DNA from: Perna viridis
Taxonomy: Eukaryota
Length of the DNA: 64,000 bases
NCBI GenBank assembly: GCA_037379345.1
Contig: CM074517.1
Coordinates: 35,898,001 to 35,962,000 of the forward strand
Reading direction: 5' to 3'
Part shown: in pieces, positions 1 through 64,000 of the stretch
Layout: the number at the start of each line of letters is the position of its first letter
How positions within the stretch are numbered: the stretch's first letter is position 1
Notes under the pieces: model-generated
Seen by the model: only the letters and a program-made list of their open reading frames with translations
Databases searched by the model: none
Told to the model about the DNA's origin: nothing
Position numbers and translations under genes: made by a program

Positions 1-75
1 CCCCGACGGCCAAATGCAAACGGACGGCATTCCTATCGAGCATAGGGTAAATACAAGAATTATGTCTTTCGTACA
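1..75 (+). repeat. Left TIR (inner 75 bp visible)
   Basis: 1-75 is the reverse complement of 11868-11942 with 3 mismatches (positions 37, 65, 66). Confidence 0.96.
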
Positions 76-166
76 GAGCATAAGTCAGATCGCCCCAGAG
101 GATAGTGGGGATGTGGATAAGGACACCTTAAAGGGAAGGATGTCACAGATTGATACTAATAAAGAT

Positions 167-3100
167 ATGACATCCGAAAGAAATGTGATGGATTTCTTTC
201 TGGAGAATGAAAAAGATTTGGAGGATGGCACCCCAACTCCGCAAAGGCAGCAGCAGTGCTGCAATGCCCCCAACCTGACGCAGATGGATGAAAACACCAC
301 GCAGTGTCAAAATTGTGGTGCAGAGGTGATGAAACTGCGATTTGAGCATCAACCAGGGGAGCAGAAGACTACCTGCGGCGTCGATCTCAAGAGGAAGAAG
401 GGGCAGTTCTGCAAGATCAAGCCCGGGAAGGATGGTCTCTGCTGGAGACATAGCAGGCAACCACGTCAGCAGGAGGAGGAGGTTATCCCAGTCGAGGGTA
501 AGATGGTGGTGAAAGAGACCATGAAGGCCCTCCGTCAAATAGCTAAGAACGAGGGTCTGAGGGGGGTCAGTAGGAAGAACAAGGAGGCCTTGGTGAAGCT
601 CATCGAGGAGAAAACCACCCGTAGATTTGAACGCCAGGAAGTCTTCAGCAAGAAGCAGCTCAAAGCGCTAGCAAAGAATCGTGGTCTCACCAAGTACTCC
701 CAGCTCAAGAGAGAGGATCTGCTCCAGCTGGTGGAAGAGGACATCAAAAGTACCCCAGTCGATGATGATATTAAGGTCACCGATAGGCGTCAAGCACTGA
801 ATGGCGTATTTGGAACGGTCGTCATCGAACCCGCGAAGCCGCACGACGTGAGCACTTTTCTGATGGTACGTCGGAGCACCATCACCACCACCATCTCCGA
901 TGCGCTTGCCCAAAAAGGAGGGATTGAAGGTGAACTTAGTACTTATAACAGAGCTGGTGAGGACCAATCCCGCGACTGAAAAAAATACGTACGTCATCCC
1001 CTACTTTCGATCATCTCTTGCTACCCTCACCAAGTCATCTGACCTCGAATTGGAGATCGCTTTCATGATCGCGAAGGTCAGGGAAAGTATGGCAAGATAC
1101 ATGCGGGAAGGGAGTGGGTGGACTTTCAGCCGCGTCGAGAAGCTAGAAATTCACCTCAACCAATTCAAACCACTCAAGGGGGGTTCCTTCATTCCGACCC
1201 ATCAGCACTCGCGAAAAAGAAGGCGATCGTCAACGTGAAAAATGAGGATGATCGCTGCTTCCAGTGGGCGGTGCTGGCAGCCCTAAATCATGCAGAGGTC
1301 GATCAGAAATCAGCCAACCGCGTATCTCAGTACAAGAAATGGGAGGATGAGCTGAATTTCGAAGACATCAACTTCCCGGTCTCGCTCAAGGCGATTGATA
1401 AATTCGAGAGGCAGAATCCCACCATCAACGTCAACGTCTATGGGTTTAATGGGGTGAAGAAGGGTGAGGATGGTGAAGAGGATCTCCAGGTTTACCCACT
1501 CAAGATATCCAAGAATACGGGTCCCACCCACGTAGATCTTCTCTTCCTGACTAGCGAAGATAAGCAGCATTACTGCTGGATCAAGAGCCTCTCACGACTT
1601 TTGAGCTCCCAAATTTAAGAGCATGGTCACAAGCTCTTCTTCTGCCGCAGATGCCTCTCCCACTTTTCCAGGCAGGACATCTTGCACGAGCACATGGAGT
1701 ATTACACCCAGAAAGAGGCGGTCAGGATCGAGATGCCGGAAGAATGAGCCACCATAACCTTCCATAATCTCAAGAAGATGATGAGAGTCCCCTTCGCGAT
1801 ATACGCGGATTTCGAGTGCTCAACACCTGTCAGCCGGATCCATCACACTCCTACACAAAGGCCTATCAACTGCAGCGACCCTCGGGTTTCTGCTATTACG
1901 TGAAATACGCTCACGGCGACTACAAAGATCCAGTCGTCTACTGCGGGGAGGATGCGGCCAAGAAATTTGTGCAATGCGTAGAGGAAGAAGTGTGCACCAT
2001 CTCCAAACTATACAAGGAGAATAAGCCCATGGAGATGACCGACGACGATAAGGCGCGCTTCGAAGCAAGCACGCGCTGCCACATCTGTGGCGATGCATTG
2101 AGGGGGATAAGGTCCGGGATCACGACCATCTCACCGGGAAATATCGCGGTGCACCGCACAACCAGTGCAATCTGGATTTCCAGCTTCCGAAGCACGTCCC
2201 CATCTTCCACAATTTGAGCGGATACGACGCTCATATCTTCGTCAAGGAGCTTGGTCACACCAAGATCAACTGCATCCCTAATACCGACGAGAAGTATATC
2301 AGCTTCTCCAAGCAGGTGGACGATCTGGAGATGAGATTCGTCGATTCGTGCAGGTTTATGCTCAACAGCCTGGATGCCCTAGCTAAGAATCTCACCCCGA
2401 CCAATTCGCGACCGTGAAGGCGAGATTCGGCGATCGCCACGAGCTAATGGTTCGGAAGGGGGTATTTCCCTACGATTATATGGATGGGCCGGCCAAGCTG
2501 GAAGAGACTCAGCTCCCAACCAAAGAAGCCTTCTTCAGCACGCTCTCCGGAGAGCATATCAGTGATGAGGTTACGCACACGCTCAGAGGGTCTGGGAGAC
2601 CTTCGGGTGCAAGAACCTACGCGATTATCACGACCTCTATCTCGAGACTGACGTGCTGCTGCTGACCGACATCTTTGAGGATTTCAGGGATATCTGCTTG
2701 ACCCACTACGGACTCGATCCCGCCCACTACTTCACATCCCCGGGCTATCCTACGACGCCGCCCTCAAAACCACGGAGGTGAGATTGGAGCTGCTCTCCGA
2801 TCCGGACATGTTGATGATGCAACCAGAGGGGGTGTCGCCATGATCATCCACCGCTACGGCAAGGCCAACAACCCCTACATGACCACGTACGACGCCTCCC
2901 AGCCCACCAAGTATCTGACCTACCTCGACGCCAACAATCTCTACGGGTGGGCGATGGTGCAGTCCCTTCCTACGGGAGACTTTCAGTGGATGGAGCCGGA
3001 GGAGATCGAGAAGATCCTGGAATATCCCGACGACCACGAGTACGGTGCCATGGTGGAATGCGATCTGGAATATCCTCAAGATCTTCACGACGCCCACAAA

Positions 3101-4137
3101 GACTACCCTCTCGCGCCCGAGAACGTGGAGATCGGCAAAGTGCACAATTTCGTGCCTCACCTAGGCAAGCGTGAGAAATATACCCTTCACTAACGAAATC
3201 TCAAGATGTATCTGGAGAGGGGGATGAAGCTCACCAAAGTCCATCGCATCATCGGATTCAGCCAACCTCCACGGCTCAAGAAATACATCGATCTGAATAC
3301 CACTCTTCGCGCCCGGGCCAAGACCGACTCCGAGAAGGACTTCTTCAATCTCATGAATAATTCGGTCTTTGGCAAGACCATGGAGAATATCCGGAAGCGC
3401 GTCGACGTCAGGCTGGTCACCACCGAGAAGCAGGCCCTGAAGCTAGTGGCCAAGCCCAACTTCGATCGTCGCGTCGTCTTCACGGAGAATCTAGCAGCCG
3501 TTCATATGAAGAAGACCAAGCTGAAGTTCGATAAGCCCGTCTACCTGGGAGCGTGCATATTGGACAACTCGAAGCTCCTTATGTACGACTTCCACTACGG
3601 ATTCGTGAAGGAGATGTACTGTGATCGTGCCCGACTACTTTTCACCGACACCGATAGCTTGGCTTACGAGATCCAGACCGCCGACTTCCCCACCGGCATA
3701 TCACACCGCACGTGCAGGAAAAATTTGATACGTCCAACTACCCGGCCGAGCATCCCTCCGACATCCCCACCGGCGTGAATAAGAAGGTCATCGGAATGTT
3801 CAAGGACGAATGCGGCGGTAAGATCATGACCGAATTCGTGGGGCTCCGGGCGAAGCTCTACGCCTTCAAGATGGATGACGGTCAGACCACCAAGAAGGCG
3901 AAGGGAGTCACCAAGAGCGTCATCAAGCGTAGCATCGCCTTCGAGGATTACAAGCGATGCCTTGAGACTCAGCAGGAGATCCACCGACAGATGAGCATCC
4001 TTCGCAGCTATCTCCATCAGATCTACGCCGAGGAGATCAACAAGATCGCTCTCTCAGCCAAGGACGATAAGCGCCACATCCTCCCCGACGGTATCAGCAC
4101 CCTCGCGCATGGTCACTACCGAATCTCCCGCGACTGA
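167..4137 (+). pseudogene. polB: Protein-primed family B DNA polymerase polyprotein (leader, terminal protein, vOTU, C2H2-like finger, exonuclease with EndoVII/HNH insert, polymerase), fragmented
   Basis: Stitched ORFs show GSGW, PLKGGS, vOTU-like DDRCFQWA...HYCWI, ExoI YADFE, CHICG..RDHDHLTGKYRGAPHNQCN, FHNLSGYD, KGVFPYDY, YLDANNLYGWAM, NLMNNSVFGKTMEN (conserved Lys replaced by Asn) and FTDTDS. About 8 or more frameshifts, plus stops at 1616, 1745 and 3191. The likely start is ATG 167, not the TIR-internal ATG 14. Confidence 0.95.
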
Positions 4138-4261
4138 GGCGACCATCCCCAACCCATCCCCCCTCCACTCAGAATTTCTCGAGCCCATTAACTTAGGGAA
4201 AAATCTGCACTTGTCAGGCTCTCACGGGTGCGGGACTTCGTCGGCTTCGCCTGCCCATCCA

Positions 4262-4271
4262 TAGATAAATG
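4262..4271 (+). promoter_or_regulatory. TAGATAAATG motif overlapping the protease start
   Basis: Exact motif; recurs before the other structural genes. Confidence 0.75.
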
Positions 4272-4523
4272 AGCAGCATACGAGTGCACGGTATCCTCCT
4301 CCCCCACAAGCCCCTCTCCAACGTAGAGCTGGAAGAAGCTGCCACGGCCCTAGGCATCCCTCGATTCAGAGAAATATTCATGCGCGATGCCCTACCACCC
4401 AACCCCCATCCCGAAGAGTGCGGCATCCTGAATCACGACGATCGTCATGGTCAGGGCACGCACTGGACATGCTGGCATAAGCGTGGAGGACTCAAAGTCT
4501 ACTTCGACTCCTACGGTCCGCCG
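4269..4523 (+). pseudogene. Adenain-type cysteine protease, C-terminally deleted (catalytic Cys lost)
   Basis: PLSNxEL...CGILNHDD...GTHWTCW...YFDSYG gives the catalytic His and Asp. After 4523 the ORF runs into antisense integrase sequence and has no Q..CG motif. Confidence 0.9.
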
Positions 4524-5352
4524 GCGCAAGACTTTCTCGATGCGATAGATATCCTGGTCGGTGTGCTGGAGCTCGGGCTCATAAAAGGATCCCTTGATTT
4601 CCTCACCCTCATAATATTTGAGGCGATAGGTGGGCGGCTGCGTCGCTAGGGTCTGGGCGATGGTGAAGACTTCGTCCAGCGCGGAGTATATCCCTTCTCG
4701 AAGATACCCTTCTTCCTGGTAATCCGGACCTTATCGCCGAAGTTGAATCGCTGAGGCTGCGTGGGTGGGAGGTCTCCGTAGAGATTTCAGAAGACCTTGG
4801 ACTCGTGCTCTTTCTGGCTGGCGGCGGTAGGGGTCATCTTGATGTATCGATGCTTGGTGGTATTATACTGGCGGACGAGATCGTCCAGGACGGGAAGGTA
4901 GGCCCGCGTGGAATTGGCCGAGAAGTATTTGAACATCTTTTCCTTCATGGTACGATTCCAGCGCTCCACCACGCTCGATTTTTCCTCGTTCTCGGTGGAG
5001 TAGAGATCGACGTCATGCTTCCGGAGCAGATCCTTCACCTCACGATTGTAAAATTCGTGCCCTTATCGGTCCATAGCTTCTCGGGCGTGCAATCCTTGAA
5101 GACGGTCCGGAAGGCATCTCGTATCGTGGCGCCTTTCTTATCCTTGAGCGGTACCAACCAGCCGTACTTTGAAAAGACGTCGATGATGCTCAGGAGATAC
5201 TTGAAGCCTCGGTTATCGCGGGAAAAGGCGCTCATATCCACGAGATCGGCAGCCCAGGTCTCATCCACCCCACCTACCACCACGCGACGCTTCTGAAATT
5301 TGCGTCGGACTGGCTTATGCAGTTCTTCGGCTAGCTCGTCCGACCATTGTAC
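4518..5352 (-). pseudogene. int: Retroviral-like (rve) integrase of Polinton type, chromodomain truncated
   Basis: WSDELAEELHKPVRRKFQKRRV..WAADLVDM (D), WTDKG (D), VVERWNRT (E), GDKVRI..FEKGY, IKGSFYEPELQ, YRIEKVLRR. Frameshifts near 5055 and 4675; stop at 4787-4789. Confidence 0.93.
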
Positions 5353-5839
5353 TTTTTTTCACGCCCAGCCCAAATCGTGCTTTAGTGCTGATGATGGGTC
5401 TTACGATGCCACGCTCGAGGCGCTCGCGTGCGGTGGGATTGGGGATCGCATCAATGGACGCTAGCATCGTCTTATCGCAGATCGAATTGCGTGCGGTCGT
5501 ATCCTTATGCTCGGCATAGCATAGATCGTGACGATAGGCAGCCTGATACACTCGATTGATGGGCATTGACCAAGGTTTGGGAGTACCATCTGCATTCAAG
5601 CGCTTTTTGAGGTTGGTCCAGGGGCCGGTGAAATTATGCCCAGGAAGATTCATCTCGACAGGCATCCGATTGATCATCTTATTCATGAGTCCGGCGCCGG
5701 AAGCAGCCACGAACTGAGACTTCCTAGCCCCGCATACGGCGCATAGCCCACCCCTTTGCCGCCTCCCATTGCTGGTGGTGGTCTCATAGCGACTTTCTGT
5801 CTCGGTCGGCCGCTTGCTCTTCAAGCAATACATTCCCAT
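5315..5839 (-). CDS. Small Cys-rich Zn-finger plus parvovirus-type phospholipase A2 domain (PLA2X-like), probably fused to the integrase
   Basis: MYCLK..T..NGR..GLCAVCG.RKSQFV finger, then LPGHNFTGPWT (Ca-binding loop, GPG changed to GPW) and AAYRHDLCY (His-Asp dyad); ends FGLGVKK. Confidence 0.85.
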   Translation of the reverse strand: MGMYCLKSKRPTETESRYETTTSNGRRQRGGLCAVCGARKSQFVAASGAGLMNKMINRMPVEMNLPGHNFTGPWTNLKKRLNADGTPKPWSMPINRVYQAAYRHDLCYAEHKDTTARNSICDKTMLASIDAIPNPTARERLERGIVRPIISTKARFGLGVKKSTMVGRASRRTA

Positions 5840-5855
5840 TTTATATAGATAAATG
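5837..5855. promoter_or_regulatory. Bidirectional start/promoter element CAT-TTTATATAGATAA-ATG
   Basis: Only 13 bp separate the divergent ATGs of PLA2-integrase (5839) and the ATPase (5853). It reads TAGATAAATG on + and TATATAAAATG on -. Confidence 0.75.
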
Positions 5856-6617
5856 GACGTTGAAGACCTTACCTACGATGAACCCACCGCGAGCAGTCGG
5901 CATAACCACTTTCTCCTCTCGCAGCGATCCATCCGAGGTCTGATCATCGGGAAGTCGGACTGCGGCAAGACGACGCTGCTGAATAACCTCCTCCTGCGCG
6001 ATGGATGGCTCGACTACGATCGTCTCTACGTCTTCGGAAAATCGCTCCACCAGCCCATCTACCAGCTACTGCGGCAGGCGCTGGGAAAGGGGTTTTCGAA
6101 AGACGATATCTGCGACCTTCTTTCCATCAAGGATCGCTGCCCCTACTCTTTGGTCGACGTGGTGCAGATGATGAAGCCGCCGACTAAGCCTAGCGGTATC
6201 GAACCTTTCTTCTTTGAGCAAGCGAGCGATGTGCCGGATCCTCGAGAGCTCGATCCCACCCGCAAGAACCTCATGGTCTTCGACGACTTGATGCTGACCA
6301 AGCAGAGCAAGTGCGAAGACTACTACGTACGCGGTCGCCATAATAACGTGAACTGCTTCTACCTCTGCCAAAATTACTTCAAACTTCCGCGGCAATCGAT
6401 CCGGGAGAATGCCAACTTCATCTGCCTCTTTGAGCAGGATGCTAAAAATCGCGATCATATCCGCCGGGACCATTGCGGCGATCTCACCCCGGCTCAATTC
6501 GATGCCCTATGCGATCACTGCTGGGCCAAGCCTCACGGATTTATGACCATCGATCTCACAAGCCCCAAGACGGCTGGGAAATATCGATGCAATCTAGACG
6601 ATTTCTATCGAGTCTAA
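5853..6617 (+). CDS. A32/FtsK-HerA-like genome packaging ATPase (intact ORF)
   Basis: Walker A GKSDCGKT, Walker B LMVFDD, RGRHNN arginine motif, LCQ, IRENAN. Confidence 0.93.
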   Translation: MDVEDLTYDEPTASSRHNHFLLSQRSIRGLIIGKSDCGKTTLLNNLLLRDGWLDYDRLYVFGKSLHQPIYQLLRQALGKGFSKDDICDLLSIKDRCPYSLVDVVQMMKPPTKPSGIEPFFFEQASDVPDPRELDPTRKNLMVFDDLMLTKQSKCEDYYVRGRHNNVNCFYLCQNYFKLPRQSIRENANFICLFEQDAKNRDHIRRDHCGDLTPAQFDALCDHCWAKPHGFMTIDLTSPKTAGKYRCNLDDFYRV

Positions 6618-6625
6618 GATAAAGA

Positions 6626-7170
6626 ATGGATCACTTGCAGGAATTTTTCCTGGAGAATCAACGGGACTTGGATCGGTAGAATGCCCCCAAGCCCCCACGA
6701 CCACCCCCTGAATGCAAGCACCGGTGGGAGCGCGTGCTTATTAATGACGATATCCCGGGGTATTGCTGCAGTAGATGTGGAGCTGAAAGGTACGCTCGCC
6801 GCATCGATGATCAGGATTTCGAAGGAAGGACCTATAATTTCCAACCCTCCCGCAAACCTAAGCAGCCACCCGGACCCCGTGCTGCATCAAGACCGTCCGC
6901 GGCCATCAGTGCACGTATCCCTCCATATCGGGCAGTGATAAGTGCAAGAGGCATTTGAAGCTTTTCCCCGAGGTATGCCATCGGTGCGGCGCTAAGATTG
7001 CCCGCGGTAAGGTCTTGCACTGTATCCACGAGGGGACTATATACGTACCCAAATTTACCACCCTCTGGTCGGGCGTAAAAGTGAGGATTGTGGGAGAGTA
7101 CGATCTCCGCCCAGAGGAGGATCGGCCACGAGCCTTTCTGCTCCTCCAAATGCATGGAAAGTGCGTATGA
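6626..7170 (+). pseudogene. Multi-Zn-finger hypothetical protein, paralogous to the PolB leader
   Basis: Rebuilt as MDHLQEFFLENQRDLDR*...CKH...CSRCGAE...[frameshift near 6876] CCIKTVRGHQC...DKCKRH...CHRCG. TAG at 6677-6679. The 3' end is uncertain. Confidence 0.7.
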
Positions 7171-7249
7171 TCCGCCATCACTTCGGGAATCCACGGTTTT
7201 TGCATCCCGCTGAGGCAGGAGGCAAAAAGCATGGGAGAATGATTGATCC

Positions 7250-7339
7250 AACGCTATGGGGCGTTCGGCTGAACGCTATGGGGCGATGGGCCGAACGCTA
7301 TGGGGCGATGGGAGGCGATGGACCGATGGGACGATGGTG
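7250..7339 (+). repeat. G-rich tandem repeat: 3 x 22 bp followed by degenerate CGATGG units
   Basis: AACGCTATGGGGCG(T/A)T.... units start at 7250, 7272 and 7294. Confidence 0.9.
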
Positions 7340-7343
7340 AAAC

Positions 7344-7355
7344 TATAAATAAATG
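7344..7355 (+). promoter_or_regulatory. TATAAATAAATG motif
   Basis: Overlaps ATG 7353. Confidence 0.7.
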
Positions 7356-8197
7356 ACGTCTATCAAGATCACCGATCCCAAGCAGCGTGAGGCGCTTGCT
7401 AGGGACTTGCAGGAGACCAAGCGTAGCATCCAGGCTAGCGATATGCAGCGTCGCCTAGATAAGATCTCTCCACGATATCCAAGCCCGTGGTCGAGACGCA
7501 AAAGGAGACCGCCTCCCTGATCACCAAAAAGATCGATGATATCCCACTTGCTCTGCCCGCCCCGATGCCTGCACTTCCCCCTCCTACCTCTACCGCTGAG
7601 GACGACGACGACCCACTAGCTATCGAGCAAGCATTGAGTACCAGCCTCGGTCCGCGAGCGACGCACTATCTTCAGCTCAGTATGACTCCACAGGCCGACC
7701 ATACTTTCGGATTGCGAGTAGAAGACGGCTCCATCATGATCGGGAGTCTGCCCATCACCTTCGACGGAGACGATATCTTCATCAATGCCGAGCGCTATAA
7801 GGGTACCCCCGGCCTGTGGGAGCTTATGGTCCTGAAGCATCCCAAAGATTTCGACGTGGAGGACTTGCATACCTATGGTGATATCCTTCGAGCGTTGGGT
7901 GCCATGTATCAAGGAAACTCCGTCCTATCGAGGACCCCAAAGGCCAACAGAAGCCGCAAATGGAAGGAGATCGTATCCTACCTTTATAAGCAAGATAAGT
8001 ATAGCAGCGGGGTGCCGACCGTCTTCTTCCCCAAATGCTTCGACCAGCTGCTGGATCGTCTCGATCTTTGCGCCGCTGCCTACCAGGCTGGAAATAATGG
8101 GGTGCCCAACAAAATCGTGGCCATCCTCGACGCCATGAGGAAGTCCGGTCATATCAGCAGGGAGGAGTACGAGAAGCTGCATCGGGGCCTCCTCTAG
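7353..8197 (+). pseudogene. Conserved Polinton hypothetical protein (YxGTxGLWxL family)
   Basis: ATG 7353 gives MTSIKITDPKQREALARD..., then a frameshift near 7470 into ORF 7487-8197 with DHTFGLR, YKGTPGLWELM and the C-terminal LLDRLDL..AAYQAGNN..IVAILD domain common in Polintons. Confidence 0.8.
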
Positions 8198-8211
8198 ATA
8201 AATTTACGATG
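8195..8211 (+). promoter_or_regulatory. TAGATAAAT motif before ATG 8209
   Basis: TAGATAAATTTACGATG; the TAG is also the upstream gene's stop codon. Confidence 0.65.
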
Positions 8212-8556
8212 CCTTTAGTAGTGAATCACGGTCATCGCCGGAGATATGCCGTCGGCGGACGAGGCCTTTTCGATACCATCGCCAATCTTGCCGGACGGGT
8301 GCTTACCTCCTCCACCGCCAAGACGTTGGGTAGAAAGGCATTGAGTGCCGCTTCCAATGCAGCCCTGAAAGGTGTGGAGAAAGGTGCGTTCAAGGCCGTT
8401 GACCACGTCGTCCATCGAGTGACTCGCAAGAAAAATGCTCCCCAAGCACCATCCTCCAAGGTCAAGTGGACCTCACAGCAGCAGGTCCGTCTCAATAATC
8501 TCATCTCGGGTGGGGGCATCGCCACCATCCATGACTTCGTCCAGCGCTATAGATAA
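8209..8556 (+). CDS. Basic putative virion core / membrane-lytic protein (adenovirus pVI-like analogue)
   Basis: RRRYAVGGRG followed by the amphipathic helix LFDTIANLAGRVL; Gly-Gly candidate protease sites; lies directly upstream of MCP. Confidence 0.65.
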   Translation: MPLVVNHGHRRRYAVGGRGLFDTIANLAGRVLTSSTAKTLGRKALSAASNAALKGVEKGAFKAVDHVVHRVTRKKNAPQAPSSKVKWTSQQQVRLNNLISGGGIATIHDFVQRYR

Positions 8557-8563
8557 ATACATG
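8550..8563 (+). promoter_or_regulatory. TAGATAAAT motif before the MCP start
   Basis: TAGATAAATACATG. Confidence 0.7.
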
Positions 8564-9851
8564 ATGACCGATATGCTCACTATCACCGAAGGATTGACTT
8601 TCGACGAAAGTCTCCAGGAATATCAGGTTCACGAATACGAACCTCAAGCCGGGGCGCAGCTAAATAATGCCGGTTTCAGAGATACGCGTCAATATCGAGA
8701 CTCAAGATCTCTTCCTCCACCCCGCCGAAAGCTATATCTTGATCGAAGGCCGACTTTAGAAGAACGATGGCACCGCGTATGCCGACGGTGATCTGGTATC
8801 GCTCGTCCATAACGCCGCCATGTATCTATTTCGTAGCAACAGCTACCGACTTTCCGGGCAGCAGATCGAGCACCTGAACGATCCCGGTGTTGCCACCACC
8901 ATGCTGGGTATGCTGAAGTACCCCGACGACTTCTCCAAATCCCAAGGCCTCAACCAGCTATGGTTGAAAGACTCCACTGCCGATGCTGAGGTAGAAAACG
9001 TCGGATTCGCAGCACACCACGGATATATCATCACCAAACCAGCCAATAAGGGATCCTTCTCCTTCTCCATCCCGCTCAAGCACGTCTTTGGCTTTGCCGA
9101 GGACTACGATAAGATCGTCTACGGATTCAAGCACGAACTCTCCCTGGTGCGCGATTCGGATGAAAATGCCATCCTCCGAGCTGCCTCCGTCAACGAAGTG
9201 GCCAAGGTAATCCTGAGCAAGGTCTCCTGGTTCGTCCCCCACGTCATCCCCTCCGACGAAAAGAAGCTACGGCTCTATAAGACCATCCAGAGCAAGACCA
9301 AGATCGATTGCGGATTTGGCATGAGGCAGTGCGACTCCATCGCCGTGCCCCAAACCTCGAAATTCCACTGGCGTCGGGCCGCTAAAAGCGGACGTGAGAA
9401 ACCGCGATGGATCATCGTCGCCTTCCAGACCGATAGGGGTAATAACCAGCTGAATAATGCCGCCGTCTTCGACCACTGTCGATTGCGAAATATCCACGCG
9501 ACCCTCAATGCGGAGCGATATCCCGCCGTGGATTTCAATGCCGGCTTCACCCAGTGCAGGGTCGCCAGGGTCTATAAAGAGGCTGCTGAATTCCGCAAGA
9601 AGTTCTACAGCATGGAAAGTCTGCTGAGCAATGGTGGTATCAATCCCTCCGACTTCATCGATCTCTATCCCCTATTCGTCATCGACGTCAGCCATCAGTC
9701 CGAGCGGTTGAAAGAGTCGACGGTGGATATCCAGATCCGAGCCGATTTCGAGCAAAACGTCCCTGTCAATACCCAAGCCTTCGCCCTGGTCATCTCCGAT
9801 CGAATCCTCCAACTCGAATCCGACGGTCAGAAGATGAGCTTCGTCTTCTGA
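8561..9851 (+). pseudogene. Double jelly-roll major capsid protein (hexon-like)
   Basis: MMTDMLTI..DES..YQVHEYEP..LNNAG [frameshift near 8675] EIRVNIETQDLFLHPAESYILIEGRL* (TAG 8757-8759), then in frame with 8820-9851 (IPLKHVFGFAEDY, EKPRWIIVAFQT, FDHC, ERYP, PLFVIDVSHQ). Confidence 0.92.
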
Positions 9852-9858
9852 GGAGGGA

Positions 9859-9868
9859 TAGATAAATG
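9859..9868 (+). promoter_or_regulatory. TAGATAAATG motif at the minor capsid start
   Basis: Exact motif overlapping ATG 9866. Confidence 0.75.
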
Positions 9869-10638
9869 GACGCTTCACTTTTGCGGAAAATCGCCAGCAA
9901 TACCGAACCCAAGCATGGGTTCTTCTTCATCGTCTCTGGGAACGATCTAGTCAGATCTTGACCCGCTTCAATCCACCCCTCCAATTGCGCGAGGATAAAT
10001 CTTACGAGATGGCCCTAGTGAAACTGGAGACCTACTACTCCATCCCCAATATTCATGCAGGTAACAATTCCTTCCGCTACTCTCCCGATGACGGGGCTAA
10101 CTGGTTTTCCGTCGAGCTGAGCACCGGCTCTTACGGCATCGACGATATCAACGATGAGATCCAGCGGCAACTGCGGCTGCATAGGCACAAGGCTAAGGTC
10201 CTTCTCGATGCCAATCGTGCGACGCTGAGATCAACCCTCACCCTCGCCAGAAATTATCGAGTGGATTTCGACGTGTCCAATAGCATCAGTACGGTGCTTG
10301 GAATCGAGCGCCGGACGTATACCTACGACCGAAGCACCAACGGCTACGCGGAGGGTGAGAATATCGTCAATATCATCAGCATAAATAGCATCCTGGTGAA
10401 TAGCGATATCATCCACGGAAGCTACGTCAACGGCACGCAGCAGTCCACCATCTATAGCTTCTTTCCCGCTGTCGATCCGGGTATGAAGATCATCCAGACC
10501 CCCAAGAATCTCGTCTACTTACCCGTGACCCTGAGGACCATCGACCGTATGCAGACGTATCTGACCGATCAAGACGGCCGCCCCATCGATCTGCGAGGAG
10601 AGAATCTCACCATCAGCTTCCATCTGCGCGAGGTATAA
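9866..10638 (+). pseudogene. Single jelly-roll minor capsid protein (penton-like)
   Basis: ATG 9866 gives MDASLLRKIASNTEPK..IVSGN [frameshift near 9947] TRFNPPLQL..YEMALVKLETYYSIPNI...GSYVNG..IYSFFP..PG.KI..YLPV..LTDQDGRPIDLRGE. Confidence 0.9.
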
Positions 10639-10645
10639 ATAAATG
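10634..10645 (+). promoter_or_regulatory. TATAAATAAATG motif
   Basis: Contains the minor capsid stop and ATG 10643. Confidence 0.7.
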
Positions 10646-11350
10646 GATTATCAAGAGTACGGTCTCAACTTGACGAAAGGTCAGGCGGAGAAGATCCAGC
10701 GTGCGGCAAAGAAGGGTTGCCCCGTGAGCGTCCGATTGCTGCATGCAAACCTATCCGGTGAGCATAAGATGCTCCTCACTCACCGCCAGATCCAGCGCAT
10801 CACCAAGCTCTTGCAGAGTGGGAAGGGTGGTATGGTCTTGGAGATGAGTTCGAAGCAGGTGAGGAATAATATGCAGAAAGAAGGTGGATTCCTCCCCATG
10901 CTAGCAGGTCTTGTCTCTGCTGCGCTACCCATACTGGCCAAAACCGTGCTACCTGCTTTGGGCGTGGGTGCATTGAGCGGTTTGGGTAGTGTAGCCACCC
11001 AGAAGGCTGTGGGATCCGGATTATATCTCAAGAAGGGTGGGAAAGTATGCTGCGTGAAACCTCGTGGTCGTGGTCTGTATTTGAGTCCAGGCACTTTGCC
11101 CAATACATACGGTGATGGGCTATACTTGAAGAGCGGACGTCAGATCTACGATGGAAGTGGACTGATCCTTGGTCCTATTAGCCCCTTCAAAAGCATCACC
11201 ATCTTGGGCATGGAGGATGATGATATCGATAAATCTGAATTTGCAGGGGTTGTGAAATGTCTTAGTTTCTACTACGACGAAAAGCAGCAGCTGCGAAAAC
11301 CTTCCACGGCTACAACTTTTAGTGAAGACCTTACTGCGCATGCGCCGTAG
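10643..11350 (+). CDS. Putative virion core precursor with a pX-like GGFL hydrophobic segment and GxGLxL repeats; native 3' end probably lost near 11213
   Basis: Basic N-domain, KEGG|FLPMLAGLVSAALP, then GSGLYL, GRGLYL, GDGLYL and GSGLIL..SPFKSITILGM, followed by a compositionally unrelated tail. Confidence 0.7.
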   Translation: MDYQEYGLNLTKGQAEKIQRAAKKGCPVSVRLLHANLSGEHKMLLTHRQIQRITKLLQSGKGGMVLEMSSKQVRNNMQKEGGFLPMLAGLVSAALPILAKTVLPALGVGALSGLGSVATQKAVGSGLYLKKGGKVCCVKPRGRGLYLSPGTLPNTYGDGLYLKSGRQIYDGSGLILGPISPFKSITILGMEDDDIDKSEFAGVVKCLSFYYDEKQQLRKPSTATTFSEDLTAHAP

Positions 11351-11525
11351 GGATGATTCGTCCAACGCGCGCCTCGCTCGGCTACGCCTCGCTCCCCGCG
11401 CTTATTCCAGAATCCTCCAGATCAAAGTTCCTAGTGACCAAAAAAAAAAAAAAAAAAATTCCCAATCCAGTAATTTGGATTGGGAAATTTCGAACCCCTT
11501 ACCCATAGCCCTCGATTATTTTTTA

Positions 11526-11865
11526 TTACTTCCTCACAAGATCATAGGAGAGGTACTGCTGCTGAGATTTCTTGCTCACCTTGAATCCAGTGCTCCGAAC
11601 GAAAGCTCCTTGCAAAGGACCCTTCTCTTTGTTGAGCGAGAGGCAGGCCCATATCCTGGTGGTCTCTCCGTCTCGATCCTTCAGGGTGATGATTCTACTT
11701 TTGCCGAATTTTCCATCCACTTCTACCACCTCCAAGATCTTATAGATCACACCGGTGGGTAAGTCCTTCCATTTGAGTGCTTCCTGATTCTGATCCTGCA
11801 GCTTCTCCTGGAAGGCGTCTTCGCTGATGAAGTCATCCCATCTGTGGGAATGTCAACGAATCCAT
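11526..11865 (-). pseudogene. Putative OB-fold single-stranded DNA-binding protein
   Basis: The frame of 11526-11750 stays open upstream to about 11850 (WDDFISEDAFQEKLQDQNQEALKWKDLPTGVIYKILEVVEVDGKFGKSRIITL..RIWA..FVRSTGFK...YLSYDL). ATG 11865 is one frameshift away. Confidence 0.55.
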
Positions 11866-11867
11866 TG

Positions 11868-12011
11868 TGTACGAAAATCATAATTCTTGTATTTACCCTA
11901 TGCTCAATAGGAATGCCGTCCGTTTGCATTTGGCCGTCGGGGTCGGGGGTCCTATGCAGGATTTCCCCTTGAAAATGGCAAGTGCGGCAGAATCGGCCTT
12001 TTGAAACTACT
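11868..12011 (-). repeat. Right TIR (~144 bp), followed by candidate 6-bp target-site duplication ATAGTA (12012-12017)
   Basis: Pairs with 1-75, continues GC-rich to ACTACT at 12006-12011, then switches to host composition. The left TSD copy is outside the window. Confidence 0.9.
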
Positions 12012-12196
12012 ATAGTATGTCAAAAATCTAAACTCGACATTAACACAGAATAAGCGTGTGATACGCAACTGAACCAAAACCTGACAAACATGTTTAATTG
12101 CTCATGGACGTATGAAGATAAAAGGATATAGTAAGCTGTTAATATTGAATGTTGATATGAGACATGGGATGGTACATAAATGTTCTAGCTTGATTT

Positions 12197-15100
12197 TCAA
12201 ACTGAAAAATAAGGAAGATGTCCATTCTGCATTTTTAAAACAGCAACTACACTATATCAACGAATAATAAGGCAACGACCATTTTATTAGCGACTGGGGG
12301 TGGAGCAGGGCTTTTTAAAAATAAATATTTCAAATTTATTCCATATTTTCCCCATTACCTAAAAAGGCAGGTTTTCGTACGAAAATATTGATTTCGATTG
12401 CTGCTGAAATATGAAAAAAATAAAGAACCTCTAGTGAGCGCGCTCACATACCCCACACGTCACCATGTTGGATACTCAAGTAAATTTGTTCGTGAGAGAA
12501 ATACATGTAGAAGTTTGAAATTCCAGACTGTGATTTCTTTGAGTTTTAATTAATCCAAAGTAAATATCGTAGCGGAACAAAACGTACACTTCACCCGTAA
12601 CTTGTCACGGTGAACTTATATACCAAAAATCATGTCATAATCTGCAAGCGTTTAGAAAAGAAGTAAAAAAACGTTATTTCTGTGAATTTAGCTTAGTTTA
12701 CGGCCTGTAATTTCGGTAAAAATCATCGGAGCGGAACTTGTCCCGTAACTTATCATGTTGAATTTATATATTAAAAGTCATGTCAATATCTGCAAGCGCT
12801 TAGAAAAAAGTCCAGAAAACTGTTATTTCTATGAATTTTTCTAAGTTCAAGGCCCGTAATTTCGATAAAAATCATCGGCGCGGAACCAACGTTATACTTG
12901 ATCTGAACTTATCATGGTGAACTTGCATACCATAAATCATGTCAATATCTGCAAGCGTTTCAAATAAACTCCGGAAAACTGAAGACGGACTGGCGGGTCA
13001 AAAACATTATGCCCTCCGCAACTTCTTTGCATGGGGTATAAAAATGATACTTGCGCGATCAAGATTCTCATCAAACATCTAATCCAAGGCCCTATCAGGG
13101 TAAAAGTTGGTGATGCCTAAATAAAATGAACATATACTTACTTGGTGTTGATATGTTGCTATCGTAATGATGCAGATAACTTCTGGAAAAATGAAAGGAC
13201 GAACCCTGCAATTCAGCAGATGACTGATTTTTCTCAGAGTAACCTTTCCATAGGTGGTTTTCGATAACCGGAAGTGACCTAGGGGAAGGCACTGTAGAGT
13301 TTAGTTCAACATCATTTTTATGGACCTGTGATCCGCCATGTAAATGTGTCTTGGTTCGTTTCTTTTTCTTCTTTTTATCCTTTTTAACCCTTGTATCTGA
13401 GTCAACATATCCTCTTTGTTCATAGTATGCATTAACTTCTTTGTCTAAGTCACTGTGTACGACCGCCATTGTCTTATTTACGTGACCATACAATTTACTA
13501 GATTTTCCCTCTTCACTTTGCTCGTATAACGTATCTAAAATACAAATAATACTCCATTAAAATTAAAATTCATATTTTATGATAGAATAATAACTTGCTA
13601 CATGGCTATCTATAACATCAGACAGTATTGAAAATCTTTGTTTTATTACAATTAAGACAGAGTATTGTTTTTTACGAGTTTTTTTTTCTCAAAAAATAAA
13701 AGAAAAAATATTAGCTTCTCCTTTATAACATACGCAAATTTAAGAATATGATTGCATTTTATAATACCTGTAATAAGATCTAACTAGGTTGAGGATATTC
13801 TTTATTCTACACAATCTTATGTAAGGTGATCAAAAATAAGTTTTATGTCTCTCATTTGTTTGTTGTTTGATATACATGTATTTTTAAATTCTATATTTTG
13901 CGGAAGTGTTACTTGTCTTTGTTTATTTTAAATGATGACGCCAACGAGTAATTCGTGAGAGTGTTTTGTATGAATATTGTTAACACACTCTTACCATATT
14001 GTTTAAGTGACTTGATATGGCCTAATTGTCTGAAACTTGCAGGGAAATTGTTATTTAGGCTTAACGACGCCATAAGATCGTCCCATTTTGCACCATGAGT
14101 GTTACATCTTATAGCACCGATTCTTGGTCGCTTCACTTCTAAGTTCACTTCCATGTAATCCAATTGTAGTTGTCGTATGAACATTTTCCGTTTATGGAAT
14201 TTCCAGAAAGAACAAAGAAGGGTAATAAACATGCCTATGGCAACGAGGATTGATGGAATCCAGTACAGTAAAGCTTTTTCAACTGGTAAATCGTGCATTT
14301 TACCTGTAATTAAATTAGAAAACATAAAGTATCAACAATGTTCTTTGGATGAAAATGAAAGAGCATGGATCAGGTGCAACGTTAGAATATGTTTCCTGAC
14401 ATATACATACAACATTGGTGATTGCTGAAAAATTCCGAATGAATACTGCTAAGTCAATTGTTATTTCGATTACAATATCTTCAAGTTATGTCATATTTGA
14501 TATAAAATATTTTAAGTATTTAACTGTTTTGTTATGATAAATGCTTTTACTTCCAGTTGTATTGCTGGATGCATGTTTCTTTCTTGAATAATTTTTGAAT
14601 AATTCTTGAATTATTCTTGATTACACTGCCAGCGTGTCAACTTTATAATATTAAACTTAGATAGCCGTTTATGTAGCCACAATGCTTTTGAAAACCTTTA
14701 GAGTTTAAAAAAACAATGATATTGGTTTTAAACAACTTACAGTGATTTTGCATCAAAGATGTTCAATATTCTGTTGACAGGATTGAAGAATGAAACCCAT
14801 TCTCCTGTTTTTAACATTTTTTTACGGATGGCTGTTTAATGTTTTATGAAAATTCCCGTATTGTCCTACTCTATAATACCCCAAGCTTTTTTGTTCAAAT
14901 ACGTAAAAAATATTTCTAGAGAAATTCAAATCCAGGCATGTTGTAATGTCAATCTGGCATATGATGGACACAATAGACACTTATTGATAATACTGATAAT
15001 TATTATTGTTTTATAAGCTTTTTCACTTAGGGAAGTTAGTTTGTTTTTTAGCCATATCATTAAAGTAATTAATGTGGTTTAAGTAACGAACGATTAGTCG

Positions 15101-18100
15101 TCTTTGATAAAAGCTACGCTACAATACTTAGGATTTTCTCAGAGAACTGCAGTACATCACTCATTTTAGAATATCGAAATTTTCGGATGATAACATTGTG
15201 AGCGGATGAAACTTAAAAGAGATTACACACAAATCCATGTAATACTTTTATCTGGCTTAAAATATTAATGTTCGAAGTTCATAACATAATTTTTCAAGTT
15301 GGTGAACCATAAAGCATTACTTATTCAGTCTTTAACCATTTACATCTAAAAAAATAATTTTAAATATCGCCGAGACACCCATAATAATGAAAACTTATTT
15401 TTCTAGTACTCTAATGATACAACTTAGTAACAAAACAAAAGATGATAAATATTTTCTCTTAATAAAGTTCTTTCAGGTATTTCATAAATTTAATCTGTCC
15501 TGAACAAGTCAACCACAGAATCACGGCCGCCAAAGAGTTTACCGTACGAATCTTAGCTTCCTTTTTTTGTCTTTTAAGAGATACTTTAAAATAACATCTG
15601 AGCAAATTATAATTCCCATATAATTGTTTTTAATTAAAAAGAAGAATGTAATAGTTTTGCTTGAGACAATATGTCGTACACGAAATAAAGATTATATGAT
15701 TTTTGAATTTTTCAATCGCTAAATTGTCAGTTAAGAATAAAGAAACATGCTATTACGTTCGACCATTCACATGGAAAAATAAATTACTGATTTGACATAG
15801 TACTACGTCATTCTGTATAGCCTTTAAAGAAAATAATAGGTAATTTGGAAAGATTAGCTTTAATTTTTAATGACGTATCATTTTTTTAAATGGTAAGGTA
15901 TATCTGCCTTCTGTAGGAACGATATTAAGACATAACTATCTAACGACATTTGGGTATTTTTTTCTGGTCTTCCTTAATAAATCTGAGATTATATAATTAA
16001 TGAAAATTTCAAACAAGACGTTAAGATGCTAATGGTAATAAGGAGCCAAAAATCAATATTAAAGATTATGAAACTATTAAAACAATGTTTTCTAACGAAT
16101 CAGAAATGTCGTCTGTGGCTTGTCGTATGCCAACAAATGTATTCTAGCTGATTTTACAGATACAAACTGTAATTTATAAGCAATTGTAGCTTTGTTACAT
16201 TTATTATCATATCCCGATATTTGAACGACAACCACATGAATAAAAATGTAAATGTGCAGCCCGGCTAGTAAAATATTTATGCAAAATCCAAATCGAATAA
16301 AATTATCGAATAAGACCATTGATACATGGGAATCTATAGTTAAGTCATACCCAATAAAAATGACTAGAGTTTTACAAAAGATCCGTGGCAATATGTCAAA
16401 GCTACAAGTTACATTTCATATTTAAAAATGAGAATTTTTACTTTAAACGTAGTCATTTGTGCACTTTTGCTGAATTTTAAAAAAAAATAATAAAATAAAA
16501 CTGGAAATAATAAATTTATTACTTGTTTACTCTAATGTACATTTTGTTTCTTGATCATTTTAAAGTAATCTTAAAAGAGTAATCACAGGAACCAAGATTC
16601 TAGCGGAAATCAAAAGAATGTTATCCAGGGACAAAGACCAGACATGGAAAACAAACAAACTTAACCAAAAAAAAGCATGAAGTAACTAAAATAATAAATA
16701 CAAAGTAACAAAAATAAATGAGCAACTCGGACTCCACTAAAAACTGGGAGAAAGGATCAGTTGCACCAGTAGGGTAAGCGTCCTCTGTTTTTCTAGAAAC
16801 ACCCGCCGAGTTGCTCATAAAAGTCATTGAAGGGATGTTAACACAGATGAAAGGAAAGTTGACAATTCTGAATGAAAAGTCATCTAGTTTGTCGTAAAGT
16901 TTTGTCAATAGTTTTCCTTTACCATCGATCTCTAAGTGTAGGTCAAGATATGAGGCTGACTTCACAGTGTCTGTAGTATCCTGAAGCAGCAAATTGTCTT
17001 TTTTTCATAATTATCAATCACATAGACTATGTAAAATGCATTGACTTAATTAGAATCATTATATTTATTTACGATAACATTGGTAGATTGACATTTTCTT
17101 AAAGAGAGTCATTTTCCTCTCAAGATAAGTCAAATTGGTTCTGGGTCGTAAAAACCTTTCATTTTCAAGTTTTATTACATAGTGTTGATGAAAAACGATA
17201 GAACAACTATAAAAAAGCGAAGTGCGGATTCATTATTGAAATTGAAGCATTTATGTTATAAAATGATATTATAGAATTGGATAACCAGGTACAAATTAAA
17301 GTTCAAGAGTAAAGAAGATGTACGTCAACAAAGTGATTAAATTAACAACTATACAGAATATTAAGATAAACTTAATATCAGATTTTGGCTGTGATAATAT
17401 ACTTTTAAACGGTGTATTCCAGGGGCGGATCCAGACACTTTGAAATGGAGGGGTGTCAGACGGAATTCATCAGAAAAGGGGGAGCTAGGACATTATTTAC
17501 CTTTTTTGTTAATTTGTACATATGGCAATGACAAATTTTAGAATAAAAAGGAGGGGTGCCAACGCCCTGCACCCACTGGATCCGCCAATGAATTCTTCAT
17601 AACTATTAACAGTTTAAGACAGCTTAAATTTTAAACGACAAAAAGGGAACATAAAATCAACAGGGTTAATGGGCAACCTGTTATCTGTTTAGGATAACTT
17701 CAACAAATATCTGCTCACATTACGGAACTATTTAGGGTGACGGTTATTGATATATACTAAGGAATGCATTTTATCGGAAGTAGTTAACAGGGAGCAATAT
17801 AAGCGTAATGATACTTCCTGTCTAAATTCGAAATTGTGTCCTCTTTGGGATATGCAAATAGCTATTTTGCATCATTTAAATGATGAAATCAGAATGTAAA
17901 TATCCTTAAAGCGGAAGAAAAAATCACTCTCTCAAAAAAAATATTTTATTTATTTTCCTGTCTCATCGATTCACATCCAAATAAGTAATACTAATACTGT
18001 AAACGTATGTTGGTTGATCAATAAGAACGGTTGCAGTATATTTATAACTCTACATTCAATAATAGATTTTGGATGTCGATCGTCTTCATTTCCTGTTGTC

Positions 18101-20630
18101 AAGTCTGAATTGCCCTTCTGCTTTGATGCTTCGAATACTTTTGCAGATTTAACTTGAATCCTTTTATAAGATTTAAAATAATTTCACTATACGATGTTAT
18201 GTAAAAACTCAAACTAAAGGTAGATGTAAATCCTAAAAATTATAAACAAGAGGTCTATAATCAAACGTACCAAAATAGAAAGCCAAAGCTAGCACAAGAA
18301 GTTCTACCATATGCAATACAAGGAATTGAGCCTTGATGTATTATAAATTTTGATTTGTAATACTGTAAGTTTAGATACATAATATATGAAATGATTCGTT
18401 GTCAGACAAGTCTTACAACTGGGTTAGTGAATACTCTCCAGGAACTTTGGTCCTCCAGCAGTGGCATCGACCCAATGGTTTTTAAATACAAAAGAAGCAC
18501 CAACCACATAACATTGCAGATTTCGACAAGAAGTACACGTGTTTCAAGGATCAAACTCTCATCAGCAGCATTAAAATCAAATAAAAAGGAAGATCTCAAG
18601 CCTCCAGAAAGTATATACCTGACGTTCTCAAATCCAAAAGTGTCGAAATAGAAAGCTAAATCCATCACAAAGAAGTTACCCGGTGCAGTACAAGGAATGA
18701 AGACTTGTTTTATGAATTTTACGCAGGTGTTGAAGGGACGTTGTTACAGATAAAAGGAAAGTTGACAATACGGAATAAAAAGTCACTGTATTTGTCGTAT
18801 AGTTTGGTCAATAGTTTTCCTTCACCACCGATCTCTTAATGTAGGTCAATATATGGGGCTGACTTCACAGTGTCTGTAGTATCCTTTATCTCAAACTCTT
18901 GTGGGGAGATGCGATGCATAAAATTTATGAAATTGCCCTTTTCGAAAAACTTCAGAAAATGTAATATGATGAATTGTAAATTTTAGAACTCATCACTCTA
19001 ATTCCTATTTTAAAATGTAGAAAACAACGAAGCCGCTACAAGAACACTTAAGAAGACTCGTTACAAAAATTATTTTACATGCACAATTTTCAAATTGTTG
19101 ACTGCAGATTAAAAATAAGACCTTCTTAACCTTCTTAACTATTAGTCATATTATGACTTGAATAAGTTCTAGTTAAATATATTTCAAAGATGCAGAAATT
19201 CATAGAACTATAATGGAAATGAAGAAAATTTGTTAAATTATTTGGGCAATTTTTTTTTAAGATTTTACAGGATTGTAATACTAGTAGTAAATGTGAAAAT
19301 CATTATGTGACCATGAAACGTAACTTATTATAGGACGCAAACGTTAAATAATATTCCATAGATTCTAGAAAAACAGAAGCTTTGAAAGGCATGTCATAAG
19401 TTTTAATCAAATTATAAGTACCGCTCTGTATCGACTGTGCATCATACTTCAAAGAACATAAGATCAACAATATCTAAAACTAATTGAATGTTTTGAAACA
19501 GTTATTATTAATGTGATCTGTTTCTTACGCCATAATGGGAAAGTCTGTTACTGAATTCAATTCTAAATTGAAAATTGAATTTTAAAAGATCAAATAAGTT
19601 TTGTTATAAAAATTCACTGTACATATAATGACGATAAGTTCTTGAATAAAAGGAAAATTAATAATTATGTATTGCTACTAATAAGAGTTGGGCAGATTGA
19701 GATAAATCTTATCTGTTTTTTTAAACATCAATGCATTGATTATCCTATGAATTATCTACTCTCATTTGTTTCGTTGATTGTAGATAAATGTTCGTAAACA
19801 TCAAAGTGTGACACATTTTGCGTTAATGATTGTCATACTTGCTACACTTATATATCTTAAAACCCAGTGTATGTTATTTCCCTTTCTTTTGAAATCATTG
19901 AATTCATTGAATACAACCTTGTGTGTTTCATAGGGTTTTGTACTATAGAAGGCAGAATGTAAAATGTAAACAGTGATACATCTTTATCAGAAATGTGATT
20001 GTTTTTAGGTCATTTTGGGATTTTAAGAAAAACTAAAAAAAATGTCAAATAAGAGACAAAAGTCCTTCTCCGAAATGAACGTTGAAGCTAATACAAAATA
20101 CATCACTATAATAAATTTTCTGAAGTAGTTATTCGTACAAACTTTTCCAATCGAATGAATCTTTAGAAGGATAAACATGAGCTTAATTCATATATAAACA
20201 TACATCTAACTTATGTGCACTTTTAAAACGTAATCATCCCCTTAAAATAATGATATCAGAAATCGGAAACATCCTTAATTTGGTCGACTTTGAATCCATT
20301 TATAAAATGCTTGTATATAAATTAGTAAAAATTCTTAACATATAAGAATGAAAACAACAGTAAGCAACTCAATATATTGAAAAGATCTCGAAATTTATAA
20401 AACAACATAAGAAAGTAATCCATAGGTAAGAACTATCAATATCCACGTATTAACGAAACCACAAATACTTATCAACTAAAACAGACTAAACAAGCCTGTA
20501 AAACATCTTTGATAGAACTAAACATGTATATTTATTACCTGAATTCTATGTTGTATCGTTAAAAATCGAGCATTGATTTAAATTGTTAAGTCTTACCTGT
20601 ATTAACACTTTTTGATGTATTTGCTTCCAT
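12197..20630 (-). CDS. Spliced host gene encoding an uncharacterised single-pass (type III-like) membrane protein
   Basis: Phase-compatible GT-AG exons 20630-20597, 14303-13995 and 13534-13142, plus tentative 12403-12359 and 12201-12197. They give MEANTSKSVNTGKMHDLPVEKALLYWIPSILVAIGMFITLLCSFWKFHKRK... (N-glycosylation sequon, TM helix, basic stop-transfer). Confidence 0.6.
12420..13045. mobile_element. Non-autonomous Helentron-associated (HINE/pearl-like) element with ~150-160 bp internal tandem cores
   Basis: Three copies of CTT(A/G)TCA(T/C)G..GAA...ATCTGCAAGCG near 12601, 12749 and 12908; GACGGAC remnant; terminal imperfect palindrome GCCCTCCGCAA..TTGCATGGGGT followed by ATAAAA. Confidence 0.65.
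16576..16981 (-). mobile_element. Naiad-like Penelope element 3' fragment (internally deleted)
   Basis: Matches 61428-62090; encodes SASYLDL..TKLYDK.DDFSF. Confidence 0.85.
17420..17590. mobile_element. MITE with CAGGGGCGGATCCAG-type TIRs
   Basis: CAGGGGCGGATCCAG ... CTGGATCCGCCAATG; related to 39945-40180. Confidence 0.6.
18720..18924 (-). mobile_element. Naiad-like RT C-terminal fragment
   Basis: Diverged match to about 61935-62133. Confidence 0.75.
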
Positions 20631-21220
20631 GCCACTTCTTTCTAAGTATAAAAGTTTTCACGTAGAATATGTTTAACGTCGTTATGCAAGTTATTGATGA
20701 ATTCCAAAGACTCTATTGAAGACAAACTTGCTTACACAGGTCTTTTGTCTAGGAGCTCGTTAATACCTGTGCAGGGATTGATTTATTGGACTTTCCATTC
20801 TTTATTGGAACTTATAAATGCAATAAGACATTATCATCTACATCACAATTAGATAAGTTACTTTAGAAATTGAAATCAGTTAATAAAGTTTAAATGAATT
20901 GGCCGTTTAATCTTACTATTCCTACTTGAAAGAGAAATAAAGGGATCCAAGATTCTAGCAGAAATTTCTTTTTTGAGAAACTTAAGTTTATTTTCTTGAA
21001 AGTAAGTACTTTAGAGTAAACATATGAAATTTGTAAGCATATTCTTTTGGTTAAATAATGCTTTTGCTATCAAAGCTGAATTTAACCAAACTAAGTATTA
21101 AAAATGTTTAAGTTAAATAACACAAAAACAACCATTTAAGCATAATCAATGTTAAGCTCTATTTTTGTTTTAGTTGTTTAACCATGCATAAACAATATCT
21201 GGACAACCCGTTATTCCGTT

Positions 21221-22400
21221 AGAGTGATCAAGGGAACCAAGATTCTAGCCGAAATCAAAAGGATGTAATCAAGGAATAAAGACATGGAAAACAGACAATC
21301 ACAACAAAGAACATGAAGTAACTAGAAAAATACATACAAAGTAACAAAAGTAAATGAGCAACTCGGACTCGACAAAAAGAAAAACTGGGAGCATGGGCCA
21401 GGTGTATCCCACCGAGTTGCTCATAAAAAGGCATGTCCGGGGTAGACGAAAGAGTAAAGGAAAACTATGGCACGTTGAACAAATCAGTTTTCATGGTGCC
21501 GATGGATACACCGTAACAATCCACGAGTTCATAATGACAATCATAAAACTTCTGCAGTGACGACTTCAATCTTGTAGCAAAATAAACCTGTTCCATAAAC
21601 CTAATTGTAAAAAGTCTAGCACGATACAAAAAAGTCTGCATAATCACCGCAAGCTCTGACATAACGTACTAATCATGTGATAAACTCCATACGTAGGTGC
21701 TGAAGGGATGGTACCACATATGAAAGGAAAGTTGACAATTCTGAATGAAAAGTCATCACGTTTGTCGTAAAGTTTGGTCAATACATTGCCATCTACTTGT
21801 GAGTCAAGATATGAGGCTGACCTTATAATGTCTGTAGTATCCTATATCTCAAGGTCTTTGGATAGATGCGATGTATCAAATCCCCAGAACTTGCATTGTT
21901 TAAAGAAAATACACATCATATATATAGCGGAAACTGAGATTAACGGATCTAACCAAACGATATTCTTTCTTTCGGATCAGATCAGCTATAAAGTCAGCCT
22001 CATAATGATGAAGAGAGAGTTGTACAAGAGTAGTCAAGGGAACTAAGGTTATAGCTGTAATCAAAAGAATGTAATCCAGGGACAGAAACCATACATGGAA
22101 AACAGACATACACAACAAAGAACATAAGTAACTAAATCATACATACAAAGTAACAAAAGCAAATGAGCATCTCGGACTCCATTAAAAACTGGGAGCATGC
22201 ACAAGGTGCACCGGTAGGGTAAGCGTCCTCTGCTTTTTTTAGAAACACACGCCGAGTTGTTCACAAAAAGTCAAGTCCGGGGTAGAAGGAATAAATCATC
22301 AAATAGAGGAGCACACTTTGTTCGCATTGGAATGCAGACCGTTTGATGAAATGTGCGTCCACCACACCGGACAAATATGTTGTCGACCAAAAATTCAAGC
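21221..22400 (-). mobile_element. Older Naiad-like fragment with a second 3'-end copy (22027-22286) nested inside
   Basis: 21221-22003 and 22287-22400 are contiguous in the long copy (junction near 62260); the sequence between them is a fresh 3' terminus. Confidence 0.8.
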
Positions 22401-23574
22401 AAAGATCTTGAGTTGTCTTTGCCATTGTAAAACATGACAGACAAATTGCACTAACATACCAATGAAATAATTTTACATGTTACATATTTATCATCTGCTC
22501 ATATTAAGCATTCAAAACAATTTCCCCTGAAAATATTTTTTGAGGGAATATCATTTCTTCATATCTTATTTTTGCTATACCTTGTTGCATTAAAAAATAT
22601 TGGTTTTATGTAGTTGTAACTTAAAAACAAATTAAGTTTGAATTGTTAAATTGACCATTTGTCCTCTTTGAAACAGAATGCAAATAATCCTACTATAAGT
22701 CTTTATTGTAATTTATTTTGTTTCAAGTGACATTTGAATTAAAAGAAATGACATCATTTTTAGAACGAAGAACGGTACATGCATTATCATTGTTGGTATT
22801 GAAAGTACGACTGTTAAGTTTTCTGTTGTATGATGTCAATAAATAGCAAACACTTTTCAGAATAAACGTTTTTAATTAAAGCTTTTGTTACATTGAAACT
22901 TTCACGCATTTGAATCATTATGCAACTTCCTTATCAGAGACATCTTAATTAAAAGCGAGAATTTAATGGCGACGAAAAACTGCACAAGTTAATTGGAGTA
23001 TTTGATTAACTACATAAAATAAATGCAAAATTACAAATTACCACCACATTTCCTTATGTAACTTCATAGGCTTGTGATCAATCTTGACAAATATTATACA
23101 ACAAGCATAAGAGCTAATCATTATTTACGATGCTGTCTTTCTGTCTTAATATTTTATGCATTAAGATAGAAATAGTAAAGAAACACCAACACTCATGCCT
23201 ATCAAACTAAGATTAACTACTTCAAACAAATTGTAAAATCACAAAAAGTCTTTCTTGACAGTCTTTTTGTTTGTGAAGTAAACTTACAATATTATAATAA
23301 ACCAGAGATAGCATTTTATGGTGATCGATCGAAATTGTTCAAAGGACAAAGGACTGTATCTTCTTAACTGTAAATTCAAAATATATAATAATGGATGTTT
23401 GACTTGCATTTTATAGTTCAAATCATTGAGACTGAGAATAGTCTAGCTGGCGGTGCGTATAACTATGCTTTGTAATTTATTTTTAAAGAAAAATGTATCA
23501 GTGATAAAAACAAGATGTATCACCTCGTGGCAATGTTTGAATATCCTCTTTTTCGGATGGAATGGGGTGATCGA

Positions 23575-23797
23575 TGCTCTTTCCAGAAACATAACCATGA
23601 TTACCCTACTGGGGCACCTGGACCATATTCCCAGTTTTTAGTGGAATCCAAGTTGCTCATTTATTTTTGTATCTTTACACGTGTTATTTTTGTTATTTCA
23701 CGTTCTTTATTGTGTATGTCTGTTTCCTTGTCTGGGTTTTACACTCGAAGTATATTATTTTCATTTCCGCTATAAAATTTTGTTCCATGATTACTCT
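23575..23797 (+). mobile_element. Degenerate Naiad-like 3' end
   Basis: TTACCCTACTGGGGCACCTGGACC...GTTGCTCATT...GATTACTCT. Confidence 0.7.
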
Positions 23798-24196
23798 ATC
23801 CGACAATTATTACAGGTGAATACAGGTGAATTATTTTTTAGTATTATAATCTCAGGAATAAAATGTCAAGAGCACTTATTTTGTTTGATAGCTTGCATGG
23901 GAGTTTTAACATAACCGTTTCTCCGGTAGCTTCCACAATTATTTTCTCTTAGCTTTGCATTTTATCGACTACTTTTATTCAGAAAATAGAAACGATGATA
24001 AATTAATCCATACCATTTTCATTGCGGTTAATTTTGTTTATGTGGATTCTGAAGCAAAATAATTGTCCATTTTCAAATTCAAGAAACACGTTATTTACAG
24101 CAAAGTGTCACATACCAAAATTGCAAGATTTCAATTTAAAGTTCGTTTCAACTGTCGTTTTGATTTTGTTGTTGTTGCAAACGAATGATATGGCTT

Positions 24197-24480
24197 TCAT
24201 AGTTTTCCTTTCCTCGTTTGTCTACCCCGGACTTGACTTTTTTGAGCAACTCGGCGGGTGTTTCTAGAAAAACAGAGGACGCTTACCCTAGTGGTGCACC
24301 TGGTCCATGCTCCCAGTTTTTAGTGGAGTCCGAGTTGCTCATTTACTTTTGTTACTTTGTATGTATGATTTTAGTTACTTTATGTTCTTTGTTGTGTATG
24401 TCTGTTTTCCATGTCTGGTCTTTGTCCCTGGATTATATTCTTTTGATTACCGCTATAACCATGGTTCCCTTGATTACTCT
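24197..24480 (+). mobile_element. Naiad-like 3' end
   Basis: Near-identical to the reverse complement of 61428-61711. Confidence 0.88.
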
Positions 24481-25000
24481 TTCATAGAATATCAAGATCA
24501 TGTGGTTTATATCTGAAATTTAATGGAAAATGATGATTTTTTTAAATATTCTCTAACATAATCATCACAATGTGTTTCTCTTTCTTTTTCTAGTGCCGAC
24601 TATTTGATTTGTAATAATGATTATGACAACCTCTGATTACTTTTAGTTAGTTTTACATGATATCTAATTTTGTTTTCTATTGCATACTTTAACAACCTTT
24701 CAAAATTCTCGCATCCTTTTCTTATGAATAAAATTGTTTTCTGAATAATGAGAGTTCATTATAAGCTGTAACTTTTAAAGTTTGTTTTACTTCAAAGTCT
24801 ATGAAACGCAAAAACTATTACTCAGAAAAATGTCCATACCAGTGATTTTCTTCCAAATGTTGAAAAAAATAACATTAAGATTACTTAATTGGATATATTT
24901 ATCTCTTTTGCAATGTCATTTTTTCACTATACGTCGACGCAATTATCCAGCCTTATCCAGGTGTTTCTGCTGTGACGTTCGCACCGGCCCCGAGTATCCC

Positions 25001-26242
25001 AAACAAGAGGCTCCCATGAGCCAGAATCGCCCACCTGGTTGAATTTGGCCTTTCATATGCAAACAAGAAGTTGTCCAACAATTTTGACTCGAGAAGTCTT
25101 TGGTAGGGCTTATCATAAGGATCATTTCAACAATTGAAAGTTTCTTTTAATTCATCATAGTTTTCAAGATATTGACGGAAAACTTTTTAACAAAGTAATT
25201 TTTCCCCTTTCAAGGGCAATAACTCTTACAAGAAGTTATCTGGCAAATTTTATCCCAGAAGACTTTTGTAGTCCTAATAATAAGGATCATTTCATCTATC
25301 GAAAGACTTTGGCTAAAACTAACGGTTTTGGAGATATATGCGAAAATCTTCTGTCTGACCCTATGTTATATTTTTAGTAACGGCGGCTATGTTTTTCGAC
25401 GAATCAAAAATCCCCACATCCATCAGTTCTATGCAGGATACCCCAAGGAACATTCATAACAAGTTTGGTCTCAATTGGTCAAGTAGTGTCAGAGGAGAAG
25501 ATTTTTGAAAGAAATAACATTAAAAATAGCAAAAATCGTTGAAAAAGGGCAATGACTCCATCATAGCTTAACGGATTAATAAAACCAAAATTTAACCAGA
25601 GTTAGATCTCATCATGCTGAACACTTTTATTCTGTCAGAATTTAGCTAAACCTAACGGTTTTGGAGATATATGTAAAAAAAAAAAAAAAAAACAACTAAT
25701 GTCTGACCCCTATGTTCTATTTTAGTAACGGCGGCTATGTTTTTCGACGAATCAAAAATCCCCACATCAGTTCTATGCAGGATACCCCAAGGAACATTCA
25801 CAACAAGTTTGGTCTCAATTGGTCAAGTAGTTTCAGAGGAGAAGATTTTTGAGAAAAAAAACCATTAAAAATAGCAAAAATCGTTGAAAAAGGGCAATAA
25901 CATGGCTTAACGGATTAAAAATCAGAATTTAACCATACATATATATCATCATGCTGAACACTTTTATTCTGTCAGAATTTAGCTAAACCTAACGGTTTTG
26001 GAGATATATGTGGAAAACTACTGTCTGACCCCTATGTTTTATTTTTAGTAACGGCGGTCATGTTTTTCGACGAATCAAAAATCTCCATATCAGTTCTATG
26101 CAGGATACCCCAAGAAACATTTACACCAAGTTTGGTTTTAATCAGTCCAGTAGTTTCAGAGGAGAAGAGTTTTGTGTAATTGTTAACGACGACGACGACG
26201 ACGACGGACGCCAAGTGATAGCAATAGCTCACATGGCCTTTG
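25001..26242 (+). mobile_element. Pearl/HINE-like element with an amplified ~335-bp core
   Basis: Begins AAACAAGAGGCTCCC..CGCCCACCTGG; cores start near 25311, 25644 and 25981; (GAC)n microsatellite; GCTCACATGGCCTTTG end, truncated. Confidence 0.8.
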
Positions 26243-26354
26243 TTGCTAAGCATCTACAGAGCGAACCGTCTACTCTCAGTAATGAAATTCTGAACTTGTT
26301 CGAAAATATTTTCATTTTCGTGATCGTTTTTCGAAGGATCACCGAAAAGAAGAA

Positions 26355-27965
26355 TTTTTGGTATTATAATTACTAAGGGTGCCTATAGTTCTTTGTCGTA
26401 AAGCTGTATAATTATGACACTGTAGTAAGAAATGTCTATTATTTTCTACAGATCCACAAGAACAAAATTTATTATCAGTAATATTCCGATTAAACAAGTG
26501 TTCGTTTAGAGCGCTGCAGTTTAATCTTAGTCTGACATGAAGAACTTGAGATTTGCGTTTTCCAAAGTATCGAGGAGGACATTTTATGTTTTTGTTGAGA
26601 TGATTCCTAATAGATTGCTTGGAAGAGTTTTCTCGAACTTCAGCCGGGAGTCCGTTCCACAATTGAACAACCGATGGTAAGAATGAATTTTGATAGAACG
26701 CCGTTCTGCTATTAACAGTTTGAATGTCGTGAGTCCGTCTAGTATTATAATTGTGAATCTGTAATAATTGTTGGGGCACTAAGCTACTTAAATATTCGGG
26801 TGTTTTGTTATGAAACATTTCATGAAATTTTAGAATTTTGTGCTTTTGACGCCTTACTGAGAGTAGTTCCCAACCAGTATCTTCATAAAGGTTAGCCTTA
26901 GACACTAGTTTTGTTCCACCAGTAACGATTCTGGCTACCTCAATTTGTAAACTTTCTAGCTTATCAGCAAGATATTGAGGAATGTTGTCCCAAATTATGT
27001 CCGTATATTCCAAGATGGGTCGTATAAAGTAAATGGTTTGGAGATGTTTACGTTTTAATTTAAACTTCAGACTTCTTAGAACATTAATACGAGGGGTAAC
27101 CTTATCAAATAAGGAGTTTACGTGTGAACACCAAGTACCGTCTTCAATAAAAGTTAAACCAAGATGCTTATGGGTTTCGACTTCCTTTATCAATTCATCG
27201 TTCATATATATAGGGGGATGGTGTGGCTTACTAGTCTTACGGGAGATGGTCATAATTTCCGTCTTTTTTGGATTGAAGTTTACAAGCCATCGTTTAGACC
27301 ATTGGTGAATTTTCTCAACATCAGAATTAAGTAATTCAGATGCTGCATATGGGTTTTCAACAACTATAAATAATGAAGTGTCGTCTGCAAACAATCTTAT
27401 ATTGCATAATATATCACGGACAATGTCATTTATATATACTAAGAATGGAAGGGGTCCAAGTATTGATCCTTGGGGAACTCCTGCTTCTATATTAAAACTA
27501 TCAGATGACTGTCCAGATATAACAACTTTTTGCGTCCTATTCGATAAATAACTCATGAATCATTTTAAAAGACTACCACGTACGCCAATTGCTCTCAGTT
27601 TGAAAATGAGACTTTCGTGTCAGACTCGATCAAACGCTTTGCTTATGTCACAAAAAACTACTCGAATTTCTTTCCCTGCATCTAACGCTTTACCAAACAA
27701 CTCTGTTAAGTGTAATAGTTGGTTTGTTGTAGAATCGCCAGGTTTAAAGCCAGACTGTACACTAGTTATAAGATTATTTCTACTTATAAAGTTGTAAAAA
27801 TGTTTAAAGACGCATTTCTCCATGACTTTACCTAATATTGGGAGAAGAGCGATCGGTCTGTAGTTGTTCAGAAACTCCCTATCTCCACTCTTAAATACTG
27901 GTATAATATTGGCAATTTTCCAACTATTTGGGAATGAACTTGACTGTATGGACTTATTAAAAGGT
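26355..27965 (-). mobile_element. CR1/L2-clade LINE ORF2 fragment (reverse transcriptase and C-terminal CCHC)
   Basis: NYRPIALL, QSGF, DISKAFDRV* (in-frame stop 27620-27622), GVPQGSILGP, LFADDT, CSCG..E...HFLLQC. Confidence 0.92.
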
Positions 27966-30248
27966 CTTTCACATGTTTTATATAAATGATAAAGATGAAA
28001 TGATATTGTATTTGGTTGCAATGATATTTTGACTTCGATTTTTTTAAAGATTTACAAAACATTCATAGTATCTTAGTTTGTCAGTATTTTTTTCATGTTT
28101 TGTTTTTTTCCTTTACGTTCGGGGAGGGGTTATGTGTTTCTCTTTCTTTTAGAGGGAAAGGGCATTTTTTTATTGGACCCATAAACAAAGTTTTTAAACT
28201 GCTCGTATGAATTGTATAAATAATGATTTTTCAGTTTTCATAGCGATCTTTTTCTCATATACTGTTTGCTATAAATATTTAACTATGTATATATTTTGTT
28301 TAATATAACTACATATCGAGAAAACAAAATCAATCAAATTAATCAAATTAATCATTTACCAATAATGGAGTCGTTGTTAGCGAGCGATGCGATCTACAGA
28401 TGACAACAACACGTAATATTTTTTCGTGAACGTCATTTAGATGAACGTAACCATAAACTTTCCTAACAGAGACTTGTAAATGATTCAAAATGGTCTTTCA
28501 ATAAAATAAAGTCCGTAAGTTTTGTTCTATAACATCATTAGCAATCAATTCACGCAGTTGTACCGAACTAGTATTACACAAATTAAAACTGATCGAACTT
28601 TTATTTTTAAATTATCAATGCAAAAGCACCCACGAAACTAAGTTTTATAGATGTTGAAAGAAGATACTCATAATGCAATATCCAATTGAAATATTGTTTC
28701 ATTTCAATACATCAGACAATTTGACTTTGCGTAGATATTCAAATTATGACTAGTATTAGTATCGTGAGAACTTGTTATTGTATCCTTTATTCTGTTCAAA
28801 TGTTAAGAATTGGAATGGTGTTATGGAGTAACACAGACTTAAAGATGACAAAGCGAACATAACAACAGAAAAGTACAAATAGTATTGTATTTTTTACAGA
28901 ATATTTTTTCTTAAATTCATCTGGTTGCATTAGAAATGTCAAATTGTATCTAAAAGGATCGGAGATTAAATAAACCCTCGTTCTTACACATTCTTTTTGC
29001 GTTTAAGATTATCTATATTGGTTTTTATCATTCTTTCAGAAAACTAAGAATACGTATATTTCTATATTATGTTTTTACTATTTCTCTCGTTCAGCTTATG
29101 ATTAAAATAAGGAAATCAATCTATGTACGATGAAGCTGAACCAGATCTCGTACGCATTAGTTCATCATATCTTTGACGGTATAATTATAAAAGATTTTAT
29201 CTGTTCTTATCTATATTTATAAAATGTGTTTTTGTAACCTACAGAGTCTAAGCAGTACCGAAAGTCTTTATTTTCTAAAATCAATTTTGCGATGCATAGG
29301 GTTTTTTTTAGGTTGACCTAGAATGGTTTTGCCCTACCTACTGAGTTGAGTAAAATAAAGCGGGGTGTGTATTGACTATCCAATGCTTTTTTTATTCGTA
29401 CGTTTTTTGGATACCAAAAAGTTTTTGTTGAATTTTTGATTTCGACTTTCAAGAATGAAAAACAGACATGATGTTGATTGTTCAGCAGAAAAATATGTAC
29501 GCATGTTTGTGTAACAAACAATTTTTTCCCTTGTACTATCAATTTAATTCGAAAAATGCACTATTATCTGTAAAAGTTAACACATTAGGCTAACTTACAA
29601 CAGGCGACGAGAATATTAGTCAAATTATCAGGGACTGTGTAATAATCTTATAACTATCATTTCTTTTAATTACAGTAAATAATTTAAAAAAACAATATCA
29701 AGAGTTTTATTTTTACATTTTATGGAGTACTACTTAATCGATTATTTCTCTTTTCTAATTGCCTGGTTAATTGATTAGGATGTTTTTTCGTTGCTTTGAA
29801 AAAAAAAAACATTTTGTTTTACGAGATGCTTCCTTAAATAGATCATTATAACAGACTTATGTTTGATGCTTTGCTTGTTATGTCGATTGATCTGTCGAAT
29901 GAAGTGTAACAACCTACACACATTTATGTTACTCCCTTGAAGACCTGTTATTGCATCTTTGGTTACCGATTATTATGACCTCGTACAAAAGGTCGTTTGC
30001 TTACTATAGCTTTTCAAAACTAGACACCATACTTGATATTTTTTCAGCCCGAAGGAAATGTTCTACTATTTATATAAACTGATCAAATCAATAAATAGTC
30101 GACATATTTTAAATAATATGCCTTGCTAAAACAATAATATAAGCACATATTTATGCATATACAACATATCGAGCACTGATATTTTGGACGATATTCATTT
30201 AGATAAAGTCATCACATTACCTTTAAACAGACAGCATGTAGAAAAATA

Positions 30249-30345
30249 AAATGTGACAGAATGTAAAATATGAAATGTGACAGAATGTAGAAGTACTAAA
30301 CGTGACAAAATGTAGAAATATGAAACGTGACAGAATGTAAATGTA
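30249..30345 (+). repeat. Minisatellite of ~24-bp units, about 4 copies
   Basis: Recurring AAA(T/C)GTGACA(G/A)AATGTA. Confidence 0.8.
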
Positions 30346-30412
30346 TAAATTGGGACACAATAGAGTTTGAAGTGTGACAGATCATAAAGAATGCAGAAAT
30401 ATGATAAATGAA

Positions 30413-31150
30413 AGAGTAATCAAGAACCATAATTCTTGCGGTAATCAAAAGAATGTAATCCATGGATAAAGACCAGACATGGGAAACAGACCTACGCAAC
30501 AAAGAGCATAAAATAACCGTAATAACACTTACAAAGTAACAAAGATAAATGAGCAACTCGGACTCCACTTAAAACTGGGAACATGGACCAGGTGCACTTC
30601 AATCTTGTAACAACATAACCCTGTTCCCGAAGCCTAATTAAAAGAAGTCTAGCGCGATACAAAAAGCTATGTACCGTTGTTTGTATGTGTTCTTATGGAG
30701 TTTAGGAATCCAGTAAATAGACGTTACATCACAATCATCGTCTTTGGTAGAGAGATCAAAAGAGGATAACACAGATTTATGGTTTGCGACTATCTCTTTG
30801 CAGAGTGTTGTAGCAGTATAGGTCTTATTACTGCTATTGTTTTCTACATCTCAACGGCAATATATTTGTCATGTATAGTATAAAATGGTTTTACTACATC
30901 GGGGTGTTTGAAATCTGATGCAGCATTGATATTCATTGACCTTCTTCAAACTTTCATACGTTTCAAAATTTAAGACATATCAGCCTTTACCCACTCTGAC
31001 AGAGAATCTTCTTGTTCTCGTTATATTCATTTTCTTGTGTAGTCTTCGACGGCATCCATAAGTTATAATACCAATTCATGGAGCGTGGTTCGCGGTACTT
31101 GGGAGCTTTAGAAAGAACCTTACGCAGAGACTCGTTTTCAGTGATTAAAA
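30413..31150 (-). mobile_element. Multiply deleted Naiad-like copy (mosaic of the 3' end and RT N-terminal pieces)
   Basis: Segments match about 61428-61615, 61808-61875, 62800-62965 and 63050-63350. Confidence 0.8.
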
Positions 31151-31860
31151 TCTATTGATGATGTCTTGTCCATTAACAACCCTTCTTTTAGTAAATGGTT
31201 ACTTTCAATATATCCACCAGAGCTCTAGATAAAAGAGACTACAGAAACAGCCTGTTCTGCATCTTTTTTGGACATTAATCTCGATTTTGAGAATAGTGGT
31301 CATCTTAGCACTAAGATTTATGATCAAATAGAAGACTTTAATTTTAATATCATAAACTTTTCTTACCTGCGCAGCAATATTCCTTCATCTCCTGCAGATG
31401 GTGTTTATATTTCACAATTAATTCTATACGCTAGAGCAAGTATTAACTACTCTGATTTCTTTGAACGCCATAAATATCTGCGTTACAGACTTCTGAATCA
31501 GGGGTATGAGGAAAAGGTCTCTTACCAAATTGTTTTTTTAGATATCAGTCCTTGGTTGAAAAATACTCAGTTTCTTCTAATGATTATTTTTTGTAAATTG
31601 TTCTTTGTGCTGATGTGACCGCTTATTTACCGATTTTAACAATAACATACAAATGCTTTTTAATCACCAGTGGTATAGTCACGCCGCAATGGTAGAGGAA
31701 GGTTTAGACCGCTGTAAAACCTAGATTTAACCCATACATTTCGTTTGAAGTGCCTGTACCAAGTCAGGACCAGCTGCTCCGGTGGTTGTTTTTGCAAGAT
31801 TTATTTTCGACTTGTCCTGATTATGAAACGGATTAGTGTTCGGTAATTTTGCTGTTATTT
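31151..31860 (+). mobile_element. Second Naiad-like family: RT C-terminus and 3' UTR
   Basis: IDDVLSINN, SFLDINL, TKIYD..EDFNFNIINF..SNIPSSPA.GVYISQL..YARA; the 3' UTR differs from family 1. Confidence 0.8.
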
Positions 31861-32829
31861 AATAGCAAATTCTAAAATCTCAAAAATGTTTATTATATGA
31901 ATAGAATTTCGTCCCAGTAATGATATGTATTTAATTCTTAAAATTCATTGGAGGTTATTAAAACATCAAAGGTAAAATTTCCTATAATCCTTAATACTTC
32001 TGAGTTATTAAGTGATGGTTTTATCTAGACAGAATTTGACTTGCATATTCAAGCATTTTAGTAGAAATAATAATTCAAATTTTGATTATAATAACATTTC
32101 ACATAAAATATTACAAAGGGTAATTGAAGTGAATATCAATATTTTTTAATTTTTTTTATAATACGTAATTGATATTATTTGTGAGGATTGGGTGTCACGT
32201 TACTTTCTAAATATAGAATCTTCGTAAGCAAATAAATGTGCTCCGTTACGACACGTCAATGACTCAATGATTAAAGTACTCATACAAGTCTGCCAACTCA
32301 TTTGTATTGATCTTTTTTCGAAAAAAAAGATCAGAGATTCCCACTGGTGGAGGGGATTTAATACTAGCTAAAATCCAGTGAATCACCTATAATAAAAACA
32401 GGATTCTGTCATCAATTTTTTTTTCTCAGTAACTGTAACCTAGTAACTTAATTGACATTTCTTAAATAAATGTGTGTGGTATTTTATTTTATTTTATTTA
32501 TATGAAGCCTATAAACGTGTTCCACTCTTCGACTATAGTGTTAATTGTTATATCATTTAGCATTTTGACTTCCCTGAATAGCATCAAATAAGTAGGATTT
32601 TAGACATGAAGTCTATTGAAACGATTGATTTTCATTTTTTCGTTAACGATGTATCACAGGAAGTTCCTTTAATTATTTAAATTGGATAAAGAGAAACGTG
32701 AGTCTGTGTGATTTCCTGTTATGACGCGTTTCATTCACTTTTATAATATTTATATTTTAATATGTGATAATCTTTAATTATTGTATATACTATGTTTTAT
32801 CATAATATCGATATGTCTTATGTTGTACA

Positions 32830-33683
32830 AGAGTAATCAAGGGAACCAAGGTTATAGCGGTAATCAAAAGAATGTAATCCAGGGACAAAGACCAGACATG
32901 GAAAACATACATACACAACAAAGAACATAAAGTAACTAAAATCATACATACAAAGTAACAAAAGTAAATGAGCAACTCGGACTCCACTAAAAACTGGGAG
33001 CATGGACCAGGTGCACCGGTAGGGTAATCGTCCTCTGCTTTTCTAGGAACAGCCGCCGAGTTGCTCATAAAAAGTCAAGTCCGGGGTAGACAAACGAGGA
33101 AAGGAAAACTATGACCCGTTGAATAAATCAGTTTTCATGGTGCTGATGGATACACCATAACAATCCACGAGTTCATGATGACGACCATAAAACTTCTGTA
33201 GTGATGACTTCAATCTTGTAGCAACATAACCCTGTTCCAGAATCCTATTTGTTAGAGTTCTAGCGCGATACAAAAAGTCTGCGTAGTTTCAGAAAGCTCT
33301 GGCATAACGTATGAGTTGTGATATGAACACTCCATACGCAGGAGCCGAAGGGATGTTGCCACAGATGAAAGGAAAGTTGACAATTCTGAATGAAAAGTCA
33401 TCACGTTTGTCAATAGTTTTCCTTTACCATCGATTTCTAAGTGTAGGTCAAGATATGAGGCTGACTTCACAGTGCCTGTAGTATCCTTTATCTTAAGTTC
33501 TTTTGGGTAGATGCGATGTATCAAATACCCGAAATTAGGATTGTTTAAAGATAAGACGTCATCTATATAGCGGAAACTGAGATTGAAGGATCTAGCTAAA
33601 CAATATTCTTTCTTTCTGATCAGATCAGCTATAAAGTCAGCCTCATAAGAGTGAAGGAATAGGTCAGCTAGTAAAGGTGGTAC
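32830..33683 (-). mobile_element. Naiad-like 3' fragment (~850 bp)
   Basis: High identity to 61428-62285; RYIDDVLSLNN is readable. Confidence 0.9.
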
Positions 33684-33834
33684 AAGTGGTGAGACTTTAA
33701 TAAAATATGGAATCTGAATCTGAATCCATTAATTACGTCATGCTAGTTGCTAGAAAACTCAAAATCATAATAAAACTAAGCACGTCACATACATTGACAA
33801 GGGACGGACAGGGGACAATTTATGAATGGCAATA

Positions 33835-34012
33835 ACAAAATTACCGAACTGATAAAATCTAGACAGTAGTCAAAAGGAAAGTCCATATAACAAATGGCAA
33901 TATCATGGTAAAAACGGGAAAGTTGGAAACCACCGCAATGGTCCAGACTATGTACAGACATTCAAAATGAAAGGTGGGTTAAACCAGGTTTCATTGCGCT
34001 AAACTACCCCTC
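33835..34012 (-). mobile_element. 3' UTR fragment related to the second Naiad-like family
   Basis: The reverse complement has AAACCTGGTTTAACCCA...TGTCTGTAC..AGTCTGGACC..CGGTGGTT and TTCGGTAATTTTG, resembling 31715-31851. Confidence 0.55.
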
Positions 34013-34677
34013 CATTATATCACTAGCAAAATAATGTAGTAATATTATTTCTTATTGATTTCCATAGTTCATTCAGCACCTTGGATCGTTTGAACCACCC
34101 TAAACTGACACTTTGAAATTTGTAGTATGTTACTTTATGACAAACACTTTTGCATGAAGATTATGGGATTAGCTAATATATCTCTTACCTTATACAATAA
34201 ATTACTGACACAGCATGTGAAAATTATTAGTTGAATAAAATTCCATGTAGGTTCGATTTCCAATAAAATCCTGTAACTTTTGAATACTGTAGTGCTTCAC
34301 ATAGCGGTTCAGAATTAAACCGAAACGTCAAAATCTTAATCAATATAACATAAATATCAAATATTTATCACTAGGGATAAATCCATTATTGTAACCTTTT
34401 CAATATCCGTAGAATCGATTCCATGCTCTTCAAGTACGATGAAAATAACATCATTTGAAATTCATACTCGTGTATGAATGTTTGTATTGACAACAACGAC
34501 AAAAAAGTATATGCAACTGGTAAACGAGGCTAGCCGTTTCTTTAAACGTCATTTATGTACAATTTTATCCATTGTTACTAATTTTTCGAGCTTTTTATGT
34601 ATATATTGTTCAGATGACAGGCAAGGATCCAGACGTGGTGTCATTGTGCTAGTATAGCAGGAATCGTGATATTTTTA

Positions 34678-34688
34678 ATTTTCTTTTT

Positions 34689-34720
<32 letters not shown>

Positions 34721-34740
34721 TTTGTTGTTGTTGTTGTTTT
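34678..34740 (+). repeat. Poly-T / (TTG)n simple repeat
   Basis: Directly visible. Confidence 0.9.
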
Positions 34741-37045
34741 AACAAACTGTGATAAAAAGGAAAGATATTTGAATTACTTGTTTTTTATAATGCATTTCTG
34801 ACTGTGTACTTATGAGTCTATTTTGTGTGGAATACGGGATGAAGATAAATGAACATGACAGACATTTGTTTTGAATTGAAATTAAAATTATTGACTTGAA
34901 TTATTTTCTGTTTCGTTTTGTTTTTGGTAGACTGTTCATTATTATCTAGTTATGAGTTATTTTTCCTTTATCGTATTCTTTGTTTAAGGAACATGTGTAC
35001 ATTATTTTAGTAGTGGAGAGACTTTCTATTGAATATGGTTTCAAGAAATAAAATAATCTTGGATTTTTTAAACATCAATTAGTATTTATTATTTATTTTT
35101 ATTTTTATTTTGCTTATATATCGAACTAAAATCATAGAAACGACCAAAACATACATCGGATGAAAACAAATGAAACATTACAAAGTATTAAAATAAAAAA
35201 AATTGCGCGTTCTCAGAAATATAAAAAAAATCATACACACACACAAAACAGACAACTTTATCAAATTTTGACCATGCCACTCCTTCATTATTAATCACAA
35301 TAAAACGTATAAACAGGAAAGGCAAACACGGTATTTTCGAGCAGTCTCTACTACAAACTGGCAAAGTCGTTTCTATATTAACCCTTTCGAAAAAAAACAA
35401 ACACATTTGCCCGGTTTGGCATGTTAAAAAACAAGAGATATCAAGTGTGCACCTCTACTTACTGAACGTGTCCTACCCTCTAATACACACGTGCTGTTTT
35501 ATCCCTACATAAGTATTGATATGTTGGTTTGTGACCAAGATTTTAACGTGCGTGACAAGAAAAAGATAGAAAAAATTGTAGTGGTGTTGTAACAGAAAAC
35601 CGCATTTGCGATAGTTATTTAAATATTCCAATAAGTTTATATAATAAATGTTAGAAATGGGACATTTTCACAAAATACAAATGTATTACATATCTTTATC
35701 TCCAGAGGTGTAAATCGGAACGATAGTGGAACATTTTGTTTCGCTCTTTTCTTTTTGTCCCTATTTTTTAAAAATCAGACAAAATGTGTTTTCTGTACAT
35801 GTAATTTCAGAACCTCAATAGAAAAATCCCCATCCCCGTGGAATCCCCATAGCAGATTTTGTATCAAATATGTACATTATCAAATTATTTGTTTTTATTC
35901 AAACTGTTATTTTAAATTAAATGCGATACATTTTTCATATCAATATATACAAAAAAAAAATAAATTTCCATCTCCCTATTTAAAATCCCCATCCCCCATC
36001 CCCATATACCACAGAAAGGGAAGTTTTTCGCATACAAGTACTGTACTACTGTCAAAGTCAGAACAACTGTAAAAGACTTTGGAAGAAAAAAAGGTGTAAA
36101 AGATGTATATTACCTATTACCTATGAAATTCGAGATTCAGCGAGGTCACAAATTAAGTTATCTAAGTTTCTTGAAGAAAGAAAACCTCTATCATAATTCA
36201 AAACTTAGGTCCTAAAATCTCAAGCGACAGGATTTTTGTTCTTAATTATAGCAATGCTGTGAGATATGGGATAGCTCAAACAAACAAAAATTACTATTGC
36301 AATGTCTTTTAACCAATAAAAGGATGTAGAATGAAATTGCAAAAAGCGATAATCTGACATTTACATGGCAATCAGATACCTTGCTTCCGCAAAACACAAG
36401 TATGAACTGGGGATTAAACTGGTTTTCAGAATTACTGAACTTGTTTAAGCCATCAATATAGATTGAAGATTGTCACCTTTGGAAATTGATTCACACGCTG
36501 GCTTGTTAACTTAAAGTTTGGCCGTTATATAACTCATTCATATGACCCAAAGAACATGTGAGCAATTCGTTTGCTGTGATCTTATGAAAGAGGAGTGGCC
36601 AAGATTATTATAATATCAAAGACTGGAAGATTGCTGCAACGATTTGAATAAAAGTATCTTCTATCTTCTATCGACACTGACTGGTTTAAGTTGGATGTGT
36701 TCTGTTTTGTTATTAATGTAAGAATTGATGTTAACCGAGTTTTGAATGTGTCAACGCTAAAGCAACAATGTAATTGGTTCACAGGTCCATTGATATATTT
36801 GGTGAAATTTCTTCCAGCGTATCAAAAATATGAAGAATGCCTTTGAAACGTATAAAATGATATTTTATTAATGACAAAAGTAGCAAGACAGTCTTGCAAA
36901 AACTTTAATAGAAAGTAGTTATTGTTTAAACTTCTTGAAAGTGTAATTTGTACATAATGAATGTAAGTAACTATATGGAGTTTTTCCGACGTAGTTGGTA
37001 TAGTTTCGCTTTTTACGCTTTAACTTAAGGACTCTCTTTTATGGA

Positions 37046-37297
37046 AGAGAAATCAAGGGAACCAAGGTTATAGCGGTAATCAAAAGAATGTAATCCAGAG
37101 ACAAAGACCAGACATGGAAAACAGACATACACAACAAAGAACATAAAGTAACTAAAATCACACATACAAAGTAACAAAAGCAAACTAGCAACTCAGACTC
37201 TACTAAAAACCGGGAACATGGACCAGGTGCAACGGTAGGGTAAGCGTCCTCTTCTTTTCTAGAAACAGCCGCCGAGTTGCTCATAAAAAGTCAAGTC
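37046..37297 (-). mobile_element. Naiad-like 3' end
   Basis: Matches 61428-61678. Confidence 0.88.
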
Positions 37298-37764
37298 AAG
37301 AAACGCAATTCATCTGATCGCAAGTCTGTTTCCCGATTTGCCAAATACTGATAACTTAGTGGCGTGCGAGAAAACTGTATCGAAAATTGAAATTGCGTGC
37401 CATGTGTTACTTTCTTGAATGAAATGAAGAAACTTTATAAGTTAAAAGAACAAAATTTTACTGCGTCAGCTATCTTTTTTGAAGGATAGTACTTGTTTTA
37501 TAATTCATTCATCGTAAGTGCATGGAGAATTTTCAGATTACTTTTCACACAGAAATGGAATACCAAAGAATGCCTCTCAATTTGATAAACTTTATTGGTA
37601 TTATTAATCTTTTCATAATCTTGAAATGTGTAATTAAGTATCATGAATATTTTCCGAAGCATAGCTTCAATTTGAACATTAAAATAGATTCTAGTACTAG
37701 TCCATCATTACAAGGCTACTAGAACGGTACACATCTGCAAGATATTAGAATATACAATGCTATC

Positions 37765-40700
37765 TTAACCTGTTTCTGGTATGGTCCAATTTAAGAACGA
37801 ATAGAGTTCAAGGTCTTTTTTTAATTTTTGCATTATGTCTGGTATATATGCCTCTGGTATTTGAGAGTAGTATGTTTTCAAAACTTCGTCTGTTTTACTC
37901 TCCTTATAATATTTTTCCCGAGGGGGGAAAGCGAAATCTTCTGCACCAATATACCGTAGAACTTCGTTACTCTCAGCTATAAGATTGTTAAATAAACCAA
38001 TATAGTCATACTTAACCCGACAGGGGTCACATAAGTTCCAATATGGAGCCCAATGATTGTTAGCAAACCATTCCTTTTGCCAAACAAAGAATTTTATAAA
38101 TTCCAGAAATGTGGCATTATGTCCTTTCTTTTTCGCAGCTTTTGTAGCATGTGGTCGAAATTTCTTAATTATTTTTGTACCATATAATTTATGGAATTCC
38201 TTCCCATTAACAAATTTACTCCTATAAGCAGACAAAATTCTTTCAAACGGATTTCTCGTGAACATCACTTTCGTATAATTTCGCAAACGGAACTCCCTTC
38301 CTTTCTTATTAAATTGTTTCAACGTTGTATACTCCGGTAACATTTTATTATGTATGGCTCGGCCAGGAAGATGTAGGATATATTCCTTTGGAAATTTTCC
38401 AGATAAAAGTAGCATCATCCGTCGCCATGATGTTGAAGAAACTTTAGGTATGACACAGATCATAAACTTATATTTGTCGTTTACAAGTATTCGTTTTAAT
38501 GTATTGATTGGTATCTGCTTTGGTATTTTTATTCTCTTTTTCATTTGTTTGCATTTTCTTTGCACACTGATAAACCGCTGCTGAATTTCAGGCTTGAATT
38601 TGCTAAAATCAACTGTAGATCCTTTTATCTAAATGAAAAAAGAAAAACGATAAATGATAAAATTAAATTTAATAATTACACACAATAATCCCCACTATCT
38701 CAAACTTGACAACATAGAGGTCGCCCTAATTAATATAGCAACGCAAAAACATAGATCTACGAAAGATGATTACAGTACGTATTAACATTCTTTTTTTATT
38801 TTTTTCTATCTGTGTTCATATTCCAGCCAGTACCTGTGTACAGAGGTTGTATAATAAAGGATAACTACGGCCTAAGCATAATCCTGAAGGGAGGAAGACG
38901 AAATAAAAAATACAGAATCATAAAACTATTCACACAATGAAACTAAGTATAAATACAAAGAAAAGCTAAATTTCAACCTTGACTCCCCATACCACCGCGC
39001 GTATGGATAATGTCATCTGGTTTTCTGGTGGAAAATCCGATCGAGTTGCTGATATCATTTCTAGTAAAACATATATGAACAAATAATATTTCACGACAAA
39101 AATATTGAAGGCAACATGATAAATAACAAATTTATCGCGATTGATTTAAAGTTTAATCATATGTTTTCTTCTTTCGTCGATTTACTCACGTGTTATTCAT
39201 GAACTTATGGAATGCATTTTTTATACTTTTTATAATTATAAACTCTTAGCGACGGATTATCTTACTTGAAGATAACCAAAGTCATTCTAGACCATAATAA
39301 ACTGGTCGGACCAAATGGTCTTCCAAAACAGATTTATAGTCCTTTTATATACGACCAGACATTGACAGGTTCAGTATCTGGAGAATATCTCTGGGAAGAA
39401 CAGGATGTGTCATTCTGTACAGTAGAGGGTTGTATTTGGACACAATAAAGGAGATGTTACTTTGCAGTACATGGGGAAGAACATAAAATGTGAATCTTGA
39501 CAGGACAAGGGTTTGCGAAGTAAGCTTTTTTCAACTTTAAACAAACTGTTATTTGTTATTTATTATTGTATATATTTCGATATATTTTCTTGACAACAAC
39601 ACACATATGTCAAATCGTGCTTTACTTTGATTTAATTTTACACTATTTTACCTTGGATTTTTTATGATGTACTTTGTCTTTCTTTGATCCTTGTATTTTC
39701 GTCATTGTTGTGATTGACATTTTACGTTTTTCTTCCAAACCTCTATTAGGGATCATGCCAGTTCTTCTCTCAGTCAAACTAGAGATTTCTTTGCTGTTAA
39801 TGCTGCGAAGAACTATAAAAATAGATTATTAGTAGAACAGCCGAATTGAAATATAATTATTTAATCTGTGTTAAACCCGTTATACTTGTGTAATCGTTTT
39901 TTATTTTTTCTTCTAATTTTCAACAGGTTTAACCATTTCTGACTAGGGGCGGATCCAGGATTTTGGAGGGGGGACGCACGATTAAAATTTTGCAAAATTT
40001 TTCGGTTAAATTTTTTTTAAATATTCTTTTAGAGTGTGTGCAATGTAGATATCTTTTGTGGTAAAATTAGCGTGAAATTAAAGTTTTAACCTAAAACCGC
40101 CTAAATCTACCCCTGACAACCCATTTTTGCAAATTTTAGGGGGGCGCACGCCCGCCACGCCCCCGCTTAAATCCGCCCCTTCAGACCTGTGTTGGAAACA
40201 TCGATAATTTTACTAGCCAGATTATAGACTCGTGATATTTCCTACAAAAACTGCTCGAAATAGTTTCGTAGCATCACATCATTAGTGGATATGTTGTAAC
40301 AGTGTAGATGTTTAAGTAAACAGTCAGTGACGTCCTGTATTTGTAGATGCTCTGAAATATGAATAGCTCAAAAGTGTTTTGCAAGAGTAAAAATATATCC
40401 GTTCCTCATTGGCAATGCCTATACTCATGGATCTAATGTGTCCGTACATTAACAAGTCGTTAAATTGTGTCAGTACAAATTCTTGATTACTTGATTTTCA
40501 AATTATTTCGAATTCTTCGCATATTGTCACATTGATTTTTATTTTAAATTAACGTAACTATTTAACTTAAATCCAATTACTTAAACCAGAAACATTTCGG
40601 CTATAATGAATCGCAGTTATGTTTACAATTATATTCTTGAAAAAGAAGTGGTTTTGTTTTGAATCTTTTGTTTACTATATGTTATATTACAAGTGAGAGC

Positions 40701-41610
40701 ATTAGTAGGCATTATTGTGAAATTTACTTGAAGATTAATTATGGTAAAATATGAAAGGCTGTATTAGCTGTAATTTTCGAAAAAAAATTGATGAAATATG
40801 CCTTAATTCTAATAACTTGCACTTTTCCTATATAATTTCATTCGATATCCACAAATATAATGTGATAAATATATGAAATAGGTGTCTATATATTTATTGT
40901 CTTGCAAGACAAAAAATCGACCTAGATAAATTCATATGCATGTGACTTCTGGTGACCTTAATCCACGCATGTGCTGTAAGGTTCGCTTTAAAAAAAAATC
41001 TGATTGCAAAGCGAATATGGTTAATCAATGGCAAGGAAGACCGTCGGACTCAAGCTGTAAAAGAAAAAAGTTCGAATATAATGCAAGGGTCCCTTTGAAA
41101 TTTACGTATTGTGATATAATGTGGCACAAATATGGTCAGTAACTGTCATTATTTATTTGAAAACTAATCAAGAAATAGATGAAATGAAATGTAAACAAGA
41201 CACGTGCTTACCTGTGTATCCGTTATTGTTATATTTTTACCAAGGTTTAAGTATTTTTAACCCGGGTTAATGTCCTGTCGGCAATCTTCGGAAGTAATGG
41301 CGAAAAATAATTAGATCTGAGCTATCGGTCTTCTTTGATTGAAAAAAAAAACGTTGCTTTCACAATATTCTGTAGGAGGTGTTATCGACATTTATTGTTT
41401 CAGTTGCATTACTACAAACTTGTTTCATTTTATCAGCAAATTTCAGTAGAATCAAAACCGAACAAATTTGGCAGCTAATGCAGCTTTAAAAAGTATCTTA
41501 CCAGACATACGGGTTTCCATTATTTTGGACTTTAGATATGTCTTAGAAAGAACACACATGGCAATGACGATACCACCAAGTAGAAGGAATAATCTGGCAT
41601 GCGCATTCAT
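37765..41610 (-). CDS. Golgi carbohydrate sulfotransferase, CHST11/HNK-1ST (Sulfotransfer_2) family, ~377 aa
   Basis: Phase-compatible exons 41610-41502 (signal anchor MNAHARLFLLLGGIVIAMCVL), 39812-39652 and 38628-37765. 5'-PSB IPKVSSTSW, 3'-PB RNPFERILSAY, and HWAPY..LCDPC..YDYIG. Confidence 0.92.
39945..40180. mobile_element. MITE with AGGGGCGGAT/ATCCGCCCCT TIRs (intronic)
   Basis: Perfect 10-bp TIR; its 3' half recurs at about 46759-46837. Confidence 0.7.
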
Positions 41611-42146
41611 ATTATTAGTAGTCTGTAACAGAAATCAGATACTAAAGTCGCAGTAATAAAATCTAGGGTCATCTTTATGTCCAATTTCTAATGTTACCGA
41701 AGGTATTCTAAACGCCATAATGCAACAATTGTTTGTGCTAATGATGTAACTGATGTATTTTTATAAACGAGTGTTTTTGTTTGATTTGGTTTTTCAGTGT
41801 AACCTCAATATTTACATTTATATTCTACAGTTTATATATTTAACAATATCAACAAGCCAAATAGGCTTATGGAACACGTTGTATATAGTGTCTCGAAAAC
41901 ATTTTTATTGCAAATTCAAAACAGTTGTGACGTTACACAGACCGAAATAAATCATTCTGCAAGCTGTATAATGTATATTATACGTGACTGACATACATCA
42001 AACATATTAACAGTAACTGGATCATATTTCCTTCCTGGAATCTTAGAAAAATCGGACGGAAATATTTTTTTTTCTAACTGTATAAATATGCATATTGCAC
42101 ATAATTTTGCAGTTTCAATTTTAGTATTTTTAATATTCCTTCATAG

Positions 42147-42299
42147 NNNNNNNNNNNNNNNNNNNNNNNNNNNNNNNNNNNNNNNNNNNNNNNNNNNNNN
42201 NNNNNNNNNNNNNNNNNNNNNNNNNNNNNNNNNNNNNNNNNNNNNNNNNNNNNNNNNNNNNNNNNNNNNNNNNNNNNNNNNNNNNNNNNNNNNNNNNNN
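42147..42299. other. Assembly gap (153 N)
   Basis: Run of N. Confidence 1.
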
Positions 42300-45006
42300 A
42301 TGTACAGGCGTAACACAAGTAAATCGGTATGAGTTTCTAGATGAATAATTGTTGCATACATCCTGATACATCTCGTCTAAGATTTGGCGAATTTTGGTCA
42401 GAACGGTTTGTTTTTCATTCAGTGTTATGATGACAGTTGTTGGATATGTTCCTCGTATGTTTTTCGACAATGCATTCATTCGTTTGTTTTGATTGATGAT
42501 TTTTACAAGAATACAAACCTTGATGTGTTTGGGTTTTTTTTAAATTTAAATCTGAAGAAGCTATAAAGATTGATATGCGTGATTGTTCTTCAATATCTAT
42601 TATAATGATGTGAATGATTGATGAATTTGTGTTGTAGATATTTCTTATATTTTAAAACGGGAATGAAAAAGAAGATCATAGACAATACTTTGTACTAGAT
42701 CATGTTTTACCATCCTATCTCACATGGGAAAATAAGCAACAGACATATTGCTTCTTTAGGTAGCTTACTCGGGGAAAGCATCATAGGAATTCCACTGTCA
42801 TTATCATTACACCGCAGAAGTGGTGAAAAATGTAATTTGAATTGTCATGTAATTTATTACAGGGTTAAAGACAGTTTTTATGTAATCAAAGTATAAAATC
42901 GGACCATTCATTTTCACTGATACAAATATTTTCTAGAAAACATTTCTTAATCCTCATAATTCCAATCACAAACTATCTGAAGTGCAAATCCCTTTTATTC
43001 GTTGAGACATTAATTCATTAAAATTGACACGCGTAATTATCACTATAAATGGCGGAATTCACACAACAGAGTGACATGGTTGTCAGTTTCATTATTCGAA
43101 ATTGAAATCTGAGGTGCAACTGATAATCATATTCTTTCGAAGTTGTTGTTTTGAATCAACGATGTCGAAAAAAAATGGAAAAAAAAGAAGATAATGCTGT
43201 TTCACGCCTATAATCGACTTCAATATGTCGAAGCAATGGTAGCCATGTGCGTTTAAGAAATGAACATGGAGTTTACATTGTTGTAAGAACTGTCACCGCC
43301 GAGGCCAGTGAAGATGACTAACCAACCAATCATAATGCGTAAAACATATATGTCAACTAGATTGGATTTACGCAAATTAAAGAATGAATGCACTGACATG
43401 TCAGATGCTACCCCCTAAAAAACAACAACATGCACACCTTTAAAAGACATTGCATGATCGTATGCCTAGATACACAAGCCTTTGTTCCGAAGATTTAGCA
43501 ATTCAAAGACTTGGTGACATTTAAAAAACGTCATACTTTCTCGTCATGCATTCAAATAGCTGGAAGATACAAAATAAATATTTTATTTCCAAGAGAAAAA
43601 CTAATATCTGACACAATTGATATACAAATGATATAAATGTACTCGTGTGTCATGTTACATTGCTTGGCTTTTATTCCATTGCGTTCGAAAGATGAAGTTG
43701 ATGAAGTTGGTGATTTTCATAAAACTCAAAACACAAAAGCGAGGAAAAATATACTTGATTAAATTTTACCTTTAAAGTACCGTAAAGTCGTAGTAATGAA
43801 GGGCATGGTGTACAAAAGTACTACTTCCATCATACTGTGTACTTGTAACGAGGACAATTTACAAAATCAACACTCTTTATGCAAATATGTGGGATTGCCT
43901 TTTGAGAGAAGTAATCGTATTCGATATAAATAAATAGAAACTTAAGATGGATATTGATCATGCATTTCATTAGAAGGGGATTAAAGCTGATCCAATTATC
44001 GAAAACCCATGAAGACCTGCATAAATTGTCACGTACTGTTTTATCAGAATTTCAGAATGAGTAATTATTTGTATCAATCCATGTACAGAAATCCGATATA
44101 ATACATGTACATGTTTCTTTATTAATTTAGTACCTCAGAAATGTCCATACAAGCCCTCCCAAACAACAAAAAAATCATAAATTGCGATTCCGGTAGGTAA
44201 TGTTTTGTTCAAGAACAAATGTGCACAGTTGGAAAAAAATCATCTTATTTTTTTTTTCATTTTATATGCCATTGTTTATCTTTTTTACGTCGGCAACGTC
44301 TTTGCAACTAATGACTGAAGTACATGATATTTTGCTGTTCTGGAAGGTTTTTTATAGGGACTTGTATGCAATTACTACAAGGTCTTGAAGGAAACGAAAC
44401 ATACATGCACCTGTCCACTTCTAGTAGTCACATTTTCCGTTTCAGAAATTGATGAGCTACAAAACGTAAGACCGATTACGAACGTGTATGCGTTCTGCAC
44501 AAGTAATCGAAGAGATACTGCTTGGTATCAATATCAATTTCCTTTTTTGAAAGTCCGAATCGTCTGCTTGTACTGACGTGAAAAAAAAGGCATTAGCACT
44601 AGCGCCATTCATTACAAATTCGAAAAGCTGTTCACGGTGAACTACGCCCTTCAGTATAAAGAGGTGTAGCAGAGATTGAAATAATAGTGAATCTACCTTC
44701 AAGATGTTGCTCAATCAAGATAAACGCTGGTGATGAAAGGCTTCATCTATGGTTTAACTATCTTCATTTACTAGTACAATGATGTTGCCGAAACAAGAAG
44801 TTAAAAAGGATTTACTTGAAAATGATGTATACGCACGAATTTTGGAAAAACTGAATAATGTATACTAAATTGTAACATTTCATTTTTATCAACATAAATT
44901 TATTTTCAAAACATTTAAAACACACATAGCTTCAATAAATTCATGTATTATTGGTGTCCTCAAAATAGTTACAAGCCGATATAAAGCAAAGGGAAGACTT
45001 ACACCA

Positions 45007-45096
45007 TATTGCCAAGTGTAAGTACAATTGTTATTAATATTGCCAAGTGTAAGTACAATTGTTATTAATATTGCTTAGTGTAAGTATAGTTGTTAT
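45007..45096 (+). repeat. 31-bp tandem repeat, about 3 copies
   Basis: ATATTGCCAAGTGTAAGTACAATTGTTATTA twice plus a diverged third copy. Confidence 0.88.
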
Positions 45097-45406
45097 TGGT
45101 AATCACATTTTTTAACAATAAGATTACGTTACAAAATGTAAACGTAAGCCAATACGACAAATATCCTATCTAGTTTTAACCTGTCCTTTGTGATCTGAAT
45201 TTACTGATTTTCGAGAGTTTCTGATCGTATGTACATCTAGGCACATGTAAAATCTTCATATTGTCTTAACTGAAATCCCTATTGAACAGGCCAATGTGAC
45301 ATATTGGACTAGATGATCGATCAATTTACTGCATATGATTTTACGAGTTATTGATTCTCGGCTAGCGCTTTCGGATGCGTTTCAGCCTAATATGGCAAGC
45401 CTTGGA

Positions 45407-45970
45407 AGAGTAATCAAAGGAACCAAGATTCTAGCGGAAATCAAAAGAATATAGTCCAGAATAAAGGCCAGACATGGAAAACAGACACACACAACAAAGA
45501 ACATAAAATATCTAAAATATATACATACAAAGTAACAAAATTAAATGAGCAATTCGGAATCCACAAAAAACTGGGAGCATGGACCATGTGTACCGGCAGG
45601 ATAAGCATCCTCTGCTTTTTTAGAAACACCCAAAAGGAAAACTATGACACGATGAACAAATCAGTTTTCATGGTGCAGATGGATACATCGTAACAATCCA
45701 CGAGTTCATGACGTCGACCATAAAATTTCTGTAGTGACAATTTCAATTGTGCAGCAACATGACCATGTTCAAAAAGCCTAATTTCAAGAAGTCTAGTGCG
45801 ATATGAAAAGTCTGCGTGGTAACGGCAAGCTCTGTCATAACGTGTGAGTTGTGATATACAAACTCCATACCCAGGTGCTGAAGGTATATTGCCACAGATG
45901 AAAGGAAAGATGACAACACGGAATGACAAGTCATCGCGTGTGTCGTATAGTTTGGTCAATAGTTTTCCGA
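45407..45970 (-). mobile_element. Diverged Naiad-like 3' fragment
   Basis: TKLYDTRDDLSF..GNIPSAPGYGVCISQLTRY plus the family 3' end. Confidence 0.85.
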
Positions 45971-48516
45971 TCGATTGAACCAATGACCAATATTGAAAAC
46001 CTTCCGCAATATTACTATATTCTTAATCGATTTAGCGCCATTTTAACCGCTAAGAATGAAATAAAAAAAAATGAAAGTGGGAATGGGAAACGTGTCAAAG
46101 AGACACCCTATACAAAAGTGTAAAAGAAATACATTCTCTCGATTTTTAATGAGAAGATTCCCACCCCCGAGTCTGCCCTTAACTCGCTTTTAAAATGACA
46201 AATATATCTATTCAGAAAAATTGTCAGCACACTAAACTTAATAAAGACTTGTTACAAGTCCTTCTATATTATAAATATATGACACAAAAAATCTTTGTCA
46301 TTGACCTCTATTAACTGTTGTGAAAAAGGCTTCCCCGCAACTATTAGTATATTTACAATAAAAGAGATACATGCAATCAATAAACTTTTTTATTTATTCT
46401 TAAATTTTAAAAGAGGGACATGTAACAACTCTATATGCCTAGTATAGTTACATATAAAACATACAATTATTTAAAAAATAAAAGCCATCCATACAAGTTT
46501 GATACCTAACTGGGGACAAGCACACATGCAGCAGTAGGGTTAAATTAGAATACTATGATGGGACCACAACCCAAATGCAGACAACAAAATACACAATAAA
46601 ATTCAATAGAGGTATTTTCCCAAAAAGACAATAAACCAAGTAAGAAAACTCTAGCACACGTATTACTATAACTATACTGTAACTCCAAAACTAGCAGTCA
46701 CTGACATGCTTGCTTCAGTATTCCATTATAACCTATGCAAAAAAAAAAACAAACGAAGATCTACCCTGACAACCCAGGCTTTGCAAATTTTGGGGGGGGG
46801 CGCACGACTGCTATGCCCCCACCTGAATCCGCCCCTGAGATCTACTTTCAGTGACCGACCCAGAGGAGTGCATGAGGTTGGCATCCCCTTTTTACTGGAA
46901 AATTTCTTTTACATGTGTAAAATTGACAAAAAAGGCAAATGATGTCCTAGCACCCCTGGCCTTTTCCTGGGAAGCTACGGCTGGCACCCTTACTTTCAGT
47001 GTTTGTATCTAGCCCTCACCTCGATATTTCACTTTCAGGGATAATGAATATCTTTGTCATTTGAATTCACTTTGATATTGGGATTACCATAGTTTCAGCT
47101 AAAGTCAATACCTAGGACATTCCTTTATAAAATGTTTTCGTTCCTAGTTTTAATCATACATTAAATTTTGCACTGAAACATTGCCAAATGAATCTTAATA
47201 TGTATTAAACACACAAGCATAAGTAAAACTTCGAAAAATAACGTTTTTATTACTTCTATATAACATTAACAACGAAAATGCAAACAACATATTTTAGAAT
47301 GAATCTACAGCAGTCAAAGACCACATTTGAAGTCTAGAATTCGTATAGTCCTGTTCCTAAATGTAAATGCAGTGCAAGCCAGCAATTATTTTCTTGAAAA
47401 AAAAAGCGATTTCTTTAAATTTAGATGAATTGCGATATTTCACGCCATGATCTAGCTAAATACTAACACCAATAAACATAAATTATTAATATTTTCATTC
47501 AAATCTAACAATTTGTCCCAAACTATTGATAGCTTGCACTGTATTAGTTATTTAGGCTATAGCATATTTCCAGACAAAAATCTGTTCTGGTAAATCTGTA
47601 GACAATCTGTAAATTTTAAAATTTGTTGTTTACACTTCTGAAGTAAGCAAAATACGACTAAAGTAACATGTTTTGTGAAGGAAGGAAGTATGCACATATG
47701 TAGAGTACTGTAAAAAGAAGCATTATAAGTTTTTCAGGAACATAATAAATGCATTTTTAACGTCTTGACAATTAGTCATAAATTTTGAACATTAACATTA
47801 TTTTATGAGAAGTGTTTTTTTTTTTTTTGCCACATGCTATGTCTCAATGTTATAGATACGGGGAATTTTTTGTTAGCCAATTACCTCAATTACGGTCTTG
47901 CAGTTTGATGTGTTATTGCAATGACAAAATGGGGTGTTGAAAGTTTCAGGTAGTGATTTCTTATTTTCTTTTCTACTGTTATTGTCAGTCATTTTACCAT
48001 TATATATGCAATATGAAATATTTTTTATCAAATTAATGAGTTTCAGTATACATCTTCTGATTTATTCTTTATCAAGTGGCATTACTCCATTTGACCTAGA
48101 TATGTTGACATTAATCATAACACAATAAAACACCCTTCTTTAATTACTTTTAGTTCTAAAATTTGGGCAAAAGTGAGCCAATAATAACATCTGCCTGCAG
48201 CCCCTCTGGAACCCCCCTTTCCAAATTTCTGAATCCACCCCTGATACATGCAGTCAAGCCTAAGTTCCCGACTCATTGACCTACAATTTCTGGCATTATT
48301 TGAGATCTTCTGATGCTATTACTTCATTAACCAAGTACTGGGGCTTTACACCAAAAGACTGTGTGGATGTTGGGTAAACAATTTTGTGACTGAAAGAACC
48401 GAGATTTGTGTACTGAGAGTTGAATGCAATGACAGACCAGTCAGTACAGTGTAATCACAAACATTATGACAAGGTCCTGACTTTGGCAGGGCAAACAGTT
48501 TATTCAGTTCATAAAT

Positions 48517-51500
48517 TTAAGTCATTTTTTTTCGTTTATTATTGAAGCCTTTCAGTTCATGTTTGTTTACGAACTGAACACCATGTTTAAATCTTCCAAC
48601 TTGTCCATCAACAAATCCACCAACATCATTTCTGTCTTTTTGTCTGTAAAAAATGCAGAGATATAAATTGATCTTATAAAAGACCTGTTCATTTAAAAAA
48701 AAAAAACATATCGAATATAAGCATTTGTATTATATAGCTTGGTCTCTATATACAGATTATTTTTACATAGAATACACCACAGTAATAGTACATCATACTG
48801 TTACCCTGAATTTGATCATCTAGTTGCCATGGCCTTCCAAAGATCACTTAAAGGTGTGTTTACACTTATTGAAGACCTATAGGTGATCTTCAAAAGTATT
48901 TATTTTGTATTTGGGTTATACACTGGCACAGTTGTAATGTTTCACCACATCTGCTGTTTTTTTCTACTATATACAAATGGATACGCTCATGTAGATTTAA
49001 CTTATAATAAATTTAGTTTGTTCAAAATCTGATACTAATGAACACTTTCCGAAATTATTTTTATAATTCTTTTTTTCATATATTGCCTAAAGAATTTAAA
49101 TTTGAGACACTGATTGAGGAACTACATTTGGACTTAATGTTCAGTAATATACTAATGATACAGAAATATGACTTGCCAGCAAAAAAAAATTGTTTTTAAT
49201 TAAATTTTTCACACAACCAAAAAATACACACCAGTACGAAATGTGTGGCTAGTTTACATGATAACTGATACCAGAAACAGTCACAAATCATACCAGTTTT
49301 GTATGACCTACATTGTATAATCATAGTGAAGTCCATAATTAGCTATATTTAAACCTACAAGGCAATCATGACCAGCACAATTTACCTTCTCTTTCCTCTA
49401 TTTGGAGCAACTTTATATCCCAAGCCTCTGTCCTGAAAATTAAATATCAAATAATGTTTTCAAAGATGACAACTTTGCTGGTACTAATCTAAGGAGGTAT
49501 AATTTCAACCCTTAAACAGCTAATATACTGTAAACATATTAATTCATGTGGCTGCCAATTTTCACAGATTCTGTCAAGTTAGCAAATTTCACAATGTCAA
49601 AAAATGATAAGTGTTATGTAGTGCAAAAATCAATTTTGCAAGTAATGTTTTTTTACAAAAATAGTGAAAATAAGTACATTGCAAATATTACTATGTTTAC
49701 AGTAAATTTACAGTAAATGTTCACTCAGAAATTATCATGATGTTTTTATTATGGCAAAAAGGCAACTGACTACAATTACATTATTGATCCTGGGTATTAT
49801 CAAACAACAAATATCAAAAACACAATATTGGCTAAGACCACCAACAACATCACAATATACAATAATGTGTCCTTTCTGAATTCAAAGTACATGATATGTA
49901 TTACAAGTGTTCGTATTTTCAATTATTAAAGTTGCTGTAACATAAATTAGCACACAAGCTTAAATTCTCTTTATTGTCACTACTGGTATTTGTCAGATTG
50001 AAATAAGTTGGGTTTTTTTTATTATAGATTAGAACATACTATTTCTTTCTGCTTTTTCTGCTGTTCAATCTCTGATTTCCTCTTCTCTGCATATTCTTTG
50101 TAATTATAGTATTTATTCTTTGGTGGCTACAATTATATTTAACATGTCTGAGGTTCAAAAGCTAAATTCTATTATCATGAAAGTATGCTTCAAATCCAGA
50201 TTTCATCTCTAAAACAAGAGGCTCCCAGGAGCCAGAATCGCTCACCTGGTTAAATTTTGTCTTTCAATGGCAATAATTAAACAAGAGTTGTCCAACAATT
50301 TTGACAAAAGAAAACTTTGATAGTACTTATAAGGATCATTAAAAATGTCAGCAAATGAAAGTTTCTATCTATCAAAGTTTTCAAGACATTGGCTGAAAAC
50401 TGTAAAAAAAAAAAAAAAAAAACCTGTCAAGGGCAATAACTCTTTTAAGGAGTCATCTGATAACTTTTATGCTTGAAGACTTTTGTAGTTATATCAGCTA
50501 TTGAAAGAATTTGGCTAAACCTAACGGTTTTGGAGATATCTATGAAAAACTACTGTCTGACCCCTATGTTCGATTTTAGTAACAGTAGCCATGTTTTTCG
50601 ACGAATCAAAAATCCCAACATCAGTTCTATGCAGGATACACCATGAAACATTTAATACTAAGTTTGATTCCAATCGCTTAAATAGTTTCAGTGGAGAAGA
50701 ATTTTGTATAATTGTAAATGACAACAGATGAACATGATGGACAACGACGGACGCCAAGTGATGGCAATTGCTCACATGGCTTTTGCCCAGGTGAGCTAAA
50801 AAGACTCCATTTACTTCCTGTTTTTTTATTCAAATTCATCCATTTAAAAGTAAGGTAAAAAAAAAGTCATACATGTACCAACAAGTAATACCATTCCAGG
50901 ATTTTGCATAATTTCCTATACATTTCCCACACAGATAATATCCTGACAACTTTAAATGAACAATAACTTAATGTTACCTAAGCACCAATACGTTTCAGCA
51001 AGGCAACTTATTTACTTCATGTACAAAGAATGTACTAACTTTATGTTACCTTAGCAACAAGCTGTACCAGCATGAAAACCATGAACTAAGAAAGTATTTA
51101 CTGTATGTTACCTTAGCACCAAGCTGTACCAGCATAGCAACCATGGCTTCCTCTTTTTTGCTTTGATCTAAACCTTTAATTCCAAACTTCCTCACTTCAT
51201 ATCGAGCTTTCTTTAAATCAATAGTTTCTTCTTCTAGAACCTTGACAGTTGTCATGACTTCATTCTGAAAACAAAGAGAGCTTATAAAAATTGTGACTTA
51301 CTAAACATTTACTAGTAAAGGATATGACATTGCATTAACATTACAAAATTTAATCCTGACAAGCAACTTGTGAACATTTTAATCATGTTTAGATATATAT
51401 ATATATATGGGTATCGGATCGTCCAGTCATGACGATGCAGCACAAACAAAAATAATTATATGTCTAGAGGATTGTACAACGATAAAGATGTTAACACACT

Positions 51501-54500
51501 ATAATAAAATATATAATGGGCAAAACTTTCAGTCAACAAATGACCTTCTTCAGTGCCTTAAATAAACTGAGTGTGTATGAAAGTAAATGGTCTGTGAACA
51601 CAACTCACTACCTAATCAGGTGAATACCTGTGACGTATAAAATTTTACCGACAGTAACAAAGATCTTGAACATTGTGCTATGGACACACGTTGTGTGTTG
51701 ATCTTGAATACTGAACTATAAAACTAAAAATATTTACAAACACTGTTATAAGAAACTATATAAAATAGGAAGAACTTAATGTTTTTGTTAATTCCGTGTG
51801 GGTGTAAAACACGGAGTTCTTTTATCATTTTTAAAGATTTTCATTTTGTTGAAATCATCGAGGCAGTGGTTAGGTGATCTGAAGTGTTGACTCACTGGGA
51901 GTAAAGGCTTTTTTGTTAGGTCGCTCCTGTGTCCGTTCAAGCGCTTGTGAAAAGGCTGTTTAGATTCACCAACATATTGAAGGCCACAGATGGGGCAGTG
52001 GAGCAAATATATTACATTAGCACTCTTGCAGTGCACGTTGCAAAATATTTTGTTGCGTTTCCCCGTGACTGTGCTGGTGAATGATGACGAGTGGTGCATT
52101 TGGTTGTCACCACAGGAGCGACTCTCGCCTGGAGTCAAGTTGGGCTTAGATATTTCAGCCCTCACAAGTAGCTATGCAAACTGTCTGGCTGTCTGAAAGC
52201 AATCATAGGTGGTTCGGGAAAGACTTTGGATAATGTTGAATTTCACTCGACAGAGGCCCAGTGCTCACGAATGGTGTTGTGGCTGTTTTTAAGGCAGGGA
52301 TGGTATGTTAGAACACAAGGGGTTCTTTTACATTTTTTCTTTGCCTTGTATTGTAACAGACTACTTCTTGGGATATTGTGAATTTTTTGGAACCCTTCAT
52401 TGATGGTCTTGTATCTATATCTTCTTCTTCTTAAATTGTTCTTCAGTTGACCTAGTCGTTTCTTTAAGGATTCGTCATTTGTTTCTAGAAAAACAGAGGA
52501 CGCTTACCCTACCGGTGCACCTAGTCCATGCTCCCAGTTTTTAGTGGAGTCCGAGTTGCTCATTTACTTTTGTTACTTTGTATGTATGATTTTAGTTACT
52601 TTATGTTCTTTGTTGTGTATGTCTGTTTTCCATGTCTGGTCTTTGTCCCTGGATTACATTCTTTTGATTACCGCTATAACCTTGGTTCCCTTGATTACTC
52701 TTGAACAAATGCATCTTAGCCTAAGAGCTTGACTGAATGGTATACTCTTAGTCAGGTGAGATGGACGACAACTCTTAGGATATTGATGTGTGTCAGTTGG
52801 TTTGAGTATAGGTCCGTGGAGAGCTCTCTCTCTACCCCCCCCCCCCGATAAGATGCTGGAGGTATCGAGGAACGAGCTGCTAGTAGCAGATGTTTCGTGG
52901 GTGAACTTAATTGAAAGATGTTGATTGTCGGCACAAGCGATAAAATTGCTTAGTTCTTCTTCGTCATGTGTACACTTCATATCCACGTCGTCAATAAACC
53001 TATACCAGGGCAGAGGTTTTTTTTATAAAGGATTCAAGTATTTCTTTTTCAAATTTTCCCATGAAAATGTTGGCATAAGACGGAGCCATTTTGGTACCCA
53101 TAGCTGTGCCATTTATTTGTAAGTAATGGTCTCCACTAAAAGTAAAATTGTTCTTTTTTAAAACCATTGTGAGCAAAGTGACTAGGCAGTCAGTAGTTGG
53201 AACTTTGACCTCCCGAGAGTCCCATACTTCTCTGCAAGCCTCGATACCATCAGAGTGAGGAATGTTGGTAGAGATGTAACGTCCATAGTGACCAGAGTGG
53301 TGTTTAGTGGAAGGGGATTCAGAACCTGCATCTTCTGTAAGTAATCAGTCGTATCTTTTATAAATGATGGAAGTTTTTCAACATGTGGGCGTAGATGAAA
53401 GTCCACGAATTCCGAAATTTTCTCTGTATGATGGCTGTTAGCAGAGACTATTGGTCTACCTGGGTTGTTAACTTTGTGAATTTTGGGGAGTAGGTAGAAT
53501 CGACCAGGTTTAGGATTTTCAGGTTTGAGATATTCAAGAGTTTTAATGTCAATGCGGTTATTATCGTACATTTTGTTTAACTCAGTGTTTATTTCGTCCG
53601 CAAAGGATTGAGTGGGGTCTGCTGTTAATTTGATATAAAAGCGGTCGTCTTTAAGTTGACGCTCGGCCTCATTAATGTAGGCGGATTTGTCCATGATCAC
53701 TACAGCGCTGCCTTTGTCTGCAGGTTTTATTATGATATTGCCATTGGTCCTTAGACCTTGAAGTGCAACACGTTCCCCTATTGTTAAATTATCCGACTCT
53801 CTACGTTGACCCTTACATTTCTTATTAAGTCAGATTTTACATAATCAATAAATGATTCCAAAGTTAAATTTTTGCTCTTTTCAGGGACCCACTCACTTTT
53901 CTTTATAAACCGATAGTTGTTTTCATCGTCTGAATCACACTCATTTTGACCCTCACTCTCTTTTGAGCCAAAGTACTTTTTGATCCTCAAACTTCTGGCG
54001 AAGTTGTCAAGTTCCTCGATCAGGATGGTTTCATTTACAGGACCTGGAACTGGGCAGAAATTGAGACCCTTAGCTAATAATGATGTTTCATCTTCAGTTA
54101 GGTTGTGTGATGAAAGATTAATGACAGTGTTGGATGGTTGACTGTCGGGTTTGTTTCTTCGTTTAAAATGTCTGTTGCGTCTTTTGCTTTGTTTTTCACA
54201 TGGTGAGAATGTTATTGGTGACATGCCATCACGTTGGAATTTACGTTTCTGTTTGTCATGAAGGGCCTGATTTTGAGTTTTTGTGATGTCATCAAGACGC
54301 TTAATAATAAAGTCATGATCAGAGACTGTGAGTTCTTTCTTCTATGAGTCTATCAATCGATTAAAGTCTGTAGTTAGTTTCTTAAGATGTTCTTCGCAGT
54401 GTTTCTTCAGTAGATCAGTAGGCGTTTTGAACAATTGAAAAGTGTCTGATCCCATCTACGAGATAGGGTGCCGGAAGCCCTGCCTGGTGTTTGAGGCAAG

Positions 54501-57500
54501 AGCTTGATGTGAAGGCCCTTAGGAATGACATCTGGTTGGATATATTGAGTAAAATTTGATAAATGGTGACTAGTTCTCAATTGCTTTTGTTTAATTATCC
54601 TTAATTTCTTAAAATATTCGTCACAGTTCATAACGGATAGAGATGGAAAATGTTAAGTCTACTGGGATCGCGTAAAAACACAATACAGGCAGTTCAAAAA
54701 ATTATATAAAGTCTAAAGGAATCTGCCAACCATGCTTATTTAAGCATATATCTTGACTGTTCCAGTTGGTTTACAAGGTGAAATTGACTTGTAGTTCTTC
54801 CAGGACATCCATATCTGATTATCTCCCTTTTAGAATTTTAACTATCTGTCACAATGAGTGTTTGTGCTAATTGAGTTTTTTTAATAAACATGTACAATAT
54901 AAAATAAATTATTTTAAAAATGATTAACAAATACACAATTTTTTTTTATCATTTTTAACCATAGGTTCACATGACCATTATTTTTGTCAATTGTTTTTAC
55001 CCAATTTGAAGTAAATGGTCATCTTATTGTAAATCAAAATTTACAATTATGCCTTGTTTGTGAATTATTTTGAAACTTTAAAATATGACAGTAACAGTAT
55101 TTTGTCATATTTCCAAAGACCTCAGATCAACCCAAGAAAAAGTAGGCATGAGTGTGGCATTTTGAATTTACCAGGAAATTATCTGGTTGTTAGTTACATG
55201 TAGCATGTTATGCGTGGCTTTCATTTTAGTATTATATCCATGAGGAAAATCAGTTTCATCAACCTCATAATTGAACTGCCCTTAATAAACAATGACAGAC
55301 TGTTATTTTTTCACCTGTGATGATGGTATTTAGTTGAAATAGACACAAAACTCTTTGCATGTACAACTGGACATATTTATACAATGGTTTATCAAGCTTG
55401 TGGATTCAAAGCCTTTGTAGTACATCATATTAAAATTTCAATTTCACCTTTGGTATGTGTTGCAGGAGTTTTGTCTTTCATTCTTCTCAAAACTTACCCT
55501 CTTTAAACAAAATCTTGAAAATCTGTATCAAATTAAATTGAAGACTTTATTCTATTTGTTTTTGTACAAATGCTAAAATTTTCATGTTTTATGACTTTCT
55601 ACAATATCCCTTGTTAAGCTGACTCCATATATCAATGCATTGTATCTCAACCAAATTCTGGTATATATCTCCATTCTAAGCAGGGTTTTTCACTCATTTT
55701 ATAAATTCAGATTCGCTCATTCTTTAAGGTACTAAAATTCTTCAATTCATGATCCTGAAGACGGTGATTTTTTTTCTTTACATGTATTAAAAAAAGTAAC
55801 ATAGAATCAAAGAATTCATTACTCAATGAACCAACAAAATTATCTAAATTCAGGACATCACTCACTCACAATACACAGAGGAAAAAGCACAACCTTGAAA
55901 TTTTCATATGTTTAAAAACATATGGCATGTACATGTATAAAAATTTGTCTAGGACCAGTATGGAAACATGCACATTTGTGAATATATATATACACCATAA
56001 AAACATGAAAACACAAATAAAAAAATCCTTTGAAAACCACCTGAAGTATAATGGAAAATAAAGTATAACCATATCCTTTATCATTTGCATGCTTTTATGA
56101 AAATTCAATAGTCTTAAGCATATGTTTTCAATACATTTGTATATGTTTCATGTTGGTCCTAATTACAGGCATATGTAAAATATATGATACATGTAAGTGT
56201 TTTTTCAGGTGTTTTTCAAAACAAATGAAAATCATGTTTACAATATTGGTCTAGTCTTATAAACATATGCAAACATTTTTAAGTTTTTCTCTCACCTTCC
56301 TTTTTCGTTTACTTGGATTTTCAAATACAACAACTTCGGGTCCAGTTGCTGTAGATACTGTCTGCTTTTCTTTTTTCTCTTTTTCTATTTTCTGTTCATA
56401 TTCTTCTAATCCAAGTTCATTCCGCAACTCAAGAAGTGTTCGTTTTTCACCTTTCATTTTTGAAAATGAATGCTCATTTAGAATGTTTTTATCTACAGAA
56501 TTTGGTTCTGAAGTGTTCAACAGTTGTTCTTGTTTTCGTTTCTTTCTTTCTTTTTTCTTCTGTCTACTATTTGGTCTCCTTAATGATGAATTATTAGAAA
56601 CATCATCATTCTGTGTCAACTGCTTTGTTTTCTTCTGCTTTTTCTTGCTGTCATCATCTTCCAGAAGACTTTCATCTAAATTATCACAACAAGCATGCAT
56701 ACTTTTAAGACTTTCATTTCATTCTAAAAATCACAAGTTGAACAAGCACGTGTATTTCTATAACAAGTAAAATTAAATGATTTATTGAGTTCATGAAATA
56801 CATTAAATCATTAAACTTTTGTTACAATAAAAGATTATTTACTATGGTATAGCAACAAAATATTTCCCAAAGAAAGTAACAAAAAGAACTTAGATGTGTG
56901 CAATTTATTCTTATATTGATCCAGTGCTAATTTGACCAAAGGTGACATAATTTGAAGCTAAAAGAACATTAAATTTTATAAATTAAAACGTTATCACACC
57001 ATTATTTTGAAATATTAAGCCTTATACAATACCATCATAGATGTGCATAATATTTTACTTGGTATAGTATATTCACAGATTCATGCAATAACCCTATAAT
57101 ATCATTAAATGCATCTTCATTTTTAAAAAAACTCACTTAAAAATATTTCTGTTTTCAATATCCTGCAATATGTGCAATACATTTACAATCTGACTTCAGC
57201 TACATGATATAATCATAAATTAACTGTTTTTTTACCATTGTAAATACAGGAATAATACATCCATCAAACTAAACTATTCACAGTGGTGTCAATGTGTCTC
57301 CGCCAAATTAAAAGCTGAGATAAAATTACTTCATTCTAATACTTTTCATTTATTTTTTTTTTCTGTATACACCTGAAATACTATTAAACTTCAAAAATCA
57401 CTAGTAACATTTTGTCATGAAAGCAGCGGAATTAAAAACTACAAGCATATTTTGAAATGGTGACTCCACTGTGTTGGGTTGAGACACTGTGACTCCACTC

Positions 57501-57751
57501 AGTCTCCATTGTAAAGAGTGGAGAAATTAAAATTAGTGTTGATTGTAGTGTACAAAATGTACCGGGTTTTATAAAAGCAACATTATTATGTATGGTGTAT
57601 CCCAAAATACCGGCAATTTCTGAATATCAGATTGTGTTGTATGAAACAGACAAAAAAATTTACATGTACATGTGGGTGTATATACAAAATTTAACTCACT
57701 ATACTCATTTAATCTTTTTAATAGTTCGTCTGAAACGTTTTTCTTAGGCAT
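48517..57751 (-). CDS. C1orf131: C1orf131/DUF4602-family protein (40S processome assembly factor homologue), ~281 aa
   Basis: Phase-compatible exons 57751-57700, 56675-56296, 51264-51112, 50126-50040, 49432-49386 and 48643-48517. Motifs [35 protein letters not shown] and [10 protein letters not shown]. Confidence 0.88.
50211..50802 (+). mobile_element. Complete single-core pearl/HINE-like element (same family as 25001-26242), intronic
   Basis: AAAACAAGAGGCTCCC; subterminal inverted repeat GCTCACCTGG / CCAGGTGAGC; ends GCTAAAAA. Confidence 0.82.
51519..51557 (-). ncRNA. Minimal type I hammerhead ribozyme motif in the PLE 3' region
   Basis: Minus strand reads GGCA-CUGAAGA-A-GGUCA-uuugu-UGACU-GAAA-GUUU-UGCC: core boxes, stems I and II, and a vestigial stem III. 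Confidence 0.75.
52481..52701 (+). mobile_element. Naiad-like 3' end nested in the Neptune-like element
   Basis: Removing it restores the interrupted element's reading frame ...LRCICS|NDESLKKRL. Confidence 0.9.
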
Positions 57752-59341
57752 GATATTGGGAGTCAGCTTTCTGGTCACCGTTGAAATTTTCTGAAAAATT
57801 CAAGGTTTTATAAATGTATATGCAAGTAAACATTTTAACAAGTAATATAAAAACCCTACTAAAAAATTCACCTTGGAAGTCCCAAGACTTAATGAAAAAA
57901 TACTTGAATGCATGGATTGGCTAAAATTGGTATTTAAATTGAAAAATTAGCCCATGAAAGGAGGAGGATATTGACAGTACATGTACAATGTGATTTTTCA
58001 AGTGCTATTGCATGAGAATCTTATACTTGTTTCTTTTAAGTCCTCACTTTGGCAGAGTATATATTGGGGTGTCAATGTATCACTGTAGCTAATTGTTTTC
58101 TTGGCTCAGGAAAAATAGGCCTCTGGAATGTGAATTCTATTTTCTCTAAAGTCTCTACATTTTATCTTTCATTCCATTGAACTTATATTGGTGACGCATC
58201 TTTAACACCAAGTTATTGCTCTCCAGGAGGTGAGGTGAATTTATGAGCTCAAAATAAATTTTATTATTGTATCACATAGTCCCACAACAAATTCTGTGAA
58301 ACAAATTGTATTTCTTTTTCATTCAGTTTTTCTTACCATGTATTCATGACCATAGGTAAATTTGAAAATGGTGTGATGGGAATGCTTAATTCCACAGATG
58401 TTTATTCCAGAAAATTGCAAAAGGGGGCCGTGCCTTAATGAGGTCATTTTCAGAAAAAAGAAGGCCTATATAGTACTACATCTATGACAGGTGGTCATTT
58501 TTAGTTACTTGTAACAGGAGAGATTCAACCAACAAGTTAGTTTACCTCAAGGTTCATATACACTTAAGGTAGTACAATACAGTTAGGTCATTTCTGAATA
58601 TTTCGTCGTTATTGTTGAAATAAAGCTGTTTTGAGGCAGTCCGCACAGAAATTTCTAGTGTTTTGTCATAAAGAAGTGCATCTTTTTGAAATCCTTGGTG
58701 TGTGGAGGTTCAAGTCATTTATAAGTAATTTAGTAATTATTGTTATAAAATCCAGTAGCCATGGTAACATACTGAAAAAAATATTACTAAGTCTTAGTAC
58801 AAATCAGGGGTGCCTTTCCAAAACTAACAGCCAATTACCATGTTTTATCAAATATCAGGCACTTAGACACTACCACAGGATGAAAGCATGCATGGAGTAG
58901 TTGGAAAAAAGGTAAAATAATAAGACCCTTTTTGATTCATTCTCTCACAATTTTAGTTCCAAAAGTTCGTGCGAAATAAGGTATTTTGGAAATCAGCCAT
59001 CTGATGCTGAGGAGAGAACCTAATACGGCAGGGGACTGAAACGTTCCAGATACCATTCTTCATTTAAATTACACCTGTTTACCATTACATATATTACATC
59101 TGTCTATGTATAAATGCGTAACTACATTTAAACAATACATCCACCAAATTTCAAATTTTAATTTTAAGTTTTACAAAATCTGACCAGGGTAACTTGGTGT
59201 GCGAAACAGTGCGCCTTAATGTAACTGTATATTGCACCATAATGGTCTCAATATACATATAGGTGAGAGGTACAAACCTCAAATGAATAAAAAAAATATT
59301 AGTAGATGTTGTTTATTTATTATGGCATTCTGCTTATTCAT

Positions 59342-59407
59342 GAGTAATCGAGGGAACTAAGATTCTAGCAGAAATCAAAAGAATGTAATCCAGGGACAGA
59401 GACCAGA
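59342..59407 (-). mobile_element. Very short Naiad-like 3' terminus (another at about 20931-20965)
   Basis: GAGTAATCGAGGGAACTAAGATTCTAGC...CCAGGGACAGAGACCAGA. Confidence 0.7.
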
Positions 59408-60068
59408 AATTCAAATTGTCATTCTTTTTGTTGTTGCAGCTCCACTCATAATTTTTCTATTCTTATTGAGATAAGATCCCACCAAGCTCATGGACATTCA
59501 GTTTTCTGTTTCAAGGCCATCCATGCTTTAAATATTGGAAACATGTCTAGAAAAAGAACTGAAAAATATCCAGAAATTCAGAGATGGGCCTCCAGAACAT
59601 CCTGTCCCCACAGGGCCTACATGCCACACTTCATGTGTGCCATACATAAAATATCCATGTGAATGTCACTAGGGCACTAATGCTAAAATTGTGTTATGGT
59701 TGCTAATACACTCCCAAAAGAAGCATTTATGGTTGTATTATCAACTGGGTTCAGTACAATTAGACAATAAAAACCATCAATGTATGGTTTTGGGCATGTA
59801 AATATTGGAGCAAAAAAATAGCATTATGGCAGCTTCATTTTCGTACAATGTATACTAAGTAAACGAAACTGAGAACCACACCAGTCTCTAAAAATCTTTG
59901 CTACAATGTAGCTTTGATGATAAAATACAAATCTAATCCAAGATAGGGACAGCAATTGAAAGTTTACAAAAATGATGTACTGGTAATCAGCAAATCAATA
60001 CTGGACGATTTCACCCAAAGACATATCATAATTTCAAACCATGTGGACTCACTAACTAGGGAAAAAAA

Positions 60069-61226
60069 GCGACAAGAAGTGACAAGAAGGCACTAGAAGT
60101 GTCAAGAAGCGACATGAAGCATTATGAAGTCTAGAAATAGTGACAAGAAGCAGTGAAATAGCATTGTATATGTTTTTTTCAATTTAATTTAAGGTGAAAT
60201 AAAAATAAAAGTAAGGATATTCCAACAAAGTGTCAAGAAAATGAGTTCAAGATTTTTAAATTACAACTTTGAATGGAAGAATTGAAAATAAAAAAAAATA
60301 AAAATTCGTGAAATATTGATGGAAGAATTTAGGAAAAAATTATATTTTGGGGAAAAGGTTGTAAAAATAAAAGTACATTTTATATTAATATTTTTTTATG
60401 AATTGTAAGATATATGAGTAAAAAGAAGATATAGGGTCACATAAAAAAAGAAAAAAAATCAGTAACAAGATGAAAAAGCTTTTGTTAAAATGGTTCCTTC
60501 TTTGCTTGGTTTTTGATGCAACCTTGTATGATGTAGTTATATAATTAATTGATTAATGACAATCCATCAGTGTTAAATAAACAAACACGTGTATACCAGT
60601 CCAATTGGGTACAGTCGGAATTTGACACGTGGATGGATTGTTTGAGGTCACACCTCGTTAGGAGCAATAAAATTAATTTGTTAAGACAAACATAAAAATT
60701 TTAAAATATTTATGGATAATATTTATGATAATAATAATAATGATAATAATCAAATAAATGAAATAGCTTTGGTGTGAAAGATAAAAGAGAATCGAACGTG
60801 TTAATTTAGTGAAGGTATCTTAATGTTAATAAAAACAATGAAAAATAAAATGTTTGATATTATTTTCATGGAGCAAAGATAATTTTTGTTTTTGGCAAGT
60901 AGACTTTGTGTTTTAACTTAATTGTATTGAACTCCTCAGCAATAAATCAAAGTATGATACCCACACAAATGATCCACTAAGACTAGTCTCTGTATCATAT
61001 GATGAGACATATATAAGTTCAGCAAGAAACAAAAGCTGGTCATCTGCCTGGACAATATTAGTGACAGCAATGTTTTTGGGCTGTCTGATTTAATCAGTTT
61101 ATCCTCCTATACAAAAAAAAATCATTTTATTCAATCTATTATCTTTTCATAATAACATTTAAAAACTTGACACTATTTTACTGCTTCTGGTCACTACTTC
61201 TAGACTTCTTGACACTTCATGTCACC
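60069..61226. mobile_element. Foldback-like non-autonomous element with TIRs built from ~10-bp subrepeats
   Basis: About 60110-60161 is the inverse of about 61174-61225; (G/T)GACAAGAAG subunits; AT-rich non-coding interior. Confidence 0.55.
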
Positions 61227-61427
61227 AATTAGTAAGACCCCAAACTATGCCAACCCATAGTAATAGTTCATTACAAATGTCGAACTATTTGGCCCATACA
61301 TATTTCAGACCATGACCATTATGATAATGCATGATTAGGACAATTATAACTGTTTATTATAATAAAATTTACCATTTTGTAAGTTACAAACAAAAGGGTG
61401 CATGGGGTGGCTGACAATAAATATGAA

Positions 61428-63790
61428 AGAGTAATCAAGGGAACCAAGGTTATAACGGTAATCAAAAGAATGTAATCCAGGGACAAAGACCAGACATGGA
61501 AAACAGACATACACAACAAAGAACATAAAGTAATTAAAATCATACACACAAAGTAACAAAAGTAAATGAGCAACTTGGACTCCACTAAAAACTGGGAGCA
61601 TGGACCAGGTGCACCGGTAGGGTAAGCGTCCTCTGCTTTTCTAGAAACACCCGCCGAGTTGCTCATAAAAAGTCAAGTCCGGGGTAGACAAACGAGGAAA
61701 GGAAAACCATGACCTGTTGAATAAATCAGTTTTCATGGTGCTGATGGATACACCATAACGATCCATGAGTTCATGATGACGACCATAAAACTTCTGTAGT
61801 GATGACATCAATCTTGTAGCAACATAACCCTGTTCCAGAAGCCTATTTGTTAGAGTTCTAGCACGATACAAAAAGTCTGTGTAGTTTCGGCAAGCTCTGG
61901 CATAACGTATGAGTTGTGATATGAACACTCCATAGCAGGAACCGAAGGGATGTTGCCATAGATGAAAGGAAATTTGACAATTCTGAATGAAGTCATCACG
62001 TTTGTCATAGTTTGGTCAATAGTTTTCCTTTACCATCGATTTCTAAGTGTAGGTCAAGATATGAGGCTGACTTCACAGTGTTTGTTGTATCCTTTATCTC
62101 AACTTCTTTTGGGTAGATGCGATGTATCAAATCCCCAAAATTAGGATTGTTTAAAGATAATATGTCATCTACATAGTGGAAACTGAGATTGGAGGATCTA
62201 GCCAAACGATATTCTTTCTTTCCGATCAGATCAGCTATAAAGTCAGCCTCATAAGAGTGAAGGAATAGGTCAGCAAGTAAAGGAGCACAATTTGTTCCCA
62301 TAGGAATGCCGACCATTTGTTGAAAAACACGTCCATCACACTGGACAAATATGTTGTCGATTAAAAATTCCAACATTTTGTAAACATCTTCCTCTGTATA
62401 TTTGGAAGATGATTTGGAATTATTTCTTACAAAGTATGAGGAATCTCTACCAAGAACTATATATTTGTATCTCGGCGTACCATCTTTTTTGGAAAAACAA
62501 TGATGTATAATGTTTTTAAGTCGGGATTTTGACTGAGTATGGGGAATAGAAGTATACATTGTTGAAAAATCATAGGTTTTAATGCTATTATATTCAGATA
62601 ATAGTCTTGAACTGATTGTCTCCAAAAAATCTTTCGAATTTTTCAGGATCCACATTGAATTAATACCACTACGGGAGTAACAAGTGTTGTGGAAGGACTG
62701 CAGACCCTCTTTGACAGTTGTGAGTATAGAAGTTAAAAGTTTTGGAAGAGGTTTGGTGGTACATTTTGCAGATCCAGCTATGAAACGTTGTTTGTATGGA
62801 TTCTTGTGAAGTTTAGGAATCCAGTACATAGACGGTAAATCACATTCATCATCCTTGGTAGAAAGACCAAAAGAGGATAGCACAGATTTATGGTTATCCA
62901 CAATCTCTTCTTTGGAGAGAATGGTAGCAGTATAGGTCTTATCACTGCTATTATTTTCTACGTCTACCTCTGATAATAAACATTGGATATAAAACGTTTT
63001 GCAGACAAAAACAATGTTGTTTTGGGCTTTGTCTGCTGATACAAAAACATATTTGTCATGTATAGTAGACAATGTTTTTCCTACATCGGGGTCTTTGAAA
63101 ACTGATGTAGCCTTGGCACTCATTGACCAACTTTCATTTGTTTTAAAATCAAAGACCTCACGGCCTTTAACCATTCTGACAGAGAATCAATGTCTTCTTG
63201 TTCTCGTTTTATCTATTTTCTTGCATAGTCCTCGACGGCATCCATAAGAACTTTAAAGTTAAAATTCCAATTTATGGAGCGTGGTTCATGGTACTTGGGA
63301 CCTTTAGAAAGTATATTACGCAGAGATTCGTTTTCGATAATGGTTAAATCTCCCGTAACGACGTGACCAGAAGGACCATATCTGAATGGAGAGATTTTGC
63401 AAGAACAGTCAGGTGGTTTAGCCTTGAAGTCCTCAATCTCGAGGTTCTGCAATAGCCTTTTATAATAGAAAATTTTGGATGCGATGGGTGAAGTATAGGA
63501 ATATGAAATAATTGGTATGGATTTGTCTTTGAAATATAGGGGGATTTTGTTGGTAATGTTTTTGTGATGAAGGATGTTAGCCAAATTAATTGCATCTATA
63601 CCTTTGTTGACAAACGGTAATGACTTTTCACACAAACTGGTTTAAAGAGTCTGTGGAAACCAATATCCAAAATGATGACAAGAAGTCTGTATAATGATGA
63701 GGTGGGGGTCAGAAACAGGAGTGCCAAGACTTGTTTTGTAAAGGGAGTGTAGTAGAGTGAGAGGTATAGAATAGAGTTTGGTTCTAATGC
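61428..63790 (-). mobile_element. Longest Naiad-like Penelope copy (5'-truncated): Cys/His motif, full RT and 3' UTR
   Basis: DCSC..PF..GHVVTGDL, SKGPKY, ADKAQNN, YWIPKLHK, YDFSTMYT.IPH, GIPMGTNCAP, YVDD, SYLDL, ISQLIRYARAC. There is no C-terminal GIY-YIG, consistent with the permuted Naiad/Chlamys architecture. Confidence 0.88.
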
Positions 63791-64000
63791 CAGTAATGGT
63801 GTTCGAATTAATGTTTCTTCAGGAGCAATTAAGATTTCACCTTTCTCTTGTTATCCTTAGTTTACTACAAAATATACCGTTCAATTAATGAATGAATATC
63901 CACACCGAAGCCCACTGATAACTATCAATAGAAACAGTGAAAGAAATATCTGTAAGTTTGCTTAGGCGCTGCCATCTTGAAAAAAATAAACACGACAACT

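Follow-up and report, generated by a model that had tools for sequence, protein, structure and literature searches.

The question at stake at this locus is how capsid genes are expressed in animal Mavericks, and whether their expression needs a helper virus. The window, that is, the whole 64-kb stretch of Perna viridis DNA that was analysed, contains, at its positions 1..12011, a Polinton whose left end lies outside it. The element differs from host DNA in GC content (53% vs 33%) and in CpG observed/expected ratio (0.98 vs 0.72). Its TIRs are 96% complementary over the 75 nt visible in the window, and its right terminus is ACTACT (12006-12011). The Maverick/Polinton gene set is present (pPolB, rve integrase, DJR major capsid, A32 ATPase, minor capsid, protease, TIRs); the rve and PF03175 matches lie below the curated cut-off, both on broken gene fragments. 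Pol, protease, integrase, MCP and penton are broken, and the earlier suggestion of an antiviral element does not apply to the present copy. The features are as follows.

1..12011, no strand: decayed Polinton/Maverick (adintovirus-like) insertion, delimited by the GC and CpG contrast, the TIR pair and the ACTACT end
1..75, plus strand: left TIR, the part within the window
14..4137, plus strand: protein-primed PolB with a Zn-finger and Rho_N-like N-terminus (PF03175 E=0.019, below cut-off; Rho_N E=1e-4), interrupted by numerous frameshifts and stops
4269..4517, plus strand: adenain-like protease, 5' half only, without Pfam match, fused to the integrase 3' end through an internal deletion; we take it to be a protease from family features and the sequence-only reading
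4493..5358, minus strand: rve integrase, frameshifted and 3'-truncated (PF00665 E=3e-6), 66% identical to the integrase of the related element L001, which is above the curated cut-off
5315..5839, minus strand: PLA2X-like protein, DUF5679 plus parvovirus-type PLA2 (PF18930 E=2e-9, PF08398 E=1e-6)
5353..5359, minus strand: A7 run at the PLA2X/integrase frame junction
5853..6617, plus strand: A32-like packaging ATPase, open frame (PF04665 E=3e-7; 55% to L001)
6626..7340, plus strand: Cys-rich ORF, broken, a weak paralog of the pol-ORF N-terminus (26% over 68 aa, pairwise E=9e-5)
7353..8197, plus strand: conserved gene with one frameshift, DUF8207-like and presumably PZ-like
8209..8556, plus strand: small basic core-like protein with a cupiennin-like amphipathic helix (PF08102 E=4e-4, below cut-off)
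8561..9851, plus strand: double jelly-roll major capsid protein (MCP), frameshift close to the 5' end (PF21738 E=1e-60)
9866..10638, plus strand: minor capsid (penton), one frameshift, assigned from gene order and the sequence-only reading; no Pfam match; 53% to L001
10643..11350, plus strand: pX-like core protein; homology to L001 stops near residue 189, and the L001 ortholog matches Adeno_PX (E=0.017)
11440..11527, no strand: A19 run, 12-bp hairpin and minus-strand AATAAA across the SSB stop, likely a 3'-end region
11529..11929, minus strand: SSB-like gene, frameshifted, start in TIR (Phi29 SSB as a lead only, score 0.86)
11868..12011, minus strand: right TIR

The nearest named proteins are from Mytilus edulis, M. 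trossulus and M. galloprovincialis. The MCP is 81% identical to M. trossulus and 84% to a cluster including M. edulis, and PLA2X up to 88% to M. galloprovincialis.

A common motif, TA(G/A)ATAAAT, or a variant of it was found at nine of the 11 gene starts.

4262..4271, plus strand: TAGATAAATG, protease start
5840..5852, no strand: 13-bp gap separating the divergent ATGs of PLA2X (5839) and the ATPase, read as TATAGATAAATG on plus and TATATAAAATG on minus; TATATAAAATG ends at the PLA2X ATG, and TAGATAAATG recurs at 5846 as the ATPase start
6615..6628, plus strand: variant TAAGATAAAGAATG, overlapping the ATPase stop and preceding the ORF at 6626; missed by the sequence-only reading
7344..7355, plus strand: TATAAATAAATG, PZ-like gene start
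8195..8203, plus strand: TAGATAAAT, 5 nt before ATG 8209, its TAG being the upstream stop
8550..8558, plus strand: TAGATAAAT, 2 nt before the MCP ATG 8561, the upstream stop occupying motif positions 5-7
9859..9868, plus strand: TAGATAAATG, penton start
10634..10645, plus strand: TATAAATAAATG, overlapping the penton stop, pX-like gene start

The positions reported earlier (4262, 5846, 9859, 7344, 10634, 8195, 8550 and the minus strand before PLA2X) are all correct. The two exceptions, already noticed then, are pol (ATG 14) and SSB (ATG 11929, 83 nt from the end), both starting inside a TIR; the left TIR contains no motif, and the right one neither a motif nor a TATA box.

The exact form TARATAAAT occurs seven times in the Polinton (1-12011), always on the plus strand and always at a gene start, although consensus and test both derive from this one copy. 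Dinucleotide shuffles give 0.12 +/- 0.36 motifs (0 of 300 reach seven), and Markov models of orders 2-4 give 0.06-0.30. Counting away from starts, as had been proposed, yielded no exact match and one near-match without ATG, in coding DNA at 11224. Enrichment in the whole 64-kb window looks weak (12 vs 5.3 expected), as five chance matches fall in the 52 kb of AT-rich host sequence. TAAATG alone is not over-represented (5 vs 3.8 expected in the Polinton), and all five copies are gene starts, among 408 ATGs. The information resides in the TA(G/A)A preceding TAAATG.

The genes are tightly packed, as claimed earlier: six of the seven junctions measured have gaps of 4-14 bp, and 131 bp separate pol from protease. 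From the motif start to the ATG it is 7-14 nt, and TAAA begins 3-10 nt ahead of the ATG; since this distance varies, the motif is not a fixed Kozak context. The N-termini match those of relatives from the first residues on. A -30 TATA box is ruled out: the adjoining ATG is the true start, and the divergent ATGs are 13 bp apart. A Pol II TATA box with transcription starting about 30 nt downstream was rejected on the same geometry, the conserved ATG being only 7-14 nt from the motif start; this case, with a spacing of 25-30 nt, had been named as one that would refute the virus-driven interpretation.

One possibility is that the motif acts in translation, as a cassette of stops in two frames followed by a start (termination-reinitiation on a polycistronic mRNA), or as an A-rich leader aiding initiation. 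Indeed, the upstream stop falls in or on the motif at four tandem junctions (6615, 8195, 8554, 10636), and an in-frame TAA stands right ahead of the ATG at five sites. However, the stop position within the motif differs between sites, and the motif is retained at first genes with no source of reinitiation (ATPase, PLA2X, and protease 131 bp after pol). TGGGA, a reinitiation-type word of caliciviruses, is upstream of only two of eight starts. We consider this explanation very improbable.

Alternatively, the motif may serve the processing of long Pol II transcripts, TAG being a 3' splice acceptor through which every late gene receives one shared leader, as in adenoviruses, and/or (A/G)ATAAA the upstream gene's poly(A) signal. 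AG|ATAAA is seen at six of eight plus-strand sites, two of three plus-strand AATAAA hexamers lie inside the motif, and the pyrimidine-rich tracts at protease and ATPase, compared with all YAG sites of the element, rank at the 99th and 96th percentile, with no other AG within 20 nt. Against this, three of nine sites lack AG, the penton site is purine-rich with two AGs upstream, and splicing leaves the conserved ATAAA after AG unexplained. Upstream of ATPase and of PLA2X, the strand they lie on carries no gene, either in the window or in L001. GATAAA, a weak poly(A) variant, outnumbers the other form 6 to 2. Processing is an improbable account, as we judge it.

The same signal at nine gene starts suggests that a larger virus co-infecting the cell, and not the host, provided the RNA polymerase that switched these genes on. 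The motif may be the initiator of an NCLDV-type RNA polymerase that comes from a helper, which need not be a poxvirus; we favour this reading tentatively. Each gene would have one late initiator, at or a few bases ahead of its ATG, where transcription would start. In an intact Polinton, pol and SSB would be expressed from the TIRs, and the virion, packaging and PLA2X-integrase genes only in cells co-infected with the helper, as in virophages. The polymerase would not be Polinton-encoded: no match to an RNA polymerase or transcription factor was found among the ORFs scanned (Pfam, PHROGs, fold search of the PZ-like protein), the Cys-rich ORFs being left unassigned. The seven of seven exact matches, the 13-bp bidirectional gap, the short tandem gaps and the variable TAAA-ATG distance are consistent with such an initiator.

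The sequence-only reading had identified the motif with poxvirus late promoters. Its start-specific motif and the motif-free pol and SSB stood; the poxvirus identity was not supported, and its test of conservation failed for the distant relatives. Vaccinia late promoters carry an upstream T at -10 in a T-rich tract (PMC11980589). The likeness is TAAAT near or overlapping the ATG: TAAAT is present in 7/9 sites, TAAA in 9/9 and TAAATG in 5/9. The difference is that the motif has no upstream T tract and has an extra conserved TA(G/A)A immediately ahead. T at -10 occurs in two of nine sites, both from the overlapping divergent site, and the 16 nt upstream are 25-75% AT, with 1-5 T in 10 nt. Entomopoxvirus-associated Maverick relatives exist (PMC11296320), but no bivalve poxvirus was found in a literature search, and a true poxvirus helper with a vaccinia-type late promoter, a subset of the favoured reading, seems to us improbable.

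The African swine fever virus (ASFV) late initiator is TA(+1)TA, with a median UTR of 9 nt (PMC7163114). TATA occurs in five of nine sites, 7-12 nt ahead of the ATG, which would be compatible with it; the other four have CATA, GATA or TCTA, and no ASFV-kind AT-rich upstream motif is seen in this 53% GC element. By sequence, an asfarvirus-type initiator appears to fit about as well as a poxvirus type, and the helper could equally be asfarvirus-like. An asfarvirus-like virus is reported to infect abalone (PMC7067878).

The coding strands also speak for a viral initiator: TAAA is depleted in both elements tested (12 vs 21, P 0.015; 76 vs 92, P 0.005; uncorrected, 20 tests for each element). AATAAA shows no avoidance in the coding DNA of L001 (13 vs 9.7).

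The motif has no match in the two relatives for which DNA was available (MCP 55-57%). These have a different start-anchored signal at 16 of 16 starts, which parallels the differing promoter motifs of endogenous mavirus types (PMC10945749). However, the signal in L001 has the look of an ordinary TATAAAA box, some 25-30 nt away from the ATG. In L001 pol has this signal too, and the early/late split is thus not shared.

Such boxes would suit an autonomous nuclear virus whose late genes are transcribed by host Pol II from starts inside the upstream gene. The motif would then work as a non-canonical core or downstream element, and its binding partner would be either a host factor or an activator that the element itself encodes, for instance one of the Cys-rich proteins. 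GATA-like AGATAA is found in 6/9 sites, the SSB end has AATAAA and a T-rich tract as in a Pol II gene, and the Cys-rich ORFs at 14 and 6626 are oncoid-like (term from PMC8502044). Transcription with no known helper, which counts against helper dependence, has been reported for adintovirus in cavefish tissues (PMC8502044), for Mavericks in Sf-RVN cells, in which no adventitious virus turned up (PMC5803895), and, in a passage that does not address helper status, for MCP genes in about 40% of 49 coral polintoviruses (PMC11131425). On the other hand, the 70 nt upstream of the motif hold no conserved initiator or TATA box, only scattered columns at p<0.01, and no poly(A) signal follows pol or the plus-strand cluster, where deletions took some gene ends. 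The usual TATA-to-start spacing is 30-31 nt, and the L001 box, its first T about 27 nt from the ATG, would then leave no 5' UTR. An autonomous virus is a possible but doubtful explanation.

Among known systems, the Polinton shares pPolB, rve, A32 ATPase, protease, DJR MCP, penton and ACTACT TIRs with animal Mavericks (Adintoviridae, Polintoviricetes). It differs in that PLA2, the alpha hallmark, stands beside cupiennin-like and pX-like genes, which Starrett et al. tied to beta-type virion modules. The published literature yielded no promoter motif for animal Mavericks. The mavirus/EMALE virophages of Cafeteria are likewise integrating pPolB and rve elements with a shared upstream motif, taken as a mark of helper-driven late transcription and varying by lineage (PMC10945749). 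However, the mavirus motif is TCTA in AT-rich DNA (PMC5294985), whereas the Polinton motif abuts the ATG, pol and SSB lack it, the host is an animal and the helper is only inferred. The entomopoxvirus PLVs AHEV_PLV1 and CBEV_PLV1 (Barth et al. 2024, PMC11296320) are of the Maverick lineage, with protease and PLA2, in animals. They were found inside occlusion bodies, which showed that they are physically associated with the helper, and were proposed as hyperparasites of a large DNA virus; they lack the rve integrase, and their promoters were not analysed ('promoter' occurs 0 times). For placement in the mavpol2 clade (group 2/alpha Mavericks, to which the entomopoxvirus-associated elements belong), a poor MCP model (pLDDT 57) gave insect adintovirus capsids at 10-11% identity amid many NCLDV capsids. 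On this model the MCP shows no close tie to them, and the entomopoxvirus precedent may not transfer.

The virophage idea is already published for animal Mavericks, for vertebrates without promoter evidence (PMC8097293) and for insects from co-occlusion (PMC11296320); promoter evidence was not found in the literature. Given so tight and start-specific a motif, the question can be tested directly on existing genomes and 5'-end RNA data, and the motif can be used to search for the helper. Bivalve genomes are very rich in Polinton-type regions (10.1101/2025.04.19.649669). In an unlikely wider form of the helper interpretation, the Mavericks of this lineage in marine invertebrates would, as a class, be integrated hyperparasites that NCLDV RNA polymerases transcribe, and the start-anchored signature of each family would name its helper. 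The bivalve family would have an initiator-only TA(G/A)ATAAAT type, and L001/L002 a TAAAAA-spacer-initiator type. At the A-run this NCLDV polymerase, being prone to slippage, would make some PLA2X-integrase fusion RNA, which would place the integrase in the virion, Gag-Pol-like. If this were true, such signatures could be bait for undiscovered mollusc NCLDVs. If the helper interpretation fails, the motif still marks an undescribed mode of gene start in a DNA virus of animals, one that leaves hardly any 5' UTR.

The integrase has no motif and no start of its own before the core. It is joined to PLA2X at an A-run, and the frames at this junction vary.

The element belongs to the Maverick/Polinton family and is a single insertion (window 1-12011) with a GC content of 53%, compared with 33% in the remaining window. 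Inverted repeats are at 1-75 and 11868-11942; the right end is ACTACT at 12011, and the left end lies beyond the window edge. The genes are arranged in the following order:

pol, plus strand
protease, plus strand
integrase and PLA2X (a DUF5679 and parvovirus-type PLA2 protein), minus strand
ATPase, Cys-rich ORF, PZ-like gene (DUF8207-like), small core gene, MCP, penton and pX-like gene (core protein), all plus strand
SSB, minus strand

The motif TARATAAAT (R is A or G) occurs in seven copies in the element, all on the plus strand. Chance origin is ruled out by shuffles, which gave an expectation of 0.12 copies and reached seven in none of 300 cases. Variants at PLA2X (5839, minus strand) and at 6615 bring the total to nine of the eleven starts examined. 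The motif is missing at pol and SSB, both of which start in the terminal inverted repeats (TIRs). Both observations had been made in the sequence-only reading and are confirmed here, the marking of gene starts more strongly than first reported. All seven exact copies are at starts. When the nine sites are aligned on TAAA, positions -3, -1 and 0 to +3 are invariant, and position -4 is T in eight. The matrix derived from these sites, which is circular for the sites it was trained on, has 14 matches with scores of at least 9; the best seven are the exact sites, and the top match without an ATG is at 11224. Plain TAAATG is not enriched (5 versus 3.8 expected), yet all five occurrences are gene starts, among 408 ATGs. 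The ATGs of ATPase and PLA2X are separated by 13 bp, and this gap carries the motif on both strands. At 11 nt past the TAAA there is a T in eight of the nine sites irrespective of the reading frame (p=1e-4, uncorrected for 115 columns); this is a possible extension of the motif.

Vaccinia late promoters are described as TAAAT(G) with a T at -10 within a T-rich tract (PMC11980589; PMC5294985). TAAAT is present in seven of the nine motif sites, whereas T at -10 is found in two, in both cases due to an overlapping divergent site. Thus the motif is not a vaccinia-type late promoter as defined in these papers, and the poxvirus-late identity proposed for it earlier is not upheld. The late genes of ASFV are reported to start at TA(+1)TA with a median UTR of 9 nt (PMC7163114); TATA occurs 7-12 nt before the ATG in five of the nine sites. 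Judging from the sequence, "NCLDV-initiator-like", with no single virus family assigned, would be a fair statement. Tentatively, and with a probability somewhat short of even, we suggest that the motif would serve as a per-gene initiator read by the RNA polymerase of a helper NCLDV; within this suggestion, a true poxvirus as the helper is improbable. The element may work like a virophage.

A scan of genome contigs yielded two Maverick contigs from 140 candidate stretches:

L001, 14.7 kb, MCP 57%
L002, 3.2 kb, MCP 55%

Both are animal-type Maverick contigs within bacterial MAG records, evidently due to binning contamination; L001 continues into a retroelement-like ORF. No further DNA of relatives was found in phage or plasmid collections. 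Searches of published supplements for the element DNA gave no matches in PMC8097293 and in 12 of the 33 files of PMC10294476, and only unrelated repeats in PMC11296320.

The expectation that the motif is conserved in relatives did not hold for these two contigs, both distant (MCP 55-57%): TARATAAAT is absent from L001 and from L002, and with the matrix from the window the highest score in L001 is 10.5, versus 17-19 at the exact sites of the window. Another start signal combines a TAAAAA-like core, located at -23 to -34, with an A-rich stretch abutting the ATG. It is present at 16 of 16 starts (13 in L001, 3 in L002), which were chosen by hand from the ORF list, the pattern being tuned after the data had been seen. 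The stricter TAAA(A/G)A is found at 11 of the 13 L001 starts, versus 0.05 expected per interval searched, an expectation based on the element-wide density and ignoring the AT richness of gaps. The geometry is like that of vaccinia intermediate promoters as described in PMC11980589, or like a misplaced TATA box. The pol gene of L001 carries the signal as well, and thus the early/late split of the window is not conserved. The presence of signals at these starts and the lack of TARATAAAT there indicate that the start-anchored signal is a lineage trait, whereas its sequence is family-specific. Promoters of EMALE types are described as helper-specific (PMC10945749), and by this analogy family-specific start signals fit a helper. 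They also fit host-specific Pol II elements; a non-canonical Pol II element is a rather unlikely explanation of the motif, although less so than those acting on the RNA.

The TAAAAA-like core in L001 (3823-10979) and L002 (584-1900) is often followed by ATC(T) on the sense strand. The opposite-strand reading of the window motif includes TATCTA, and the promoter motif of CroV and mavirus is given as TCTA (PMC5294985). The three might reflect the same factor in flipped orientation, or a coincidence.

The N-termini align with relatives from the first residues, and so the ATG adjoining the motif is the true start. Given this, a canonical TATA box at about -30 was rejected, as the RNA would begin within the ORF. 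The distance from TAAA to ATG varies (3, 3, 3, 3, 3, 4, 6, 7 and 10 nt), which rules out a fixed Kozak context. TAAG, the baculovirus-type signal, occurs in one of the nine sites and was rejected too, as was a Rel/NF-kB-like site in the TIR, whose pattern occurs six times in the element and is absent from L001. Stop-start translational coupling is compatible with the tandem junctions, but ATPase and PLA2X have nothing upstream on their strand, here and in L001, making this a very improbable explanation. The same arrangement counts against a poly(A) signal, although it could account for the tandem junctions. A splice acceptor is well supported at two sites, with pyrimidine tracts at the 99th and 96th percentile, and moderately at three, but it fails at penton and is inapplicable at three sites without AG. 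Taken together, an RNA-processing signal of either kind is improbable.

In synonymous-codon shuffles (19 window segments and 14 L001 ORFs, 200 shuffles, 20 tests per element), TAAA is rarer than expected on the coding strand (12 versus 21 in the window, 76 versus 92 in L001), as are A6 runs in L001 (15 versus 31), both weakly and without correction. The shuffles gave no avoidance of AATAAA (13 versus 9.7 in L001, 1 versus 1.5 in the window), splice donors, TTTTTNT or CpG in either element. Pfam (21 fragments of the window and 13 ORFs of L001) and PHROGs (12 proteins) revealed neither an RNA polymerase nor a transcription factor. The PZ-like protein, for which a good fold model was obtained (pLDDT 91), was considered as the element's own transcription factor and set aside: its sole match is the DUF8207 protein of a bracovirus-borne Maverick, and nothing clear was found in PDB. 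It could still have this role.

The integrase frame has no ATG ahead of the catalytic core, both in the window and in L001. Relative to PLA2X it is in the +1 frame, and it starts at an A7 run within the 3' end of that gene (window 5345-5365, minus strand; L001 3310-3335). Pattern-based sorting of 98 PLA2X protein relatives gave 8 fused in frame, 6 with +1 tails, 14 with -1 tails, 31 stopping soon after the Lys run or ambiguous, and 39 not anchored. The nearest fused cluster has 6 of 13 members fused, 2 with +1 tails and 5 with integrase alone, and another, among the 15 members listed of 101, has none fused and 8 with a common -1 tail. Joining in any frame suggests polymerase slippage at the A-run, as would suit a viral RNA polymerase. 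Ribosomal frameshifting, or decay of the A-run as a mutation hot spot in dead copies, explains it too. Via this junction, the integrase would be under the late motif.

The helper-driven concept is known from protists and has already been proposed for animals: vertebrate Mavericks are possibly virophages (Barreat and Katzourakis, PMC8097293). Barth et al. described Maverick-lineage elements in entomopoxvirus occlusion bodies, with no promoter analysis in the sections covered (PMC11296320). Starrett et al. reported RNA of an adintovirus from cavefish and, in insect cells infected with baculovirus, virion-like DNA, promoters being unmentioned in the parts covered (PMC8502044). MCP was expressed in about 40% of 49 coral elements (Stephens et al., PMC11131425), and Mavericks were transcribed in cells without detected viruses (Geisler, PMC5803895). 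Neither TARATAAAT, nor any promoter of animal Mavericks, nor the PLA2X-integrase junction was found described in the literature searched, subscription journals and bioRxiv supplements being outside its scope; promoter evidence for an animal Maverick appears to be new.

The copy is decayed: protease and integrase have lost their 3' parts to a deletion, and frameshifts affect pol, integrase, MCP, penton, the PZ-like gene and SSB. Among named proteins, the closest are those of Mytilus species (MCP 81-84%, PLA2X at most 88%), which supports a bivalve host. The remaining 52 kb of the window contains no further copy, none of eight exact window ORF sequences is present in the protein collection searched, and Rfam gave no matches over window 1-13000. 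The first 17 codons are common to pol and SSB (14-75 and 11868-11929), as both genes begin within the TIR. A broken ORF (6626-6955) and the N-terminus of the pol ORF (14-520) have a common acidic motif and Cys spacing, a repeat seen at the DNA level too; an Atlas search with the Cys-rich pol N-terminus gave leads only (top score 0.80). Short tandem repeats of 22 bp and 11 bp (7241-7330) lie directly 5' of the PZ-like motif. An A19 run beside a 12-bp hairpin (11440-11527) lies between the convergent last genes, and AATAAA overlaps the SSB stop. In the host DNA, the features at 26342-28051, 33255-33728, 53185-54341, 62008-63641, 37768-38628 and 12588-12979 comprise retroelement fragments, presumably RT-like, one ORF, which we take to be sulfotransferase-like (38628-37768, minus strand), and a three-copy repeat of 148-159 bp.
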